Assembly (NCBI GenBank): GCA_002269645.1
Contig: NIVC01002771.1
Coordinates: 1 to 64,000, forward strand
Source of the DNA: Macrostomum lignano
Lineage: Eukaryota
Length of the DNA stretch: 64,000 bases
Direction of reading: 5' to 3'
Part shown: positions 1 to 64,000 of the stretch, piece by piece
Position numbering within the stretch: the first letter of the stretch is position 1
Layout: the number at the start of each line of letters is the position of its first letter
Program-made: the position numbers and the translations under genes
The notes under the pieces: generated by a model
Databases searched by the model: none
The model's input: the letters and a program-made list of their open reading frames with translations, nothing else
Told to the model about the DNA's origin: nothing

Positions 1-521
1 CGCACTCCAAGGTGTTCGTGCAGAATGGCGTGCGCACTCCCCGATCCAATACCGATCTCCTGCTGGATCTGCTGGTAGGTCTCGCCGGTCAGCGGCAATC
101 ATGCTGGACACAGCGCAGATATTTTCTGGAGTCACTGCGTCACAGGGTCTCTTGGATCGATGTTTATCTTCGAGGCTTTCTCGACCTCGGCGAAACTCAG
201 CAAACCAGTTTTTGACGGTTGCGTATGAAGGACATAGATGGGTGAAAACGTTCTGTAAAGTTTGATACGAATCGGCCGGCGACTTGTCTTGCTTGAAGTA
301 CAAGTACACCATTGCTCTGAAGTCGCGATTTTCCAGCTTCATTGTTGAATGAAGAACTCAGGGGGTGAAACTGACTTTAACTTGCTGCAGTGGGCTCAAA
401 AGTGGCTGCTTCTGTTGACAATTTTGCTGCGATACTTTTAAAAGTTGGTCTTTACCAAAGCTCTTTACTTCTACGTCTCGTGGATCCTACTCAGGCTAAA
501 GACTTTCTGAGTGACCCTCAG
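1..521 (-). mobile_element. Mariner (Tc1/mariner) transposon, 5' part with a frameshifted transposase N-terminus, running off the window start
   Basis: The minus strand from the ATG at 342 reads MKLENRDFRAMVYLYFKQDKSPADSYQTLQNVFTHLCPSYATVK, then after frameshifts WFAEFRRGRESLEDKHRSKRPCDAVTPENICAVSSMI and TYQQIQQEIGIGSGSAHAILHEHLGVR. These are the typical mariner HTH-region motifs. A TIR-like end (GAGGGTCACTCAGAAAGTCTTTAGCC on minus) lies at about 494-520. Confidence 0.9.
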
Positions 522-611
522 AAATCTCGTATCTCTCGCAATTATCGTCTTAGTGCGTATCTTAATGTCTGATATCATAGTTTAGTTTCTTATTGGTACT
601 AGTGTCTGCTT

Positions 612-985
<374 letters not shown>

Positions 986-2179
986 GTCAGTTTCTGACTG
1001 TCAATTCACCGTTCATCTCGTCAGTTATATTGCACAGCATGCGTCTGCATTGCGCAGAAGCCGGTCAGCTTTTGTACTTTCTTAATTTTAAATCGGCATC
1101 AAAAGCCACTTGATTTTCTACCATGAAAGTGGTGCAATCCACTTTTCATTTTTTTCTGGAGAGAAAGCGGAAATATTACCCGAAAGAAGCAGCGGAAAGG
1201 AAAAATCCTTATTCAATTTCCAGAATCGTAAAAAGCAATTAATCGTCAAGAAGGAATGTCCACGAAGATAAGCTGCGGAAATGCTTGATTGAACTGAATT
1301 GAATTCAATAAGTAAGTAAAGCTTGTGCTGTGCTGTGCTTAAAAACAAGCTTTGCCAATCATTGCGTTGAACAAGGGCTTAGATTTAGATAGTTACTGAT
1401 TCAGATTGAAGTTAAGAATGTGAATCCGCTATTTTATTAAACATCGAAAAAAATCTGCTTTCTTGGTGCTATTGAAATGATTAACTAGTCTACAGAGTTT
1501 AATGGATTTGTAGTAGAGAGCACTCATTTGTATAAAATGCATAGATTTCCTGCTATTGAGAAACCATGCTTTAAAAATGGCTCTGCATGGCGGCTGTCAT
1601 ACGAAGTTTACGATACTTGTACACAGATAAGTTAAAAGAGAAAAAGTCATTGGAGAATTGTCCTCAATAGAGCCTACCTTCGTCCAAATATTCGGTTCAC
1701 GCCGACCTCGTGACTCTGTGTTGATGCCAATCGCTGAGCCAGCAGGCGGATTAGCTACTTGGTAGTGAGTTCTCATGGACCAATATTGGCATTTATTGGT
1801 GCGTCAGTTTGTTAATCTGCGTCAGTCTATTAATTTAAATACTGATTCGAGTCGAACTCAATCTGACTTTTTTAGGACTATAGCCATTTTCCATCTTTCT
1901 CATAAATTAAACCTTCCCTACTTGCCTTGTATGAGCGAATTCTATGGCAAAAAATGACTTGTCAATAATGATATATACCATGGTATTTCAAGCTCGACTA
2001 TGGCAAACGTGACTTCAATTTTGGCAAACGCATGAACCATCTGGTAATATGTCTGCGGCCAACTCCGGTACATTCTAACAATTCAATGACTCTATCTCAC
2101 AATAAAACATCAGAATGGCGATTTTCAAGGCATCATTTCCGTTCTCCGGGATTTTATTCGGGTAAAATTCAGTGCAGTA

Positions 2180-2290
2180 CTAGCAATCTAGTGCCCCCCT
2201 TCGGGTGCCCAATAAGCAAGGAACAAAAATTATTGGTGCAAATCCATTAAAAAGCACATTTTCTTGAGAACCGATTCCTTCTTCAGTGTT
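2180..2290 (-). mobile_element. Helitron-type 3' terminus (hairpin + CTAG before T), homologous to 34560-34669
   Basis: The minus strand ends GGGCACCCGAAGGGGGGCACTAGATTGCTAG|T. About 110 bp align by eye with the opposite-orientation copy at 34560-34669, which has a perfect GCCCC-AAAA-GGGGC hairpin 9 nt before CTAG|T. Confidence 0.6.
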
Positions 2291-2433
2291 ATAGATCACC
2301 TTATTCGAATTGTCATGGACAAAGATGTTTGCTATGAATCTCTTTTGTCTAAAAGTAACAAAAGTACGCAACAAAATAAAGCCTTCACTAAGATAATAGG
2401 CATTCCGCCTAAGTCGAAAGCATTCCCTAGACG

Positions 2434-2696
2434 GCAAGCATCCCCCAGATAGCAAGCATCCCCCAGACAGCAAGCATCCGCTAGATATCAAGCATCCCCC
2501 AGATAGCAATCATCTCCCAGATAGCAAGCATCCGCTAGATAGCAAGCATCCCCCAGATAGCAATCATCTCCCAGATAGCAAGTATCTCCCAGATAGCAAG
2601 TATCTCCCAGATAGCAAGCATCCGCTAGATAGCAAGCATCCCCAGATAGCAATAATCTCCCAGATAGCAAGCATCCGCTAGATAGCAACATCTCCT
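2434..2696. repeat. Minisatellite, about 18-19-bp unit (CAGATAGCAAGCATCCCC)
   Basis: Visible tandem array lying next to the Helitron-like end. Confidence 0.9.
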
Positions 2697-3892
2697 AGTT
2701 TCCGTAAAATTCAGTGCAGTATTACGAGGATCGCTAAAAAAACGTTGTCGCTATGTATGCTTATACGATATGAAGCGTGCCTTTCTCGGTAGCTGCAAAT
2801 TAGCTCCATGAAAAGACGTGTTTTTCGAGACGAAAAACACGTCTTGGCCAATAATATCTAAAAAAACCATCTAAGAGTCGATTCCCGTTCGTAATTATAC
2901 TTAGAAAGTGTTGTACGAGCATTATATTTGATTGTTTTATTAAGCTTCCGGAAAAAACCTAATTATGCCAACTTGCTATCTTGTCTATCTGCCCACGTAA
3001 GGACAGGAAATTTTTCGCTTCCTGTTTTAGAACTTTGGCTCAGCGCCTCAAACGATGATGTCCTTAGATTTGCCGGTGCAGAGCTGAAATCTGCAGAAAT
3101 TTTACAGCGACTGGCAATAAACTTTGGCTGACTTTCTGTGGATTTTACCGCTATTTTTCTCGGCCACAGTCGCTTCCGGCGATAGGATTTTTTTACAGCT
3201 CGACTATTTTTTCCAGACCAATTAACAATTGATTTTATGCTTTTGATTATTTTCGGCAGTATTGCAATAACAAAAAATATTTCTATTTATCCATAAGTGC
3301 ATCTGTACGGCCATTTAATGACAGGCAATTATGATTTAGAACACCGTTTAATTACGAAAAGTGAAACGCGAATCTGAGCCGCACAAATAATAATGAGCTA
3401 TTCAGTAATGTGGATATGTTGGTAGAGGACTTGCTTCGACTGAAATGGGCATGAAGGCAAAACTATTTTGTCCAGCAAAATGTGTTTGTATGGGCCAAAG
3501 ATCATATATGCGCAAGATAAGCCATTTTGACGGCAACAGGAAAGAGCTTATGTTGAAGTAAAGATACTACTTCGTGCTGTTACAGATTTCAACAGATTTT
3601 TCGTGGCTTGCCTTTACCACAAAATGTTATTAGTGGCCCATCTTGTGTGAATATGTTCATTGGTATGGCTGACGTGCACTGGTACTGACAATGAAACTGA
3701 CTGCTACACTTCATCATCTGGGATGAATATTCATATCCTGCATGGTTCTTTTGCTTATCCGAGCGTACCATTTACTTTCTCGAAGCAAAAGAAACATGAA
3801 GAGGCAACTGGGCCTGTCTATACATGAAGGAGAGAAAAGAATGGAGTGCTAATCTGACTGAGTTATTTTTTATTAATTATTTTTGTTTGCTT

Positions 3893-4070
3893 GTTTTCGA
3901 CTTCGGCATCCTGATTCCCCCCGTTCTATTTATTCTATTGGCTGTTGAATGCCATAGACAGCAGTGCCCCATTTCATGAAGAACTGCGTGGGGAAGGGAA
4001 ACTGCTGTCTATGGCATTCAACAGCTTTTAGAATGGAACGGGGGGCATCAGGATGCTAAAAGTCGAAAAC
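3893..4070. mobile_element. Palindromic MITE/foldback element
   Basis: Arms of about 70 bp: GTTTTCGACT (3893) pairs with AGTCGAAAAC (4070), and a perfect 25-bp inner stem (3941-3965 with 4001-4025) encloses a 35-nt loop. Confidence 0.75.
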
Positions 4071-4305
4071 GAGAAAAACCACAGATACTTAAAACACTGT
4101 TTATCTATAAGCAAAACAAAAATAACTTAGTCCGATTAGCACACTTTATTCTTTTCTTTCCCCATGTGTCTATACCTGTGCTTACTAAATAAGAAACGGA
4201 AAGTGAATTGCTTAAGAAAACTGCAATGAAAATAAATGGAAGCATTAGTGAATGAATCAGATTCGCAATGGGTAGAATTCAAGCTTGGGCAAGTTTTTTC
4301 GTTTC

Positions 4306-4656
4306 CTAGCTGGCTTCTTCAACGCTGGCAACCGTTCTCTGCTTTCCTTGTTGCGCCTGGCGCCGTTTGAAGACAAAGTAGAGCGCCAGGATGAGCGCAA
4401 CGGACAGCAGGAGCAGAATGAGGCCAGAAAGCACGAGCCGATCGGGCAACTGCATCGAGGCCATGTTATTCTTGGAGGGCATGTAGCATGTCTCGGTGCA
4501 GATGTCGCCACAGAACGGTTCCAGACAGACGCACTCGTACTTGCTTGGACCGTCGCGAGCCCGGATTACTCGACAGAATCCTCCCTCCTGGCATGGAAAG
4601 TCGAACCGACCCTCGATGTGGATCGCCATCTCCTCGGCTGTGCAGTTCTCTGTCAT
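4306..4656 (-). CDS. Single-EGF-domain transmembrane protein (EGF-ligand-like), 116 aa, no signal peptide
   Basis: Six EGF cysteines (C5, C22, C28, C42, C44, C53; CQEGGFC, CVC, GDIC), a hydrophobic segment LVLSGLILLLLSVALILALYFVF and a KRR stop-transfer. AAATTCAG acceptor 3 nt before the ATG. Paralog at 13202-13657. Confidence 0.85.
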   Translation of the reverse strand: MTENCTAEEMAIHIEGRFDFPCQEGGFCRVIRARDGPSKYECVCLEPFCGDICTETCYMPSKNNMASMQLPDRLVLSGLILLLLSVALILALYFVFKRRQAQQGKQRTVASVEEAS

Positions 4657-5103
4657 GTTCTGAATTTATGTAGGGAAAGTGTGTTTTCGAAAGTGTTAGC
4701 AGGGATATTACTGAGCCTTGCAGAAATGAGAGCGCTAGTAAATTCAAGACTAATGAGTGGAAAAATTTCCCAATAAAGAATAGGTCCTCTGCTTGAAGCA
4801 GAACTACTCACCATTGAGTCTCGCTAAAGGACCTTGAAAGATAAAGCTTTAAATTGAACAAGTCCGCTTTGGCACCTGCTTTTAGGTTTGGCAGCTGTCT
4901 AAATAGCTAAGTCAGTACATGGTTCTATGCTTTTACCTCGAGCTTTTGTACCCAAGATTTACGGGGGTTGAAGACACCGCCGCAGCCACCTCAAGTCCGA
5001 GTGTTGCATGACGCGTTTGTTTATTTCTAAAACTGTTCGCCATGCAGTTGCTGCGCTGCTGCAGCTGGCACAGAAGTCTGCCGTGGCTTGGGGGTCACCG
5101 GAA

Positions 5104-5376
5104 CTATACCCCTAGATATTGTATGCTTTTACTCTTAAATTTGAGGCGTGCCGCTAAACTGCTGTCTATAGATAGGCATCGAAATGTGCAGTTTGAAACT
5201 TCATTCGAATCGTTGCCATTTTTGTCTGACAAATTTGGCTTACACTGTATAGCAGATATGACTTCTGCTAGAGTCCACCCCTTTCGTCTGCCGTGCCGCG
5301 CATACAGATGAAAAGCAACCAGATTCCTTATTTGTCTTTTTTGCACAGATCGCCATTTAGCTCGTAAAGCAAACAC
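5104..5376 (-). mobile_element. Possible degraded non-LTR reverse transcriptase fragment
   Basis: FHLYARH resembles a decayed YADD motif and KSIQYLGV resembles the KYLGV motif; the spacing is shorter than canonical. Confidence 0.3.
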
Positions 5377-8300
5377 CAGTTAGGCAGCTAGGAAGGATGG
5401 GGTCAAGGATTGCTTTGTATGAGTAGCAAGAGGACGCTGTACTCTTATATCAAGGACCACTAGCAGTCTACAGGAGGCTACACCCAAAAAAGGTGTAATT
5501 GTTTCAAGACCAATTTCATTGAAAAAATACACTGCGGAGCTGATAGGAAAAATCATTTTTCATCCCTCAGTCAATTTTATCTGGGGCAGTGAAGATTACC
5601 AATCTTTTAAATTAGCATGCATAGGATGTTACTCTGTTATAATTTATATAGTTGTTTAGTGAAAGTTTAATTTTCATATTGTTTTCTTTTTTGATTCATG
5701 AGCTAAAAGTTGTAAATACTCATAAGTGGAATTGAACTTATGCTGAACTTTGTTTTGTTCCTTTTTGATTCAAGTATATTCGTAATAAAAATGCTGAATG
5801 CAGGTACTCTTAAGCCATCATTGATTTTGTGATGAAAAAATGTTTTTTTCCTATCAGCTCCGCGGTGTATTTTTTCTAGGAAATCGGCCTCCAAAAATAT
5901 TCACGATCTTTGTGTGTTGCTATTTACTACTAGTGGTCCTTGTCTTAGATTTAGAGAAGTTTTGATAACAGGCTTTTTTCGAAAAATGCATGTAAATGCG
6001 AAAACGCAATTTCCTTCCGGATCCAATAATATTAGCTCGTAGTTCAAGCTCAGCTTTACAATTTGAGACAGTGCAGTAGGGAACCTTTTGATTAAACCTT
6101 ATTTGATTATTTCTTTACATTGATATTACTGTCTCGTAGTTTACGTGTGCAATGGAATTTTAGGGTCTACCTACAAAGTTAAACCAGCTGAACGTTTGCC
6201 AAGCGACATTGGTCAGCCAGACGTTTCCCAACTGATGTTTAACAGCTTCAAAATTCACAAGAAAATTAACAAGCTGTAAACCATATTTGTAGTAGTTATT
6301 TCTGATGAATGAACACCCGATAGACATGCACTTAAATTCTGGAAAACATCGTCTTCAAAGGGCGGGCAGGTTTTCGTTGCTATCACGAAATATGATGAAA
6401 ATGCCATCAGTACACACAAGAAAGCTTCGAGAAAAGTTGCATATGCCAAAGCACATGATACTAGCTAGACACACTTTGACATATCGCACCATATGTTTAC
6501 TCGTTTAGCAGACGTTTTTATTGTCTCAACTGACTCATCAAACTTCAATGCAAGAAAATCTGCCCGTAAAGTTGCGTTTTTGCTTGGCCAAGTTTGCATT
6601 ATCGTAAAACTGCGCTCTTGCACAATAGGAAACAAAACTGCTTGTACATTTACAACTAGTATCTTGGGATTTAGTGCATGCTCCCCTCTCCTCCATGTGT
6701 ACTGTTTTGGGCAAATTGCTTGTAATTACTGTAGGTTCTCGTCGGAACCTTTAGATGGTCGGTCGCGTTATCCTCTCAAAGTTGTATCGCCGGCACGGGC
6801 TATGATGCTGCTGATAAGAAGTATTGGCAGATGCTACTGGCGATGACGGGCGCTTGAGCCGCTGCATATTTGTTTCGAAATGCGGTACATTCGCGTTTCT
6901 CATTTCTTGATTTCACATTCAATGTTTACCATCAAACTTTACAATCCTCCAACTTCGTGCCCGGCGCCGATCCAGTCACAAAGGCTGCTTGAGCACGCAA
7001 TGGCATAGGCGTTGTAATTTTTTGGCTTTGTATTTTTTGGCACACTCCACATGCACTCGCACAAGTGCGTACAAGCAGGCTCTGCAACGAAAATAGTAAG
7101 CCCTGGCATAAGCGCACATGCGCAAAAGCATAAGCGCACATTTACGAGTAATATAATTAATGATATGCTCAAATTTTCCTTTCTCACTTTTTAAGCAATA
7201 GAATTTCTAAAAGACAGGTAGATTGTATAGTATGCAACTGAGTTGAATAATGGCCAAAACTCGAGTGCGCGTAGCGCACGAGTGTCTATGGCCATTATTC
7301 AACGAAGTTGCATACTATACAAGTGCATTGTATTTATACTTTCACTCAGCGCCCAGTCATTATTCCACACTTTTGTCGCTGTCATTATTCCACACTTTTT
7401 ATCATGCTTCAATTGGCTGTTTTAAGAGTTGTTTTACCCATAGACGACTGAGTTGTGTGGCTTAGTTTGACCATAGACAACACTGTGATGAGTGCTGATT
7501 TTGCTTGCGTCTTGCAAGAAATCAGGAAAGCGAGTAGTGGGAGAAAAAGCTTTTTGTCTTGTCAAACAACTATGGCTATAGTGCATCTCGTCAAACAGCC
7601 GCGCTTATTAATTGAAAAAAATCTTCCTGTCGACGACTGAACGAACCGTGCGGCGCTACCTAGGAAGAAAACGCGACCATGCAGTCTTCAACGCCTCGAC
7701 GGCTATAAACGATGCCTGAAAGCGGCCAATCGATTCAGTCGAGCAGCCGACAGTCCCAAAGAATCCCAGCTTGGATACTGCGGTACCAAAGAAGCTCATC
7801 AGACGAAGCTCATCAGTCGCATGCCAACTTAACCAAGACATGCATCTTTCAAATGGTAAGTTCGGCAACTATACTTGAGCACCAGTATTTCTCTTTCATA
7901 GAAAACATTCAACATAGACCAACTCCTTTTGCAGTGCCAAATCATCAGGCTAAAGTGTCGAGCATCTTTGGAAACTGCGGCTTTGAGAACTGTGCATGTT
8001 TCACTTTGGGTGACAAATTGATTTTTACATTGTCAAATTGCGACTACAAACTGATAAACTGCACTAGCTGTGACATTTATTATTAACTCTTTTCGTGTAG
8101 CTGGTACTTTAGTTTTAATGATTTTTCCTTTTTGTTCATTTACTTATTGTTGTTCTGTATTTATTAACAAAAATACTGAGCGATGGATTTTTTCAATCCA
8201 AATGTCTATGGTACACATCAAAACTGTGGAATAATGGCCAAAATATTTTTTCATTGCGTCTGGGTAAAAGTATAATTGCAATGTAAAATTTTGGGTTGAG

Positions 8301-8771
8301 AAAGCACCCCCTGAGAATTTTAGTCAGATCCCGATTGAAACTAATAAGAAACATCGTTTTTTCTGCCCATCAAAATCTAATTGAATTTACTTGTAAAATA
8401 TATAGTGGCTGGAAGTCAAAGTCAAAACACTAACTCTCCGTATTCTAGAAGGCAACCTCTCAACAGGAAGGTGTTCACAGAAGAACAGTAGAAAGACCAT
8501 TGGTGTATTTCAAATACACACATTTTTCCTTTGTCTGGATCTCCAAGAATATTCAACCAATTACCATAAAAATCCAGAACAGGGGCTAAAATTTTCCGCT
8601 TTTTTCGATGAAGCAACTTCGAGAATCAGGAAAAAATGGCATCATCGAGACATTCAACGATTCTCCTCGGGGTGTCTGGTGGCAAATTAAAACCCAACAA
8701 CATTGGCAAAATTTTTCTGCTCACAAAATCTCATCATGAAACCACGTCGGCTCAGCAAACTATGCATATCA

Positions 8772-9178
8772 GTCGTAGAGGCCTTTGTTCTCAGCATCCT
8801 AGGCACCAGGGTCCCCTTCATCACCGTCTGGAGCATCGGCGGCGACCTTCGGGACCTTCAACAAAAGCACCCGATTGGCATCTCAGAGACGGCCGCTGCG
8901 TTCCCAAAACTGAAATGGAATAATCCTCTTCTGCATACAACATTCAGTCAGTAGACATAATCGGTGAATGAAATGGACGATGGCGACCCTCTAGGCTGAC
9001 CTGTAGACATATAGGCGCCCTTCGGGACCTTCAACAGAGTGCCACGTGGCCCTGTCGAGCTTGCACCCCCACAATGCGGGTGCTTTTGTTGAAGGTCCCG
9101 AAGGTCGCCGCCGATGCTCCAGACGGTGATGAAGGGGACCCTGGTGCCTAGGATGCTGAGAACAAAGGCCTCTACGAC
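8772..9178. repeat. Perfect 102-bp inverted repeat (8772-8873 / 9077-9178) inside longer diverged inverted homology (about 8480-9480)
   Basis: Base-by-base reverse-complement identity over 102 bp; patchy homology continues about 290 bp outward on both sides. Confidence 0.92.
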
Positions 9179-12100
9179 AGATGGACCCAGATTATTGAGC
9201 CAATATGGATTCACCATGAAGGTTTATACAGTGTAGTGCTGGTTGTCCTTGCCACCAGTGTCTTCGACAAGAATCGTTGAATATCTCGACGATGCTGACG
9301 TCGGATGACTTTGAAAGTTGGTTCGTCGGAAAGGGCGGAAAAATTTGACCTACATGGTGGACTTTTACGAAGATCGGTAATTCTGTTTGCAAGCTATCGT
9401 GAAATGGGTCGTGTGTATTTGTAATACACCCCCGTGGTCTTTCCCCATGGGGAAAAATAGCGTGGTCTTTCTACTGTTGAAGAGCATTGTAGCGTTAAAC
9501 CTCGTGAAGCACGAACACTGCACGCGAAACGGGGAAGTACATGTAGATTAATAAAGCCACATGCAGCCATATGTACATGAAGCAAAGCTAAGAGGTAAAC
9601 GCCGCTTTTTGCGTCCCGATCTGAAGGTCGTTACGCAACGTGTCTAAGTTGCAATATTGTCTTTATATTCTTACAGACAGCAGAGAATCGCAGCCAACCT
9701 CTCCGGTTCTATTACTAATACACATCATAGGTAGCCGACGTGTTCTCAAATTGCCAGTTCAAAAGCTAGATGTACAGTTGCTAATTGCGGTAATGTATGC
9801 TTTTCTTTTTAATTCAACGCTATGAGCTAATTAAGAATCCACTAATGTTGCCGATCGGGACATTTATTTCCACTTCAAGTAGATTTACAAGTATAGTTGG
9901 AACTTAGAAAAATTAAAAAGTAACTGCGTCGGAAATGGTAACTCTCCATTTAAAATATCAAATGAGCAAGAAATCTTTTCAGCCCCGGATCAAGTACATG
10001 CATCGAATATTTCGCGCAGTCACCCTGCACTAGTTGCTATGAACAAGTTGTTATGAAAAACAAACCAACACAGCTAACTACGAGTACCATCAGCTATATA
10101 TATCCAATCCGATTCTACTTACATGTACGAGTACGAGCGTTTTAGCATTCGCAATTAAGCTTAATGAATGAATGTACGCGCACAAAAAAGCATACCACAC
10201 ACCCTTGCCATCTATAAATGACAGGATGTTAAATACATCTTGATGCATGTGACTTGGACTGTTGTCCGACAATCGCGCTCGTGTATTTGAAAGTGAACTT
10301 ACTACTCTTAATAGTTTGCCGGCTATTAACGGTTGTTGCTTTTGGCTTTAAGCAAATAGAATTGCCCTGATAAGATTGTCATCGAAGGCGTACTCGGCCC
10401 GGAGGGCTGTGGTGCGGCTTGGGGCTTCTGGCCAACGATCTTGTACCGCTGGTCAGCTGCCCGAATTTCAGGAAGAGTACCGCGCTCAGCTGTGCTGCTT
10501 TGAGCTGCCATTGCGCTTGGTGAACCTAACTGTACAGGGAGCTGGTACATGTAAATGGACCGCCTGGTCAGGTCTCGGCCTCAGAAGCATGGTTCCACCA
10601 AGGCGCCACCTTGAAAGCATGAGCCCCAGAAGTTGATAGGTACCCTGCCAGTGTGACCCACCGGGAATTCGGGGATCCTAGGCTTTGGAGATGTGTTCGG
10701 CGCCAGAGTGACAGGCTCTCACCTGTTTGCGGCACAGCCCGGTTGATCTCCCAGCTGCCCACGGCGACCCTGCCTGAGAGGTAGTTTCAGCTGGAGGATG
10801 ATAGTCTCTAAGGAGGCCGGACCTGGGTCCACTAATGCGGGTTGGTGGGGCCAGACTGTGCAAAAAATAAAGAGCTTACCAGTTAGGACCACCCGAAATC
10901 TGTCGCCTCTGCTGGCGCCCAATCTTTGCACTTACGGATATAAGGCTCACCCCCGGCTCATCTCCAAAATTCTGCGAATCTTAGTGACGCAGCCCGAAAT
11001 TGCTTTGGGCTACGAAAAGGGGATTCCAAACTCCAGGTGGCCCGAGTCTTTTAGACTGCTGGTGGACCCACCCCACCCACCGTGATCCGCGCTTAGCCCA
11101 GCCAGGCAACCCGGTTTAACAACAATATTTTTTGTTAAAATCCTCCTTAAATTTTGCAACAAACGTATATTGAGTTGTCCTTGATACTGCATCAGCTGAC
11201 TCTCATAGGCAGTATGTTTGTTTAGGCAGTGTACTTAGCTATCTGTTATAATTCTGTTATTTGTATGTTAAATCAACGTAGATAGAAGATGAACGCAGAT
11301 AGAAGATTGTAAAAAAATTTTAAGTATAGTTTGACTTTGATTTATAATATGTTATAATCACCAAAACGGTATTGTAACTAAATTGAAATACATTTTTACT
11401 TTAAATTTACGTATACACGCAGCGAATGGTATGGATTATTTGATATTAAGGCAGCAAGTGGGTCTGAAGCATATTTCAGTAAGAAGTCAGTTTTCATTAG
11501 AAAAATTGACATACCAGCAAACTTCAACATTCGAGCGGGGGAGAAAGTCTTGGAGTTGGCAAATAGTGTAGAGTTAATAGGTGTATCATGCAATTTAAAT
11601 GCAAATGGGGCTTTAGCAGATCATAGAGGGACAGTAAAGTGTGGAATATGATAGGATGGGATATGATAAAATAGCAGAAATTGCATAGATCAGGCAGGGT
11701 TACAGCTAATGCCCTCCAAGCTAAACAGATCTGAGCTGACAAGGCAGTCTTTATGTACGAGTCGTATGTATAAATAGATTGACTGTGATTTGGATTTAAC
11801 ATGCAAGCAAGGAATATCAGATAGCTAGTAGTAGTATATAAGAGAAAATTCTGTTCCAGCAGTAATTTTAGTCTGTTTTTGGGTAATTCTTCGGGACATT
11901 TTTGAAGCGTTGCCTGCTTTCTGCAGCAGCTGCGGCGGAATGACGAAGCATTTAGAAGCAGTCGCTGCTGCTACAAGTTTTTTTAGATATGGACGTCATT
12001 CTTCTCTGCCTCATAGCAACCACTGAGATTATCTTGGATACGGGCTTCTCTTTCAGCTGACACTGCTCACCTACTGGCTGGCACAGCACTACAGATTCCA

Positions 12101-12664
12101 CATCCAAAAGTAAGCAAGCACCATCCCAGTTGCCATGAGGCTGAGAAACCGAATTTCAGTGATAAATGTGAGACAGTTCATTAGGAGTGTATAAAAAAGT
12201 TAAAACAACAGAATGTAACTAACTTCACAGTAGCTATACTTGACAGAAAGAATAGAAAAAATGTAATGGAAAATGATTTTCTAAAATATAGTTCGCTTTT
12301 GCTAACATGCTGCTCATTAACTCAGTTTTGAGTCATATTTATAAAACAAATTTTATCAAAATGCTTACACGAACGTCTTTAGATTACAAAAGTGTCTTTA
12401 ACTTCTAATTGTGGTGACAAGTGGCTAGTTACGGTCACGGACTCACGGCACAGAATTGCGGACTCGAAATCGATAAATATTCGAAGTCACATCACAGACG
12501 TAGATCTACATGTTAAAATTGTAAGATAAAATTAAATTTCTAGCGATTTAAACGCTTTTACAGACATTTTTTAATCTTGAAAGGTCTTGCTCAGTTGCAG
12601 AAAAGGTCGCTAATTACACAAGGCTCGAAAAATAGGGTGGGAATTTGTCTTGCAAAAATACAGC

Positions 12665-12677
12665 GTTGCTAGGCAAC
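12665..12677. promoter_or_regulatory. RFX X-box-like palindrome GTTGCTAGGCAAC
   Basis: Matches the RFX consensus GTTGC-N-GGCAAC; CCAAT (about 12705) and ETS-like CCGGAAG (about 12806) motifs lie nearby. Confidence 0.4.
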
Positions 12678-13201
12678 ATGGAGTAATTTTGGTCTTTGTG
12701 ATCCAATCAGCTTTTCGACAATTGGTTTAAGTGAAATTTGTTAATGATTAGAGCCGAGGGTTCTATATAACCCTTGACTTAGCTACATGGATGTTGAGAG
12801 TAAACCCGGAAGCGACTATTTCAAAGCATAATAACAAAGTCATGTAATCTTTTTAAATAAGTAGCCATTTTTGTTTGTTGATTTAAAAAAATATATTAAT
12901 TGCTTTGTTTTAGGCTGCAGTTTTTACCGCAATACCCCGTTGGATCTAGCTAATTGACAGCTATTAAACACTGTACTGACAAAAGTCTGCCACAAAAAGT
13001 CACTAGATAATAAATAATAGCTCGTACTTATTTTTCTATAGAACTCACTAATGCAAATTATGCAGGAAATCATCCATACCCAATCAAAGCTGAAGATTCC
13101 ACATCGTGCCTTGCTTATGCGATCCTAATATTAAATATTTTTTGTTTTCACCAGACTGAAGACAAACTACGAGCAATGCGAATAATAAAATAATTCTGTT
13201 A

Positions 13202-13657
13202 TCAAGCCAAGTATTCTTTGCGCTGCGAACCCGTTTCAACGTTCCACACTGGCGGCTGCGACTGCAGTGCGGGTGCAGTCGTACCGCTCACCGGCCTGTA
13301 GATCGGCTGGTTACCCCGACGGTTAATCAGCGGATTGCCGCTCTGCTCGCGTCGCTGGCGCTCCTCCTTGGCCCTGTGCTGGCGGTGCCGCCGGACCAGA
13401 AAGAAAATCACTACGCACAGTATAATAATAGCGATGACAACCACCAGTGGTATGACAACAACCATCTTGAGGTCAGCTGCGCCTAGAAAGTCCGGCGTAT
13501 CGCAGATGTCATTCTTCCAGCCCTCCAAGCACTGGCAGTAGAGCTTACCTGGCGGTATCTTTCTGCAATAGCCGCCTTCCAGGCAGTAGCTGTGCAGCTG
13601 GATGCGTAGCCTCTCACGCTCTTCCGCCGTGCAGTTGGTAACGCCATAGTCTGACAT
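13202..13657 (-). CDS. Single-EGF-domain transmembrane protein (EGF-ligand-like), 151 aa, no signal peptide
   Basis: C9-x15-C25-x5-C31-x9-C41-x-C43-x8-C52, TM segment MVVVIPLVVVIAIIILCVVIFFLV followed by RRHR. GCC-ATG start context; an in-frame TGA lies between the upstream TTCTAG acceptor and the ATG. Confidence 0.88.
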   Translation of the reverse strand: MSDYGVTNCTAEERERLRIQLHSYCLEGGYCRKIPPGKLYCQCLEGWKNDICDTPDFLGAADLKMVVVIPLVVVIAIIILCVVIFFLVRRHRQHRAKEERQRREQSGNPLINRRGNQPIYRPVSGTTAPALQSQPPVWNVETGSQRKEYLA

Positions 13658-14768
13658 GGCCAGTCTTCAGCGCTAGAAGATCACTAATCTGGTTTTAGAG
13701 GCCTGCTTACAGACTGCGGCGGTTTTTACGCGCTTTTTTTCTGAGTAAGCTCTGTCCCTTATACTTAATTGAGTATAAGAAGCAGATTGTTGCCAGACTG
13801 CTGTGCTATTAGTGTTGAGAACACCAAATGAGGAGAGGGCTTCGCCGATAAAGGCCTCGCTTTGTGCGCAGTCGTTTGGAATGCCCGCTCTGTATGTACA
13901 TTTGCTAACAATGTTCACTTCTCTCCCTCCTCTCCCCCACTCCTGCCCAGCCGGACTGGACATAGCCCTCTCTAGTGGGGTGGGTTGGAGCAGGAATGTG
14001 AAACACTTCTTGCGGGAATGGAGAGGGAAAGGAACGGAAAGCCGCGCCCACCACCCCAGATTCCTCCTCCTTCTAATGCTTGTGGCGAGACCAAACAAGA
14101 GTGGGTGGGTGGGGTGCATTCCGCATTGTGTGGGCTGTTTTGAGCTTGTATGGACCTATTTGGCAATTTTTATTTAATTTATTAGCAAGAAAAATGCTCA
14201 TTATACTTATAGATTACAGTAATCCTACAGCAATCACAGCATAAATGACCGTTTTACTTTTGTAAATGCATGCGACACAATGTATTGTGTCGACGGCGAG
14301 CTTGAAATCTGTTGTGTGTGTCCATAATCGGCACAAGTCCAAGATCTTACACACATGAAACAATTTACAGGTATTGCATAGATTTTATAAAAGAGTGCTT
14401 GACTCTTCAATTATAAGCGTTAGGATTTTGCAGTGGTACGAGCGATAGATTTCAAAATTTTCTGCAAAAAATGTTTTTCGCCTACTGTTAATAGTATCGC
14501 TTAAGTTACAGATAAAGTCACTCAGACAGCACTCAGAAAAATCAAATCAAATCAGACCTAAAAAAAGGTAAGATCATTATTAATTAGTCTAATAATATCC
14601 AAACACAGAGAATTACTTTATAAACCAGTTCATACACCATTAACGCATTAAAAACGTTTATTTAAAGAGATTATTTAGAAATTTCACGATTTTACGAAAA
14701 CAAGGTTTTCATTCAGAAAGGTAACGGTAGTTCTTTATTTGGAGCTGAAAGAATAACCTTAGTATTCC

Positions 14769-14982
14769 AAGATCATACTTTTAGGGATCATTTCTACAGT
14801 ATGTATCGCCAGGACGTCAACCAAAATTGACCCTGGACCCAAACCCGCGAGGACGAGTTCTAGCCTGCCTTTCTGAGCGCGAAGCGGGTTGCAGCTGGCA
14901 GCGAAGTCTGCCTCGGCTGCGACTATTGATGACCGCTTTTCACCCTCTCGGGTGGAAAGGGAAGGCAGGCAAGCTGAGCGGT
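14769..14982 (+). ncRNA. U3: U3 snoRNA
   Basis: 5' AAGATCATACTTTTAGGGATCATTTCTACAG (boxes A'/A), box C' (GAGGACGA), box B (CTGAGCGCGAAGC), box C (TTGATGA), a CTTTTCACCC/GGGTGGAAAG hairpin, a GCCTGCCTT/AAGGCAGGC stem and terminal box D CTGAGCGGT. The length of 214 nt matches metazoan U3. Confidence 0.95.
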
Positions 14983-16472
14983 TTTTCAGAAACGAAAGAT
15001 ATATAGTTATACCTAATCAATAGTTTCCGCAAATAAGTTGTTGCAGTTAAGCAAGAGCGGGTAAAAATGAAAAGTAGATATTTTTATTATTAAGTAGATA
15101 AATTTAGATATTTCCTCTCATCCATAGATCAGCTAAGTGCAACGAAAAGGTTCACATTACCACACGTCAAAGATTAATGCTAGACCAAAGTTGGTTCAGA
15201 ACCATTTTAAAATTTAAGCAAGACGAGTTCGTATACAAAAACAAATAGGCAATAAACAATATAACGCGATAACTTCATCTCGATTTTGCTCCCACAAGGT
15301 TATTTAGCTTTTGCTGTTTTTAGCGAGTTTTTGGGTGCCAGTAAAAGCTTCGTTACGACGGAACTCAAGCATAGATTATGAGCAAATATTTCTCTAATCT
15401 TTCTTTGAATACCTGTTCCAGTATCAATTCAAACAGTTCGTTGACTCTGATCAAGTCGCTTAAAATTGCCAGAGAAACGAGGACATGAGGTTGATGGGAA
15501 CATTCGAAAAAGCGAGTTATTTTTGAGCCTACCACTGTATACACGCCTAATGCTTATACAGAGTGCCTCCTTGATACCGAATATGGCTCTATTTGACTCA
15601 ATAAAGTCAAGCCGATGCAGTTTCTGGGAGAAATAAATCGATTCATGTGATTTAAATCTCTTCTTCACACTGCAGAAAAACAAAATTCTATGAATAGTAA
15701 CTTTTAGCAAAGCGAGCAGCCTGTCTTTCACAGATTAATGGAATTGCAAATTGAAGAGTGTATTAAAATTTTAGTGTTGCTTTCAGAGTGGCAGCAGAAA
15801 TTTGGCAATAAACTCCGATGAGTCGAAAATAGAGCTCATAAGCAATGTGAATAGCGCTTTCAATTTTCCCGATGGATTCCATATTTGGCTTCTCATATTC
15901 TCGACGTTGTCCTTGGGAGATTACTCGAACAGCAGTGCAGGTCTGTCTTGCCAAGTGCATGCCAGATAAGGCCTATAATCTGGGCTTTTAACCTTGGCTC
16001 TGCAGTAATATTGGGTTCTATGCTGAGCAAACTGTTCTATACGGAAACTAAGAGAGCGGCGCCTCGTAGTCACGCTTCTGAAAATCCTCTTGGCCGCCGC
16101 TGCGCCTTCCTTATCAAGTTGTCATCCCTGCAACCTGCCTTGGCGAGGGGGGGGGGCTATTTTTGTGCCTTGTTTTATTTAGCTTTGCCTGTTGTACGGC
16201 TGATCTGCTTATACATGTAGTGGAGAAGTGTTGGCTCGGACTCAACTCAGAATCAACGGGATCGAGAGTTACCTCAGTCAAGGTGGAGTAAATTGCATAA
16301 TCTACCCCTAACCCTCTCAAAAGTGGCGACCACAGACGGAATCTTCTGTGATAGCGACTTTTCGATGTTGCTGAGCATAGCTTACATACTCGAAGGCCAT
16401 GCGTTTATGTGATCTGATTGAGTTGACTGTACAGCACTATGCTCTCAAATTCAATGTTTGTTCCTGCAACTC

Positions 16473-17372
16473 GGGGGGGGCATCACAAACCCAAAAACTC
16501 ACAACTCCGAAAAGCGCTTTCCATCATAAACCCCTAAATATCATAAACCCGAAATATCACAAACCCGAAATATCACAAACCCGAAATATCACAAACCCGA
16601 AATATCACAAACCCGAAATATCACAAACCCGAAATATCATAAACCCGAAATATCATAGGTCCGAAAACCAAAATAGCAGCGCCCATCACAAACGGGTTTC
16701 GACGACTTATGATATTTCGGGTTTATGATATTTCGGGTTCGTGATATTTCGGGTTTAAGATGGGCGCTGCTATTTTGGTTTTCGGACTTATGATATTTCG
16801 GGTTTATGATATTTCGGGTTTGTGATTTTTCGGGTTTGTGATATTTCGGGTTTGTGATATTTCGGGTTTGTGATATTTCGGGTTTGTGATATTTCGGGTT
16901 CGTGATATTTCGGGTTTGTGATGGACGCTGCTATTTTGGTTTTCGGACTTATGATATTTCGGGTTTATGATATTTCGGGTTTATGATATTTCGGGTTTGT
17001 GATTTTTCGGGTTTGTGATATTTCGGGTTTGTGATATTTCGGGTTTATGATTTTTCGGGTTTGTGATATTTCGGGTTTGTGATATTTCGGGTTCGTGATA
17101 TTTCGGGTTTGGGATGGACGCTGCTATTTTGGTTTTCGGACTTATGATATTTCGGGTTTATGATATTTCGGGTTTGTGATATTTCGGGTTTGTGAAATTT
17201 CGGGTTTGTGATGGGCGCTGCTATTTTGGTTTTCGGACTTATGATATTTCGGGTTTATGATATTTCGGGTTTGTGATATTTCGGGTTTTTGATATTTCGG
17301 GTTTGTGATATTTCGGTTTTATGATGGAAAGTGCTTTCGGAGTGTGACTTTTCGGGTTTATGACGGCGACCC
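16473..17372. mobile_element. Non-autonomous Mutator-like/foldback DNA transposon with tandem-repeat TIRs and a 9-bp TSD
   Basis: CTGCAACTC is duplicated at 16464-16472 and 17373-17381. Termini are GGG...CCC. The left arm consists of (TCACAAACCCGAAATA) units and the right arm of their reverse complement, sharing a unique GGAAAG(T/C)GCTTT(T)CGGAG block. Confidence 0.88.
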
Positions 17373-18204
17373 CTGCAACTCTATATTCTAATTGAGCAAT
17401 ATTTTATAGAAGAAATCCTCACATGATAGTTTCGTTTATCAACTTGTCGAATTAAAAAGAGCCATAAATCTTCGTCATTAGTATGATCTGTATGTATTGC
17501 TCACAATGTAAAAAGAAATTTTGGTTACAGAAATCTGTCATGCTGTTTACTGGCCATTGAACTCGTCCGACTCGTCTCGTCCGGTGGGCGAACTTTTTCT
17601 TAGCATCATGCCCATTAAAATGCTCTCTGGCCTCTGTGGAGAGGCAGCCAACAGAGATGGTTAAAGAGATTCTCAGTCTTGCATTCCATTAGGCATCAAT
17701 ATTGCATCAGTCCACATGTATAGAGGCTAAAATGTACAGTTAGAGCAGCTCATCATAGCAGTTCTCTGCTTTGTAGTTCACTCAGACCCACACGTTTGGA
17801 TACATGATGCCTCGATTTCATACTCGAACCAGAAGCTGAATGTCGAGCTAAAAATAAAAGCAGAGTTGGCATTTCTGGTTCTGTCGAACGTCGATCGCAG
17901 TTAAGCCGACTTGCTCGTATAAGGGAATACATTGTATAAGTTACTGTTTCAGGAGGATCTTCATGTGACTTAGCAGGCGAAAATAACTCTTAAGTCTTGG
18001 CCCGACACCAGGAGGGGGACCGCTAGTGACGGACTCTTCCCAGCGTTCTAGCTCAAGGGCGCGGTGAAAACCTACGTGTTAGGCGTTATAGGGTACGAGA
18101 AGGATCTTCAGTTGCCTTCACTAGTAAGCAGCCGTCAACAGATTTCAAGTGTAAATTCAACAATAAACATAAGACAGGAATATTGTGAGAAAGACTCTTC
18201 GCAG

Positions 18205-19090
<886 letters not shown>

Positions 19091-20478
19091 CTCATAATCG
19101 TCAAAGTATGATGAGCCTTGACATCTTCTCAATTATTTTGCCATCGTTACATGTCTTGGCTAAAATACAGAGCTAAAAATATACACGTGAGGAAGTCAAG
19201 AAAATTTTATTTCTAAGATAGCTCGTACTCGTATCTCTTATAATCCTCTACTAGCTATTCAATTGCTGAGTTGAAGCAGTGCACAGTTGCTAAGGATTTT
19301 TCCGGTAAACAGCTCAAATAAATTAAAAACAGTTAAATGTAGAAGCAACCTAAACAAGCTCTTGTAACGACTCTGATTATCAATAAAACAAGCGTTCCCG
19401 AAAATAGCCGGCTTTTCAACAGCAGCTTTTTAATTGCTGCTTTCATAATTGATTGATTAGAGATAAAACCATTTTGAACGATAAAAGCCAACCTAGGAAA
19501 TTTTTTGTTTTAATAGAGTGAAATGAGCAGTTTTCCATTTTTTCAGGGTGAAATCGGCCGAACTGCTGTCCCAATAGTTATCCAACTTCAAAGCTGCTTA
19601 AAGAGAAATTTCCCAGCAAGAGGCAGAGTCGTTCTCTGATAATACCCGAAGGATTATGTCAGTCCAAATCGATAATCGAATTGAATTATTTAAAAATCTT
19701 TTGTTTTGATCAAGCCAGATGTTACGTGGGCGGATCAGCCCACGCAACTGTGCTTGCAGCGTTGCCAATGCACTCTCCGAGAACTGTTCTCACTCTGGCC
19801 TGCAGCAACTGAGTTTCATTTAATGAATTTCATTCATCTGGCCATGAGAGAAGATGGAAACAGAATCTCCATTTAAAGCCAGTCAGTCAGTCAGATGGAC
19901 AATAAAAAGTCGGATCAACGGCGGCAATTTGTATCTGACTGCCGATCTCGGGCGACGGCATTTTGACCATCCCATCCATCTGCGGACGTAGCTATCTGAT
20001 AAAGTGCAACTTCACCCGCAGCTGCAAAGCTTTTTGACAGCTCTTCAATCGTGTGTTACAAGTTCTCACACGCGAATAGGGACAGAACGGTGTTTATAAC
20101 CAAACATGGTAGAGTATAATTCATGCCAGCTCTTATCTTTCAATTTCGTAAAATCTACCCACGTTCCCAACACCACTGAGCGCTCTTCATCCTGTATCCT
20201 CCAACCTCTCCATTTCTATTCTAATAATGAAAGCCCTCCTACGCTGATAGGAGCCCCTAGCAGCCTTTAAAGCAGAAATCAGAGATGCTCCGAGCCAATC
20301 GGAAGCCTCCGGTCTCCATTCTAACCCCTATTTCTCTGCCTTGGCATAGCCTTGATATTTGGCGTCACCAGAGCTGCACCGGGGTTCGCTTGACTTGACG
20401 GCTTCGCGACAAGGCGGAGGAGAAAATCGCACAGACTTCATAAGCTTCGAACCCCATAGCAACTGCAACCGAGCGCCA

Positions 20479-22325
20479 ATGACCTCAAGTGCTCCGGCGA
20501 GTCTGGCAGCCGTAGCCGGTTGCCTGGTGCTGCTCCTGGCGGCAATCGCCTCGGCGGCATCGGCGGAGTCGCCACTGTGGCAGCCAGCGCGATGGGACAA
20601 CTTTCAGTCCATCGACAGTGAACGAGCCGCTGCAGAGCCGGTGGTGGCCGAACTCCGCTCCGGTGAGCTTGCGCCTACCTGTTGACAAAGATTCAGATTA
20701 CTCGTGGGGATGATGATTGTGCAGATTTGTTGAGACTTGAGCGCATCTGTCAATTATAATTTTACGGCGGCAACCGCTATCTAATAAAGGAACTGGTCTC
20801 AAATTCAGACAAAGAGCGGCGCATCTTTGAAAATACCTTATATGGCATGCGCCTTCACTAAAAAGCGCCCCTCCCTCCTTCTCGAGGTTTGAAGTCACAC
20901 ACGCTGCGCAAATGAAAAATCACAATAATTGCTGCAAAGCATACATAATTGCTAATTTTCTTCTCCTATCTGTTGATAGCTCGGCAACTGAGAAAGCTGG
21001 CCATTGATACAGGCTTACACCGGAAATTGGCTCTACTACCTTGCAATTTTGGCCGCTGCAGAGGTTATAAAAAATACGAGTATGATGCACTTAAATGGCC
21101 TAGCACTAACAATACAAGCGTACCTGTGTGACTTAATTATTCATTTCTACGAGCTACGAGCTACGATTTGCATTTTAAGGCAAATAATCAGTAATTGAGT
21201 ACTCGTATCCCACAAATCATTCACGAGTCTGTTGGCAGTCCGTTTGAAAGCATTCTATGTACTACAGTTGAAGGATTATGAGCTCGTAAGCCAATTAGAG
21301 AGATTAAAAATTGAGCTTAAGCGCACCAGCAAAGCATGCCGTATTCATAGCATGCAGAGCACCTTTTATATGCTTGGCATGATGGGCCTTGGTCTCAGCG
21401 CATCTGTACTGAAGCATCAATACTCGACTATTCAACTGCCTCTGCTGCACAGCCTTCAAAAATAGGCATTAATTGGGCTTACAATTGGCAGAGTACGGTG
21501 GCATGGAAATCGCATTCCTTTTATGGTATTCGGCAGGTCTAGTCTGCAATGACGCGTGCTCCGTCATGCTGACGCAGGCGCAGAAATGAAAGCATTTCTT
21601 TAAAAATTCAATTTTAATTTAAGATTAGACGCTAATGTGAATTTCATTCAGGATATCTTAGCGTTTTGTTTGAGACGTTCTTCGCTGAACAGCTACTGAA
21701 TAATTCTACGTATTTTATTGATTGAATGAGACGCGTTCGTCGAATTAAAGCGTGTTTTTCCATTGCTGAGGAGACAAATTTAACATTGTTTCCCTTTCTC
21801 TCGATTGCTAACTCATACAATGGGGCATTTAATAAACTTAATTTGTTTCTCTATTCAGCTTCTTTTTAATTACCAGAGTGGGAATAAAATCGTTGGGCGT
21901 AACAAACCAATGCCGTTAACCAAGTCAACTGATGCTTGAGATAAGTGCTCAATTTTGGAAATCACAGTTTATTTGGTTGGTGGCATAGCTGGTTGAGGTC
22001 ACCTGCTGCTCTCTATTGCCAAAGCCAGTAGCGCTGCTCAAGACTCAATCCCATGCTACCGTGCGAATTCGAACCCGCAGAGCGCCGCTCCGGCCACTGG
22101 CCGTTCCCGATGAGGCTCCGTCGGGTGGCCCAGGCGACCAGGCTGCGCAGACTCGCTGCTGAGCTGCGCGCCGCCATCGACGCCGCCGACACCATTGACG
22201 AAGACGCCGAAGCAGACGTCGAGGAGCCTGCCGCTGGCGGACCGAGGATCGACCAGCCCGGCAGCTACCGCAGGCGGCTCAGCAAGCGCTGCCGGATCGG
22301 CAGGCTGTCCTGCCCCATCGGCTGA
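20479..22325 (+). CDS. Neuropeptide precursor, 142 aa, join(20479..20662,22081..22325), with C-terminal cyclic peptide CRIGRLSCPIG
   Basis: Signal peptide MTSSAPASLAAVAGCLVLLLAAIASAASA. The phase-1 intron GTGAG (20663) to CCCGCAG (22080) restores a continuous frame (429 nt). Multiple RR sites, an acidic spacer and an RRRLSKR site precede a C-x6-C peptide followed by the stop codon. Confidence 0.85.
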
Positions 22326-23344
22326 AGCCTGCGCTGGTCAAAATGTTCGAAATACGCAAAGAGTTGAACTGCAACTGGGAAATAAACAGCCATAGAATAT
22401 TCTCTCGCATATACAGTGCATTCGCGACCAATCCTAAGTTCCAAAATTAATCCATGGTCTACTCAGAAAAATTGTTTGGCCCGCCATTGCCGCCCACCTG
22501 GAGAACTTTGAGACTGAAATAAAACACGAGACTAAGCGATGAACAGTCCCGCTGCTATTCATGCATATCCGCGCTTAACCACCTCGCAGTTTATTCGTTT
22601 CTTTTACACTGGCGTTGCCGCATCGCTGGTGAACTTTTTCGGCTGTTGGTGCCGTCGTTAGAAAAACAAAATCCGCCTACATTTTCCCTGTGGGATAAGA
22701 TCGGCTTTAATCCGATTTTAATCGCCCTTTATTGCTTGGCGGATTAGGAAAAACTGTCAATTCAATTGGAATCGAGTCCCTGTTGAGGCATGCGGCTTTA
22801 AGTATTAATAATATTCGGCGCAAGGCTTGAGAAGTGAAATTCTCGCTGCTAAAATTTGGGCCCGAAGTGGAGCAAAACGTTGGCCAAACAAATCGCTGAG
22901 ACAACACAGGTGACCCCCAGTCTAACCGCATGTGCAGGCAGAGTATAGCCTAAGCTATCTTATCAATGAGCCCCTCCCTTTTCGATTGTACTTTATGCCA
23001 GCTCGCAAACTTGCGGCTCATTGTGGCTGCTTTTGGTTGTTCAAAAAAGCAAGCGGTGTTTCATCGCAGAATTTTCCAGTACATGATAAAATATTTTCTC
23101 TCAGCGACCTTGAATCTCTGTTTCATGGTTGGTCTGAGTCAGCTTTAGGCACACGTTTATCTTTTATTGCCAAAGCAAGGAAAAATTCGACTGCTAACTC
23201 TGACTCTGTTGTCATGGCAACGGATAACGATTTTTGAATCTGTTTATCTGGCGGTATTTACAGTATTTAAATCAAAGCATTAGAAATTAGTGGCCTGATC
23301 AAACCCCCTGCTGACAGCCTACCATTTAAGTTCTCGCTGCAACC

Positions 23345-24295
23345 ATGGCCTTGAGCTTTGCTCAGTTCGGACTTGTCCTGCTCTTTGTGGCCTCAGGCAG
23401 TGCTCAACTGGTTGAATTCTGCCCATTGCTGGGAGGCGTTAACTCGATCAATTGGAATGTCAACCAGGATGAAACCCTCGAAATTAACACTCTGCTGAGA
23501 GGAGTAAACAATTATGGGCCCAGCATGGACTGCACCTTTTCTATCGAGGCCAACGCCCCAGGTAGAATCATCGTCCGGGTGATTGAGAGCAACCTGCAGT
23601 ATTATGCGGCCTCCATAAGCATCCGCACGTACGCTCTTGGCGGCTATCTAGCAAGTTGGAGCCAGCTTACCTACGACAAGGATAGGGATGACAACTTCAT
23701 AGGCCTGACCAACAAGCTTTACATCAACTTTAATAGCCGCAGTTCGCCGCCTGGGAATGCCGCTGGCGTGCGCCTTTTGCTGACCTTCATGCGCGCAAAC
23801 GGCTGCCCACCGCGCTGGACCCCAATGACGCTGGACGGCCGATCGCAGTGCGTCGGCGTTCCCACGCAAAATGTCTACAAGTTCGGAGCAGCTCAGCGCT
23901 ACTGCAACCTTCAGCGCTCCAATTTGCTAATATCTGAGCGCGACAACATCGCCACAGTTCTTCAACGGGCCAACGCTGCCAATGTCTGGATCGGTATGAC
24001 GGCGGAACCTAGCGGCTCTTACTCAACGTACCGTTGGATTAACAACATCCGCGTGGCAGCCAATCATAACGTCAGCTGCACCGGCGGTTGCCGACCGGGC
24101 AGCACCACGCACCGGTGCGTGTACGCCAGGGACCCGCGCTCGCTGATCCAGATCGAGTGCGGCCAGTCGATCCGGCCCGCCTGCTTCATGCCGGTGGGCG
24201 GCACCGACACTTTCTATGCCGGCTCGGCCGCCGTCAGAGCCAGCGACGCCCTGCTGGCTGGCGCGGTGCTTCTTCTCTGGGGTCTTCTGAACTAG
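23345..24295 (+). CDS. CUB + C-type-lectin-like domain protein with signal peptide and probable GPI anchor, 316 aa, intronless
   Basis: N-terminal hydrophobic signal; CUB-like NYGPSMDCTFSI...IVRV...LYINF; CTLD-like CPPRW...C...AQRYC...VWIG...YRW...C...C...C; small-residue omega region (AGSAA) and hydrophobic C-terminus ALLAGAVLLLWGLLN; AATAAA at about 24343. Confidence 0.85.
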   Translation: MALSFAQFGLVLLFVASGSAQLVEFCPLLGGVNSINWNVNQDETLEINTLLRGVNNYGPSMDCTFSIEANAPGRIIVRVIESNLQYYAASISIRTYALGGYLASWSQLTYDKDRDDNFIGLTNKLYINFNSRSSPPGNAAGVRLLLTFMRANGCPPRWTPMTLDGRSQCVGVPTQNVYKFGAAQRYCNLQRSNLLISERDNIATVLQRANAANVWIGMTAEPSGSYSTYRWINNIRVAANHNVSCTGGCRPGSTTHRCVYARDPRSLIQIECGQSIRPACFMPVGGTDTFYAGSAAVRASDALLAGAVLLLWGLLN

Positions 24296-26007
24296 AGACA
24301 TCACTGTTCACGACTGTTCAGGGAGACTTCGATATGCGCCTTAATAAAGCAGTACATACTGATTCCCCAACACACAGATTTCCCCATCGTAGTGCAGCTT
24401 GTTGATTCCCAGTCATTCGATTTATTCGATCACTACAAAAGCCTCCAAATCTATCTAATAGACTATGCTTGAGTAATAAATTACTTGTGAAAAAGTCTCT
24501 GGATAAGAAAATTGTTTTGCCAAATTAAAAAAGCATTCGACATTGTTCGAATTATTGCACAAGAATTCTGTTCACTTTGAACCGAGCAGAAAATTTGTGA
24601 CTCCAATATAACAATTTTTGGATGGAGATATGCAGAAATTCTGAGCATGAGAACTAAATATACTCAGGTTTAAGCTCGCCCAAGCCAAATAATAGTGGAA
24701 ATGGCCTTCATTGATCGAATATTGCACTTAGCTCTTACAACATAAATATCCTATATATATTGAGTCAGTTTGTGTCATGACATTTTCGCTTGCATCCATG
24801 CTACATGCTTTCAATAAAATGCGAGTCTTACCTGCAGCAGATACTCGCAGGTTGATTATTTAACTGTAAAACTGCTCCAGAAATTGCTTTTTAATATTGG
24901 AAAGCCTGCCGCGAGAATTGAGCTCAGCGCTTGTTGATGTGTAATGCCGTGTTGCTCACTTCAGATGCATTGATACCGAAGCTTATGCATTTTGGGGTTC
25001 ATTCGATTCTATGCAATACATTTTCTCAATATTCTGGCGAATTAATCAAATGAATTCAATTCAAAAGCATTTCACATAATGGTATCGCAATGAAAATATG
25101 CAAGAATTTTGACAGATTGTATTAAAGGGATAAATTGAAATTGACAATATAGCAAAGCCAGGGACTACTAAAGTAGAAGGATGCAACACGCGAAATCTAT
25201 GGAAAATGTTTTGAAGGCCACTCTCTCTACGCCCAAAATAATACACTACGGAGATAAGAAGTTTTCATTTTTCAGCACAAAAATTGTTATTTTTTCGATA
25301 GGAGGCAGATCCAATGTTCATCTTTTGATATGTTGTGTCTTTCTTATAAATCTATTTATATTCATAAAGCTTTTCGTAGTCATTCTTAGCTAACTGTACC
25401 AAAATGTGCAACAGAGATGATAAAATAGATTCATAAAACCAAAGATTCGAACTGTGCCATGCATTTTTATGATTTTTAGGCACAGGACATGTGCAATTGT
25501 GGCGCTCAAAAACTGCACTTAAACGGGAATTGAACTGCACTTTCTAGCTGCCCCTCACACATGGTAGAATTGGCGGATTCTATATTTCTTGCAATTCTCG
25601 GGGATCTTTGTTCTACAGTCCTCATAATTGTTTCGCAGGCGAAGGTAAACTGTGCTGAGAGCTGGAGTTGCGCAATAATTCTGGACTGGAAATTTCTAGG
25701 ACATACGCGCCCTCATACTTTTCGGTTGAGTAGTGCCATTTGAAGCTATAGTAAGAGACCTTACCGAATTAACCTTATATTTATACTGTATCTACAAAAT
25801 ACCCGAAAAATCCAACAACTCTCGATGAATATTTGTTGCACATGCATTTTACCTGGAGTTTTTTTGCGCTTTCTTGAGTTCTGTGTACCGGTACTTACAA
25901 TATGATAATAAGTTTTTGATAAGAATTCCTTGATCGTGGATTAGTTCAACGGTGGTAAGTTTTTTAAATAAATTTATACTGCTTTTTATTGGGAGGGGCA
26001 AGCTAGG

Positions 26008-27643
26008 GGTCATGCAGACACTTCGGTGCCAGACATTTCGGTGCATGCAGACACTTCGGTACCAGACATTTCAGTTCCAGACACTTCGGTGCCAGACATT
26101 TCGGTGCATGAAGACAGTTCGGTGCCAGACAGTTCGGTGCCAAACACTTCGGTGCCAGACAGTTCGGTGCCAGACACTTCGGTGCCAGACACTTCGGTGC
26201 CAGACACTTCGGTGCATGCAGACACTTCGGTGCCAAGATAGTTCGGTGCCAGACAGTTCGGTGCCAGACACTTCGGTGCCAGACATTTCAGTTCCAGACA
26301 CTTCGGTGCCAGACATTTCAGTTCCAGACACTTCGGTGCCAGACATTTCGGTGCATGCAGACAGTTCGGTGCCAGACAGTTCGGTGCCAAACACTTCGGT
26401 GCTAGACAGTTCGGTGCCAGACAGTTCGGTGCCAGACAGTTCGGTGCCAGACAGTTCGGTGCCAGACACTTCGGTGCCAGACACTTCGGTGCATGCAGAC
26501 ACTTCGGTGCCAAGATAGTTCGGTGCCAGACAGTTCGGTGCCAGACACTTCGGTGCCAGACATTTCAGTTCCAGACACTTCGGTGCCAGACATTTCAGTT
26601 CCAGACACTTCGGTGCCAGACATTTCGGTGCATGCAGACAGTTCGGTGCCAGACAGTTCGGTGCCAAACACTTCGGTGCTAGACAGTTCGGTGCCAGACA
26701 GTTCGGTGCCAGACAGTTCGGTGCCAGACAGTTCGGTGCCAGACACTTCGGTGCCAGACACTTCGGTGCATGCAGACACTTCGGTGCCAGACATTTCAGT
26801 GCCAGACACTTCGGTGCCAGACAGTTCAGTGCCAGACACTTCGGTGCCAGACATTTCAGTGCCAGACACTTCGGTGCCAGACATTTCAGTGCCAGACACT
26901 TCGGTGCCAGACATTTCAGTGCCAGACACTTCGGTGCTAGACAGTTCGGTGCCAGACACTTCGGTGCCAGACATTTCAGTGCCAGACACTTCGGTGCCAG
27001 ACATTTCGGTGCCAGACATTTCGGTGCCAGACACTTCGGTGCATGCAGACACTTCGGTGCCAGACACTTCGGTGCCAGACACTTCGGTGCATGCAGACAC
27101 TTCGGTGCCAGACATTTCAGTGCCAGACACTTCGGTGCCAGACATTTCAGTGCCAGACACTTCGGTGCCAGACAGTTCAGTGCCAGACACTTCGGTGCCA
27201 GACAGTTCAGTGCCAGACACTTCGGTGCCAGTCAGTTCAGTGCCAGACACTTCGGTGCCAGACATTTCAGTGCCAGACACTTCGGTGCCAGACATTTCAG
27301 TGCCAGACACTTCGGTGCCAGACATTTCGGTGCCAGACACTTCGGTGCATGCAGACACTTCGGTGCCAGACACTTCGGTGCCAGACACTTCGGTGCATCC
27401 AGACACTTCGGTGCCAGACATTTCAGTGCCAGACACTTCGGTGCCAGACATTTCAGTGCCAGACACTTCGGTGCCAGACAGTTCAGTGCCAGACACTTCG
27501 GTGCCAGACAGTTCAGTGCCAGACACTTCGGTGCCAGACAGTTCAGTGCCAGACACTTCGGTGCCAGACATTTCAGTGCCAGACACTTCGGTGCCAGACA
27601 TTTCAGTGCCAGACACTTCGGTGCCAGACATTTCAGTGCCAGA
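26008..27643. repeat. Minisatellite, 15-bp unit (CAGACACTTCGGTGC) with variants and a higher-order duplication of about 277 bp
   Basis: Visible array; it produces all the VPDTS/CQTLR/GTEVS ORFs. Confidence 0.97.
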
Positions 27644-27648
27644 GCAAT

Positions 27649-28660
27649 TGTGGAAGCTTTGCGAGAAGGTGGAGTTTCAGAGAATTTTTTCTTTTGCATG
27701 AATTTAAGTAGTATCTCAGTACCAGCCAAGAGACAGTACCAGTTTTAAAGCCCGCTGTGTGGCAAGCTAAAATATAGAAGAACCTTAAGAGGTCTGGAGC
27801 GTAAGAAGTACGCAATTATTTTGCAGCAAGACATAACAATGGCGTCGCTGTCTCGAGAGAACCTGCGGGAGCTTCCCTGGACAGAAGACAAATTCGAGGC
27901 CTGGATCGAGCGGTTTGAAGCCGTCTGCAGGAGATCCGGCGTGAAGGATGAGAAGGAGGAAGGGTTTTCGCCGAAGACAGACTTCTTCATAAGCCTCATG
28001 GGGAAACTGCCTACGACAAGCTGCGGAACCTGGTCGCTCCGGCGAAGCCAGAGAACAAGACCTTCAAATAATTGAAGAATGAAATTGAGAAGCATGTCGT
28101 GTCACAGAAGAAACTGGTTGTAGCTGAGCGCTACAAGTTGAACTTACTGCATGAAACAAGATGAATACGAATCAGCGGCAGATTTTGAAAACAGGTTACG
28201 TGCTCAAGCTGACCGATGTCAATTCGGAGATTTTTTACAGGAAGCTTTGAGAGACAGATTCGTGGCACGACTGCGCAGTGAGTCGGTGGTGAAAGAGCTG
28301 CTTATCAACCTGGAGCTGACGGTGGAGACTGCCACGGCGCAAGAGCAAGTAAGCAAGAGTGCCTTAAGCGCAATGGAAAGGTGGAAACAGTCAGTGCGAC
28401 TAAGGGCAGAGTACGACAACAAAAAAGGGCCCAAGCTCAGGGACGCACTCAGCAAAGCTTGCAATTTCTGTATGAAGAGGCACCCGCCAAAGACATGCCC
28501 CGCGTTTGGACCAAAATGTCGAAAGTGTGGGAAAATGAACCATTTTGAAGCTGCATGCAAGCTTAACAAGCCAGCTAGCTCACATGGAAGGATGGCATCC
28601 GGCTCCATCAAAGGAAAGCCGTCGATGCGAGTGTGCAGGAATCGAGGAGGATCAGGATAA
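27649..28660 (+). mobile_element. Truncated Ty3/Gypsy LTR retrotransposon: probable 5' LTR, PBS and frameshifted gag
   Basis: A TG...ATAACA segment (27649-27838) is followed by a TGGCGTCG PBS-like sequence overlapping the gag ATG (27839). The gag reads WIERFEAVC...AERYKL...ESAADFENRLRAQADRCQFG...LRDRFV and carries a double zinc knuckle, CNFCMKRHPPKTCPAFGPKCRKCGKMNHFEAAC. No pol is present. Confidence 0.9.
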
Positions 28661-30869
28661 ACCAGCCAAGGTTATCTTAAAGGGTGAAATATATATGGCT
28701 TTATATAGAAAATAAACATATGCGTACATGTACGTATGTATACGTGTACATTTTAGCTAATTCATAAACATATACATACATGTACATGCACGTATAAGCG
28801 CAGGCATATTTAAATGGACATAACATGTACATGTACGAGTAGGACCGATGCACGCGTCGCCACAGAAACAAAAGATTGCTGTTTACAATGCACGAGATCA
28901 GTACATGCATGCACCTAAAAATAAAGTTTTCCTACCTTTATGAATTTTATTCGTCACACAGGCTGTCTCTACCCAAGCAGCCACTGTAATAATAATAGTT
29001 AACTGTACTACAGTAAAGTTCTTGTCCTCTACCCTAAACTGAAAAAATCCTCGTTGTGCTTCTATTTATACATATGTGTGGCATACATTGAAAGTTACAA
29101 AGAGAAAAATACAAAATTGTTGCATTAATTAGCACGAAAAAGATACTCCTTGTCAATGACAAAATCTGAATTGGATAATTCCGACGGTTGCATGCATTTT
29201 TAGTCAAATAAAGGTTTCGTACTAGCAATAATAAAATAGTTAATGATAAAGTTAATCCTGTTGAAGTCGAGTAAAACTTTTAATGTCAAATACAATAAAA
29301 CAATTTTTTGACGAAATTGGTTTCTGACAGTTTTGTTTTGTTTTAACTAGTATTATTTACTACAAGTTTAAATGCTGTTCTTCCATCAGATCCGTTTTTA
29401 TTGTTGTGATAATTTTTTACTAACTAAATGTTTACTGAATAATGAATGCTGCATATATTTATTCAAGGATTCTGCCGCACACATTCGTCCAAGTCTCTTG
29501 TTTTAGAAAGAGTAGCAGCTTTATTAAGTGTTTTTTTCAGTTACATTTGATTCTGTATAGTTTAATACAATTTATAGTAGGCCTAACCTCTTTTGCCGAC
29601 TCGGGGCAGCTGCCACAGCCAGGAAGACGGTAGAATCCTCGGAATTTTCCGGCGCAAATCAGCAATTTGCCGGCGCACGGCGCACACTTCACTGCGCCGC
29701 GCGCATGGGCTCGGCGCATCGGCGCATGGCTCGGTGCATCGGTGCATGGCTCGGCGCATGGCGCACAAGGTACGTCAGTGTACGTGACAATATAATAATG
29801 ATATTGTATATTAAATGTCAATCAATCAATAAAATAAACGATAGTCGATACGATAGTCGTTATTTCCAATGTTGTTTCTATTTCAAATTTCATTAATCGA
29901 CTTAACAAACTTAACAAATTTGCGCCTTTCGCGGCTTTTGTTGCGTCTTTTTGCTTATATTTTGCAAATAGAAGCTATGATTGAACTGCTTGAACTTCCA
30001 TTGGTATTGATTCAATTTAGATACTTAATACTTGATGGTGCTTTTTTAAGTGTATTTTTCTCAGCGCATGGCGCACAAGTAATTTTTTTTTCTCGGCGCA
30101 CGCGGCGCACAACAAAAATTTTGATGGATGTTATTCCGGCGCACACGCTGCACCTTCCTGACCATGGGGCAGCTGTCCACTGGAAACGCCCGCACAGTCG
30201 TCGCTGGCCGTCTGCGGGAGGCCCGCTGAGTTTTAATTCCTGTTTTTTTACACCCCCTCTAAGCTTTTGTATAGTCTAGGCTAGAAAGTTGTCATAGTTA
30301 TAATAATTTTAGGCCTACCATTTTTTCTTTTTATTAGGGCCTAGGCCTATTTCTTTAATTTCATGCACATTTCTAGTTCTAGTAATAAACTTTTCACATA
30401 ATGATCGACTTTACACTGTAGTTATAAAAATTTCTAGATTTCATGGTGCAATTGTCCCATAATCAAACAATGAATAAACTCTTGCTAGATGCCAATGGTG
30501 CATTGGTGCAACAATGCAGACTGGCCTAGGCTGCTTTCTGCCAATGGCAAAACTAGAAATTTGTTGAGAGGGGCAGATTCTAGAGTGTAAAGCCCTAGGG
30601 GGATACAAGGGTGGCTCTATACTTTGGCAAAAATGTGCTTGGTCCCCCTTTTGGCTTTTGATTTTTTTGGGTACAATTACAATTTACAAAGTTGTACTTT
30701 GTATAGTAGAACTATGTAGTTGTGGCTTTTTAAGCTGCATAAAATGTGTTCAAATTAGGCAATCTTTTACTTTACTGCATTTAATAATTTAACCATTTTT
30801 TTAATTTCAGAATATTAAGATAGTAGGAGGATAAAGGTAACTGTCTTTAAGTGTTAGGTAAATCAATTA

Positions 30870-31050
30870 GTTAAGTAATAATAAGCCACCCAGTATAAGA
30901 AGTTGCCAAACTCCTTTCTAGGAAAGAGCTGGCGCCAGAGATACTCGTTGAGATAGATTTCAAACAGAGCTTCAGAAGTGCCATGCATCGCCCAGAATTT
31001 TGCCTTGACATGGGCCTATGACCAGCAGCTGTGTAGCGTGACATCAATGT
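30870..31050 (-). mobile_element. Merlin (IS1595/ISXO2-like) transposase C-terminal relic
   Basis: The minus frame reads LHSCWS*AHVKAKFWAMHGTSEALFEIYLNEYLWRQLFPRKEFGNFLYWVAYYY, matching the recalled Merlin pattern E-x-x-W-S-x-x-K...GTS...YL-x-E-F-x-WR...FGN; it has an in-frame stop. Confidence 0.7.
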
Positions 31051-33834
31051 TGCATAGCTTGGCTGCTAGCCTTAGATTGGCCTCAGGCATAATTGTAATG
31101 GGTGCAGAGGGCCTTCCAGCCATTAGTAAATTGTTTGAAATGAGAAAGAAAAGTAAAAAATTATTAAACATAGACTATTAATGGATGTCATAGTAAAGTA
31201 AAAGATTGCCTCAAATTAAACATTTGAAAATGCAATTTTGATTAACAAATATTTATTTTTTATGATATGATTTAGAAGTCATATGACTTATATTAGGCCA
31301 AATAAACTCTATGCTAAAGATGACATGTTGCAAGACCTAAATGAGATAAGAGTTATGATAAGATTCTTGTCTTAGTAATCTTAGGTTTTTGACAAAAATT
31401 AGATAATTCTAATAAGATTAAGATTTTTAATTAAAAAAAATGGTGCCAAAGGAAAAAATTAAAAATCATATAATCCAATATAATCTATAGTCAGGAAGGT
31501 ATCCTGTATGCCAGCCACAGTTTAGAACAATCTTTTTGTATCCTATAGTCCATTTTGTTATAGTTAATGCCAGAAATGTCCAGCATAATTCTAGACAAAA
31601 ATTAGCCTTGGCATAAATGCTTGGCATAAAAATTAATAGAAAATTGGATTGGCACAAATGGCTGGCATAAAAACAATTATAGATGATATTTTGGCACATT
31701 TCCCTGAAAAGCAATAGTATATTGTCATTGACTGTGGTTGATTATGGTCATTATTGACCATAGCTTATTTCAAGTATTTGAATACAACAGAGAATTTAAA
31801 TACCTAAATGGTCAAGTATTTGTAAAAAAGTAAAACAAAGTTTAAAGTAAAAAAATTATGCTGTAACGCAAAAACTTCATTATTATCTTTTTAATATTTA
31901 TATGCTTATAAAGTTTTAATTGTAATATATAAATGGAAACATAAATAAATATTTTTAAAAGAAAATGTTTGTACAAATGGGCTGCATCTCGATCCCCCCC
32001 TTAGTCTAGGCATTATGCCTAGCATGTGGTACATAAGCCTAGCATAAGTCTGGTGTAAAAATGATGAAATTTCATCATTTTTCCTCTGGCATAACTCTAA
32101 GCATAAAACAGACTATGGTAATTGTATCCCAGAAAAAAATGACCACTTTTTTGGTATATACCAATATATGCTGAATACATTACCTTATAACAAAGCTTCA
32201 AATTGGTATTTTTTTAACAGTACTACTAGACTAATGATTTTAGGTATTTAATTTCAATTAGATGAAGTTAAAGACTCAAAATAATAATTATATTTGTTTA
32301 ATGTTTTATATAAATAAAGAAAAAAAACAAAAGTTGTAAATTTTTGTTGAAATTTCAAATTGTTACCTTGTAAAGAACACAAAAAACTGTTTTATATTAA
32401 ATAGTTATCAAATTGTACAATTATAATGATGGACAACTATTGTGACTATTATTGATAACATAATTTTTTTTAATTTTGGGTGCATGTCATACAAAAATAT
32501 TATAATATAAAATATGTATACCAAAAGCCTAAAATCACTTTTTGTATATCAATACAAATGCAAAATTTCTTGAGTGTGCCTTAAAATTTTTTGGTATATA
32601 TGCCTTCTTTCTGACTAAGGTATGCCAGAATTTTCTAGAGTGCATTAGCCTTTCATAGTTCATTGGCATACATATTTGATGTGCTTGAATCTTAAAAAGT
32701 TGTATTTGGCATAGAAAAAGTGGTTTACAAAGCTATTTAAAGATAGGTGCAAGTATCTTCTAGTTTCTATAATGAAAGGTAAAACATTTTGAAGAAAAAG
32801 GTAGTGGTTAAGATCTGATGAGAGTACAAATGAAAAAAAAATTATTTGAGTCTAATTGATAGTGCTATTTTATAAAATTTAGGTACTAAAACTTTGTGTA
32901 ATTGCAAGATGTTGTAAAGAGTAATAGAGTAATAGACATGACACTTTTTTATTATAATGTACATGTAAACATCAAGTATAATAACAAAAGGGTCCATGAT
33001 TGTCATAACATAAAAAAGGTCCTTTATTGTCATAGTCATATATGCCCAACTTCAAAATTTTACCTGGCTATGTGACTTACTTTTTGACCAAAAATGTGAC
33101 TTATATGAAAAAACCCTAAAGCAAATTTTATGTAATTTTGGATAAATAGAAAGAGTAACTATAACTATATTATTAAGGTTAAATGCTTCATAATCTAATT
33201 AGTATTATGTATATGTATTTTTGGATTAGCATTTTTGCAACTTACCTTGGCCAGACCTTTTGCCACCTGACCAAATTGGCCAGGTTGGCTGGGTGTTGGG
33301 CGTGTATGATCATAGTGCAAAAGAAAGGTTGCATAACTTAGAAATTTTGGTATACATGACAATCACATTTCCAATTGTTAGTGTACTTGGCATATACCTA
33401 AAATTTTGCCTAAAGAAACTGGCCTACACTGGATACCTTCTTGACAGTAGAATATTAAAAAAGATAATATATATAAATTTTTTTAAAATTGATATAAAAT
33501 TTCTTCATAATCTTTTCTTTTGGCTTTATAAGATTTATTATCACAATATTCTGCAAAAACAATTTTTCATTTTTTAATTTAATAATTGCAGTGGTTGCTA
33601 GTTAAATTGGTAATAAGCCATTTTGGTGTCAGATTTCATCTAGTTTGTGATAGTCTCAGTTGATTTGTTGACATCATTGTTTGTATATGCAATTATGTAT
33701 AAAATTATAATTTATAGTTTTGAGTTTAGTTTTTGAATTGAAAGTTATTATTGATATATAGTTTGCTTTGTTTTTCTCCTTTCATTTCTGCCTATGAAAT
33801 AGTTTAAAAAGCAAATAAAAATGCAATTCTTGTT

Positions 33835-34540
33835 ATCCTGCCATCCTATTCAGCCAAATGTGATAGCTTTCTAAGTCATTGTTAGTATAGATTTGCTGCC
33901 AATAAATATAGATGTCCTCTGTGCACCAGCAATTGACTTCTTTCAGCTAATCAAGTGCTTTTGATATATTGACATAGATCTACTTGTCTCTGGTTAGCAA
34001 ATTGATTAGCAAAGGCTTATAGGTAAAGAAAAGTGAATACAATGCAGTTGCTGGGCAAGAAGGCAAAGGCATCAATTTTCAAATGAAGTGCTATGTGCCT
34101 TTGTCTTGATTGTATGAAAGTTGAAGACTGAAAGACTCTATTCATACATGCGCAACACTCAACAGTTGGCCAATCCGGCTGACCGATTTGGCGGCCAACC
34201 AAGGAAGTTGCAAAAATGCCCACTCAAAAAAATGCAAAAGGAGTAGTACTAAATAGCTGACGAGGCATTTTGGCTTAATAAGACAGTCTTAGTTACTCCT
34301 GCCGTTTACCCAAAGTTGCGTTAATTTTGCTTTAGTGTTTTTTACATGTAAGTCGCATTTTTGGCCAAAAACTATGTCGCATTTTTGTTAAAACTAAGTT
34401 GCATGGCTGACTGAATTTTGGAGGTTGAGCACGTATGACAGTCTATGCTATATAGCTTGCATCCAATGGAAGTTCCAGCCCATGGCATGCACCTATGGAA
34501 ACTTTTGCTAGATTGCATTCAATATAGCTTTCTCAAAATA
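33835..34540 (-). mobile_element. Mutator-like (MULE) transposase relic, interrupted
   Basis: Collinear motifs on the minus strand: YFEKAILNAI*QKF (DFExA region), GWNFHWMQAI* (GCxFHWxQA) and QIYTNNDLESYHIWLNRMAG* (RTNNxxEGWHxxLN). Confidence 0.75.
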
Positions 34541-34559
34541 TAGTACAAACAAAGTAAAT

Positions 34560-34669
34560 CCAGTAAACAAAGAATTGGTTTTTAAGACAATGTGCTTTTT
34601 TATTGTTTTCCATAAACTATTTTTGCTCCTTGCTTATTGGAGGCCCCAAAAGGGGCACTAGATTGCTAG
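34560..34669 (+). mobile_element. Helitron-type 3' terminus
   Basis: GCCCC-AAAA-GGGGC hairpin (34643-34656) followed by ACTAGATTG and CTAG|T; homologous to 2180-2290. Confidence 0.65.
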
Positions 34670-35864
34670 TCATGAACTAAGCATGGCTCTAGATCATCAA
34701 TATCAATATCGTTTCAATCTTGTTGATCCTGCTGATAGTCACTATGCATATCATGCTATTTTTCAATTAGCCGTATAAGTAAAAAAGAAGTATCTATAAT
34801 AGTTAAGTAGATTTAGTAATTTAGAGCTAGCATGTTTATATGCTTATAATATACACAGATAATTACATTAGTTATCATTTTAATATTATTTTTGATATTT
34901 TGATTAAACCTATACCTATAGGAAGCTAAAGAAATTGTTCATCTATGTTAGAATTTATTTTTTTATAAAACTTGTATGTCAGTATCTTATGTACCAATTT
35001 AAACAAGTATATGGTTTTATATATTCAAAAAAAAATTTCATTTCATTAAATCTTTTTATTGGTTATAAAAAGCTAAAAACAATTTTTAGTCTAGATTGCA
35101 TATAATTTTTATAGTATAAATACTCATATTCAAGATAAAAGTTATTGTGCTTTATTTATATTGAATATATTTGTAACAATATTTTGATATGAAAGACTTC
35201 AACTTAATATATGCCATATTATATAATATATGCAAATTTTGTAAAAAGGCTTTAACTTACTCTAAGTTCTTTTCATGTGTGCTATTGCTTTTATTGTATT
35301 TTTAAATGCCCATTGAAAACAAGGGTTAATCTTGAAAGTAAATGGACAAAAAAACTTTTGGTTCGTTGGTTATTTTACTGCAGTTTAACTCTCAAAAGGC
35401 AAATTTACATTAATTAACTACACACTTTGTAGGCTAATTTTGGTTAACAAACTTGTAAATTTATGTAAATTGACCCTCCATAAATTAAAGTAATGTTTAT
35501 TTACCTAAAATCACATTAATTAACCTTCCAGCTATTAGTTAATTAAACCCCAATATTAAACCTTGTTTTCAATGGGTGATTAACATAACTAGATAGCCTT
35601 TTATAAATAGACATTAGGCTATTGTCTATACTGTCACAATAATACACTTTATCATATATTATTAATTAGTGACTAAAATGAGGGTTTATTATTTTGATAT
35701 TGAATATAATACAAAAATTTTTTATTCTTGTAATCTTGTTCCATCTTTAAAATTATTAATAGGATTTTTTAAATAACATTTTTCTTTCAATCTGCAAGGA
35801 CTACTTCCAGTAGTATAGCAATTCTAAAGCACATTTTTCGCCAAAAAAATTAAAAATTGATGTC

Positions 35865-36215
35865 ATGCCGCCCAAAGTTGCAAAGAAAGTCGATTCAAAA
35901 AAGGCCGCCCCGGCTAAGAAGAAGGACGCCGGATCCAGCGGCGGCAAGGCCAAGAAGAAGAAGTGGTCCAAGGGAAAAGTTCGCGACAAGCTCAACAACA
36001 TGTGCCTGTTCGACCAGGCCACCTATGACAAGCTGTACAAGGAGGTGCCAGCCTACAAGCTCATTACGCCGTCTGTTGTTAGCGAGCGGCTGAAAATCCG
36101 AGTGAGCCTGGCCAGGGCTGCCCTGCTGGAGCTCGACCGCAAAGGCCTAATCAAGCCGGTCTCTAGGCACCACTCGCAGTTCATCTACACTAAAACTACC
36201 AAGGCTGAGGCTTGA
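35865..36215 (+). CDS. RPS25: 40S ribosomal protein S25 (eS25), intronless CDS
   Basis: MPPK...[20 protein letters not shown]...[40 protein letters not shown]; intact 116-aa ORF with AATAAA at about 36342. Confidence 0.98.
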
Positions 36216-36514
36216 ACCTGTTAGCCAAGCCAACCAGTAGTTTCAGTCTGATGATGATAGCTGATCGGTGTGGACAGTTGTGTGTGTGTGTTAACTATGC
36301 CAAGTTATTCCACACTATTCTCAATACGCGCGGCTGCTTTAAATAAACACGTGTAGTTGTTGATCGGCAATTTCTTGGCATTGTCTTCTGGATTAAATTG
36401 GCTTGGATGGGCCGGTTTTTATGGTGTTCGGTATTTTTGATGCACTACTTTTGCTTACATCTAGTTTAATGGGAGGTCCTGGCACGGGTTTTGCTATCAC
36501 TCCTCGGGTCTTTA

Positions 36515-37128
36515 GGGGTCACTGCCCTCCCTAGATTCTTCAATAGGGGTCACTGCCCTCTGCCCTCCCTAGATTCTTCAATAGGTCACTGCCATCTCCC
36601 TAGATTCTTCAATAGGGGTCACTGCCATCTCCCTAGATTATTCAATAGGGGTCACTGCCATCTCCCTAGATTATTCAATAGGGGTCACTGCCATCTCCCT
36701 AGATTATTCAATAGGGGTCACTGCCATCTCCCTAGATTATTCAATAGGGGTCACTGCCATCTCCCTAGATTATTCAATAGGGGTCACTGCCATCTCCCTA
36801 GATTCTTCAATAGGGGTCACTGCCATCTCCCTAGATTATTCAATAGGGGTCACTGCCATCTCCCTAGATTATTCAATAGGGGTCACTGCCATCTCCCTAG
36901 ATTATTCAATAGGGGTCACTGCCATCTCCCTAGATTATTCAATAGGGGTCACTGCCCTCTCCCCAGATTCTTCAATAGGGGTCACTGCCATCTCCCTAGA
37001 TTATTCAATAGGGGTCACTGCCATCTCCCTAGATTATTCAATGGGGGGTCACTGCCATCTCCCTAGATTCTTCAATAGGGGTCACTGCCCTCTCCCCAGA
37101 TTCTTCAATAGGGGTCACTGCCCTCTCC
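36515..37128. repeat. 33-bp minisatellite (GGGGTCACTGCCATCTCCCTAGATTATTCAATA)
   Basis: Visible tandem array of about 18 units. Confidence 0.96.
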
Positions 37129-37295
37129 CGGGTTACAATCCTCTTCCCGAGTGTTTTAACGTAGATCGCTTCTCCCCTAAAGTTGAATAAGGTTAGCCTA
37201 TTAATTCATCTACCGTTCATGCTCGTCAGCCTTCCACAGCTGTGCCTAAAAGTTTAATTGAAAGAATCAACCAAGCAGTCAGTCAGCTATCAACC

Positions 37296-37556
37296 ATGCA
37301 GTCGCTATTCGCCGTCGCCTTCCTAGCCGTTATCTTCGTCGCCGTGCTGCCATCGGGCGTTGATTGCATCACTCTCAATGACGCCCGGGCTGACCCAGAC
37401 AGGTACATCCTGTACGACACCACCCAGTTCCACATTGGCATGCACTGCGGCATCTCGCTGGTGATTTGCTACGCCATTCTCTGCGCTATCTGGCTGACCA
37501 TTATGGGCGTTATCTACGCCACCGGCGGCAAGAAGATGCGCCGTCAGGCTAGCTAA
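37296..37556 (+). CDS. Small type-I membrane protein, 86 aa, unknown family
   Basis: ACC-ATG start, signal peptide MQSLFAVAFLAVIFVAVLPSGVDC, short ectodomain, TM segment GISLVICYAILCAIWLTIMGVIYAT and basic tail KKMRR. GC-rich codon usage like RPS25; CCTTCCACAG acceptor at 37239. Confidence 0.75.
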   Translation: MQSLFAVAFLAVIFVAVLPSGVDCITLNDARADPDRYILYDTTQFHIGMHCGISLVICYAILCAIWLTIMGVIYATGGKKMRRQAS

Positions 37557-37687
37557 GCTGCTAGCTCATTAACATAATTAATGCTGAGTTTGACAGCAGT
37601 CATTTGCATATAAACTGTATTCATATACAATTTTACTAGGCGTTTGGATATTCTGAAATTCTCTTTACCTATTCTAGTCTAGGACTC

Positions 37688-38430
37688 AGTAGATTCTGGG
37701 ACTCTATTAGTAGATTCTGGGACTCACTAGTAGATTCTGGGACTCTATTAGTAGATTATGGGACTCTATTAGTAGATTCTGGGACTCACTAGTAGATTCT
37801 GGGACTCTATTAGTAGATTATGGGACTCACTAGTAGATTCTGGGACTCTATTAGTAGATTCTGGGACTCACTAGTAGATTCTGGGACTCTATTAGTAGAT
37901 TATGGGACTCACTAGTAGATTCTGGGACTCTATTAGTAGATTCTGGGACTCACTAGTAGATTCTGGGACTCTATTAGTAGATTATGGGACTCTATTAGTA
38001 GATTCTGGGTCTCTATTAGTAGATTCTGGGACTCTATTAGTAGATTATGGGACTCTATTAGTAGATTCTGGGACTCTATTAGCAGATTCTGGGACTCTAT
38101 TAGTAGATTCTGGGACTCTATTAGCAGATTCTGGGTCTCTATTAGTAGATTCTGGGACTCTATTAGTAGATTCTGGGACTCTATTAGTAGATTCTGGGAC
38201 TCTATTAGTAGATTATGGGACTCTATTAGTAGATTCTGGGTCTCTATTAGTAGATTCTGGGACTCTATTAGTAGATTCTGGGACTCTATTAGTAGATTCT
38301 GGGACTCTATTAGCAGATTCTGGGACTCTATTAGTAGATTCTGGGACTCTATTAGCAGATTCTGGGTCTCTATTAGTAGATTCTGGGACTCTATTAGTAG
38401 ATTCTGGGACTCTATTAGCAGATTCTGGGA
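37688..38430. repeat. 20-21-bp minisatellite (AGTAGATTCTGGGACTCTATT)
   Basis: Visible tandem array. Confidence 0.96.
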
Positions 38431-39290
38431 CTATTAATAGGTTATAGGACTTATTAGTAAATAAGAAACAGAACTGTTTAAGTATGCTCAAATAATTCTG
38501 TCCCATAACGATAATTTTTAAGTGACAGGTTTTACTTCTGGGTTTTATTTCTAGAGCAGTCCCATTTTTAGTAGTTTTTCCCGTTAATATTTGTTTTGCC
38601 GGCCCCTTTTTCTACTGCAGTAGAATTTTTTTCAATAATTATATTGTGTCGGGGAGATGCTGGCACCTGTGGCGCGCAATAGTTTTAAGCATCGTTTTCT
38701 TTAAGTCGCTTTTAGACATCTGTGTAAAAATAGCAATACACTGCTTTTAATTTGCCTTCAGTTCTTATTCCCTATTAGGTCAAGCAATCGCACCAATTAT
38801 TCAATTTCTAAGTCACGCTGAGTTCATTTTGAGTGCAATTTCTATACTAATCTGAGTTATACAAAATACAATTTTCTATTGCTTTCGTCACCTGTTGGCA
38901 TATTGATTGTGCAATAAATCTTATTTGATTATAATTAGTTTGCACCCACCTTTCCTCATTTAATTTAATCATAGAAGTTTTTTGTTTACTGTTTTAGGTA
39001 ATTTATTAGTAAAGCCTACCTTCTGCCTCTGCTATTATCGTTGCTCGCGTAAGCGGCATTCCCTCTTTTTTATTAATCTCTAATAATTGACATCCTATTG
39101 TTTAGGCTGCGCTCTACTGTAGTAGTCAATTATCTTCATATAATTAATTATACCATAGTTTTCTCTCTGCTTAGCTAGTTTGTACTCCCAACCAGTTTTG
39201 GGTGAAAGTTTTAATCCCGTTTTAATCCGACTTTCATGTTCTTCATTTACAGGCTAACAAATTGTTTTCAAAGTAATTATTTCAAAATAA

Positions 39291-39530
39291 AATGACCCGT
39301 TCTCAAACTGAGAATGGCCACCAGTAGCATAATGACCCGTTCTCAAACTGAGAATGGCCACCAGTAGCATAATGACCCGTTCTCAAACTGAGAATGACCA
39401 TCAGTAGCATAATGACCCGTTCTCAAACTGAGAATGACCATCAGTAGCATAATGACCCGTTCTCAAACTGAGAATGACCATCAGTAGCATAATGACCCGT
39501 TCTCAAACTGAGAATGACCATCAGTAGCAT
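39291..39530. repeat. 40-bp minisatellite, 6 copies, with an internal TTCTCA-AAC-TGAGAA palindrome
   Basis: Exact 40-bp period starting at 39291. Confidence 0.96.
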
Positions 39531-39989
39531 AATTATAATTGTTCTTCACTATCTCAAGTGGCTTCAGTCTTGACAGAAGCGCATATTCTAATGACTTTGA
39601 GCAGGATTCTGCTCCAGTGTCACACCCAGTGGGTTAGGCAGTGACGTACACTGCGAGTTATCGTGCAGCATGCAGCATCTACATTTAAAGAGTAGTATAG
39701 GAGCATGATTGGTGACACAGAGCGGGATCTACTTTCTCATATCTTCCCTGTCAACCCGGCTGAGCTATAAGCTTATTGAAACGCGTGCAACGCGCGGCTT
39801 AGCCTGGGAAGTTGTGCTCACTTTCTCGAGTTACAATAAGACAGAACTGGGCGGGGCGCTCCAGCCAGTGATGATGACTGGTTCGACTGACGAAGGGGTG
39901 CAGAAAGTGAGCCTAAAAAGCCACACCTTTTTCATACTTTGCCAACTTGACTGTTTGATCACTAAGATCGTTTTAAAGCTACGAGTATT

Positions 39990-41015
39990 CCACTCAGTCA
40001 GTCTCATTCTATTCCTCATCATCTACTCAGTCAGACTCATTCTATTCCTCATCTTCTACTCAGTCAGTCTCATTCTATTCCTCATCATCTACTCAGTCAG
40101 ACTCATTCTATTCCTCATCTTCTACTCAGCCAGTCTCATTCTATTCCTCATCATCTACTCAGTCAGACTCATTCTATTCCTCATCTTCTACTCAGCCAGT
40201 CTCATCTAGTCTATTCCTCATCTTCTACTCAGCCAGTCTCATCTAGTCTATTCCTCATCTTCTACTCAGCCAGTCTCATCTAGTCTATTCCTCATCTTCT
40301 ACTCAGCCAGTCTCATCTAGTATATTCCTCATCTTCTACTCAGCCAGTCTCATTCTATTCCTCATCTTCTACTCAGCCAGTCTCATCTAGTCTATTCCTC
40401 ATCTTCTACTCAGCCAGTCTCATTCTATTCCTCATCTTCTACTCAGCCAGTCTCATCTAGTCTATTCCTCATCTTCTACTCAGCCAGTCTCATCTAGTCT
40501 ATTCCTCATCTTCTACTCAGCCAGTCTCATTCTATTCCTCATCTTCTACTCAGCCAGTCTCATCTAGTCTATTCCTCATCTTCTACTCAGCCAGTCTCAT
40601 TCTATTCCTCATCTTCTACTCAGCCAGTCTCATTCTATTCCTCATCTTCTACTCAGCCAGTCTCATTCTATTCCTCATCTTCTACTCAGCCAGTCTCATT
40701 CTATTCCTCATCTTCTACTCAGCCAGTCTCATTCTATTCCTCATCATCTACTCAGCCAGTCTCATTCTATTCCTCATCATCTACTCAGCCAGTCTCATTC
40801 TATTCCTCATCTTCTACTCAGCCAGTCTCATTCTATTCCTCATCTTCTACTCAGCCAGTCTCATTCTATTCCTCATCTTCTACTCAGCCAGTCTCATTCT
40901 ATTCCTCATCTTCTACTCAGCCAGTCTCATTCTATTCCTCATCTTCTACTCAGCCAGTCTCATCTAGTCTATTCCTCATCATCTACTCAGCCAGTCTCAT
41001 TCTATTCCTCATCAT
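39990..41015. repeat. 33-bp minisatellite (ACTCAGCCAGTCTCATTCTATTCCTCATCTTCT)
   Basis: Visible tandem array with a CTAGT variant unit. Confidence 0.96.
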
Positions 41016-41749
41016 CATATTCAGTTTAACATTAAAACCGATATACTGAAGTCACAATAGGAGCAAATAGGGAAATCGCCACCTCCCTGACATGATGATG
41101 GCCAAGGGGCCCGGCCCCCGGCATCTATATGCGAAACCCTAGTACGCTAAGTATACTTGCCGCCCAGTGAGGTACGGCGCTACATCTATCCAGACATGCA
41201 TCGAGCCGTGACCGCCTCAAATCAAGCCATTCATTCATTCCACCTTGCCTAGCATCAGTCAGGCTTGAAATATTTTGTGTTGCTCGATTGTTTTGCCCTC
41301 AGGTTTGTTTGAGGCGCATCCTATCCAGCATGTTACGCACCAACTGTGCTCAAAGCCCAGCTCTGTTCCCTTATTTGGATTGGGCTTGACGCTTCACGGA
41401 GCACAGGCGTAATAGCGCTTCTGGGCTGATGCCGCTATGGGCGGGGATGCTGTCAGCTGTTGTGTGCAGATCTTGAACTGCTTCCCATTCGCTTCCCCCT
41501 GCTGTTTATTGATTGTAACCACCTGCTTTGCTGGCGATTCTTATCTGACTGTGCAGATTTGAAAACCGCTCGCTTTGTTTATGATCCATTGATTGCCTTG
41601 GTCATTAGCGGCGGGATGACCTGCGTTTATCGACTCAGTTATCGTTATTAGTTATTAACGTTATTAGATATTTGTTACTAGTTACCGACTTATCTTTGGC
41701 GTTGAAACACACCCAACCTTCGCGCTAAAACGCACTCTTTTTGGCGCTT

Positions 41750-42878
41750 AATCTCATCTTGGCGCTTAATCTCATCTTGGCGCTTAATCTCATCTTGGCG
41801 CTTAATCTCATCTTGTCGCATAATCTCATCTTGGCGCTTAATCCCAGCTTGGCGCTTAAACACACCCATATTGGCGCTTAAACACATATCTTGGCGCTTA
41901 ATAAAGACACTCATCTAGGCGTTTAAACACACTCATCAAGGCGTTTAAACACACTCATCAAGGCGTTTAAACACACTCATCAAGGCGTTTAAACACACTC
42001 ATCAAGGCGTTTAAACACACTCATCTAGGCGTTTAAACACTCATCTAGGCGTTTAAACACTCATCTAGGCGTTTAAACACTCATCTAGGCGTTTAAACAC
42101 TCATCTAGGCGTTTAAACACTCATCTAGGCGTTTAAACACTCATCTAGGCGTTTAAACACACTCATCTTTGGCGTTTAAACACACTCATCTTTGGCGTTT
42201 AAACACTCATCTAGGCGTTTAAACACTCATCTAGGCGTTTAAACACACTCATCAAGGCGTTTAAACACACTCATCTAGGCGTTTAAACACTCATCTAGGC
42301 GTTTAAACACTCATCTAGGCGTTTAAACACTCATCTAGGCGTTTAAACACTCATCTAGGCGTTTAAACACTCATCTAGGCGTTTAAACACTCATCTAGGC
42401 GTTTAAACACACTCATCTTTGGCGTTTAAACACACTCATCTTTGGCGTTTAAACACTCATCTAGGCGTTTAAACACTCATCTAGGCGTTTAAACACACTC
42501 ATCAAGGCGTTTAAACACTCATCTAGGCGTTTAAACACACTCATCAAGGCGTTTAAACACACTCATCAAGGCGTTTAAACACACTCATCAAGGCGTTTAA
42601 ACACTCATCTAGGCGTTTAAACACACTCATCTTTGGCGTTTAAACACACTCATCTTAGGCGCTTAAACACACTCATCTTAGGCGTTTAAACACACTCATC
42701 TAGGCGTTTAAACACTCATCTAGGCGTTTAAACACACTTATCTTTGGCGCTTAAACACACTCATCTAGGCGTTTAAACACTCTCATCTAGGAGTTTAAAC
42801 ACACTCATCTAGGAGTTTAAACACACTCATCTAGGCGTTTAAACACACTCATCTAGGCGTTTAAACACACTCATCTTT
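41750..42878. repeat. Compound minisatellite: 18-bp (TTGGCGCTTAATCTCATC) grading into 20-23-bp (GGCGTTTAAACACACTCATCTA)
   Basis: Visible array with a gradual change in the unit. Confidence 0.95.
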
Positions 42879-43267
42879 ATAAAATATTTTCTAGCTGGGT
42901 TGCATGAAGCCCTCTATTTTCATGTAGAATAGCATAAAAATTTATCTTTACTTCGTACACTTGGTTTAGAATAATTAAGCATTAGCATGACCTCGCGCCA
43001 TTGTCGGCAGCTGTTTAGCAGCATGTGAAAATCGGGCAGCTTTTTGTCAGCTCAATCTCTGGAAAACTCAAGTCAGATTGAAAAAGACAGCAGCAGAATC
43101 TCTTCGAGATTCTCTTGGCGACTTCCGGACCGCCTGCTGCTGCTCCTCAAAGATTTACGAGCGGATGCCCGTCCGCTTTTTGTCACTTCCTTTCTTCCTT
43201 CTTATCTGTGAAAAGCTGGCCCAGGAAATTTCAATCGTGATGCTTTTTTGTTCAAGCAACAATATAT

Positions 43268-43712
<445 letters not shown>

Positions 43713-44104
43713 CAGTCAGTCGATTCAACTATAGAAATGGCCAGTCTTGGTATGAATTGGTATGAAAGAGGAAGTACAAAATAGCTTCCAACCCCCTCAA
43801 GCCCTCTCTTATCTTTAAGAATGCAGAGGGCAGCTGCGAGTTCAATTCCAATTGAGCAACAGCTCAATCGACACGCAATGCCAGCCAGTGCAGATCTTTG
43901 CTTTTTCCGGTCGCTCAGTTTGAGTGGCTTAAAGGGTATGAGATTTGAGTAGGTAAGCACTAAATCAGTATGATTTTCTATGTCATGCAGCTGTGCCAGT
44001 AATGACTTGTGAACTGAGTTTCAGTTTGAGTCCTATCGGAGTTAAAGGATTTAAGGGCAGGGGGCCGCCCTCCCCCTTTAATAGGCGCCTCTATTCCTGG
44101 TTTC

Positions 44105-44617
44105 TTGGTGCTGGCGCCCCTTGGTGCTGGCGCCCCTTGGTGCTGGCGCCCCTTGGTGCTGGCGCCCCTTGGTGCTGGCGCCCCTTGGTGCTGGCGCCCC
44201 TTGGTGCTGGCGCCCCTTGGTGCTGGCGCCCCTTGGTGCTGGCGCCCCTTGGTGCTGGCGCCCCTTGGTGCTGGCGCCCCTTGGTGCTGGCGCCCCTTGG
44301 TGCTGGCGCCCCTTGGTGCTGGCGCCCCTTGGTGCTGGCGCCCCTTGGTGCTGGCGCCCCTTGGTGCTGGCGCCCCTTGGTGCTGGCGCCCCTTGGTGCT
44401 GGCGCCCCTTGGTGCTGGCGCCCCTTGGTGCTGGCGCCCCTTGGTGCTGGCGCCCCTTGGTGCTGGCGCCCCTTGGTGCTGGCGCCCCTTGGTGCTGGCG
44501 CCCCTTGGTGCTGGCGCCCCTTGGTGCTGGCGCCCCTTGGTGCTGGCGCCCCTTGGTGCTGGCGCCCCTTGGTGCTGGCGCCCCTTGGTGCTGGCGCCCC
44601 TTGGTGCTGGCGCCCCT
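44105..44617. repeat. Perfect 16-bp minisatellite (CCCCTTGGTGCTGGCG)
   Basis: About 32 identical units. Confidence 0.98.
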
Positions 44618-45139
44618 GATCAGATTCATGATTTGTAGCGTTTATAGCGAAGTCACTGTAGGTCCGGGACAATTAAAACACTGCATTTAGAGCTATTTCA
44701 TTCAGCGATTGTTGATCTGAAAAAATATTGGTCAACTCTCTTTCTTGATTGCAATTTGCATTTTAGGGCATTACGGGCATAGAAATCGTCAGCTTATTTA
44801 CCTACTAACAGTAGTTAAATCTACTTCAACCAATGAGTCAGCAGCAGCCTTGGCATGGCCGAGTGTATAAAGCAGTCAAGTTTAATAGGTCGCTTTCAAT
44901 TGGCTGGGCTGCGGCTTATATGTATAGGCGGTCCGCGCTATCTGCTGGGTTCCCATGCTGAGCCTCTCGAACTCGTTCTGACCGCGGCTTGAGCGAGCAA
45001 AGCGTTACCCCCACCCAACCCTTGCCTTAATCTCTTGATAGCAGCTCCTGATAGCAACTGTACAATCGTTGATTGTACAGTTCAACCCCCGCGGCAACTG
45101 GCGTTTTTGTGGCTCTTCTTATCCAAGTAAGTGTCCAAG

Positions 45140-45185
45140 CAAATAGCAGTAGCAGTAGCAGCAGCAGTAGCAGTAGCAGTAGCTA

Positions 45186-45220
<35 letters not shown>

Positions 45221-45256
45221 AGTAGTAGTAGTAGTAGTAGTAGTAGCAGCAGCAGC

Positions 45257-45290
<34 letters not shown>

Positions 45291-45345
45291 AGTAGTAGTA
45301 GTAGTAGTAGTAGCAGTAGTAGCTGCAGTAATAATAGTAGTAGTA
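45140..45345. repeat. (TAG)n/(CAG)n trinucleotide microsatellite
   Basis: Directly visible. Confidence 0.95.
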
Positions 45346-45905
45346 TTAACAACATTACAAAAATATATTTTCTATTTTGTTACATATCATCAACCCTGAA
45401 CACTATAAAGTAGCTCAGGATAAAATGCAAAGACTACGTATTATCTGAGGCATGAGCTAACTTCTTGAGTTCTTTCGAAAACATTTTGCTAACGAATATT
45501 TGCTGTAAATAATCGGAGGCAGCGAGAGGCAGTCATCATCCTAGCGCTGATTCCGAGATCCGTCATACATCAACTCCCCGTGAATGGTTCATTTTCAGGC
45601 CTCTCTGCAGTGCCAAAGCAGAAAGATAGAAGGAGATGCAGCAGAAGGAATGCTCTGTTCAGCGTCTTCATCCACCTTTTCCAGCCGCCGCAATTGCGCT
45701 GCGCGACTTTCATTTTCGCACAGCTGTTGCCTGCCGAAGCAATTTAGTTCGATTCTCTGCTGCCGGACAGATGATGAGTGGGAGGCTGGCTTAGCAGGCT
45801 GGCTGTGGGGCCAGATGCTTCCATGCTTCCGTGTTCCAGGCTTATCTCTGTGACTTCTGCTTTTATCTGGCTGTGCCGCTGTGTGCGACTGTCTGCTGCT
45901 TTCTG

Positions 45906-46129
<224 letters not shown>

Positions 46130-46559
46130 GAATCTACCCTGTCAGAACATCGCGCTAAGCTTCAGCCTTGACACTCCTTTGCCCGATTTGAACCTCAAAT
46201 CAGCCGAAATTGTATTTGAGCGCGTCTATTCGCGGCCCACCGGCTCAAATTGGACGGAGGACTGTTAAGGGCGGAAGGCGCGTTGAACGTCATTAAACCC
46301 GATCCCCATCCCTAGGAGCTCAGTCTTTGATACCCGCGCGTTTTGCCGTTGAGTTCGGATCCTGAGTCGCTTATGATTTTTAAAGGTGTTTCCTACTCAA
46401 ATATTCTTAACTACTCGTACAAATGAATATCACCTTATATGCATTGATAAAAATTACTTTTTTGATCTTGTGAAATAGATCCTTAAAATCTGGTGAACCT
46501 GATTTGAGGATTTTGTACAACTGGTGTACGGAGCCGTTACCCCTGATGCTCCTGTATTG

Positions 46560-46990
46560 TAAATCTGATGCTTAGATCTTGTACATCTGATACTTGCATC
46601 TTGTACATCTGATGCTTTGATCTTGTACATCTGATGCTTTGATCTTGTACATCTGATGCTTTGATCTTGTACATCTGATGCTTTGATCTTGTACATCTGA
46701 TGCTTTGATCTTGTACATCTGATGCTTTGATCTTGTACATCTGATACTTGCATCTTGTACATCTGATGCTTAGATCTTGTACATCTGATGCTTTGATCTT
46801 GTACATCTGATGCTTTGATCTTGTAAACCTGATGCTAAGATCTTGTACATCTGATGCTTAGATCTTGTACATCTGATGCTTTGATCTTGTACACCTGATG
46901 CTTAGATCTTGTACACCTGATGCTTAGATCTTGTACATCTGATGCTTAGATCTTGTACACCCGAAGCTAGGATCCTGTACAACCGATGCT
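46560..46990. repeat. 22-bp minisatellite (ATCTGATGCTTTGATCTTGTAC)
   Basis: Visible tandem array. Confidence 0.95.
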
Positions 46991-47129
46991 TGGATCTAAA
47001 GGACTAAAAACAGGGCTACAAGGATTTCTGTGGCTATCAGAACTTCGATACTTGAGTTTGACTATAGAAGTACATATTTATTAGTGCTGCCTTCGGTTGT
47101 ACATAGCTGCTTAGCTGAGATATGCTGGA

Positions 47130-47340
47130 TAATTAAAGACAAACCAATCTGAGTAAGAGCTCTGGCGTGAGCTATGTGCATACACAGTATAATTCTGGTA
47201 CCCATTTTACAGCTGGGTGAACTGAAGCAATGCAGAGTTAAGTGTCTTGCTCGAGAACACAAATTGTTCTGCGAGGTCAAGAATCGAACCCCTGACCTTC
47301 CATTCGTGAGTCCGACGCTCTAACCACTAGGCTAAAACCC
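47130..47340 (-). mobile_element. tRNA-derived CORE-type SINE
   Basis: Minus strand: A box TAGCCTAGTGG, B box GGTTCGATTCT, then CORE-like GAGCAAGACACTTAAC...TCAGTTCACCCAGCTGTAAAATGGGTACC (compare the MIR core CTCAGTTTCCTCATCTGTAAAATGGG). Confidence 0.85.
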
Positions 47341-47341
47341 C

Positions 47342-48245
47342 TACCAGTACAAGCACGCAAACCTATGTACATACACAGTACCAGTACAAGAACTCAAACT
47401 TATGTACATACACAGTACCAGTACAAGAACTCAAAGTTATGTACATACACAGTACCAGTACAAGAACTCAAACTTATGTACATACACAGTACCAGTACAA
47501 GAACTCAAACTTATGTACATACACAGTACCAGTACAAGAACTCAAACGTATGTACATACACAGTACCAGTACAAGAACTCAAACTTATGTACATACACAG
47601 TACCAGTACAAGAACACAAAGCTATGTACATACACAGTACCATTACAAAAACACAAAGTTATGTACATACACAGTACCAGTACAAGAACACAAAGCTATG
47701 TACATACACAGTACCAGTACAAGCACGCAAACCTATGTACATACGCAGTACCAATACAAGAACACAAAGTTATGTACATACACAGTACCATTACAAAAAC
47801 ACAAAGTTATGTACATACACAGTACCAGTACAAGAACGCAAAGTTATGTACATACACAGTACCAGTACAAGAACTCAAACTTATGTACATACACAGTACC
47901 AGTACAAGAACTCAAACGTATGTACATACACAGTACCAGTACAAGAACTCAAACTTATGTACATACACAGTACCAGTACAAGAACACAAAGCTATGTACA
48001 TACACAGTACCATTACAAAAACACAAAGTTATGTACATACACAGTACCAGTACAAGAACACAAAGCTATGTACATACACAGTACCAGTACAAGCACGCAA
48101 ACCTATGTACATACGCAGTACCAATACAAGAACACAAAGTTATGTACATACACAGTACCATTACAAAAACACAAAGTTATGTACATACACAGTACCAGTA
48201 CAAGAACGCAAAGTTATGTACATACACAGTACCAGTACAAGCACG
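47342..48245. repeat. 37-bp minisatellite (CAGTACCAGTACAAGAACTCAAACTTATGTACATACA)
   Basis: Visible array abutting the SINE head. Confidence 0.96.
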
Positions 48246-48874
48246 CGATCAAATAAAAAACAATTATAAATGCTCCAATCATTTTTGCGTCCAAATTTGT
48301 CCGTCCACTCAGCGCGCAATTATCCTTTTGAGTCACATTTGAGTCACAGGTTGATATTTGCCATTGCACACTGAAATCCTGCTAGCCCAAGGCAGTTTAC
48401 ATTTTGCAAAGGAGTTGATAAAAGAATTTACTTCAATGCTGTTTTTGCGTGAGATTTCTTATCCAATTTGAGCACAGCAACAAGGCTGATGCCGCCGCCG
48501 CCCCCCGCCCAAGTTTATGACTTCTGACGCCGCTCCGCCGCCCAAGGAGTCATAAAAACTTGCGCGGTCACGTGTGACCCCCGCCGCACTCTGAACCTTT
48601 TCAAGACTCGATTTGAGAACAAAGAGATTCGAGAGTTTGCTGGCAGCTCGAAATTGAGCACCTGGCGGACAAATTTTACAACTTAGCGAGTTCGTCTCGG
48701 CCGCCCCCGCTTTTATTTAGGCATCTCTGTGCATTGCTACTTGAAGTAGGCTCGCATTTATTTTTTCTAACGAATTTATTAAAAGAAAGAGAAAACAAAA
48801 CCGCATTAATATTTGACATGTTGATTTGACAATAAAAATGAAATAGAATATCGGCATCTTAAAGTCATTATTGG

Positions 48875-49880
48875 CATCTGAGATTCAGGATTGGCATATG
48901 GAATTCAGGATTAGCATATGAGATTCAGGATTGGTGTCTGAGATTCAGGATTGGTGTCTGAGATTCAGGATTGTTATCTGAGATTCAGGATTGGCAGCTG
49001 AGATTCAGAATTGGCATCTGAGATTCAGGATTGGCATCTGAGATTCAGGATTGGCATCTGAGATTCAGGATTGGCATCTGAGATTCAGGATTGGCATATG
49101 AGATTCAGAATTGGTGTCTGAGATTCAGGATTGGTGTCTGAGATTCAGGATTGGCATATGAGATTCAGGATTGGCATATGAGATTCAGAATTGGTGTCTG
49201 AGATTCAGGATTGGTGTCTGAGATTCAGGATTGGCATCTGAGATTCAGGATTGGCATCTGAGATTCAGGATTGGCATCTGAGATTCAGGATTGGCATATG
49301 AGATTCAGGATTGGTGTCTGAGATTCAGGATTGGTGTCTGAGATTCAGGATTGGTGTCTGAGATTCAGGATTGGCATATGAGATTCTGGATTGGCATATG
49401 AGATTCGGGATTGTCAGCTGAGATTCAGAATTGGCATCTGAGATTCAGGATTGGTATCTGAGATTCGGGTTGGCATTTGAGATTCAGGATTGTCAGCTGA
49501 GATTCAGAATTGGCATCTGAGATTCAGGATTGGCATCTGAGATTCAGGATTGTCAGCTGAGATTCAGGATTGGCATCTGAGATTCAGGATTGTCAGCTGA
49601 GATTCAGAATTGGCATCTGAGATTCAGGATTAGTGTCTGAGATTCAGGATTGGCATATGAGATTCAGGATTGGCATATGAGATTCAGGATTGGCATATGA
49701 GATTCAGGATTGGCATCTGAGATTCAGGATTGGCATATGAGATTCAGGATTGGCATCTGAGATTCAGGATTGGCATCTGAGATTCAGGATTGGTGTCTGA
49801 GATTCAGGATTGGCATCTGAGATTCAGGATTGGCATCTGAGATTCAGGATTGGCATCTGAGATTCATGATCTTGATCTGA
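48875..49880. repeat. 20-bp minisatellite (GAGATTCAGGATTGGCATCT)
   Basis: Visible array of about 50 units. Confidence 0.97.
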
Positions 49881-50309
49881 AATTCCTGATCTAAGCAAAA
49901 AGAGTTCACTATCAATGTTCTTGGCTTTATCATTTGCAATAAAACAATCTTGAACTCTCGTGACCCCTAAAACTCGCTATTGATGCTCCCATTGTCTAGC
50001 CTGAGCATGGTTCCCCCGCTTCATCGGCATCCTGTTTGGGGCAGGACCAAAGCATGGGACTGCAGTCTGGCCGTGAGAATTCGCAGGCGTTGCGCCACAA
50101 AGATGAGCTGGAAAATTATTGGGGACGGGAAATAATGGGATGACTTTGAGGAGAAATTCTGCTCTGGAGGGATCTAGAAGCCAACAGGTGTGATTACGAG
50201 TGTTGTATTGTCGCATCCCTTCCACTTGTCTGTAATGATCTTCAAACACTCGATCGGGGACAGCTCAGCATTGAGACGGAGTCTAATCCGCTTACCAGCT
50301 CTCTGCGCC

Positions 50310-51030
50310 GCTACCAGCCCTCACTGTCTCATTCTGGTGGCCCTCACTGTCTCATTCTGGTGGCCCTCACTGTCTCATTCTGGTGGCCCTCACTGTCTCA
50401 TTCTGGTGGCCCTCACTGTCTCATTCTGGCTGACGCCGCTACCAGCCCTCACTGTCTCATTCTGGTGGCCCTCACTGTCTCATTCTGGTGGCCCTCACTG
50501 TCTCATTCTGGCTGACGCCGCTACCAGCCCTCACTGTCTCATTCTGGTGGCCCTCGCTGTCTCATTCTGGCTGACGCCGCTACCAGCCCTCACTGTCTCA
50601 TTCTGGTGGCCCTCACTGTCTCATTCTGGCTGACGCCGCTACCAGCCCTCACTGTCTCATTCTGGTGGCCCTCACTGTCTCATTCTGGCTGACGTCGCTA
50701 CCAGCCCTCACTGTCTCATTCTGGTGGCCCTCACTGTCTCATTCTGGCTGACGCCGCTACCAGCCCTCACTGTCTCATTCTGGTGGCCCTCGCTGTCTCA
50801 TTCTGGCTGACGCCGCTACCAGCCCTCACTGTCTCATTCTGGTGGCCCTCACTGTCTCATTCTGGCTGACGCCGCTACCAGCACTCACTGTCTCATTCTG
50901 GCTGACGCCGCTTCCAGCCCTCACTGTCTCATTCTGGTGGCCCTCACTGTCTCATTCTGGCTGACGCCGCTACCAGCCCTCACTGTCTCATTCTGGCTGA
51001 CGCCGCTACCAGCTCTCACTGTCTCATTCT
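50310..51030. repeat. Compound minisatellite (CCCTCACTGTCTCATTCTGG alternating with TGG or CTGACGCCGCTACCAG)
   Basis: Visible two-module array. Confidence 0.94.
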
Positions 51031-53299
51031 GAGAAGGTCTTCAAATTTCACGAGCCCAAAGCAGATCGAATCGATCAGAGCAAAAAGCGACATTGCAGCG
51101 ATGCAGAGACGGCAGAGCAGAGCAGGTGACTTGCCTGTCCTTGCAACTGCAGCCAAGTCCAAGTCTGGCACCTGTGCATAGCCAGGCACGGCCCCCTGCG
51201 CGTGAAAGAAGTCCTGTGTTGAAGCCCCCCTCCCAGTCGGACTCACAGACGGCAGCACACACAGACAGGGGATAAAAAGCACACAAAGTGAGTTGCTAAT
51301 TAGGGGATCCACTCTGCCGCATCACTGCAGGTCTGGGAGTTGATTTTTGTTTTGGAGATCCCTCGCGAGGAAGGAGAGGATAAATTAAGCATGAAGCGAT
51401 CAGAAAAAGCTGTCTTTCTGGATTGGGGATGCAGGATCTCTTAAATTGGGATTCCGATGCAAACGATGTGGAAGCCAAAAGGGGAAGATGGAGAGGATAG
51501 AGGGGTTTGAGCGTCTGGGAGGCAAAAGATTCTGCTTGGAGGGCCGCGCGCCACACGACTTCTCCCAAAGAGGCATGGGAGTCCGCCCAGCTGCAGCAGC
51601 GGCGGCAGCGGCGGCAGCAAGAGCCGCTTTTTTCCCGTGCGCAGCAGCGGTCCCCCGCGGCGCAAAAGAAGGAAGAAGCAAAATCGGCTGAATGATAGCC
51701 ATAATCCCATAACCCTAATTATCTTGAAGATGAGCGTGAAAAAAAGTTATTTTCTGCATGTTGCAAACTGAATGTCACACAGTTGAGTCGAAATCAAATG
51801 CGCAGCACGACAGCACAGGACAGACAATTATGAATTATTATTTCTTCGAGTCCTAAGGGAATTGTTGGGTGAAGATTCATTCACCGCAATGCCGGCATTC
51901 GCGGTTGCTATGCAAGGCTTGGAAATGCAAAGTTTTCTTAGTTTAAAAAATTAAACATAAAAATAAACAATAGCTTGCATTTTCCCGCATTTTGAAATGA
52001 ATATTTCATTGTTACTATACATGGGCATTGTTCCATGATTCCATGAGTCAAGTTTATGTGGTTGAATAATTTGGGAAGATTTTTCATTTTTTTCGCGTCC
52101 TTTGGGTCTCAATTGATGGAATGTATCGAAGATCACAGTCGAAGTGTAGAGTAAGGATGTTCCCCCATAGAATGCTTCATCATATAGTAGGCCTATAATT
52201 CCAGAATCCTTTGCCCAGCTTCCTTAACCCGCTGTGCCCTCGCGGTGCCCTCCCACGGTGCTCTGCACACTCGAGAGTCCCCGTGCAGAGGCGACGCCGC
52301 GGGATGCTTGAGCACTAAGCGTGACTTAAATTGATGGAGACAGTATGGACCAGCTCGGCTCGAGCTTGGAGGGCGTGAGGCAAGGCCAGCTCAACTTCTA
52401 AATGAAAAAAGATGAAGGAATTGTTAATATTCGGGCTTCCCGTTAACCCCGCGAGTCCGTGCCACACCCTCCCATAGGCCACAGACACTTTCCCAGCCTC
52501 TCTTATCCTCTCTTCATCATCATTGTCTCCGCATCAGTTGCGATCCCCCTCACCTCGAACCTCATTGTCTGGCGACCCCCTTGGCCCCACCCATAGCCCA
52601 TCCCGCCACTGAGGTCCGCTGACTCCCCTTCAACCCCCCCTCAGCCGGACCGCCTGTGGATTCGTTGAAATCCCGCGGACAGTGCAACAATGTCGCAGAG
52701 CCTCGTGGAAAAAAATAGAGTTTAGCAACAAATCCTTCTCACAATGCCTCGCTTCCCATAACGGAACTCACTATACGAGTATTCCGTGAAGAGGTAATGC
52801 TCAGTGCATATACAACAGCCTCTTATCTATTCAGATGTTTAAAGTTCGTTTAAAATCATGTGAGCAACCCCCGGTCCCCAGAGCGGATGCCACTCGCCTG
52901 TTATGGTAGTGCACCTTAGCGACTGCTAATTAATTCCCTGATTAAGCGAGCCAATCAAACTGTTTCTCCATGAGAGTGAATAACGACAGAGGCTATAGAT
53001 TCAAAGAAAAAACTGCTGTTGAAGTTGCAGGTGCAACGGCCCCTCCAGACCCAGTTTGTCTGCTTCAAATTTCTTTTGTTTTGGGACAAAGTAATCGTGT
53101 TCTTCGCTTTAAATCTAATCTATCGAGAGTGAGATTGGATCTGTGATAATCTATTTAGATTGAGATGAAATTGATGAGACTATATCGAAAGTGAGAGGAC
53201 ATCTCTGAGACACTGGATACAGTGAGATGAGATCTCTGAGGCATTGGATAGAAAGTGAGATCTCGGAGACATGGGTCATGAGATACAGTGAGATGAGAT

Positions 53300-54462
53300 T
53301 GAGATCTCTGAGACACAGGAAGCAGTGGAGATCTCTGAGACACAGGAAGCAGTGAGAGGAGATCTCTGAGACACGGGGAGCAGTGAGAGGAGATCTCTGA
53401 GACACGGGGAGCAGTGAGAGGAGATCTCTGAGACACGGGGAGCAGTGAGAGGAGATCTCTGAGACACGGGGAGCAGTGAGAGGAGATCTCTGAGACACGG
53501 GGAGCAGTGAGAGGAGATCTCGGAGACGCGAGAAGCAGTGGAGATCTCTGAGACATGGGATACAGTGGAGATCTCTGAGACATGGGATACAGTGGAGATC
53601 TAGCTCTGAGACATGGGATACAGTGGAGATCTAGCTCTGAGACATGGGATACAGTGGAGATCTAGCTCTGAGACATGGGATACAGTGGAGATCTAGCTCT
53701 GAGACATGGGATACAGTGGAGATCTCTGAGGCATGGGATACAGTGGAGATCTCTGAGACATGGGATACAGTGGAGATCTCTGAGACATGGGATACAGTCA
53801 AGATCTCTGAGACATGGATACAGTGGAGATCTCTGAGACATGGGATACAGTGAAGATCTCTGAGACATGGGATACAGTGAAGATCTCTGAGACATGGGAT
53901 ACAGTGGAGATCTCTGATACATGGGATACAGTGGAGATCTCTGAGACATGGGATACAGTGAAGATCTCTGAGACATGGGATACAGTGGAGATCTCTGAGA
54001 CATTGGATACAGTGGAGATCTCTGAGACATGGGATACAGTGGAGATCTCTGAGACATGGGATACAGTGGAGATCTCTGAGACATGGGATACAGTGGAGAT
54101 CTCTGAGACATGGGATACAGTGGAGATCTCTGAGACATGGGATACAGTGGAGATCTCTGAGACATGGATACAGTGGAGATCTCTGAGACATGGGATACAG
54201 TGGAGATCTCTGAGACATGGGATACAGTGGAGATCTCTGAGACATGGGATACAGTGGAGATCTCTGAGACATGGGATACAGTGAAGATCTCTGAGACATG
54301 GGATACAGTGAAGATCTCTGAGACATGGGATACAGTGGAGATCTCTGATACATGGGATACAGTGGAGATCTCTGAGACATGGGATACAGTGGAGATCTCT
54401 GAGACATGGGATACAGTGAGATGAGATCTCTGAGACACGAAAAGCAGTGGAGATCTCTGAGA
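53300..54462. repeat. About 27-bp minisatellite (GAGATCTCTGAGACATGGGATACAGTG)
   Basis: Visible array. Confidence 0.96.
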
Positions 54463-54639
54463 ATCTATTGACAAGGACAGGAGAGCCCTCTAATGGTCAA
54501 TAGATGGTCTAATCTTGCTACTGATAGAAAAGCTACGGAGTCCTTCTGTACCCGTCATAAACTATTGCCAATTAGAACTTCAAAACAGCTCCACCAGCGG
54601 GAATTCGCCAAAACAGTATAACATTTGAGCATCTCTTGA

Positions 54640-54925
54640 GCAGTCAGCCAATAGGAAGGCCCAGTCTGACCGCCTCATTGGCTGCCCCGGCCGGCCCAGC
54701 GGCCCCCCTCCGATCCCCCACTGATCGCCTGGCCTCCCCCCTCCGACCCACCACCCTGCCGGTCCCAAGGCCGCACCTGCTGCGCTCCCAACATTTTCCC
54801 AAGCCAATTTTTACTCCTCTCAGTCAGGCAGTCAGCGAGTCGCGAATTCCGCTCCCGCCACCCCCCCCTGGCCCGCGGCCACCCCGCCTCCGCTAACAAT
54901 TCTCCCATTTAAAAGGCTCAGTTTA
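54640..54925 (+). promoter_or_regulatory. Candidate promoter of the NR2E gene
   Basis: GC-rich block with CCAAT boxes in both orientations (CAGCCAATAG at about 54645, CATTGGCTG at about 54678) and TTTAAAAG at about 54908, some 110 bp before the inferred ATG. Confidence 0.45.
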
Positions 54926-55025
54926 GCCACCCTCTGGGGCTCCGCATCCAAGCATCCAAATTAGTAACTCCCTGCCATTAATACAGAAGTATTAATTAAA
55001 CAATTAGCTGCCGTGAAATAAAACA

Positions 55026-63758
<8,733 letters not shown>

Positions 63759-63844
63759 CAGCCCAAAGAACGAGCGAGAGTTCGAGTACACATGCTATGA
63801 ACATGTTACAGACATAAATATACATTTAATTTGCTAACTTTACG

Positions 63845-64000
63845 CCTGACACTTGACTGACTTTGCCTGACACTACCCTCTCTGACATCAAATGACACTC
63901 TCTGACATCGACTGACGCTACCCTCTCTGACATCGACTGACACTACACTCTCTGACATCGACTGACACTACCCTCTCTGACATCAAATGACACTCTCTGA
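63845..64000. repeat. Minisatellite (CTGACACTACCCTCTCTGACATC variants) running off the window end
   Basis: Visible array. Confidence 0.85.

What the first reader, a model, noticed from the sequence alone, without database searches (positions are those of the whole stretch)
4306..13657. Tandem pair of leaderless, non-canonical EGF-type membrane ligands
Seen: two intronless paralogs share NCTAEE...C-x-EGG-[FY]-C-R...Y-x-C-x-C-LE...DIC, a TM helix and a basic cytosolic tail. The EGF domain starts within 9 residues of the ATG with no signal peptide, and in the 13657 gene an in-frame TGA between the acceptor AG (13674-13673) and the ATG argues against an upstream coding exon. The C1-C2 loop is long (15-16 aa), and the canonical G-x-R-C before the last cysteine is replaced by GDIC/NDIC. 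Known: that Arg is important for EGFR binding, and classical ligands either carry a signal peptide or, like some neuregulins, use an internal anchor. Inference: these could be reverse-signal-anchor (N-out) ligands, decoy or antagonist ligands, or ligands for divergent flatworm EGFRs.
Basis: partly seen in the sequence, partly recalled or inferred. Interest (0 to 1): 0.7.

Follow-up and report, generated by a model that had tools for sequence, protein, structure and literature searches.

The report
Leaderless flatworm EGF/neuregulin-like membrane ligands
Two neighbouring genes of the flatworm Macrostomum lignano encode small membrane-anchored EGF-type growth-factor precursors without a signal peptide; the same design is already catalogued in planarians (Smed-egf-1 to -5) and known from vertebrate neuregulin-4, so they are new members of a known kind, with one unusual change at a receptor-contact residue.

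Summary
The window is Macrostomum lignano contig NIVC01002771.1. ORFs at 4306-4656(-) (116 aa) and 13202-13657(-) (151 aa) are adjacent paralogs: N-terminal NCTAEE, a six-cysteine EGF domain, one TM helix and a basic tail. No hydrophobic leader exists. In-frame stops lie 9 nt upstream of each ATG.

The design is not new. Planarian Smed-egf-3/-4/-5 begin the same way (MERNCTADE...). They have C1 at residue 5, a 13-residue C1-C2 loop, then TM and tail, and their paper says no signal peptide is predicted. Vertebrate NRG4 has the same layout. A profile of the two ectodomains finds ErbB ligands first among solved structures (heregulin, EGF, NRG1; E 8e-5 to 9e-4; first non-ligand 0.039). The NCT..E motif at C1 also occurs in signal-peptide-bearing spiralian ligands.

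Best reading: N-out (type III) membrane-anchored EGF/NRG-like ligand precursors, probably shed to act on one of the eight M. lignano EGFRs. Arg-to-Ile before C6 is the real peculiarity. The receptor residue that pairs with that Arg (human Asp355) is non-acidic in several flatworm EGFRs, so the loss need not mean a decoy. Binding, topology and expression pattern are untested. Interest is modest.

The parts
13202..13657 (-). Gene B, single-exon CDS, 151 aa (MSDYGVTNCTAEE...), stop included
   Evidence: ORF list. The called gene has exactly this product in GCA_002269645.1. A 99% identical copy is named BOX15_Mlig002914g1 / 'EGF-like domain-containing protein'.
13502..13633 (-). Gene B EGF domain, C1 (res 9) to C6 (res 52), loops 15/5/9/1/8, NDIC before C6
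   Evidence: Cysteine-pattern scan. The A+B ectodomain profile hits heregulin, EGF and NRG1 at E 8e-5 to 9e-4.
13628..13636 (-). Gene B N-C-T sequon (N8-C9-T10), the Cys being EGF C1
   Evidence: Read from the sequence. The same NC[TS] occurs in gene A, Smed-egf-3/-4, P0050 and signal-peptide-bearing spiralian ligands.
13406..13462 (-). Gene B transmembrane helix (res 66-84), followed by RRHRQHRAK
   Evidence: Kyte-Doolittle 19-mer 3.73; K+R is 5 after and 1 before the helix. AlphaFold models helix 60-105 with pLDDT about 90.
13667..13674 (-). Putative (trans-)splice acceptor AG 13674-13673 and in-frame TGA 13669-13667 upstream of the gene B ATG
   Evidence: Sequence read-out. Use of the acceptor is not shown; it only resembles the YTNCAG trans-acceptor motif.
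4306..4659 (-). Gene A main coding exon. The ORF from ATG 4656 is 116 aa; the deposited model starts 3 nt earlier (AAC) after a splice.
4498..4644 (-). Gene A EGF domain, C1 (res 5) to C6 (res 53), loops 16/5/13/1/8, GDIC before C6, plus two extra cysteines (C49, C57)
   Evidence: Pfam EGF scores 20.6 bits, just under the 21.5 cut-off.
4639..4647 (-). Gene A N-C-T sequon (N4-C5-T6)
   Evidence: Read from the sequence.
4381..4437 (-). Gene A transmembrane helix (res 74-92), followed by KRRQAQQGKQR
   Evidence: Kyte-Doolittle 19-mer 3.00; K+R is 5 after and 2 before the helix.
4660..4811 (-). Annotated 152-nt intron (or outron) of gene A: GTGAGT donor at 4811-4806, TTCAG acceptor ending at 4660, in-frame TAA at 4668-4666
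   Evidence: The reconstructed splice reproduces the deposited 118-aa product exactly.
4812..4833 (-). End of annotated exon 1 of gene A: spliced-leader-like GGTCCTTTAGCGAGACTCAATG ending in the initiator ATG
   Evidence: Local alignment to the 35-nt M. lignano SL scores 20, the 99.9th percentile of window segments, with about 7 loci as good in the window. SL sequence from PMC8629364.

Best explanation
The two genes are Macrostomum members of a flatworm group of small, leaderless, membrane-anchored EGF/neuregulin-like ligand precursors, the group that holds planarian Smed-egf-1 to -5. Proposed mechanism follows. The mRNA has no upstream coding exon. For gene A, translation starts either at the annotated exon-1 ATG or at a spliced-leader AUG (both give the same product), or at the ORF's own ATG two codons downstream. 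The single TM helix acts as a reverse signal-anchor (type III, N-out/C-in), so the roughly 60-70-residue N-terminal EGF domain is moved into the ER lumen. There its three disulfides form and the conserved N-C-T sequon can be glycosylated. At the cell surface the protein signals to neighbouring cells, or is shed by a juxtamembrane or intramembrane protease, and acts on one or more of the eight M. lignano EGFRs. Shown here: sequence architecture, closed upstream frames, charge asymmetry, family relations and ErbB-ligand-like EGF sequence. Inferred: topology, glycosylation, shedding and receptor binding. The Arg-to-Ile change before C6 is read as lineage-specific rewiring of one receptor contact, not as loss of function.
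For: Family evidence: Smed-egf-3/-4/-5 begin M-x-x-[ND]-C, with C1 at residue 5, a 13-residue C1-C2 loop, a TM and a short basic tail. hhalign of the Macrostomum profile against the Smed profile gives 81% probability, E 1.2e-5, with the alignment starting at TNCTAEE/RNCTADE. The planarian paper notes that no signal peptide is predicted for egf-1 to -5. A marine metatranscriptome ORF, P0050 (MTHYINCTDSEMERAKC...), has the same layout.

Evidence that the EGF domain is ErbB-ligand-like: a profile of the A+B ectodomains against PDB lists eight ErbB ligands first (E 8e-5 to 9e-4), with Notch1 at 0.039. The six-sequence flatworm profile hits heregulin/NRG1 at 9e-10 to 2e-8. Of ten top hits in the 1.84-billion-protein search whose source names were looked up, the named single-EGF+TM ones are 'probetacellulin' or 'pro-neuregulin-4-like' (three clusters). 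By sequence, other hits in that search are vertebrate NRG4 proteins.

The NCT..E motif at C1 also occurs in signal-peptide-bearing spiralian ligands of Terebratalia, Novocrania, Lepidodermella (NCT..E) and Membranipora (NCT only); those of Patella and Biomphalaria keep CT..E at C1 without the Asn. In those proteins the domain is certainly extracellular.

NRG4 is leaderless yet functional. The annotation is transcript-based, so both genes have RNA support. The receptor partner of the missing Arg varies in flatworm EGFRs.
Against: No direct evidence exists for topology, secretion, shedding or receptor binding. The Arg before C6, conserved in the classical vertebrate, fly and nematode ligands read here, is Ile in both proteins. 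Gene A also lacks the Leu-containing tail after C6 and carries two extra cysteines. Pfam EGF is below its gathering score for both proteins. Direct sequence similarity to the planarian proteins is weak (BLASTP E about 1e-3), and EGF domains carry little phylogenetic signal. RNAi of Smed-egf-1 to -5 gave no phenotype, so even the planarian relatives are only putative ligands. The AlphaFold models are of low confidence (pLDDT 50-59).
Confidence: 0.55

Rival explanations
1. Decoy, antagonist or cis-inhibitory ligands. The proteins reach the surface as in the main explanation, but without the Arg they bind EGFRs unproductively or not at all. They might instead sequester receptors or true ligands.
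For: Arg is replaced by Ile in both paralogs. Gene A has two extra cysteines and no Leu-bearing tail after C6. M. lignano has eight EGFRs but only two previously counted ligands, so regulatory diversity is possible.
Against: The Asp that pairs with the Arg is itself absent from several flatworm EGFRs. Other catalogued or candidate ligands also lack the Arg: P0050 has GTHC, P0042 GVHC, Membranipora GPQC, and the OCR text of the M. lignano NRG reads GTLC. No known EGFR antagonist has this architecture (my own knowledge: Drosophila Argos is secreted and binds the ligand, not the receptor).
Confidence: 0.15
2. Small EGF-domain membrane proteins unrelated to EGFR signalling, for example adhesion or other receptor systems. 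The resemblance to ligands would then reflect only the generic EGF fold plus a TM helix.
For: EGF domains occur in many unrelated proteins. The strongest hits in the large search after self and paralog are multi-EGF mollusc proteins (P0005, P0006, P0007). Pfam EGF is sub-threshold, and a key receptor-contact residue is missing.
Against: On the ectodomain alone, ErbB ligands outrank Notch and coagulation-factor EGF modules by about 40- to 500-fold in E-value. A single EGF domain directly before a TM helix with a short basic tail is the ligand architecture used as the criterion by Barberan et al.. The NCT..E motif is shared with spiralian Spitz-like ligands.
Confidence: 0.15
3. Mis-annotated 5' ends: a distant upstream exon supplies a classical signal peptide.
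For: The canonical spiralian relatives have a signal peptide plus a Cys-Ser/Gly-Arg...Pro-rich N-terminal region. Alternative AG dinucleotides exist just inside or before the ORF of gene B.
Against: In-frame stops lie 9 nt upstream of both ATGs. The transcript-based annotation gives no such exon. A scan of the minus strand found no Spitz-like motif upstream of either gene (4657-23000). The only leader-like ORF upstream of gene B (searched to 23000) is a 23-aa ORF at 15278; the only one upstream of gene A, at 12843, lies just downstream of gene B's stop. Six independent sequences from three sources all start 4-8 residues before C1.
Confidence: 0.07
4. Decaying or functionless duplicates, for example retrocopies of a trans-spliced mRNA, that are transcribed but make no working protein.
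For: Both have a single coding exon, whereas all planarian ligands have introns. A spliced-leader-like sequence lies upstream of gene A. The key Arg is lost in both.
Against: Both ORFs are intact, with all six cysteines, the TM and the charge asymmetry preserved after a divergence deep enough to erase DNA-level similarity. The gene A protein is identical on two contigs. The two gene B copies differ by 3 synonymous changes and only 2 replacements, both in the tail.
Confidence: 0.06

Closest known systems
Schmidtea mediterranea Smed-egf-3, -4, -5 (the egf-1 to -5 group of Barberan et al. 2016, Sci Rep 6:28071)
   Same: They start at M-x-x-[ND]-C with C1 at residue 5, and egf-3/-4 carry the N-C-[TS] sequon. 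The C1-C2 loop is long (13 residues against 15-16 here). A single EGF domain is followed by a TM helix and a short basic tail, and total length is 111-124 aa. No signal peptide is predicted.
   Different: The planarian proteins keep H-G-K-R-C before C6 and have a 4-residue C2-C3 loop and introns. The Macrostomum proteins have G/N-D-I-C, a 5-residue E-G-G loop and one coding exon. Pairwise similarity is weak (BLASTP about 1e-3; hhalign E 1.2e-5).
Vertebrate neuregulin-4 (NRG4)
   Same: About 115 aa, no signal peptide, EGF domain starting within 9 residues of the Met, TM helix and short tail. It is a working ErbB4 ligand released by shedding. NRG4 sequences appear among the profile hits.
   Different: NRG4 has the canonical 7-residue C1-C2 loop and G-A/S-R-C. 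It is a vertebrate paralog, so the likeness in layout is probably convergent or reflects retention of a neuregulin-type trait.
Spiralian Spitz/Keren-type EGF ligands (for example Patella KAK6170970, Biomphalaria 'probetacellulin' / 'pro-neuregulin-4-like')
   Same: They share the C-T-x-x-E motif at C1, preceded by Asn only in the brachiopod, gastrotrich and bryozoan ligands, the C-L-x-G-G-x-C loop and a TM with a basic tail. They are the best pairwise matches of gene B (BLASTP 3.6e-12 to Patella with composition correction off).
   Different: They carry a signal peptide, a Cys-Gly/Ser-Arg N-terminal motif, a Thr/Pro-rich linker, a 9-residue C1-C2 loop and G-x-R-C. The flatworm proteins look like N-terminally truncated versions.
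Heregulin/NRG1 EGF domain (PDB 1HAE, 1HRE, 3U7U)
   Same: It is the closest solved structure by sequence profile. Many NRG1 isoforms also lack a signal peptide (my own knowledge).
   Different: NRG1 has Ig or other N-terminal domains, a long cytoplasmic tail and the canonical Arg.

Membership tests
EGF-like domain (Pfam PF00008) | Six cysteines with the spacing C-x-C-x(4-5)-C-x(8-14)-C-x-C-x(8)-C | tested here: met
   A has loops 16/5/13/1/8 and B 15/5/9/1/8. Only the first loop is longer than usual.
EGF-like domain (Pfam PF00008) | Score at or above Pfam's gathering cut-off (21.5 bits) | tested here: not met
   A scores 20.6 bits and B 13.7 bits. A family profile nevertheless hits solved EGF domains at E 8e-5.
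EGFR/ErbB ligands, EGF-type (criteria of Barberan et al. 2016) | Full-length protein with exactly one EGF motif and an architecture like known ligands (EGF directly before 0-2 TM segments) | tested here: met
   One EGF motif per ORF, one TM and a basic tail; criteria.
EGFR/ErbB ligands | Conserved G-x-R-C, the Arg that pairs with receptor Asp355 in human EGFR | tested here: not met
   GDIC in A and NDIC in B. The alignment to heregulin places Ile opposite Arg.
EGFR/ErbB ligands | Hydrophobic Leu a few residues after C6 (EGF Leu47, TGF-alpha Leu48) | tested here: inconclusive
   In B, C-DTPDFL aligns with C-EHADLL of the EGF/TGF-alpha chimera. A has C-TETCYMPS with no equivalent.
EGFR/ErbB ligands | Binds and activates an EGFR | not testable with these tools
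   Needs a binding or phosphorylation assay. Only the variability of the receptor contact site could be checked.
Flatworm leaderless EGF group (Smed-egf-1 to -5) | Met 4-8 residues before C1, no hydrophobic leader, extended C1-C2 loop, then TM and short tail | tested here: met
Flatworm leaderless EGF group (Smed-egf-1 to -5) | Significant sequence relatedness beyond the generic EGF pattern | tested here: inconclusive
   hhalign gives 81% probability and E 1.2e-5. BLASTP gives only about 1e-3, and mollusc ligands score better. No phylogeny was attempted because the signal is weak.
Neuregulin-4 | Vertebrate NRG4 orthology: 7-residue C1-C2 loop, G-x-R-C, ErbB4 ligand | tested here: not met
   Loop length and the Arg differ. 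Only the architecture is shared.
Type III (N-out, reverse signal-anchor) membrane proteins | No cleavable leader, a single TM and more positive charge on the C-terminal flank | tested here: met
   The actual orientation was not tested.
SL trans-spliced genes of M. lignano | SL-containing reads ending at a YTNCAG acceptor | not testable with these tools
   Only acceptor-like sequences are seen: AATTCAG at 4666-4660 and TTCTAG at 13678-13673. No reads were available.

The most novel reading that the evidence does not exclude
Flatworms may have turned the ancestral signal-peptide-bearing Spitz-type ligand into a truncated type III protein whose Met sits a few residues before EGF C1. For gene A that Met may even be supplied by the spliced leader's own AUG or by an SL-like cis exon. 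In Macrostomum the ligand-receptor interface may have been rewired as a whole. An aliphatic residue replaces the canonical Arg in both of these ligands and apparently also in the M. lignano NRG (OCR reading GTLC). Some of the eight EGFR paralogs carry Ile or Lys where human EGFR has Asp355.
Probability: 0.2. Interest if true: 0.55.

Novelty: new member of a known kind. Interest (0 to 1): 0.3.

Why it matters
M. lignano is a transgenesis-capable regeneration model. It has eight EGFRs, but only two ligands were counted in the 2016 survey. These two loci, each present twice in the assembly, add candidate ligands. They show that the leaderless design seen in planarians also exists in an early-branching flatworm, so it is old within the phylum. 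They also offer a natural test of whether the 'essential' ligand Arg / receptor Asp contact can be replaced. None of this overturns current views of EGFR signalling.

Tried and rejected
1. Word-index homology searches with each protein found only the near-identical second genomic copy. Distant relatives needed the full HMMER scan and the literature.

2. The second locus, NIVC01001952.1, is about 99.5% identical including non-coding DNA, so it cannot reveal conserved upstream exons.

3. AlphaFold2 on the full-length protein and on the ectodomain gave mean pLDDT of 59 and 50. I therefore ran no structure search, since matches to such models would be meaningless. The models only suggest a helix in the long C1-C2 loop and the main EGF hairpin.

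4. I looked for expression data by gene ID (Mlig002914) in the paper library and in the supplements of the genome paper, and found nothing.

5. The survey's own M. lignano EGF-type ligand could not be read because that part of the supplement is illegible in the held text. I cannot say whether it is one of these two genes.

6. I tested Arg/Asp co-variation between ligands and receptors. The receptor site is variable, but the pattern is not clean, because planarian receptors also lack the Asp while their ligands keep the Arg. I rejected it as proof and kept it as context.

7. I considered a retrocopy origin from an SL-bearing mRNA. The SL-like match upstream of gene A is suggestive, at roughly 1% by position, but it is separated from the ORF by 152 nt. 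Upstream of gene B only a 7-mer matches. This is not established.

Full report
**Source and observation.** An exact look-up of the 151-aa product places the window on Macrostomum lignano assembly Mlig_3_7 (GCA_002269645.1), contig NIVC01002771.1, with window and contig coordinates coinciding. The two ORFs exist as described: 4306-4656(-), 116 aa, and 13202-13657(-), 151 aa. They align at 44% identity over the EGF region, E 2e-8. A six-frame scan for an EGF cysteine pattern finds only these two sites in 64 kb, apart from microsatellite artefacts. C1 is residue 5 in A and residue 9 in B. The loops are 16/5/13/1/8 and 15/5/9/1/8, and the residues before C6 are GDIC and NDIC.

**Topology signals.** Each protein has one strong hydrophobic segment (A 74-92, B 66-84). 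There are five Lys/Arg in the 15 residues after it and one or two before it. Nothing at the N-terminus resembles a signal-peptide core: the best 8-mer hydropathy is 0.6-0.7, against 3.0 for the TGF-alpha control.

**Upstream frames.** Upstream of gene B the sequence reads TTCTAG|CGC TGA AGA CTG GCC ATG. Gene A has an in-frame TAA at 4668-4666. No other gene is called between the two, and no DNA-level repeat links them. They are an old tandem pair.

**Gene structure.** The deposited annotation is transcript-based: StringTie/TACO, then boundaries set from spliced-leader and poly(A) reads, then TransDecoder. Both genes therefore have RNA support, although I could not see the reads. Gene B is annotated as the plain ORF.

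Gene A is annotated as 118 aa, MNMTEN.... I reproduced this product exactly by joining ATG 4814-4812, which is followed by GTGAGT, to AAC ATG ACA at 4659 across a 152-nt intron ending in TTCAG. So 'intronless' is not strictly true for gene A, but the extra exon adds only Met-Asn and no leader.

The M. lignano spliced leader is CGGTCTCTTACTGCGAAGACTCAATTTATTGCATG, and its preferred acceptor is YTNCAG. Trans-splicing at the same acceptor would yield the same MNMTEN product from the leader's own AUG. The end of annotated exon 1 (GGTCCTTTAGCGAGACTCAATG|GTGAGT, 4833-4812) resembles the leader. Its local alignment score is 20, the 99.9th percentile, with about seven loci as good in the window. I cannot tell whether this is a real cis exon, a leader-derived relic or a mapping artefact.

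A scan of the minus strand found no Spitz-like Cys-Ser-Arg...Pro-Lys-Pro motif upstream of either gene (4657-23000). The only leader-like ORF upstream of gene B (searched to 23000) is a 23-aa ORF at 15278. The only one upstream of gene A, at 12843, lies just downstream of gene B's stop.

**Relatives.** Word-based searches found only a second, 99% identical genomic copy, named BOX15_Mlig002914g1 / 'EGF-like domain-containing protein'. It lies on NIVC01001952.1. That locus is about 99.5% identical in non-coding DNA too and is therefore uninformative.

A full HMMER scan of 1.84 billion representatives with a profile of A and B gave 125 hits at E <= 1e-3. After multi-EGF mollusc proteins, these include:
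- elephant-shark probetacellulin (E 5.8e-8);
- mollusc proteins named 'probetacellulin' or 'pro-neuregulin-4-like' (Biomphalaria) and an unnamed EGF-like protein of Patella;
- several vertebrate NRG4 proteins;
- P0050, a 121-aa ORF from a Tara Oceans metatranscriptome that starts MTHYINCTDSEMERAKC and has the same leaderless EGF-TM-basic layout.

**The planarian family.** The decisive comparison came from the literature. The supplement of Barberan et al. 2016 (PMC4914847) lists Smed-egf-3 (MERNCTADELLYEKDKTFC...), -4 (MYKNCSITESLDEFGEKLC...) and -5 (MEVDCNPQESLYIDGGKYC...). I then retrieved the deposited sequences. They have C1 at residue 5, a 13-residue C1-C2 loop, one TM, a short basic tail and 111-124 aa in all. 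[quoted passage not shown] Profile-profile comparison of the Macrostomum and Smed sets gives 81% probability, E 1.2e-5, with the alignment starting at TNCTAEE/RNCTADE.

**Link to canonical spiralian ligands.** Pairwise, the Macrostomum proteins are closer to signal-peptide-bearing mollusc ligands than to the fast-evolving planarian ones. Related motifs at C1 occur in the catalogued ligands:
- Terebratalia, Novocrania and Lepidodermella have NCT..E, and Membranipora NCT without the Glu;
- Patella and Biomphalaria have C-T-x-E-E.

These ligands carry a signal peptide. Those of Terebratalia, Patella and Biomphalaria also show a Spitz-like Cys-Ser/Gly-Arg N-terminal region. My inference is that the flatworm proteins are N-terminally truncated descendants of the ordinary spiralian Spitz-type ligand. 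The sequon that is certainly lumenal in the ancestor has been kept.

**Is the EGF domain ligand-like?** Pfam EGF is just below threshold for A (20.6 against 21.5 bits) and weak for B. A profile of the two Macrostomum ectodomains searched against all PDB sequences lists eight ErbB ligands first: heregulin-alpha, EGF, an EGF/TGF-alpha chimera and NRG1, at E 8e-5 to 9e-4. The first non-ligand, Notch1, is at 0.039, and coagulation factors are at 0.05 or worse. The six-sequence flatworm profile hits heregulin/NRG1 at 9e-10 to 2e-8. Neuregulins are the classical leaderless ErbB ligands. NRG4 in particular lacks a signal peptide and has the shortest ectodomain of the family.

**The missing Arg.** In every alignment Ile stands where the ligands have Arg. 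From my own knowledge of the human EGF-EGFR and TGF-alpha-EGFR complexes, this Arg pairs with Asp355 in the A-F-R-G-D-S-F stretch of receptor domain III. Using the M. lignano and planarian EGFR sequences printed in the same supplement, I aligned this stretch. HMMER alignments to human EGFR and a MAFFT alignment place these residues at the Asp355 position:
- M. lignano: Ile (EGFR-4), Lys (EGFR-7), Glu (EGFR-8), Asp (EGFR-1);
- S. mediterranea: Lys, Asn and His (EGFR-2, -3, -4), Asp (EGFR-5, -6).

The region is poorly conserved and the sequences are OCR text, so this is only indicative. It shows that the contact is not fixed in flatworms. It is not a clean co-variation, because the planarian ligands read here (egf-3/-4/-5) keep Arg. 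Other candidate ligands also lack Arg: GTHC in P0050, GVHC in P0042 and GPQC in Membranipora. The OCR text of the M. lignano NRG reads G-T-L-C. Gene B keeps a D-F-L tail that aligns with the D-L-L of the EGF/TGF-alpha chimera. Gene A does not, and it has two extra cysteines (C49, C57).

**Mechanism.** The best-supported reading is a type III, N-out/C-in, membrane-anchored ligand precursor. Shown here are the absence of a leader, the closed upstream frames, a single TM, the positive-inside asymmetry, a cysteine-rich N-terminal domain that needs an oxidising compartment, a conserved sequon, and working precedents with the same layout. Inferred are the actual orientation, glycosylation, release by a sheddase or rhomboid, and receptor binding. 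The TM of B contains a Pro and that of A a Ser-Gly near its outer end, as in many rhomboid substrates; this point is my own knowledge and was not tested.

RNAi of the planarian relatives egf-1 to -5 gave no visible phenotype, so the whole group remains 'putative' as ligands. The AlphaFold models were too uncertain to help (pLDDT 59 and 50). They only suggest a helix in the long C1-C2 loop (residues 11-21) and the main beta-hairpin.

**Verdict.** N-out anchoring is the likely topology, and binding to divergent EGFRs is plausible. The design, however, is not non-canonical. It is already catalogued in planarians and matches NRG4. The survey counted only two ligands (one EGF-type, one NRG-type) for M. 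lignano against eight receptors, so at least one of these loci adds to the list. I could not read which sequence the survey used. The Arg-to-Ile change is the one feature worth an experiment. I rate this a new member of a known kind, of modest interest.

Noticed in passing
window 4812-4833 (-): GGTCCTTTAGCGAGACTCAATG, followed by a GTGAGT donor, resembles the 35-nt M. lignano spliced leader and ends, like the leader, in ATG|GT. It is the annotated first coding 'exon' (ATG only) of gene A. It could be a real cis exon, a leader-derived relic or a read-mapping artefact.
   Followed up: partly
L002 (NIVC01001952.1:56595-77050), whole locus: A second copy of the whole two-gene locus is about 99.5% identical, including non-coding DNA. 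The gene B copies differ by 3 synonymous and 2 replacement changes (V123M, S133P, both in the tail). The gene A protein is identical. This fits the recent genome duplication or retained haplotypes of M. lignano.
   Followed up: partly
flatworm EGFR sequences in the supplement of PMC4914847 (not in the window): By alignment, the residue matching human EGFR Asp355, the partner of the ligand Arg, is Ile, Lys, Glu and Asp in M. lignano EGFR-4/-7/-8/-1. It is Lys, Asn, His, Asp and Asp in Schmidtea EGFR-2 to -6. The OCR text of the M. lignano NRG reads G-T-L-C before C6.
   Followed up: partly
P0050 (MERC, ERR1711988_1096384): A Tara Oceans metatranscriptome ORF of 121 aa (MTHYINCTDSEMERAKC...GTHC...TM...RLRKNR) has the same leaderless layout and also lacks the Arg. 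Its source organism is unknown.
   Followed up: no
window 23345-24295 (+): A 316-aa ORF has an N-terminal hydrophobic leader, a C-type lectin domain (Pfam 24.5 bits, above the cut-off) and a hydrophobic C-terminus. It is called as a gene in the annotation.
   Followed up: partly
window 28151-28660 (+): A 169-aa ORF has CCHC zinc-knuckle motifs (Pfam zf-CCHC, sub-threshold). It is probably the gag remnant of a retroelement.
   Followed up: no
window 60369-61040 (+): An exon encodes part of a nuclear-hormone-receptor ligand-binding domain (Pfam Hormone_recep 21.7 bits, just under the cut-off). As an open frame it runs straight into a long tetranucleotide microsatellite.
   Followed up: no
window 669-1085, 18086-19132, 25952-27729, 36491-37066, 37902-38447, 43993-44690, 45831-46268, 47365-48342, 53155-54474, 56115-56735, 61034-61996: There is a very high density of micro- and minisatellites. 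Tetranucleotide arrays read SIYL... or CLSV... when translated, and longer units lie at 26-27.7 kb, 44 kb, 47.4-48.3 kb and 53-54.5 kb. They produce long spurious ORFs in several frames.
   Followed up: no
window 8639-9295, 5477-5920, 7223-7322, 3932-4034: Inverted-repeat pairs (for example 143-nt arms, 90% complementary, 203 nt apart) lie mostly in the intergenic DNA between the two genes; the pair at 3932-4034 lies just beyond gene A's 3' end. They look like MITE-type or foldback elements.
   Followed up: no
P0002 (MetaClust, 117 aa): A database entry for gene A's protein starts MMTEN... instead of MNMTEN... or MTEN.... Neither the genomic sequence nor the annotated splice explains this start.
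   Followed up: no

What the first reader, a model, noticed from the sequence alone, without database searches (positions are those of the whole stretch)
20479..22325. Neurophysin-less precursor of an oxytocin/vasopressin-like peptide with an enlarged ring (KR-CRIGRLSCPIG-stop)
Seen: splicing two unremarkable ORFs yields a 142-aa secreted precursor whose last residues (22290-22322) are CRIGRLSCPIG, directly after an RRRLSKR cleavage site. Known: OT/VP-family peptides are C-x4-C-P-x-G (isotocin is CYISNCPIG) and normally sit right after the signal peptide, followed by neurophysin. Here the tail CPIG is kept, the ring is C-x6-C, the peptide is C-terminal and no neurophysin is present. Inference: this is either a member or relative of the flatworm 'platytocin' system (a VP/OT-type peptide I recall being reported from marine flatworms, whose sequence I cannot check) or a separate cyclic family, since C-x6-C also fits allatostatin-C/somatostatin spacing. 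With no basic residues after the Gly, the product could be CPI-amide or free CPIG.
Basis: partly seen in the sequence, partly recalled or inferred. Interest (0 to 1): 0.82.

Follow-up and report, generated by a model that had tools for sequence, protein, structure and literature searches.

The report
Orphan flatworm cyclic-peptide precursor gene
This is a real, already annotated but uncharacterised gene of the flatworm Macrostomum lignano that encodes a small secreted hormone-precursor-like protein ending in a possible 11-residue disulfide-looped peptide. It is not an oxytocin/vasopressin gene, and nothing yet shows that the peptide is made or conserved.

Summary
Exons 20479-20662 and 22081-22325, joined across a GT..AG phase-1 intron, encode the 142-aa protein described. 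That protein is the public gene model PAA55320.1 (BOX15_Mlig011401g2, Macrostomum lignano), whose annotation was built from RNA-seq transcripts.

The oxytocin/vasopressin reading fails the family's defining features:
- The ring is C-x6-C, not C-x4-C.
- The peptide is C-terminal, not directly after the signal peptide.
- There is no neurophysin: Pfam finds nothing, the proprotein has only two Cys, and the 64-kb window holds no remnant.

M. lignano also has four separate canonical VP/OT-type precursor genes (Kobayashi 2022). The only resemblance left is the three-residue tail P-I-G.

The architecture (one disulfide loop of six residues, at the precursor's C-terminus after KR) is that of allatostatin-C-type peptides. 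However, the loop sequence and the intron phase do not match that family.

No homologue was found outside M. lignano, and the two gene copies are about 99.6% identical in exons and intron alike, so constraint cannot be judged. The motif alone is within chance (1 seen, 0.4 expected).

Best reading: a lineage-restricted prohormone-like gene for a cyclic, possibly amidated signalling peptide of unresolved family. It is a moderate-interest candidate, not a discovery.

The parts
20479..20662 (+). Exon 1: start codon, signal peptide (aa 1-29, 20479-20565; predicted cleavage ASA|ES) and the N-terminal propeptide up to the first base of codon 62
   Evidence: The hydrophobic core AGCLVLLLAAI has a Kyte-Doolittle score of 2.85, against a maximum of 0.87 elsewhere in the protein. 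The A-x-A cleavage site is my inference. UniProt names the protein 'Secreted protein'.
20663..22080 (+). Single intron, 1418 nt, GT..AG, phase 1, 42% GC, stops in all frames
   Evidence: It corresponds to the gap in the called gene on the public contig.
22081..22325 (+). Exon 2: the rest of the propeptide, the processing sites, the C-terminal peptide and the stop codon
22083..22124 (+). RR-SGHWPFPMRL-RR: a second possible cleavage product (aa 65-74, 22089-22118) between two dibasic sites, with no Gly for amidation
   Evidence: Its -MRL end recalls the flatworm -MRLamide peptides listed in Collins 2010. This is a resemblance only.
22152..22268 (+). Acidic spacer LAAELRAAIDAADTIDEDAEADVEEPAAGGPRIDQPGSY (aa 86-124, net charge -9)
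   Evidence: AlphaFold2 gives helices without a compact fold (pTM 0.27).
22269..22289 (+). Basic processing region RRR-LS-KR (aa 125-131) directly before the peptide
   Evidence: That a prohormone convertase cleaves here is inferred, not shown.
22290..22322 (+). Candidate mature peptide CRIGRLSCPIG (aa 132-142). Cys132 and Cys139 are the only Cys residues of the proprotein, so one C-x6-C disulfide loop is possible. The terminal Gly is a possible amide donor.
   Evidence: Predicted monoisotopic masses: 1171.595 (oxidised free acid) and 1113.59 (oxidised CRIGRLSCPI-NH2).
22381..22386 (+). AATAAA polyadenylation signal 56 nt after the stop codon

Best explanation
Mlig011401 is a transcribed two-exon gene of Macrostomum lignano, present in at least two near-identical genomic copies. 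It encodes a 142-aa secreted, prohormone-type protein with no detectable relatives.

Proposed mechanism:
- The signal peptide is removed after Ala29.
- In the regulated secretory pathway a prohormone convertase cuts at the RRR...KR cluster (aa 125-131) and releases the C-terminal 11-mer CRIGRLSCPIG.
- Its two Cys residues, the only ones in the proprotein, form a disulfide that closes a six-residue loop.
- The exposed terminal Gly may be converted by peptidylglycine alpha-amidating monooxygenase to give CRIGRLSCPI-amide.
- The small cationic cyclic peptide then acts as an intercellular signal (neuropeptide or hormone), most plausibly through a GPCR.

In architecture it belongs with the 'single cyclic peptide at the precursor's C-terminus' class (allatostatin-C, somatostatin, MCH), not with VP/OT. 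Its family membership is unresolved.

Shown: gene structure, transcript-based annotation, signal-peptide-like N-terminus, basic sites, two Cys residues, terminal Gly.
Inferred: cleavage, disulfide, amidation, signalling role, receptor class.
For: The gene model is identical to the public transcript-derived annotation. Coding signature and exon/intron compositional contrast are present. The N-terminus has a strong hydrophobic core with an A-x-A site, and UniProt names the protein 'Secreted protein'. Five basic runs divide the proprotein. An acidic 39-aa spacer (-9) sits before a cationic terminal peptide (+2). There are exactly two Cys residues, both in the terminal peptide. There is no Pfam domain and AlphaFold2 predicts no compact fold (pTM 0.27), as expected for a processed precursor rather than a folded protein. 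A loop of six residues, a C-terminal position and a single cyclic peptide per precursor match the stated hallmarks of ASTC-type precursors.
Against: There is no evidence of conservation. No homologue was found outside M. lignano in a word-indexed search of 5.8 billion proteins or an exhaustive phmmer search of 1.84 billion representatives. The gene copies are too similar (about 99.6% in exons and intron alike; 2 non-synonymous and 1 synonymous exon differences) to show purifying selection. The terminal motif alone is within chance, and dibasic sites are not significantly enriched. No expression-site or peptidomic data could be found. GC-rich sequence yields long ORFs easily. The AlphaFold2 model is single-sequence and low-confidence.
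Confidence: 0.45

Rival explanations
1. The secreted product is not a signal between the worm's own cells. The same precursor yields a cationic disulfide-looped peptide used outside the cell, for example an antimicrobial or defensive, gland, adhesive or seminal-fluid component. Many such Macrostomum genes are lineage-specific and evolve fast.
For: An anionic propiece followed by a small cationic Cys-looped C-terminal peptide is also the layout of many host-defence and venom peptide precursors (general knowledge). No homologues exist, which fits the rapid evolution reported for reproduction-related Macrostomum genes (title and abstract of PMC7336406).
Against: A net charge of only +2 over 11 residues is weak for an antimicrobial peptide. 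The gene ID is absent from the retrievable parts of the reproduction and positional tables, but those files were truncated, so this counts for little.
Confidence: 0.22
2. A young orphan ORF on a real transcript: the RNA exists, but the 142-aa reading frame, or at least its terminal 'peptide', has no selected function, and the prohormone look comes from GC-rich, Ala/Arg-rich sequence.
For: No homologue exists anywhere. The motif frequency is within chance. Dibasic enrichment is not significant. Other frames and the opposite strand of the same GC-rich exons also carry 50-90-aa ORFs.
Against: The signal-peptide-like N-terminus, the in-frame GC3>GC1>GC2 pattern, the in-frame splice and the placement of the only two Cys residues immediately after the last basic site together make a coherent precursor. 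Both gene copies keep the frame intact.
Confidence: 0.2
3. It is the platyhelminth orthologue of allatostatin-C and acts on an ASTC/somatostatin-type GPCR. This is a specific sub-case of the best explanation.
For: Protostome ASTC loops always have six residues. The peptide is single-copy and lies at the precursor's C-terminus. There is one intron in the proregion, as in spiralian ASTC genes. Loop positions 6-7 (L-S) resemble I-S and V-A of insect and Aplysia ASTC. IGR[L/F] is shared with the starfish ASTC-type peptide ArSS1, KCIGRFQPFSMPC. Allatostatin ligands had not been reported from flatworms as of 2018.
Against: The loop lacks the common Asn and the FxP motif. The first loop residue is Arg instead of an aliphatic or aromatic residue. 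There is no N-terminal extension before Cys1. The tail is PIG instead of a single aromatic residue. The intron is phase 1, not the shared phase 0. No sequence search links the protein to any ASTC precursor.
Confidence: 0.12
4. One reading: a neurophysin-less derivative or relative of the VP/OT (platytocin) system with an enlarged ring.
For: The tail Cys-Pro-Ile-Gly is identical to the end of isotocin (general knowledge). The terminal Gly could give an amide as in VP/OT peptides.
Against: The ring is C-x6-C, not C-x4-C. The peptide is at residues 132-142 rather than directly after the signal peptide. There is no neurophysin by Pfam at E<=10, and only 2 Cys in the proprotein. There is no neurophysin-like coding remnant in the 64-kb window. 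Divergent VP/OT paralogues in nemerteans keep neurophysin even after losing their Cys residues. M. lignano has four separate canonical VP/OT precursor genes and no clear VP/OT receptor.
Confidence: 0.03

Closest known systems
Allatostatin-C-type precursors of protostomes (e.g. Aplysia AstC SHYSSMCMFNVVACY, receptor-validated, PMC8786951; family features in PMC9048919)
   Same: It is a short secreted precursor with one cyclic peptide. The peptide lies at the C-terminal end after a dibasic site. The two Cys residues are separated by exactly six residues. A single intron lies in the proregion. Loop positions 6-7 are aliphatic and small.
   Different: There is no Asn or FxP in the loop. The first and fifth loop residues are Arg. 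There is no N-terminal extension. The tail is P-I-G instead of one aromatic residue. The intron is phase 1 rather than phase 0. There is no detectable precursor similarity.
VP/OT-type precursors, including flatworm platytocin (PMC8896804) and the four M. lignano genes PAA85176.1, PAA50340.1, PAA46766.1 and PAA87831.1
   Same: Both have a disulfide-looped peptide ending Cys-Pro-x-Gly with a potential C-terminal amide, and both occur in this species.
   Different: The ring has six rather than four internal residues. The peptide is at the C-terminus, not directly behind the signal peptide. There is no GKR site and no neurophysin. It is a different gene from the published M. lignano VP/OT precursors.
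Deuterostome C-terminal cyclic peptides of the somatostatin/MCH group: starfish ArSS1 KCIGRFQPFSMPC (PMC8851493) and vertebrate MCH (ring CMLGRVYRPC, quoted from memory)
   Same: The cyclic peptide lies at the C-terminus of the precursor. A short [I/L]-G-R-[L/F/V] stretch lies just inside the first Cys.
   Different: Their loops have 8-10 residues, against six here. The shared stretch is only four residues and was noticed after the fact, so it is well within chance. No precursor similarity was found.

Membership tests
Vasopressin/oxytocin (platytocin) family | Cys1-Cys6 ring, i.e. C-x4-C | tested here: not met
   The peptide is C-RIGRLS-C, with six residues between the Cys residues.
Vasopressin/oxytocin (platytocin) family | A single peptide directly following the signal peptide (definition in Thiel 2021) | tested here: not met
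   The signal peptide ends near residue 29 and the peptide occupies residues 132-142, the extreme C-terminus.
Vasopressin/oxytocin (platytocin) family | A neurophysin domain with conserved Cys residues after the peptide | tested here: not met
   Pfam finds 0 families at E<=10. The proprotein has only 2 Cys. The stop codon follows the peptide directly.
Vasopressin/oxytocin (platytocin) family | C-terminal tail Pro-x-Gly giving a C-terminal amide | tested here: met
   The tail is C-P-I-G followed by the stop codon. This is only three residues. Amidation is not shown, and the usual GKR site is replaced by the end of the protein.
Vasopressin/oxytocin (platytocin) family | Sequence homology of the precursor to VP/OT precursors | tested here: not met
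   No hit other than itself in either protein search. Its accession PAA55320.1 and that of its copy PAA62312.1 are not among the four M. lignano VP/OT precursors of Kobayashi 2022.
Vasopressin/oxytocin (platytocin) family | Activates a VP/OT-type GPCR | not testable with these tools
   Kobayashi 2022 found no clear VP/OT receptor orthologue in M. lignano.
Allatostatin-C type | Two Cys residues separated by six residues | tested here: met
   Cys132 and Cys139.
Allatostatin-C type | A single cyclic peptide derived from the C-terminal region of the precursor after a basic cleavage site | tested here: met
   KR at 130-131, peptide at 132-142, then the stop codon. No other Cys pair exists in the proprotein.
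Allatostatin-C type | Loop sequence tendencies: Asn in the loop, FxP motif, first loop residue aliphatic or aromatic (Koch 2022) | tested here: not met
   The loop RIGRLS has no Asn and no FxP, and its first residue is Arg. Koch 2022 notes that no motif is strictly conserved, so this weakens membership rather than excluding it.
Allatostatin-C type | [quoted passage not shown] | tested here: not met
   The gene has one intron in the proregion, but exon 1 is 184 nt, which makes it phase 1.
Allatostatin-C type | Precursor similarity or clustering with ASTC precursors | tested here: not met
   No hits. A CLANS-type clustering against a curated ASTC set could not be run because the sequences are not held as text.
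Allatostatin-C type | Activates an ASTC/somatostatin-type GPCR | not testable with these tools
   This needs synthetic peptide and receptor assays.
Generic neuropeptide/peptide-hormone precursor | N-terminal signal peptide | tested here: met
   The hydrophobic core at residues 13-23 has a Kyte-Doolittle score of 2.85 and there is an A-S-A|E site. UniProt names the protein 'Secreted protein'. No dedicated signal-peptide predictor was available.
Generic neuropeptide/peptide-hormone precursor | Candidate peptides flanked by di- or tribasic convertase sites | tested here: inconclusive
   There are five basic runs (63, 75, 84, 125, 130), but the 6 dibasic pairs against 3.4 expected from composition give P=0.085.
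Generic neuropeptide/peptide-hormone precursor | Conservation of the bioactive peptide in related species | tested here: inconclusive
   No relatives were found, but the coverage of other Macrostomum species in these collections is unknown. The motif-profile search failed its own positive control. The published orthogroup table was truncated.
Generic neuropeptide/peptide-hormone precursor | Neuronal or endocrine expression and detection of the mature peptide | not testable with these tools
   No expression or peptidomic record of Mlig011401 was found.

The most novel reading that the evidence does not exclude
CRIGRLSCPI(G/amide) is a genuine bioactive cyclic neuropeptide. It would be either the long-missing, highly divergent allatostatin-C/somatostatin-class ligand of flatworms or the founder of a cyclic neuropeptide family restricted to macrostomid flatworms. 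It lies in a species where transgenesis and RNAi make its function directly testable.
Probability: 0.2. Interest if true: 0.55.

Novelty: new member of a known kind. Interest (0 to 1): 0.3.

Why it matters
Flatworm neuropeptide catalogues are incomplete, and several ancestral bilaterian peptide systems appear to be missing from the phylum. Allatostatin ligands had not been reported from flatworms as of 2018. M. lignano is a genetically tractable flatworm that retains some systems lost in planarians and parasites, such as VP/OT-type precursors. A validated cyclic peptide from this gene would add a ligand for receptor deorphanisation and bear on how the ASTC/somatostatin/MCH group evolved in Spiralia. 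As it stands, the value is more modest. An annotated 'hypothetical protein' can now be labelled a candidate prohormone with a precise, mass-spectrometry-testable product, and a tempting but wrong OT/VP label is avoided.

Tried and rejected
1. OT/VP or platytocin membership was rejected on ring size, peptide position and absence of neurophysin.
2. Homologue searches found only the M. lignano copies: a word-indexed search of 5.8 billion proteins and an exhaustive phmmer search of 1.84 billion representatives. The one extra hit, P0004, is a 5183-aa V/S/G/D-rich repeat protein with 28 matched stretches and is compositional.
3. A degenerate-motif profile of the last 45 residues (36 conservative variants, alignment A4) returned nothing at E<=10, not even the source protein. 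The positive control failed, so this is uninformative and is not counted as absence.
4. Two metagenome scans, one with the exon-2 protein and one with a degenerate back-translation of the peptide, found nothing.
5. A constraint test between the two genomic copies was not possible. They differ at 3 of 429 coding positions (A7V, V17L, and a synonymous change in Gly135). The 1418-nt intron has 4 substitutions and one 12-bp indel.
6. Literature: the peptide string and the gene ID occur in no held paper. Supplements that use Mlig IDs lack the gene, but the relevant tables were truncated when stored. The platytocin sequence is only in figures and is not held. The ASTC supplementary sequences are not held. 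McVeigh 2009 is not held.
7. No Rfam family or tandem repeat lies in or beside the gene.
8. The third large protein search was left unused. A neurophysin query would be swamped by vertebrate hits, and the published accessions already settle the point.

Full report
**What is there.** The window is bases 1-64000 of contig NIVC01002771.1 of the Macrostomum lignano assembly GCA_002269645.1. Locus L001 covers record positions 13345-34295, and its coordinates map one-to-one onto the window. Joining 20479-20662 (184 nt) to 22081-22325 (245 nt) across a GT..AG intron gives a 429-nt reading frame. The product is MTSSAPASLAAVAGCLVLLLAAIASAASAESPLWQPARWDNFQSIDSERAAAEPVVAELRSERRSGHWPFPMRLRRVAQATRLRRLAAELRAAIDAADTIDEDAEADVEEPAAGGPRIDQPGSYRRRLSKRCRIGRLSCPIG. 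A 142-residue gene is called at exactly these coordinates on the public contig. The protein is PAA55320.1, 'hypothetical protein BOX15_Mlig011401g2', which UniProt calls 'Secreted protein'. The GenBank annotation of this assembly was made from a genome-guided RNA-seq transcriptome (StringTie/TACO/TBONE, with ORFs from TransDecoder; Wudarski 2017).

**Is it more than chance?** The gene is; the motif is not. Exons are 70% GC and the intron 42%. In the proposed frame GC3>GC1>GC2 (0.78/0.70/0.61), the same ordering as the two neighbouring genes. The unspliced message would terminate after 68 aa, and AATAAA lies 56 nt past the stop codon. The N-terminus has a single strong hydrophobic core followed by A-S-A|E. 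By contrast, 'dibasic-C-x6-C-up to four residues-stop' is expected 0.4 times per window in composition-preserving shuffles and is seen once. The six dibasic pairs are not significantly more than the 3.4 expected for this Arg-rich protein (P=0.085).

**Anatomy of the product.** After the signal peptide, basic runs at residues 63, 75, 84, 125 and 130 would divide the proprotein into:
- a 33-aa acidic N-terminal piece;
- SGHWPFPMRL;
- VAQATRL;
- a 39-aa strongly acidic spacer (net charge -9);
- the dipeptide LS;
- the terminal CRIGRLSCPIG (net charge +2).

Cys132 and Cys139 are the only Cys residues in the proprotein, so a single intramolecular disulfide is the natural outcome. The protein ends in Gly, which could be used directly as an amide donor; this is an inference from the known chemistry of the amidating enzyme. 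Pfam finds nothing even at E<=10. A single-sequence AlphaFold2 model shows helices without a compact fold (pTM 0.27). That fits a precursor that is cut up rather than a folded protein, but the model has low confidence.

**Relatives.** None were found outside the species. The word-indexed search of 5.8 billion proteins returned only the query's own cluster. The exhaustive phmmer search of 1.84 billion representatives added only a 5183-aa V/S/G/D-rich repeat protein that matches the Ala-rich signal-peptide region in 28 stretches, which is a compositional artefact.

The cluster holds three M. lignano sequences that differ only at A7V and V17L in the signal peptide. The second genomic copy (L002, contig NIVC01001952.1) has the same downstream neighbour. 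It is about 99.6% identical to the window across exons, intron and flanks. There are three differences in 429 coding bases: two non-synonymous and one synonymous, the last in the loop Gly codon. The intron has four substitutions and a 12-bp indel. These are recent duplicates or haplotypes of this partly duplicated genome and say nothing about selection.

A degenerate-motif profile search failed to recover even its own source protein, so it is uninformative. Two metagenome scans were empty.

**The OT/VP reading.** Thiel 2021 states the family's precursor plan: a signal peptide directly followed by one peptide, then a large neurophysin domain with conserved Cys residues. Even the strongly divergent nemertean paralogues that lost both Cys residues keep neurophysin. 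Here the peptide is at the opposite end of the precursor, the ring has six rather than four internal residues, and there is no neurophysin. Its hits are Cys-containing minisatellite translations and a nuclear-receptor zinc finger.

Kobayashi 2022 reports four canonical VP/vasotocin precursor genes in M. lignano (PAA85176.1, PAA50340.1, PAA46766.1, PAA87831.1). None of these is this gene. The same paper reports that no clear VP/OT receptor orthologue was found in M. lignano. What remains is the tripeptide P-I-G after the second Cys. I put this reading at about 3%.

**The allatostatin-C reading.** ASTC is defined by two Cys residues six residues apart and a single cyclic peptide per precursor. 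The peptide derives from the C-terminal region of the precursor. [quoted passage not shown] All three features are met here.

The finer features are not met. Most ASTCs have an Asn in the loop and many have FxP. The first loop residue is aliphatic or aromatic. [quoted passage not shown] This loop is R-I-G-R-L-S and the single proregion intron is phase 1. Compared with the receptor-validated Aplysia AstC SHYSSMCMFNVVACY, only loop positions 6-7 (aliphatic, small) agree. There is no N-terminal extension, and the tail is PIG rather than one aromatic residue.

The stretch I-G-R-L resembles I-G-R-F in the starfish ASTC-type peptide ArSS1, KCIGRFQPFSMPC, and L-G-R-V in vertebrate MCH (from memory). 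Four residues noticed after the fact carry little weight. So the gene works like an ASTC-class precursor in layout, but membership is unproven, at about 12%.

**Best explanation and rivals.**
- Best explanation (about 45%, which includes the ASTC sub-case): a lineage-restricted prohormone-type gene whose C-terminal 11-mer is released at RRR...KR, cyclised by one disulfide, possibly amidated, and used as an intercellular signal.
- Rival (about 22%): the same precursor makes a non-signalling secreted peptide, for defence, a gland secretion or reproduction.
- Rival (about 20%): the ORF is a young orphan with no selected function on a real transcript.
- Rival (about 3%): the OT/VP reading.

No expression or peptidomic information on Mlig011401 could be retrieved. 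The ID and the peptide string occur in no held paper. The supplementary tables that would list the gene were truncated when stored.

**Verdict.** This is a reasonable candidate for a flatworm cyclic neuropeptide with precisely predictable masses (1113.59 Da amidated, 1171.60 Da free acid, both oxidised). It has no evidence of conservation, expression site or processing. Interest is moderate to low (0.3). If the peptide proves real and turns out to be the flatworm ASTC-class ligand or a new cyclic family, it would deserve about 0.55.

Noticed in passing
window 22083-22124: Inside the same precursor, SGHWPFPMRL is bracketed by RR on both sides. Its -MRL end recalls the flatworm myomodulin-like -MRLamide peptides (AVRLMRLa, GLRLMRLa) tabulated by Collins 2010, but there is no Gly for amidation.
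   Followed up: partly
window 23345-24295 (+); also L002 12854-13804: This single-exon 316-aa ORF lies 1 kb downstream. It has an N-terminal signal-like sequence, a weak CUB-like match, a C-type lectin domain (Pfam E=4.9e-5) and a hydrophobic C-terminal tail. The same gene pair is kept at the second genomic copy.
   Followed up: partly
window 55871-56080 and 60369-61100 (+): These are exons of a nuclear hormone receptor gene. One is a C4 zinc-finger DNA-binding segment ([31 protein letters not shown]...), found by accident in the tblastn control. The other is a ligand-binding-domain fragment (Pfam Hormone_recep, E=1.6e-4) after a Gln/Ala-rich stretch. (CTAT)n and (TCTA)n microsatellites lie at 56142-56501 and 61046-61909.
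   Followed up: partly
window 28151-28660 (+): A 169-aa ORF carries a CCHC zinc knuckle (Pfam zf-CCHC, E=0.006). It is probably a gag fragment of a retroelement.
   Followed up: partly
window 13202-13657 (-): A called 151-aa gene encodes a Cys-containing extracellular segment, one transmembrane helix and a basic cytoplasmic tail. It has only weak Pfam matches, to transmembrane regions (TMEM154, EphA2_TM).
   Followed up: partly
window 603-984, 16710-17325, 18205-19090, 26015-27643, 36565-38459, 39988-42876, 43268-44617, 46557-49870, 50468-51031, 53301-54462, 58980-59275, 62704-63344: The window has an exceptional density of micro- and minisatellites, for example (GATA)221 at 18205-19090 and a 15-bp unit repeated 106 times at 26015-27643. 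These generate most of the long 'ORFs' in the window, which is consistent with the reported 15% simple and tandem repeat content of this genome.
   Followed up: partly
window 20200-22600 vs L002 9722-12110: The two genomic copies of the locus are about 99.6% identical, non-coding DNA included. They are assembly-level duplicates or haplotypes of the partly duplicated DV1 genome rather than old paralogues.
   Followed up: yes
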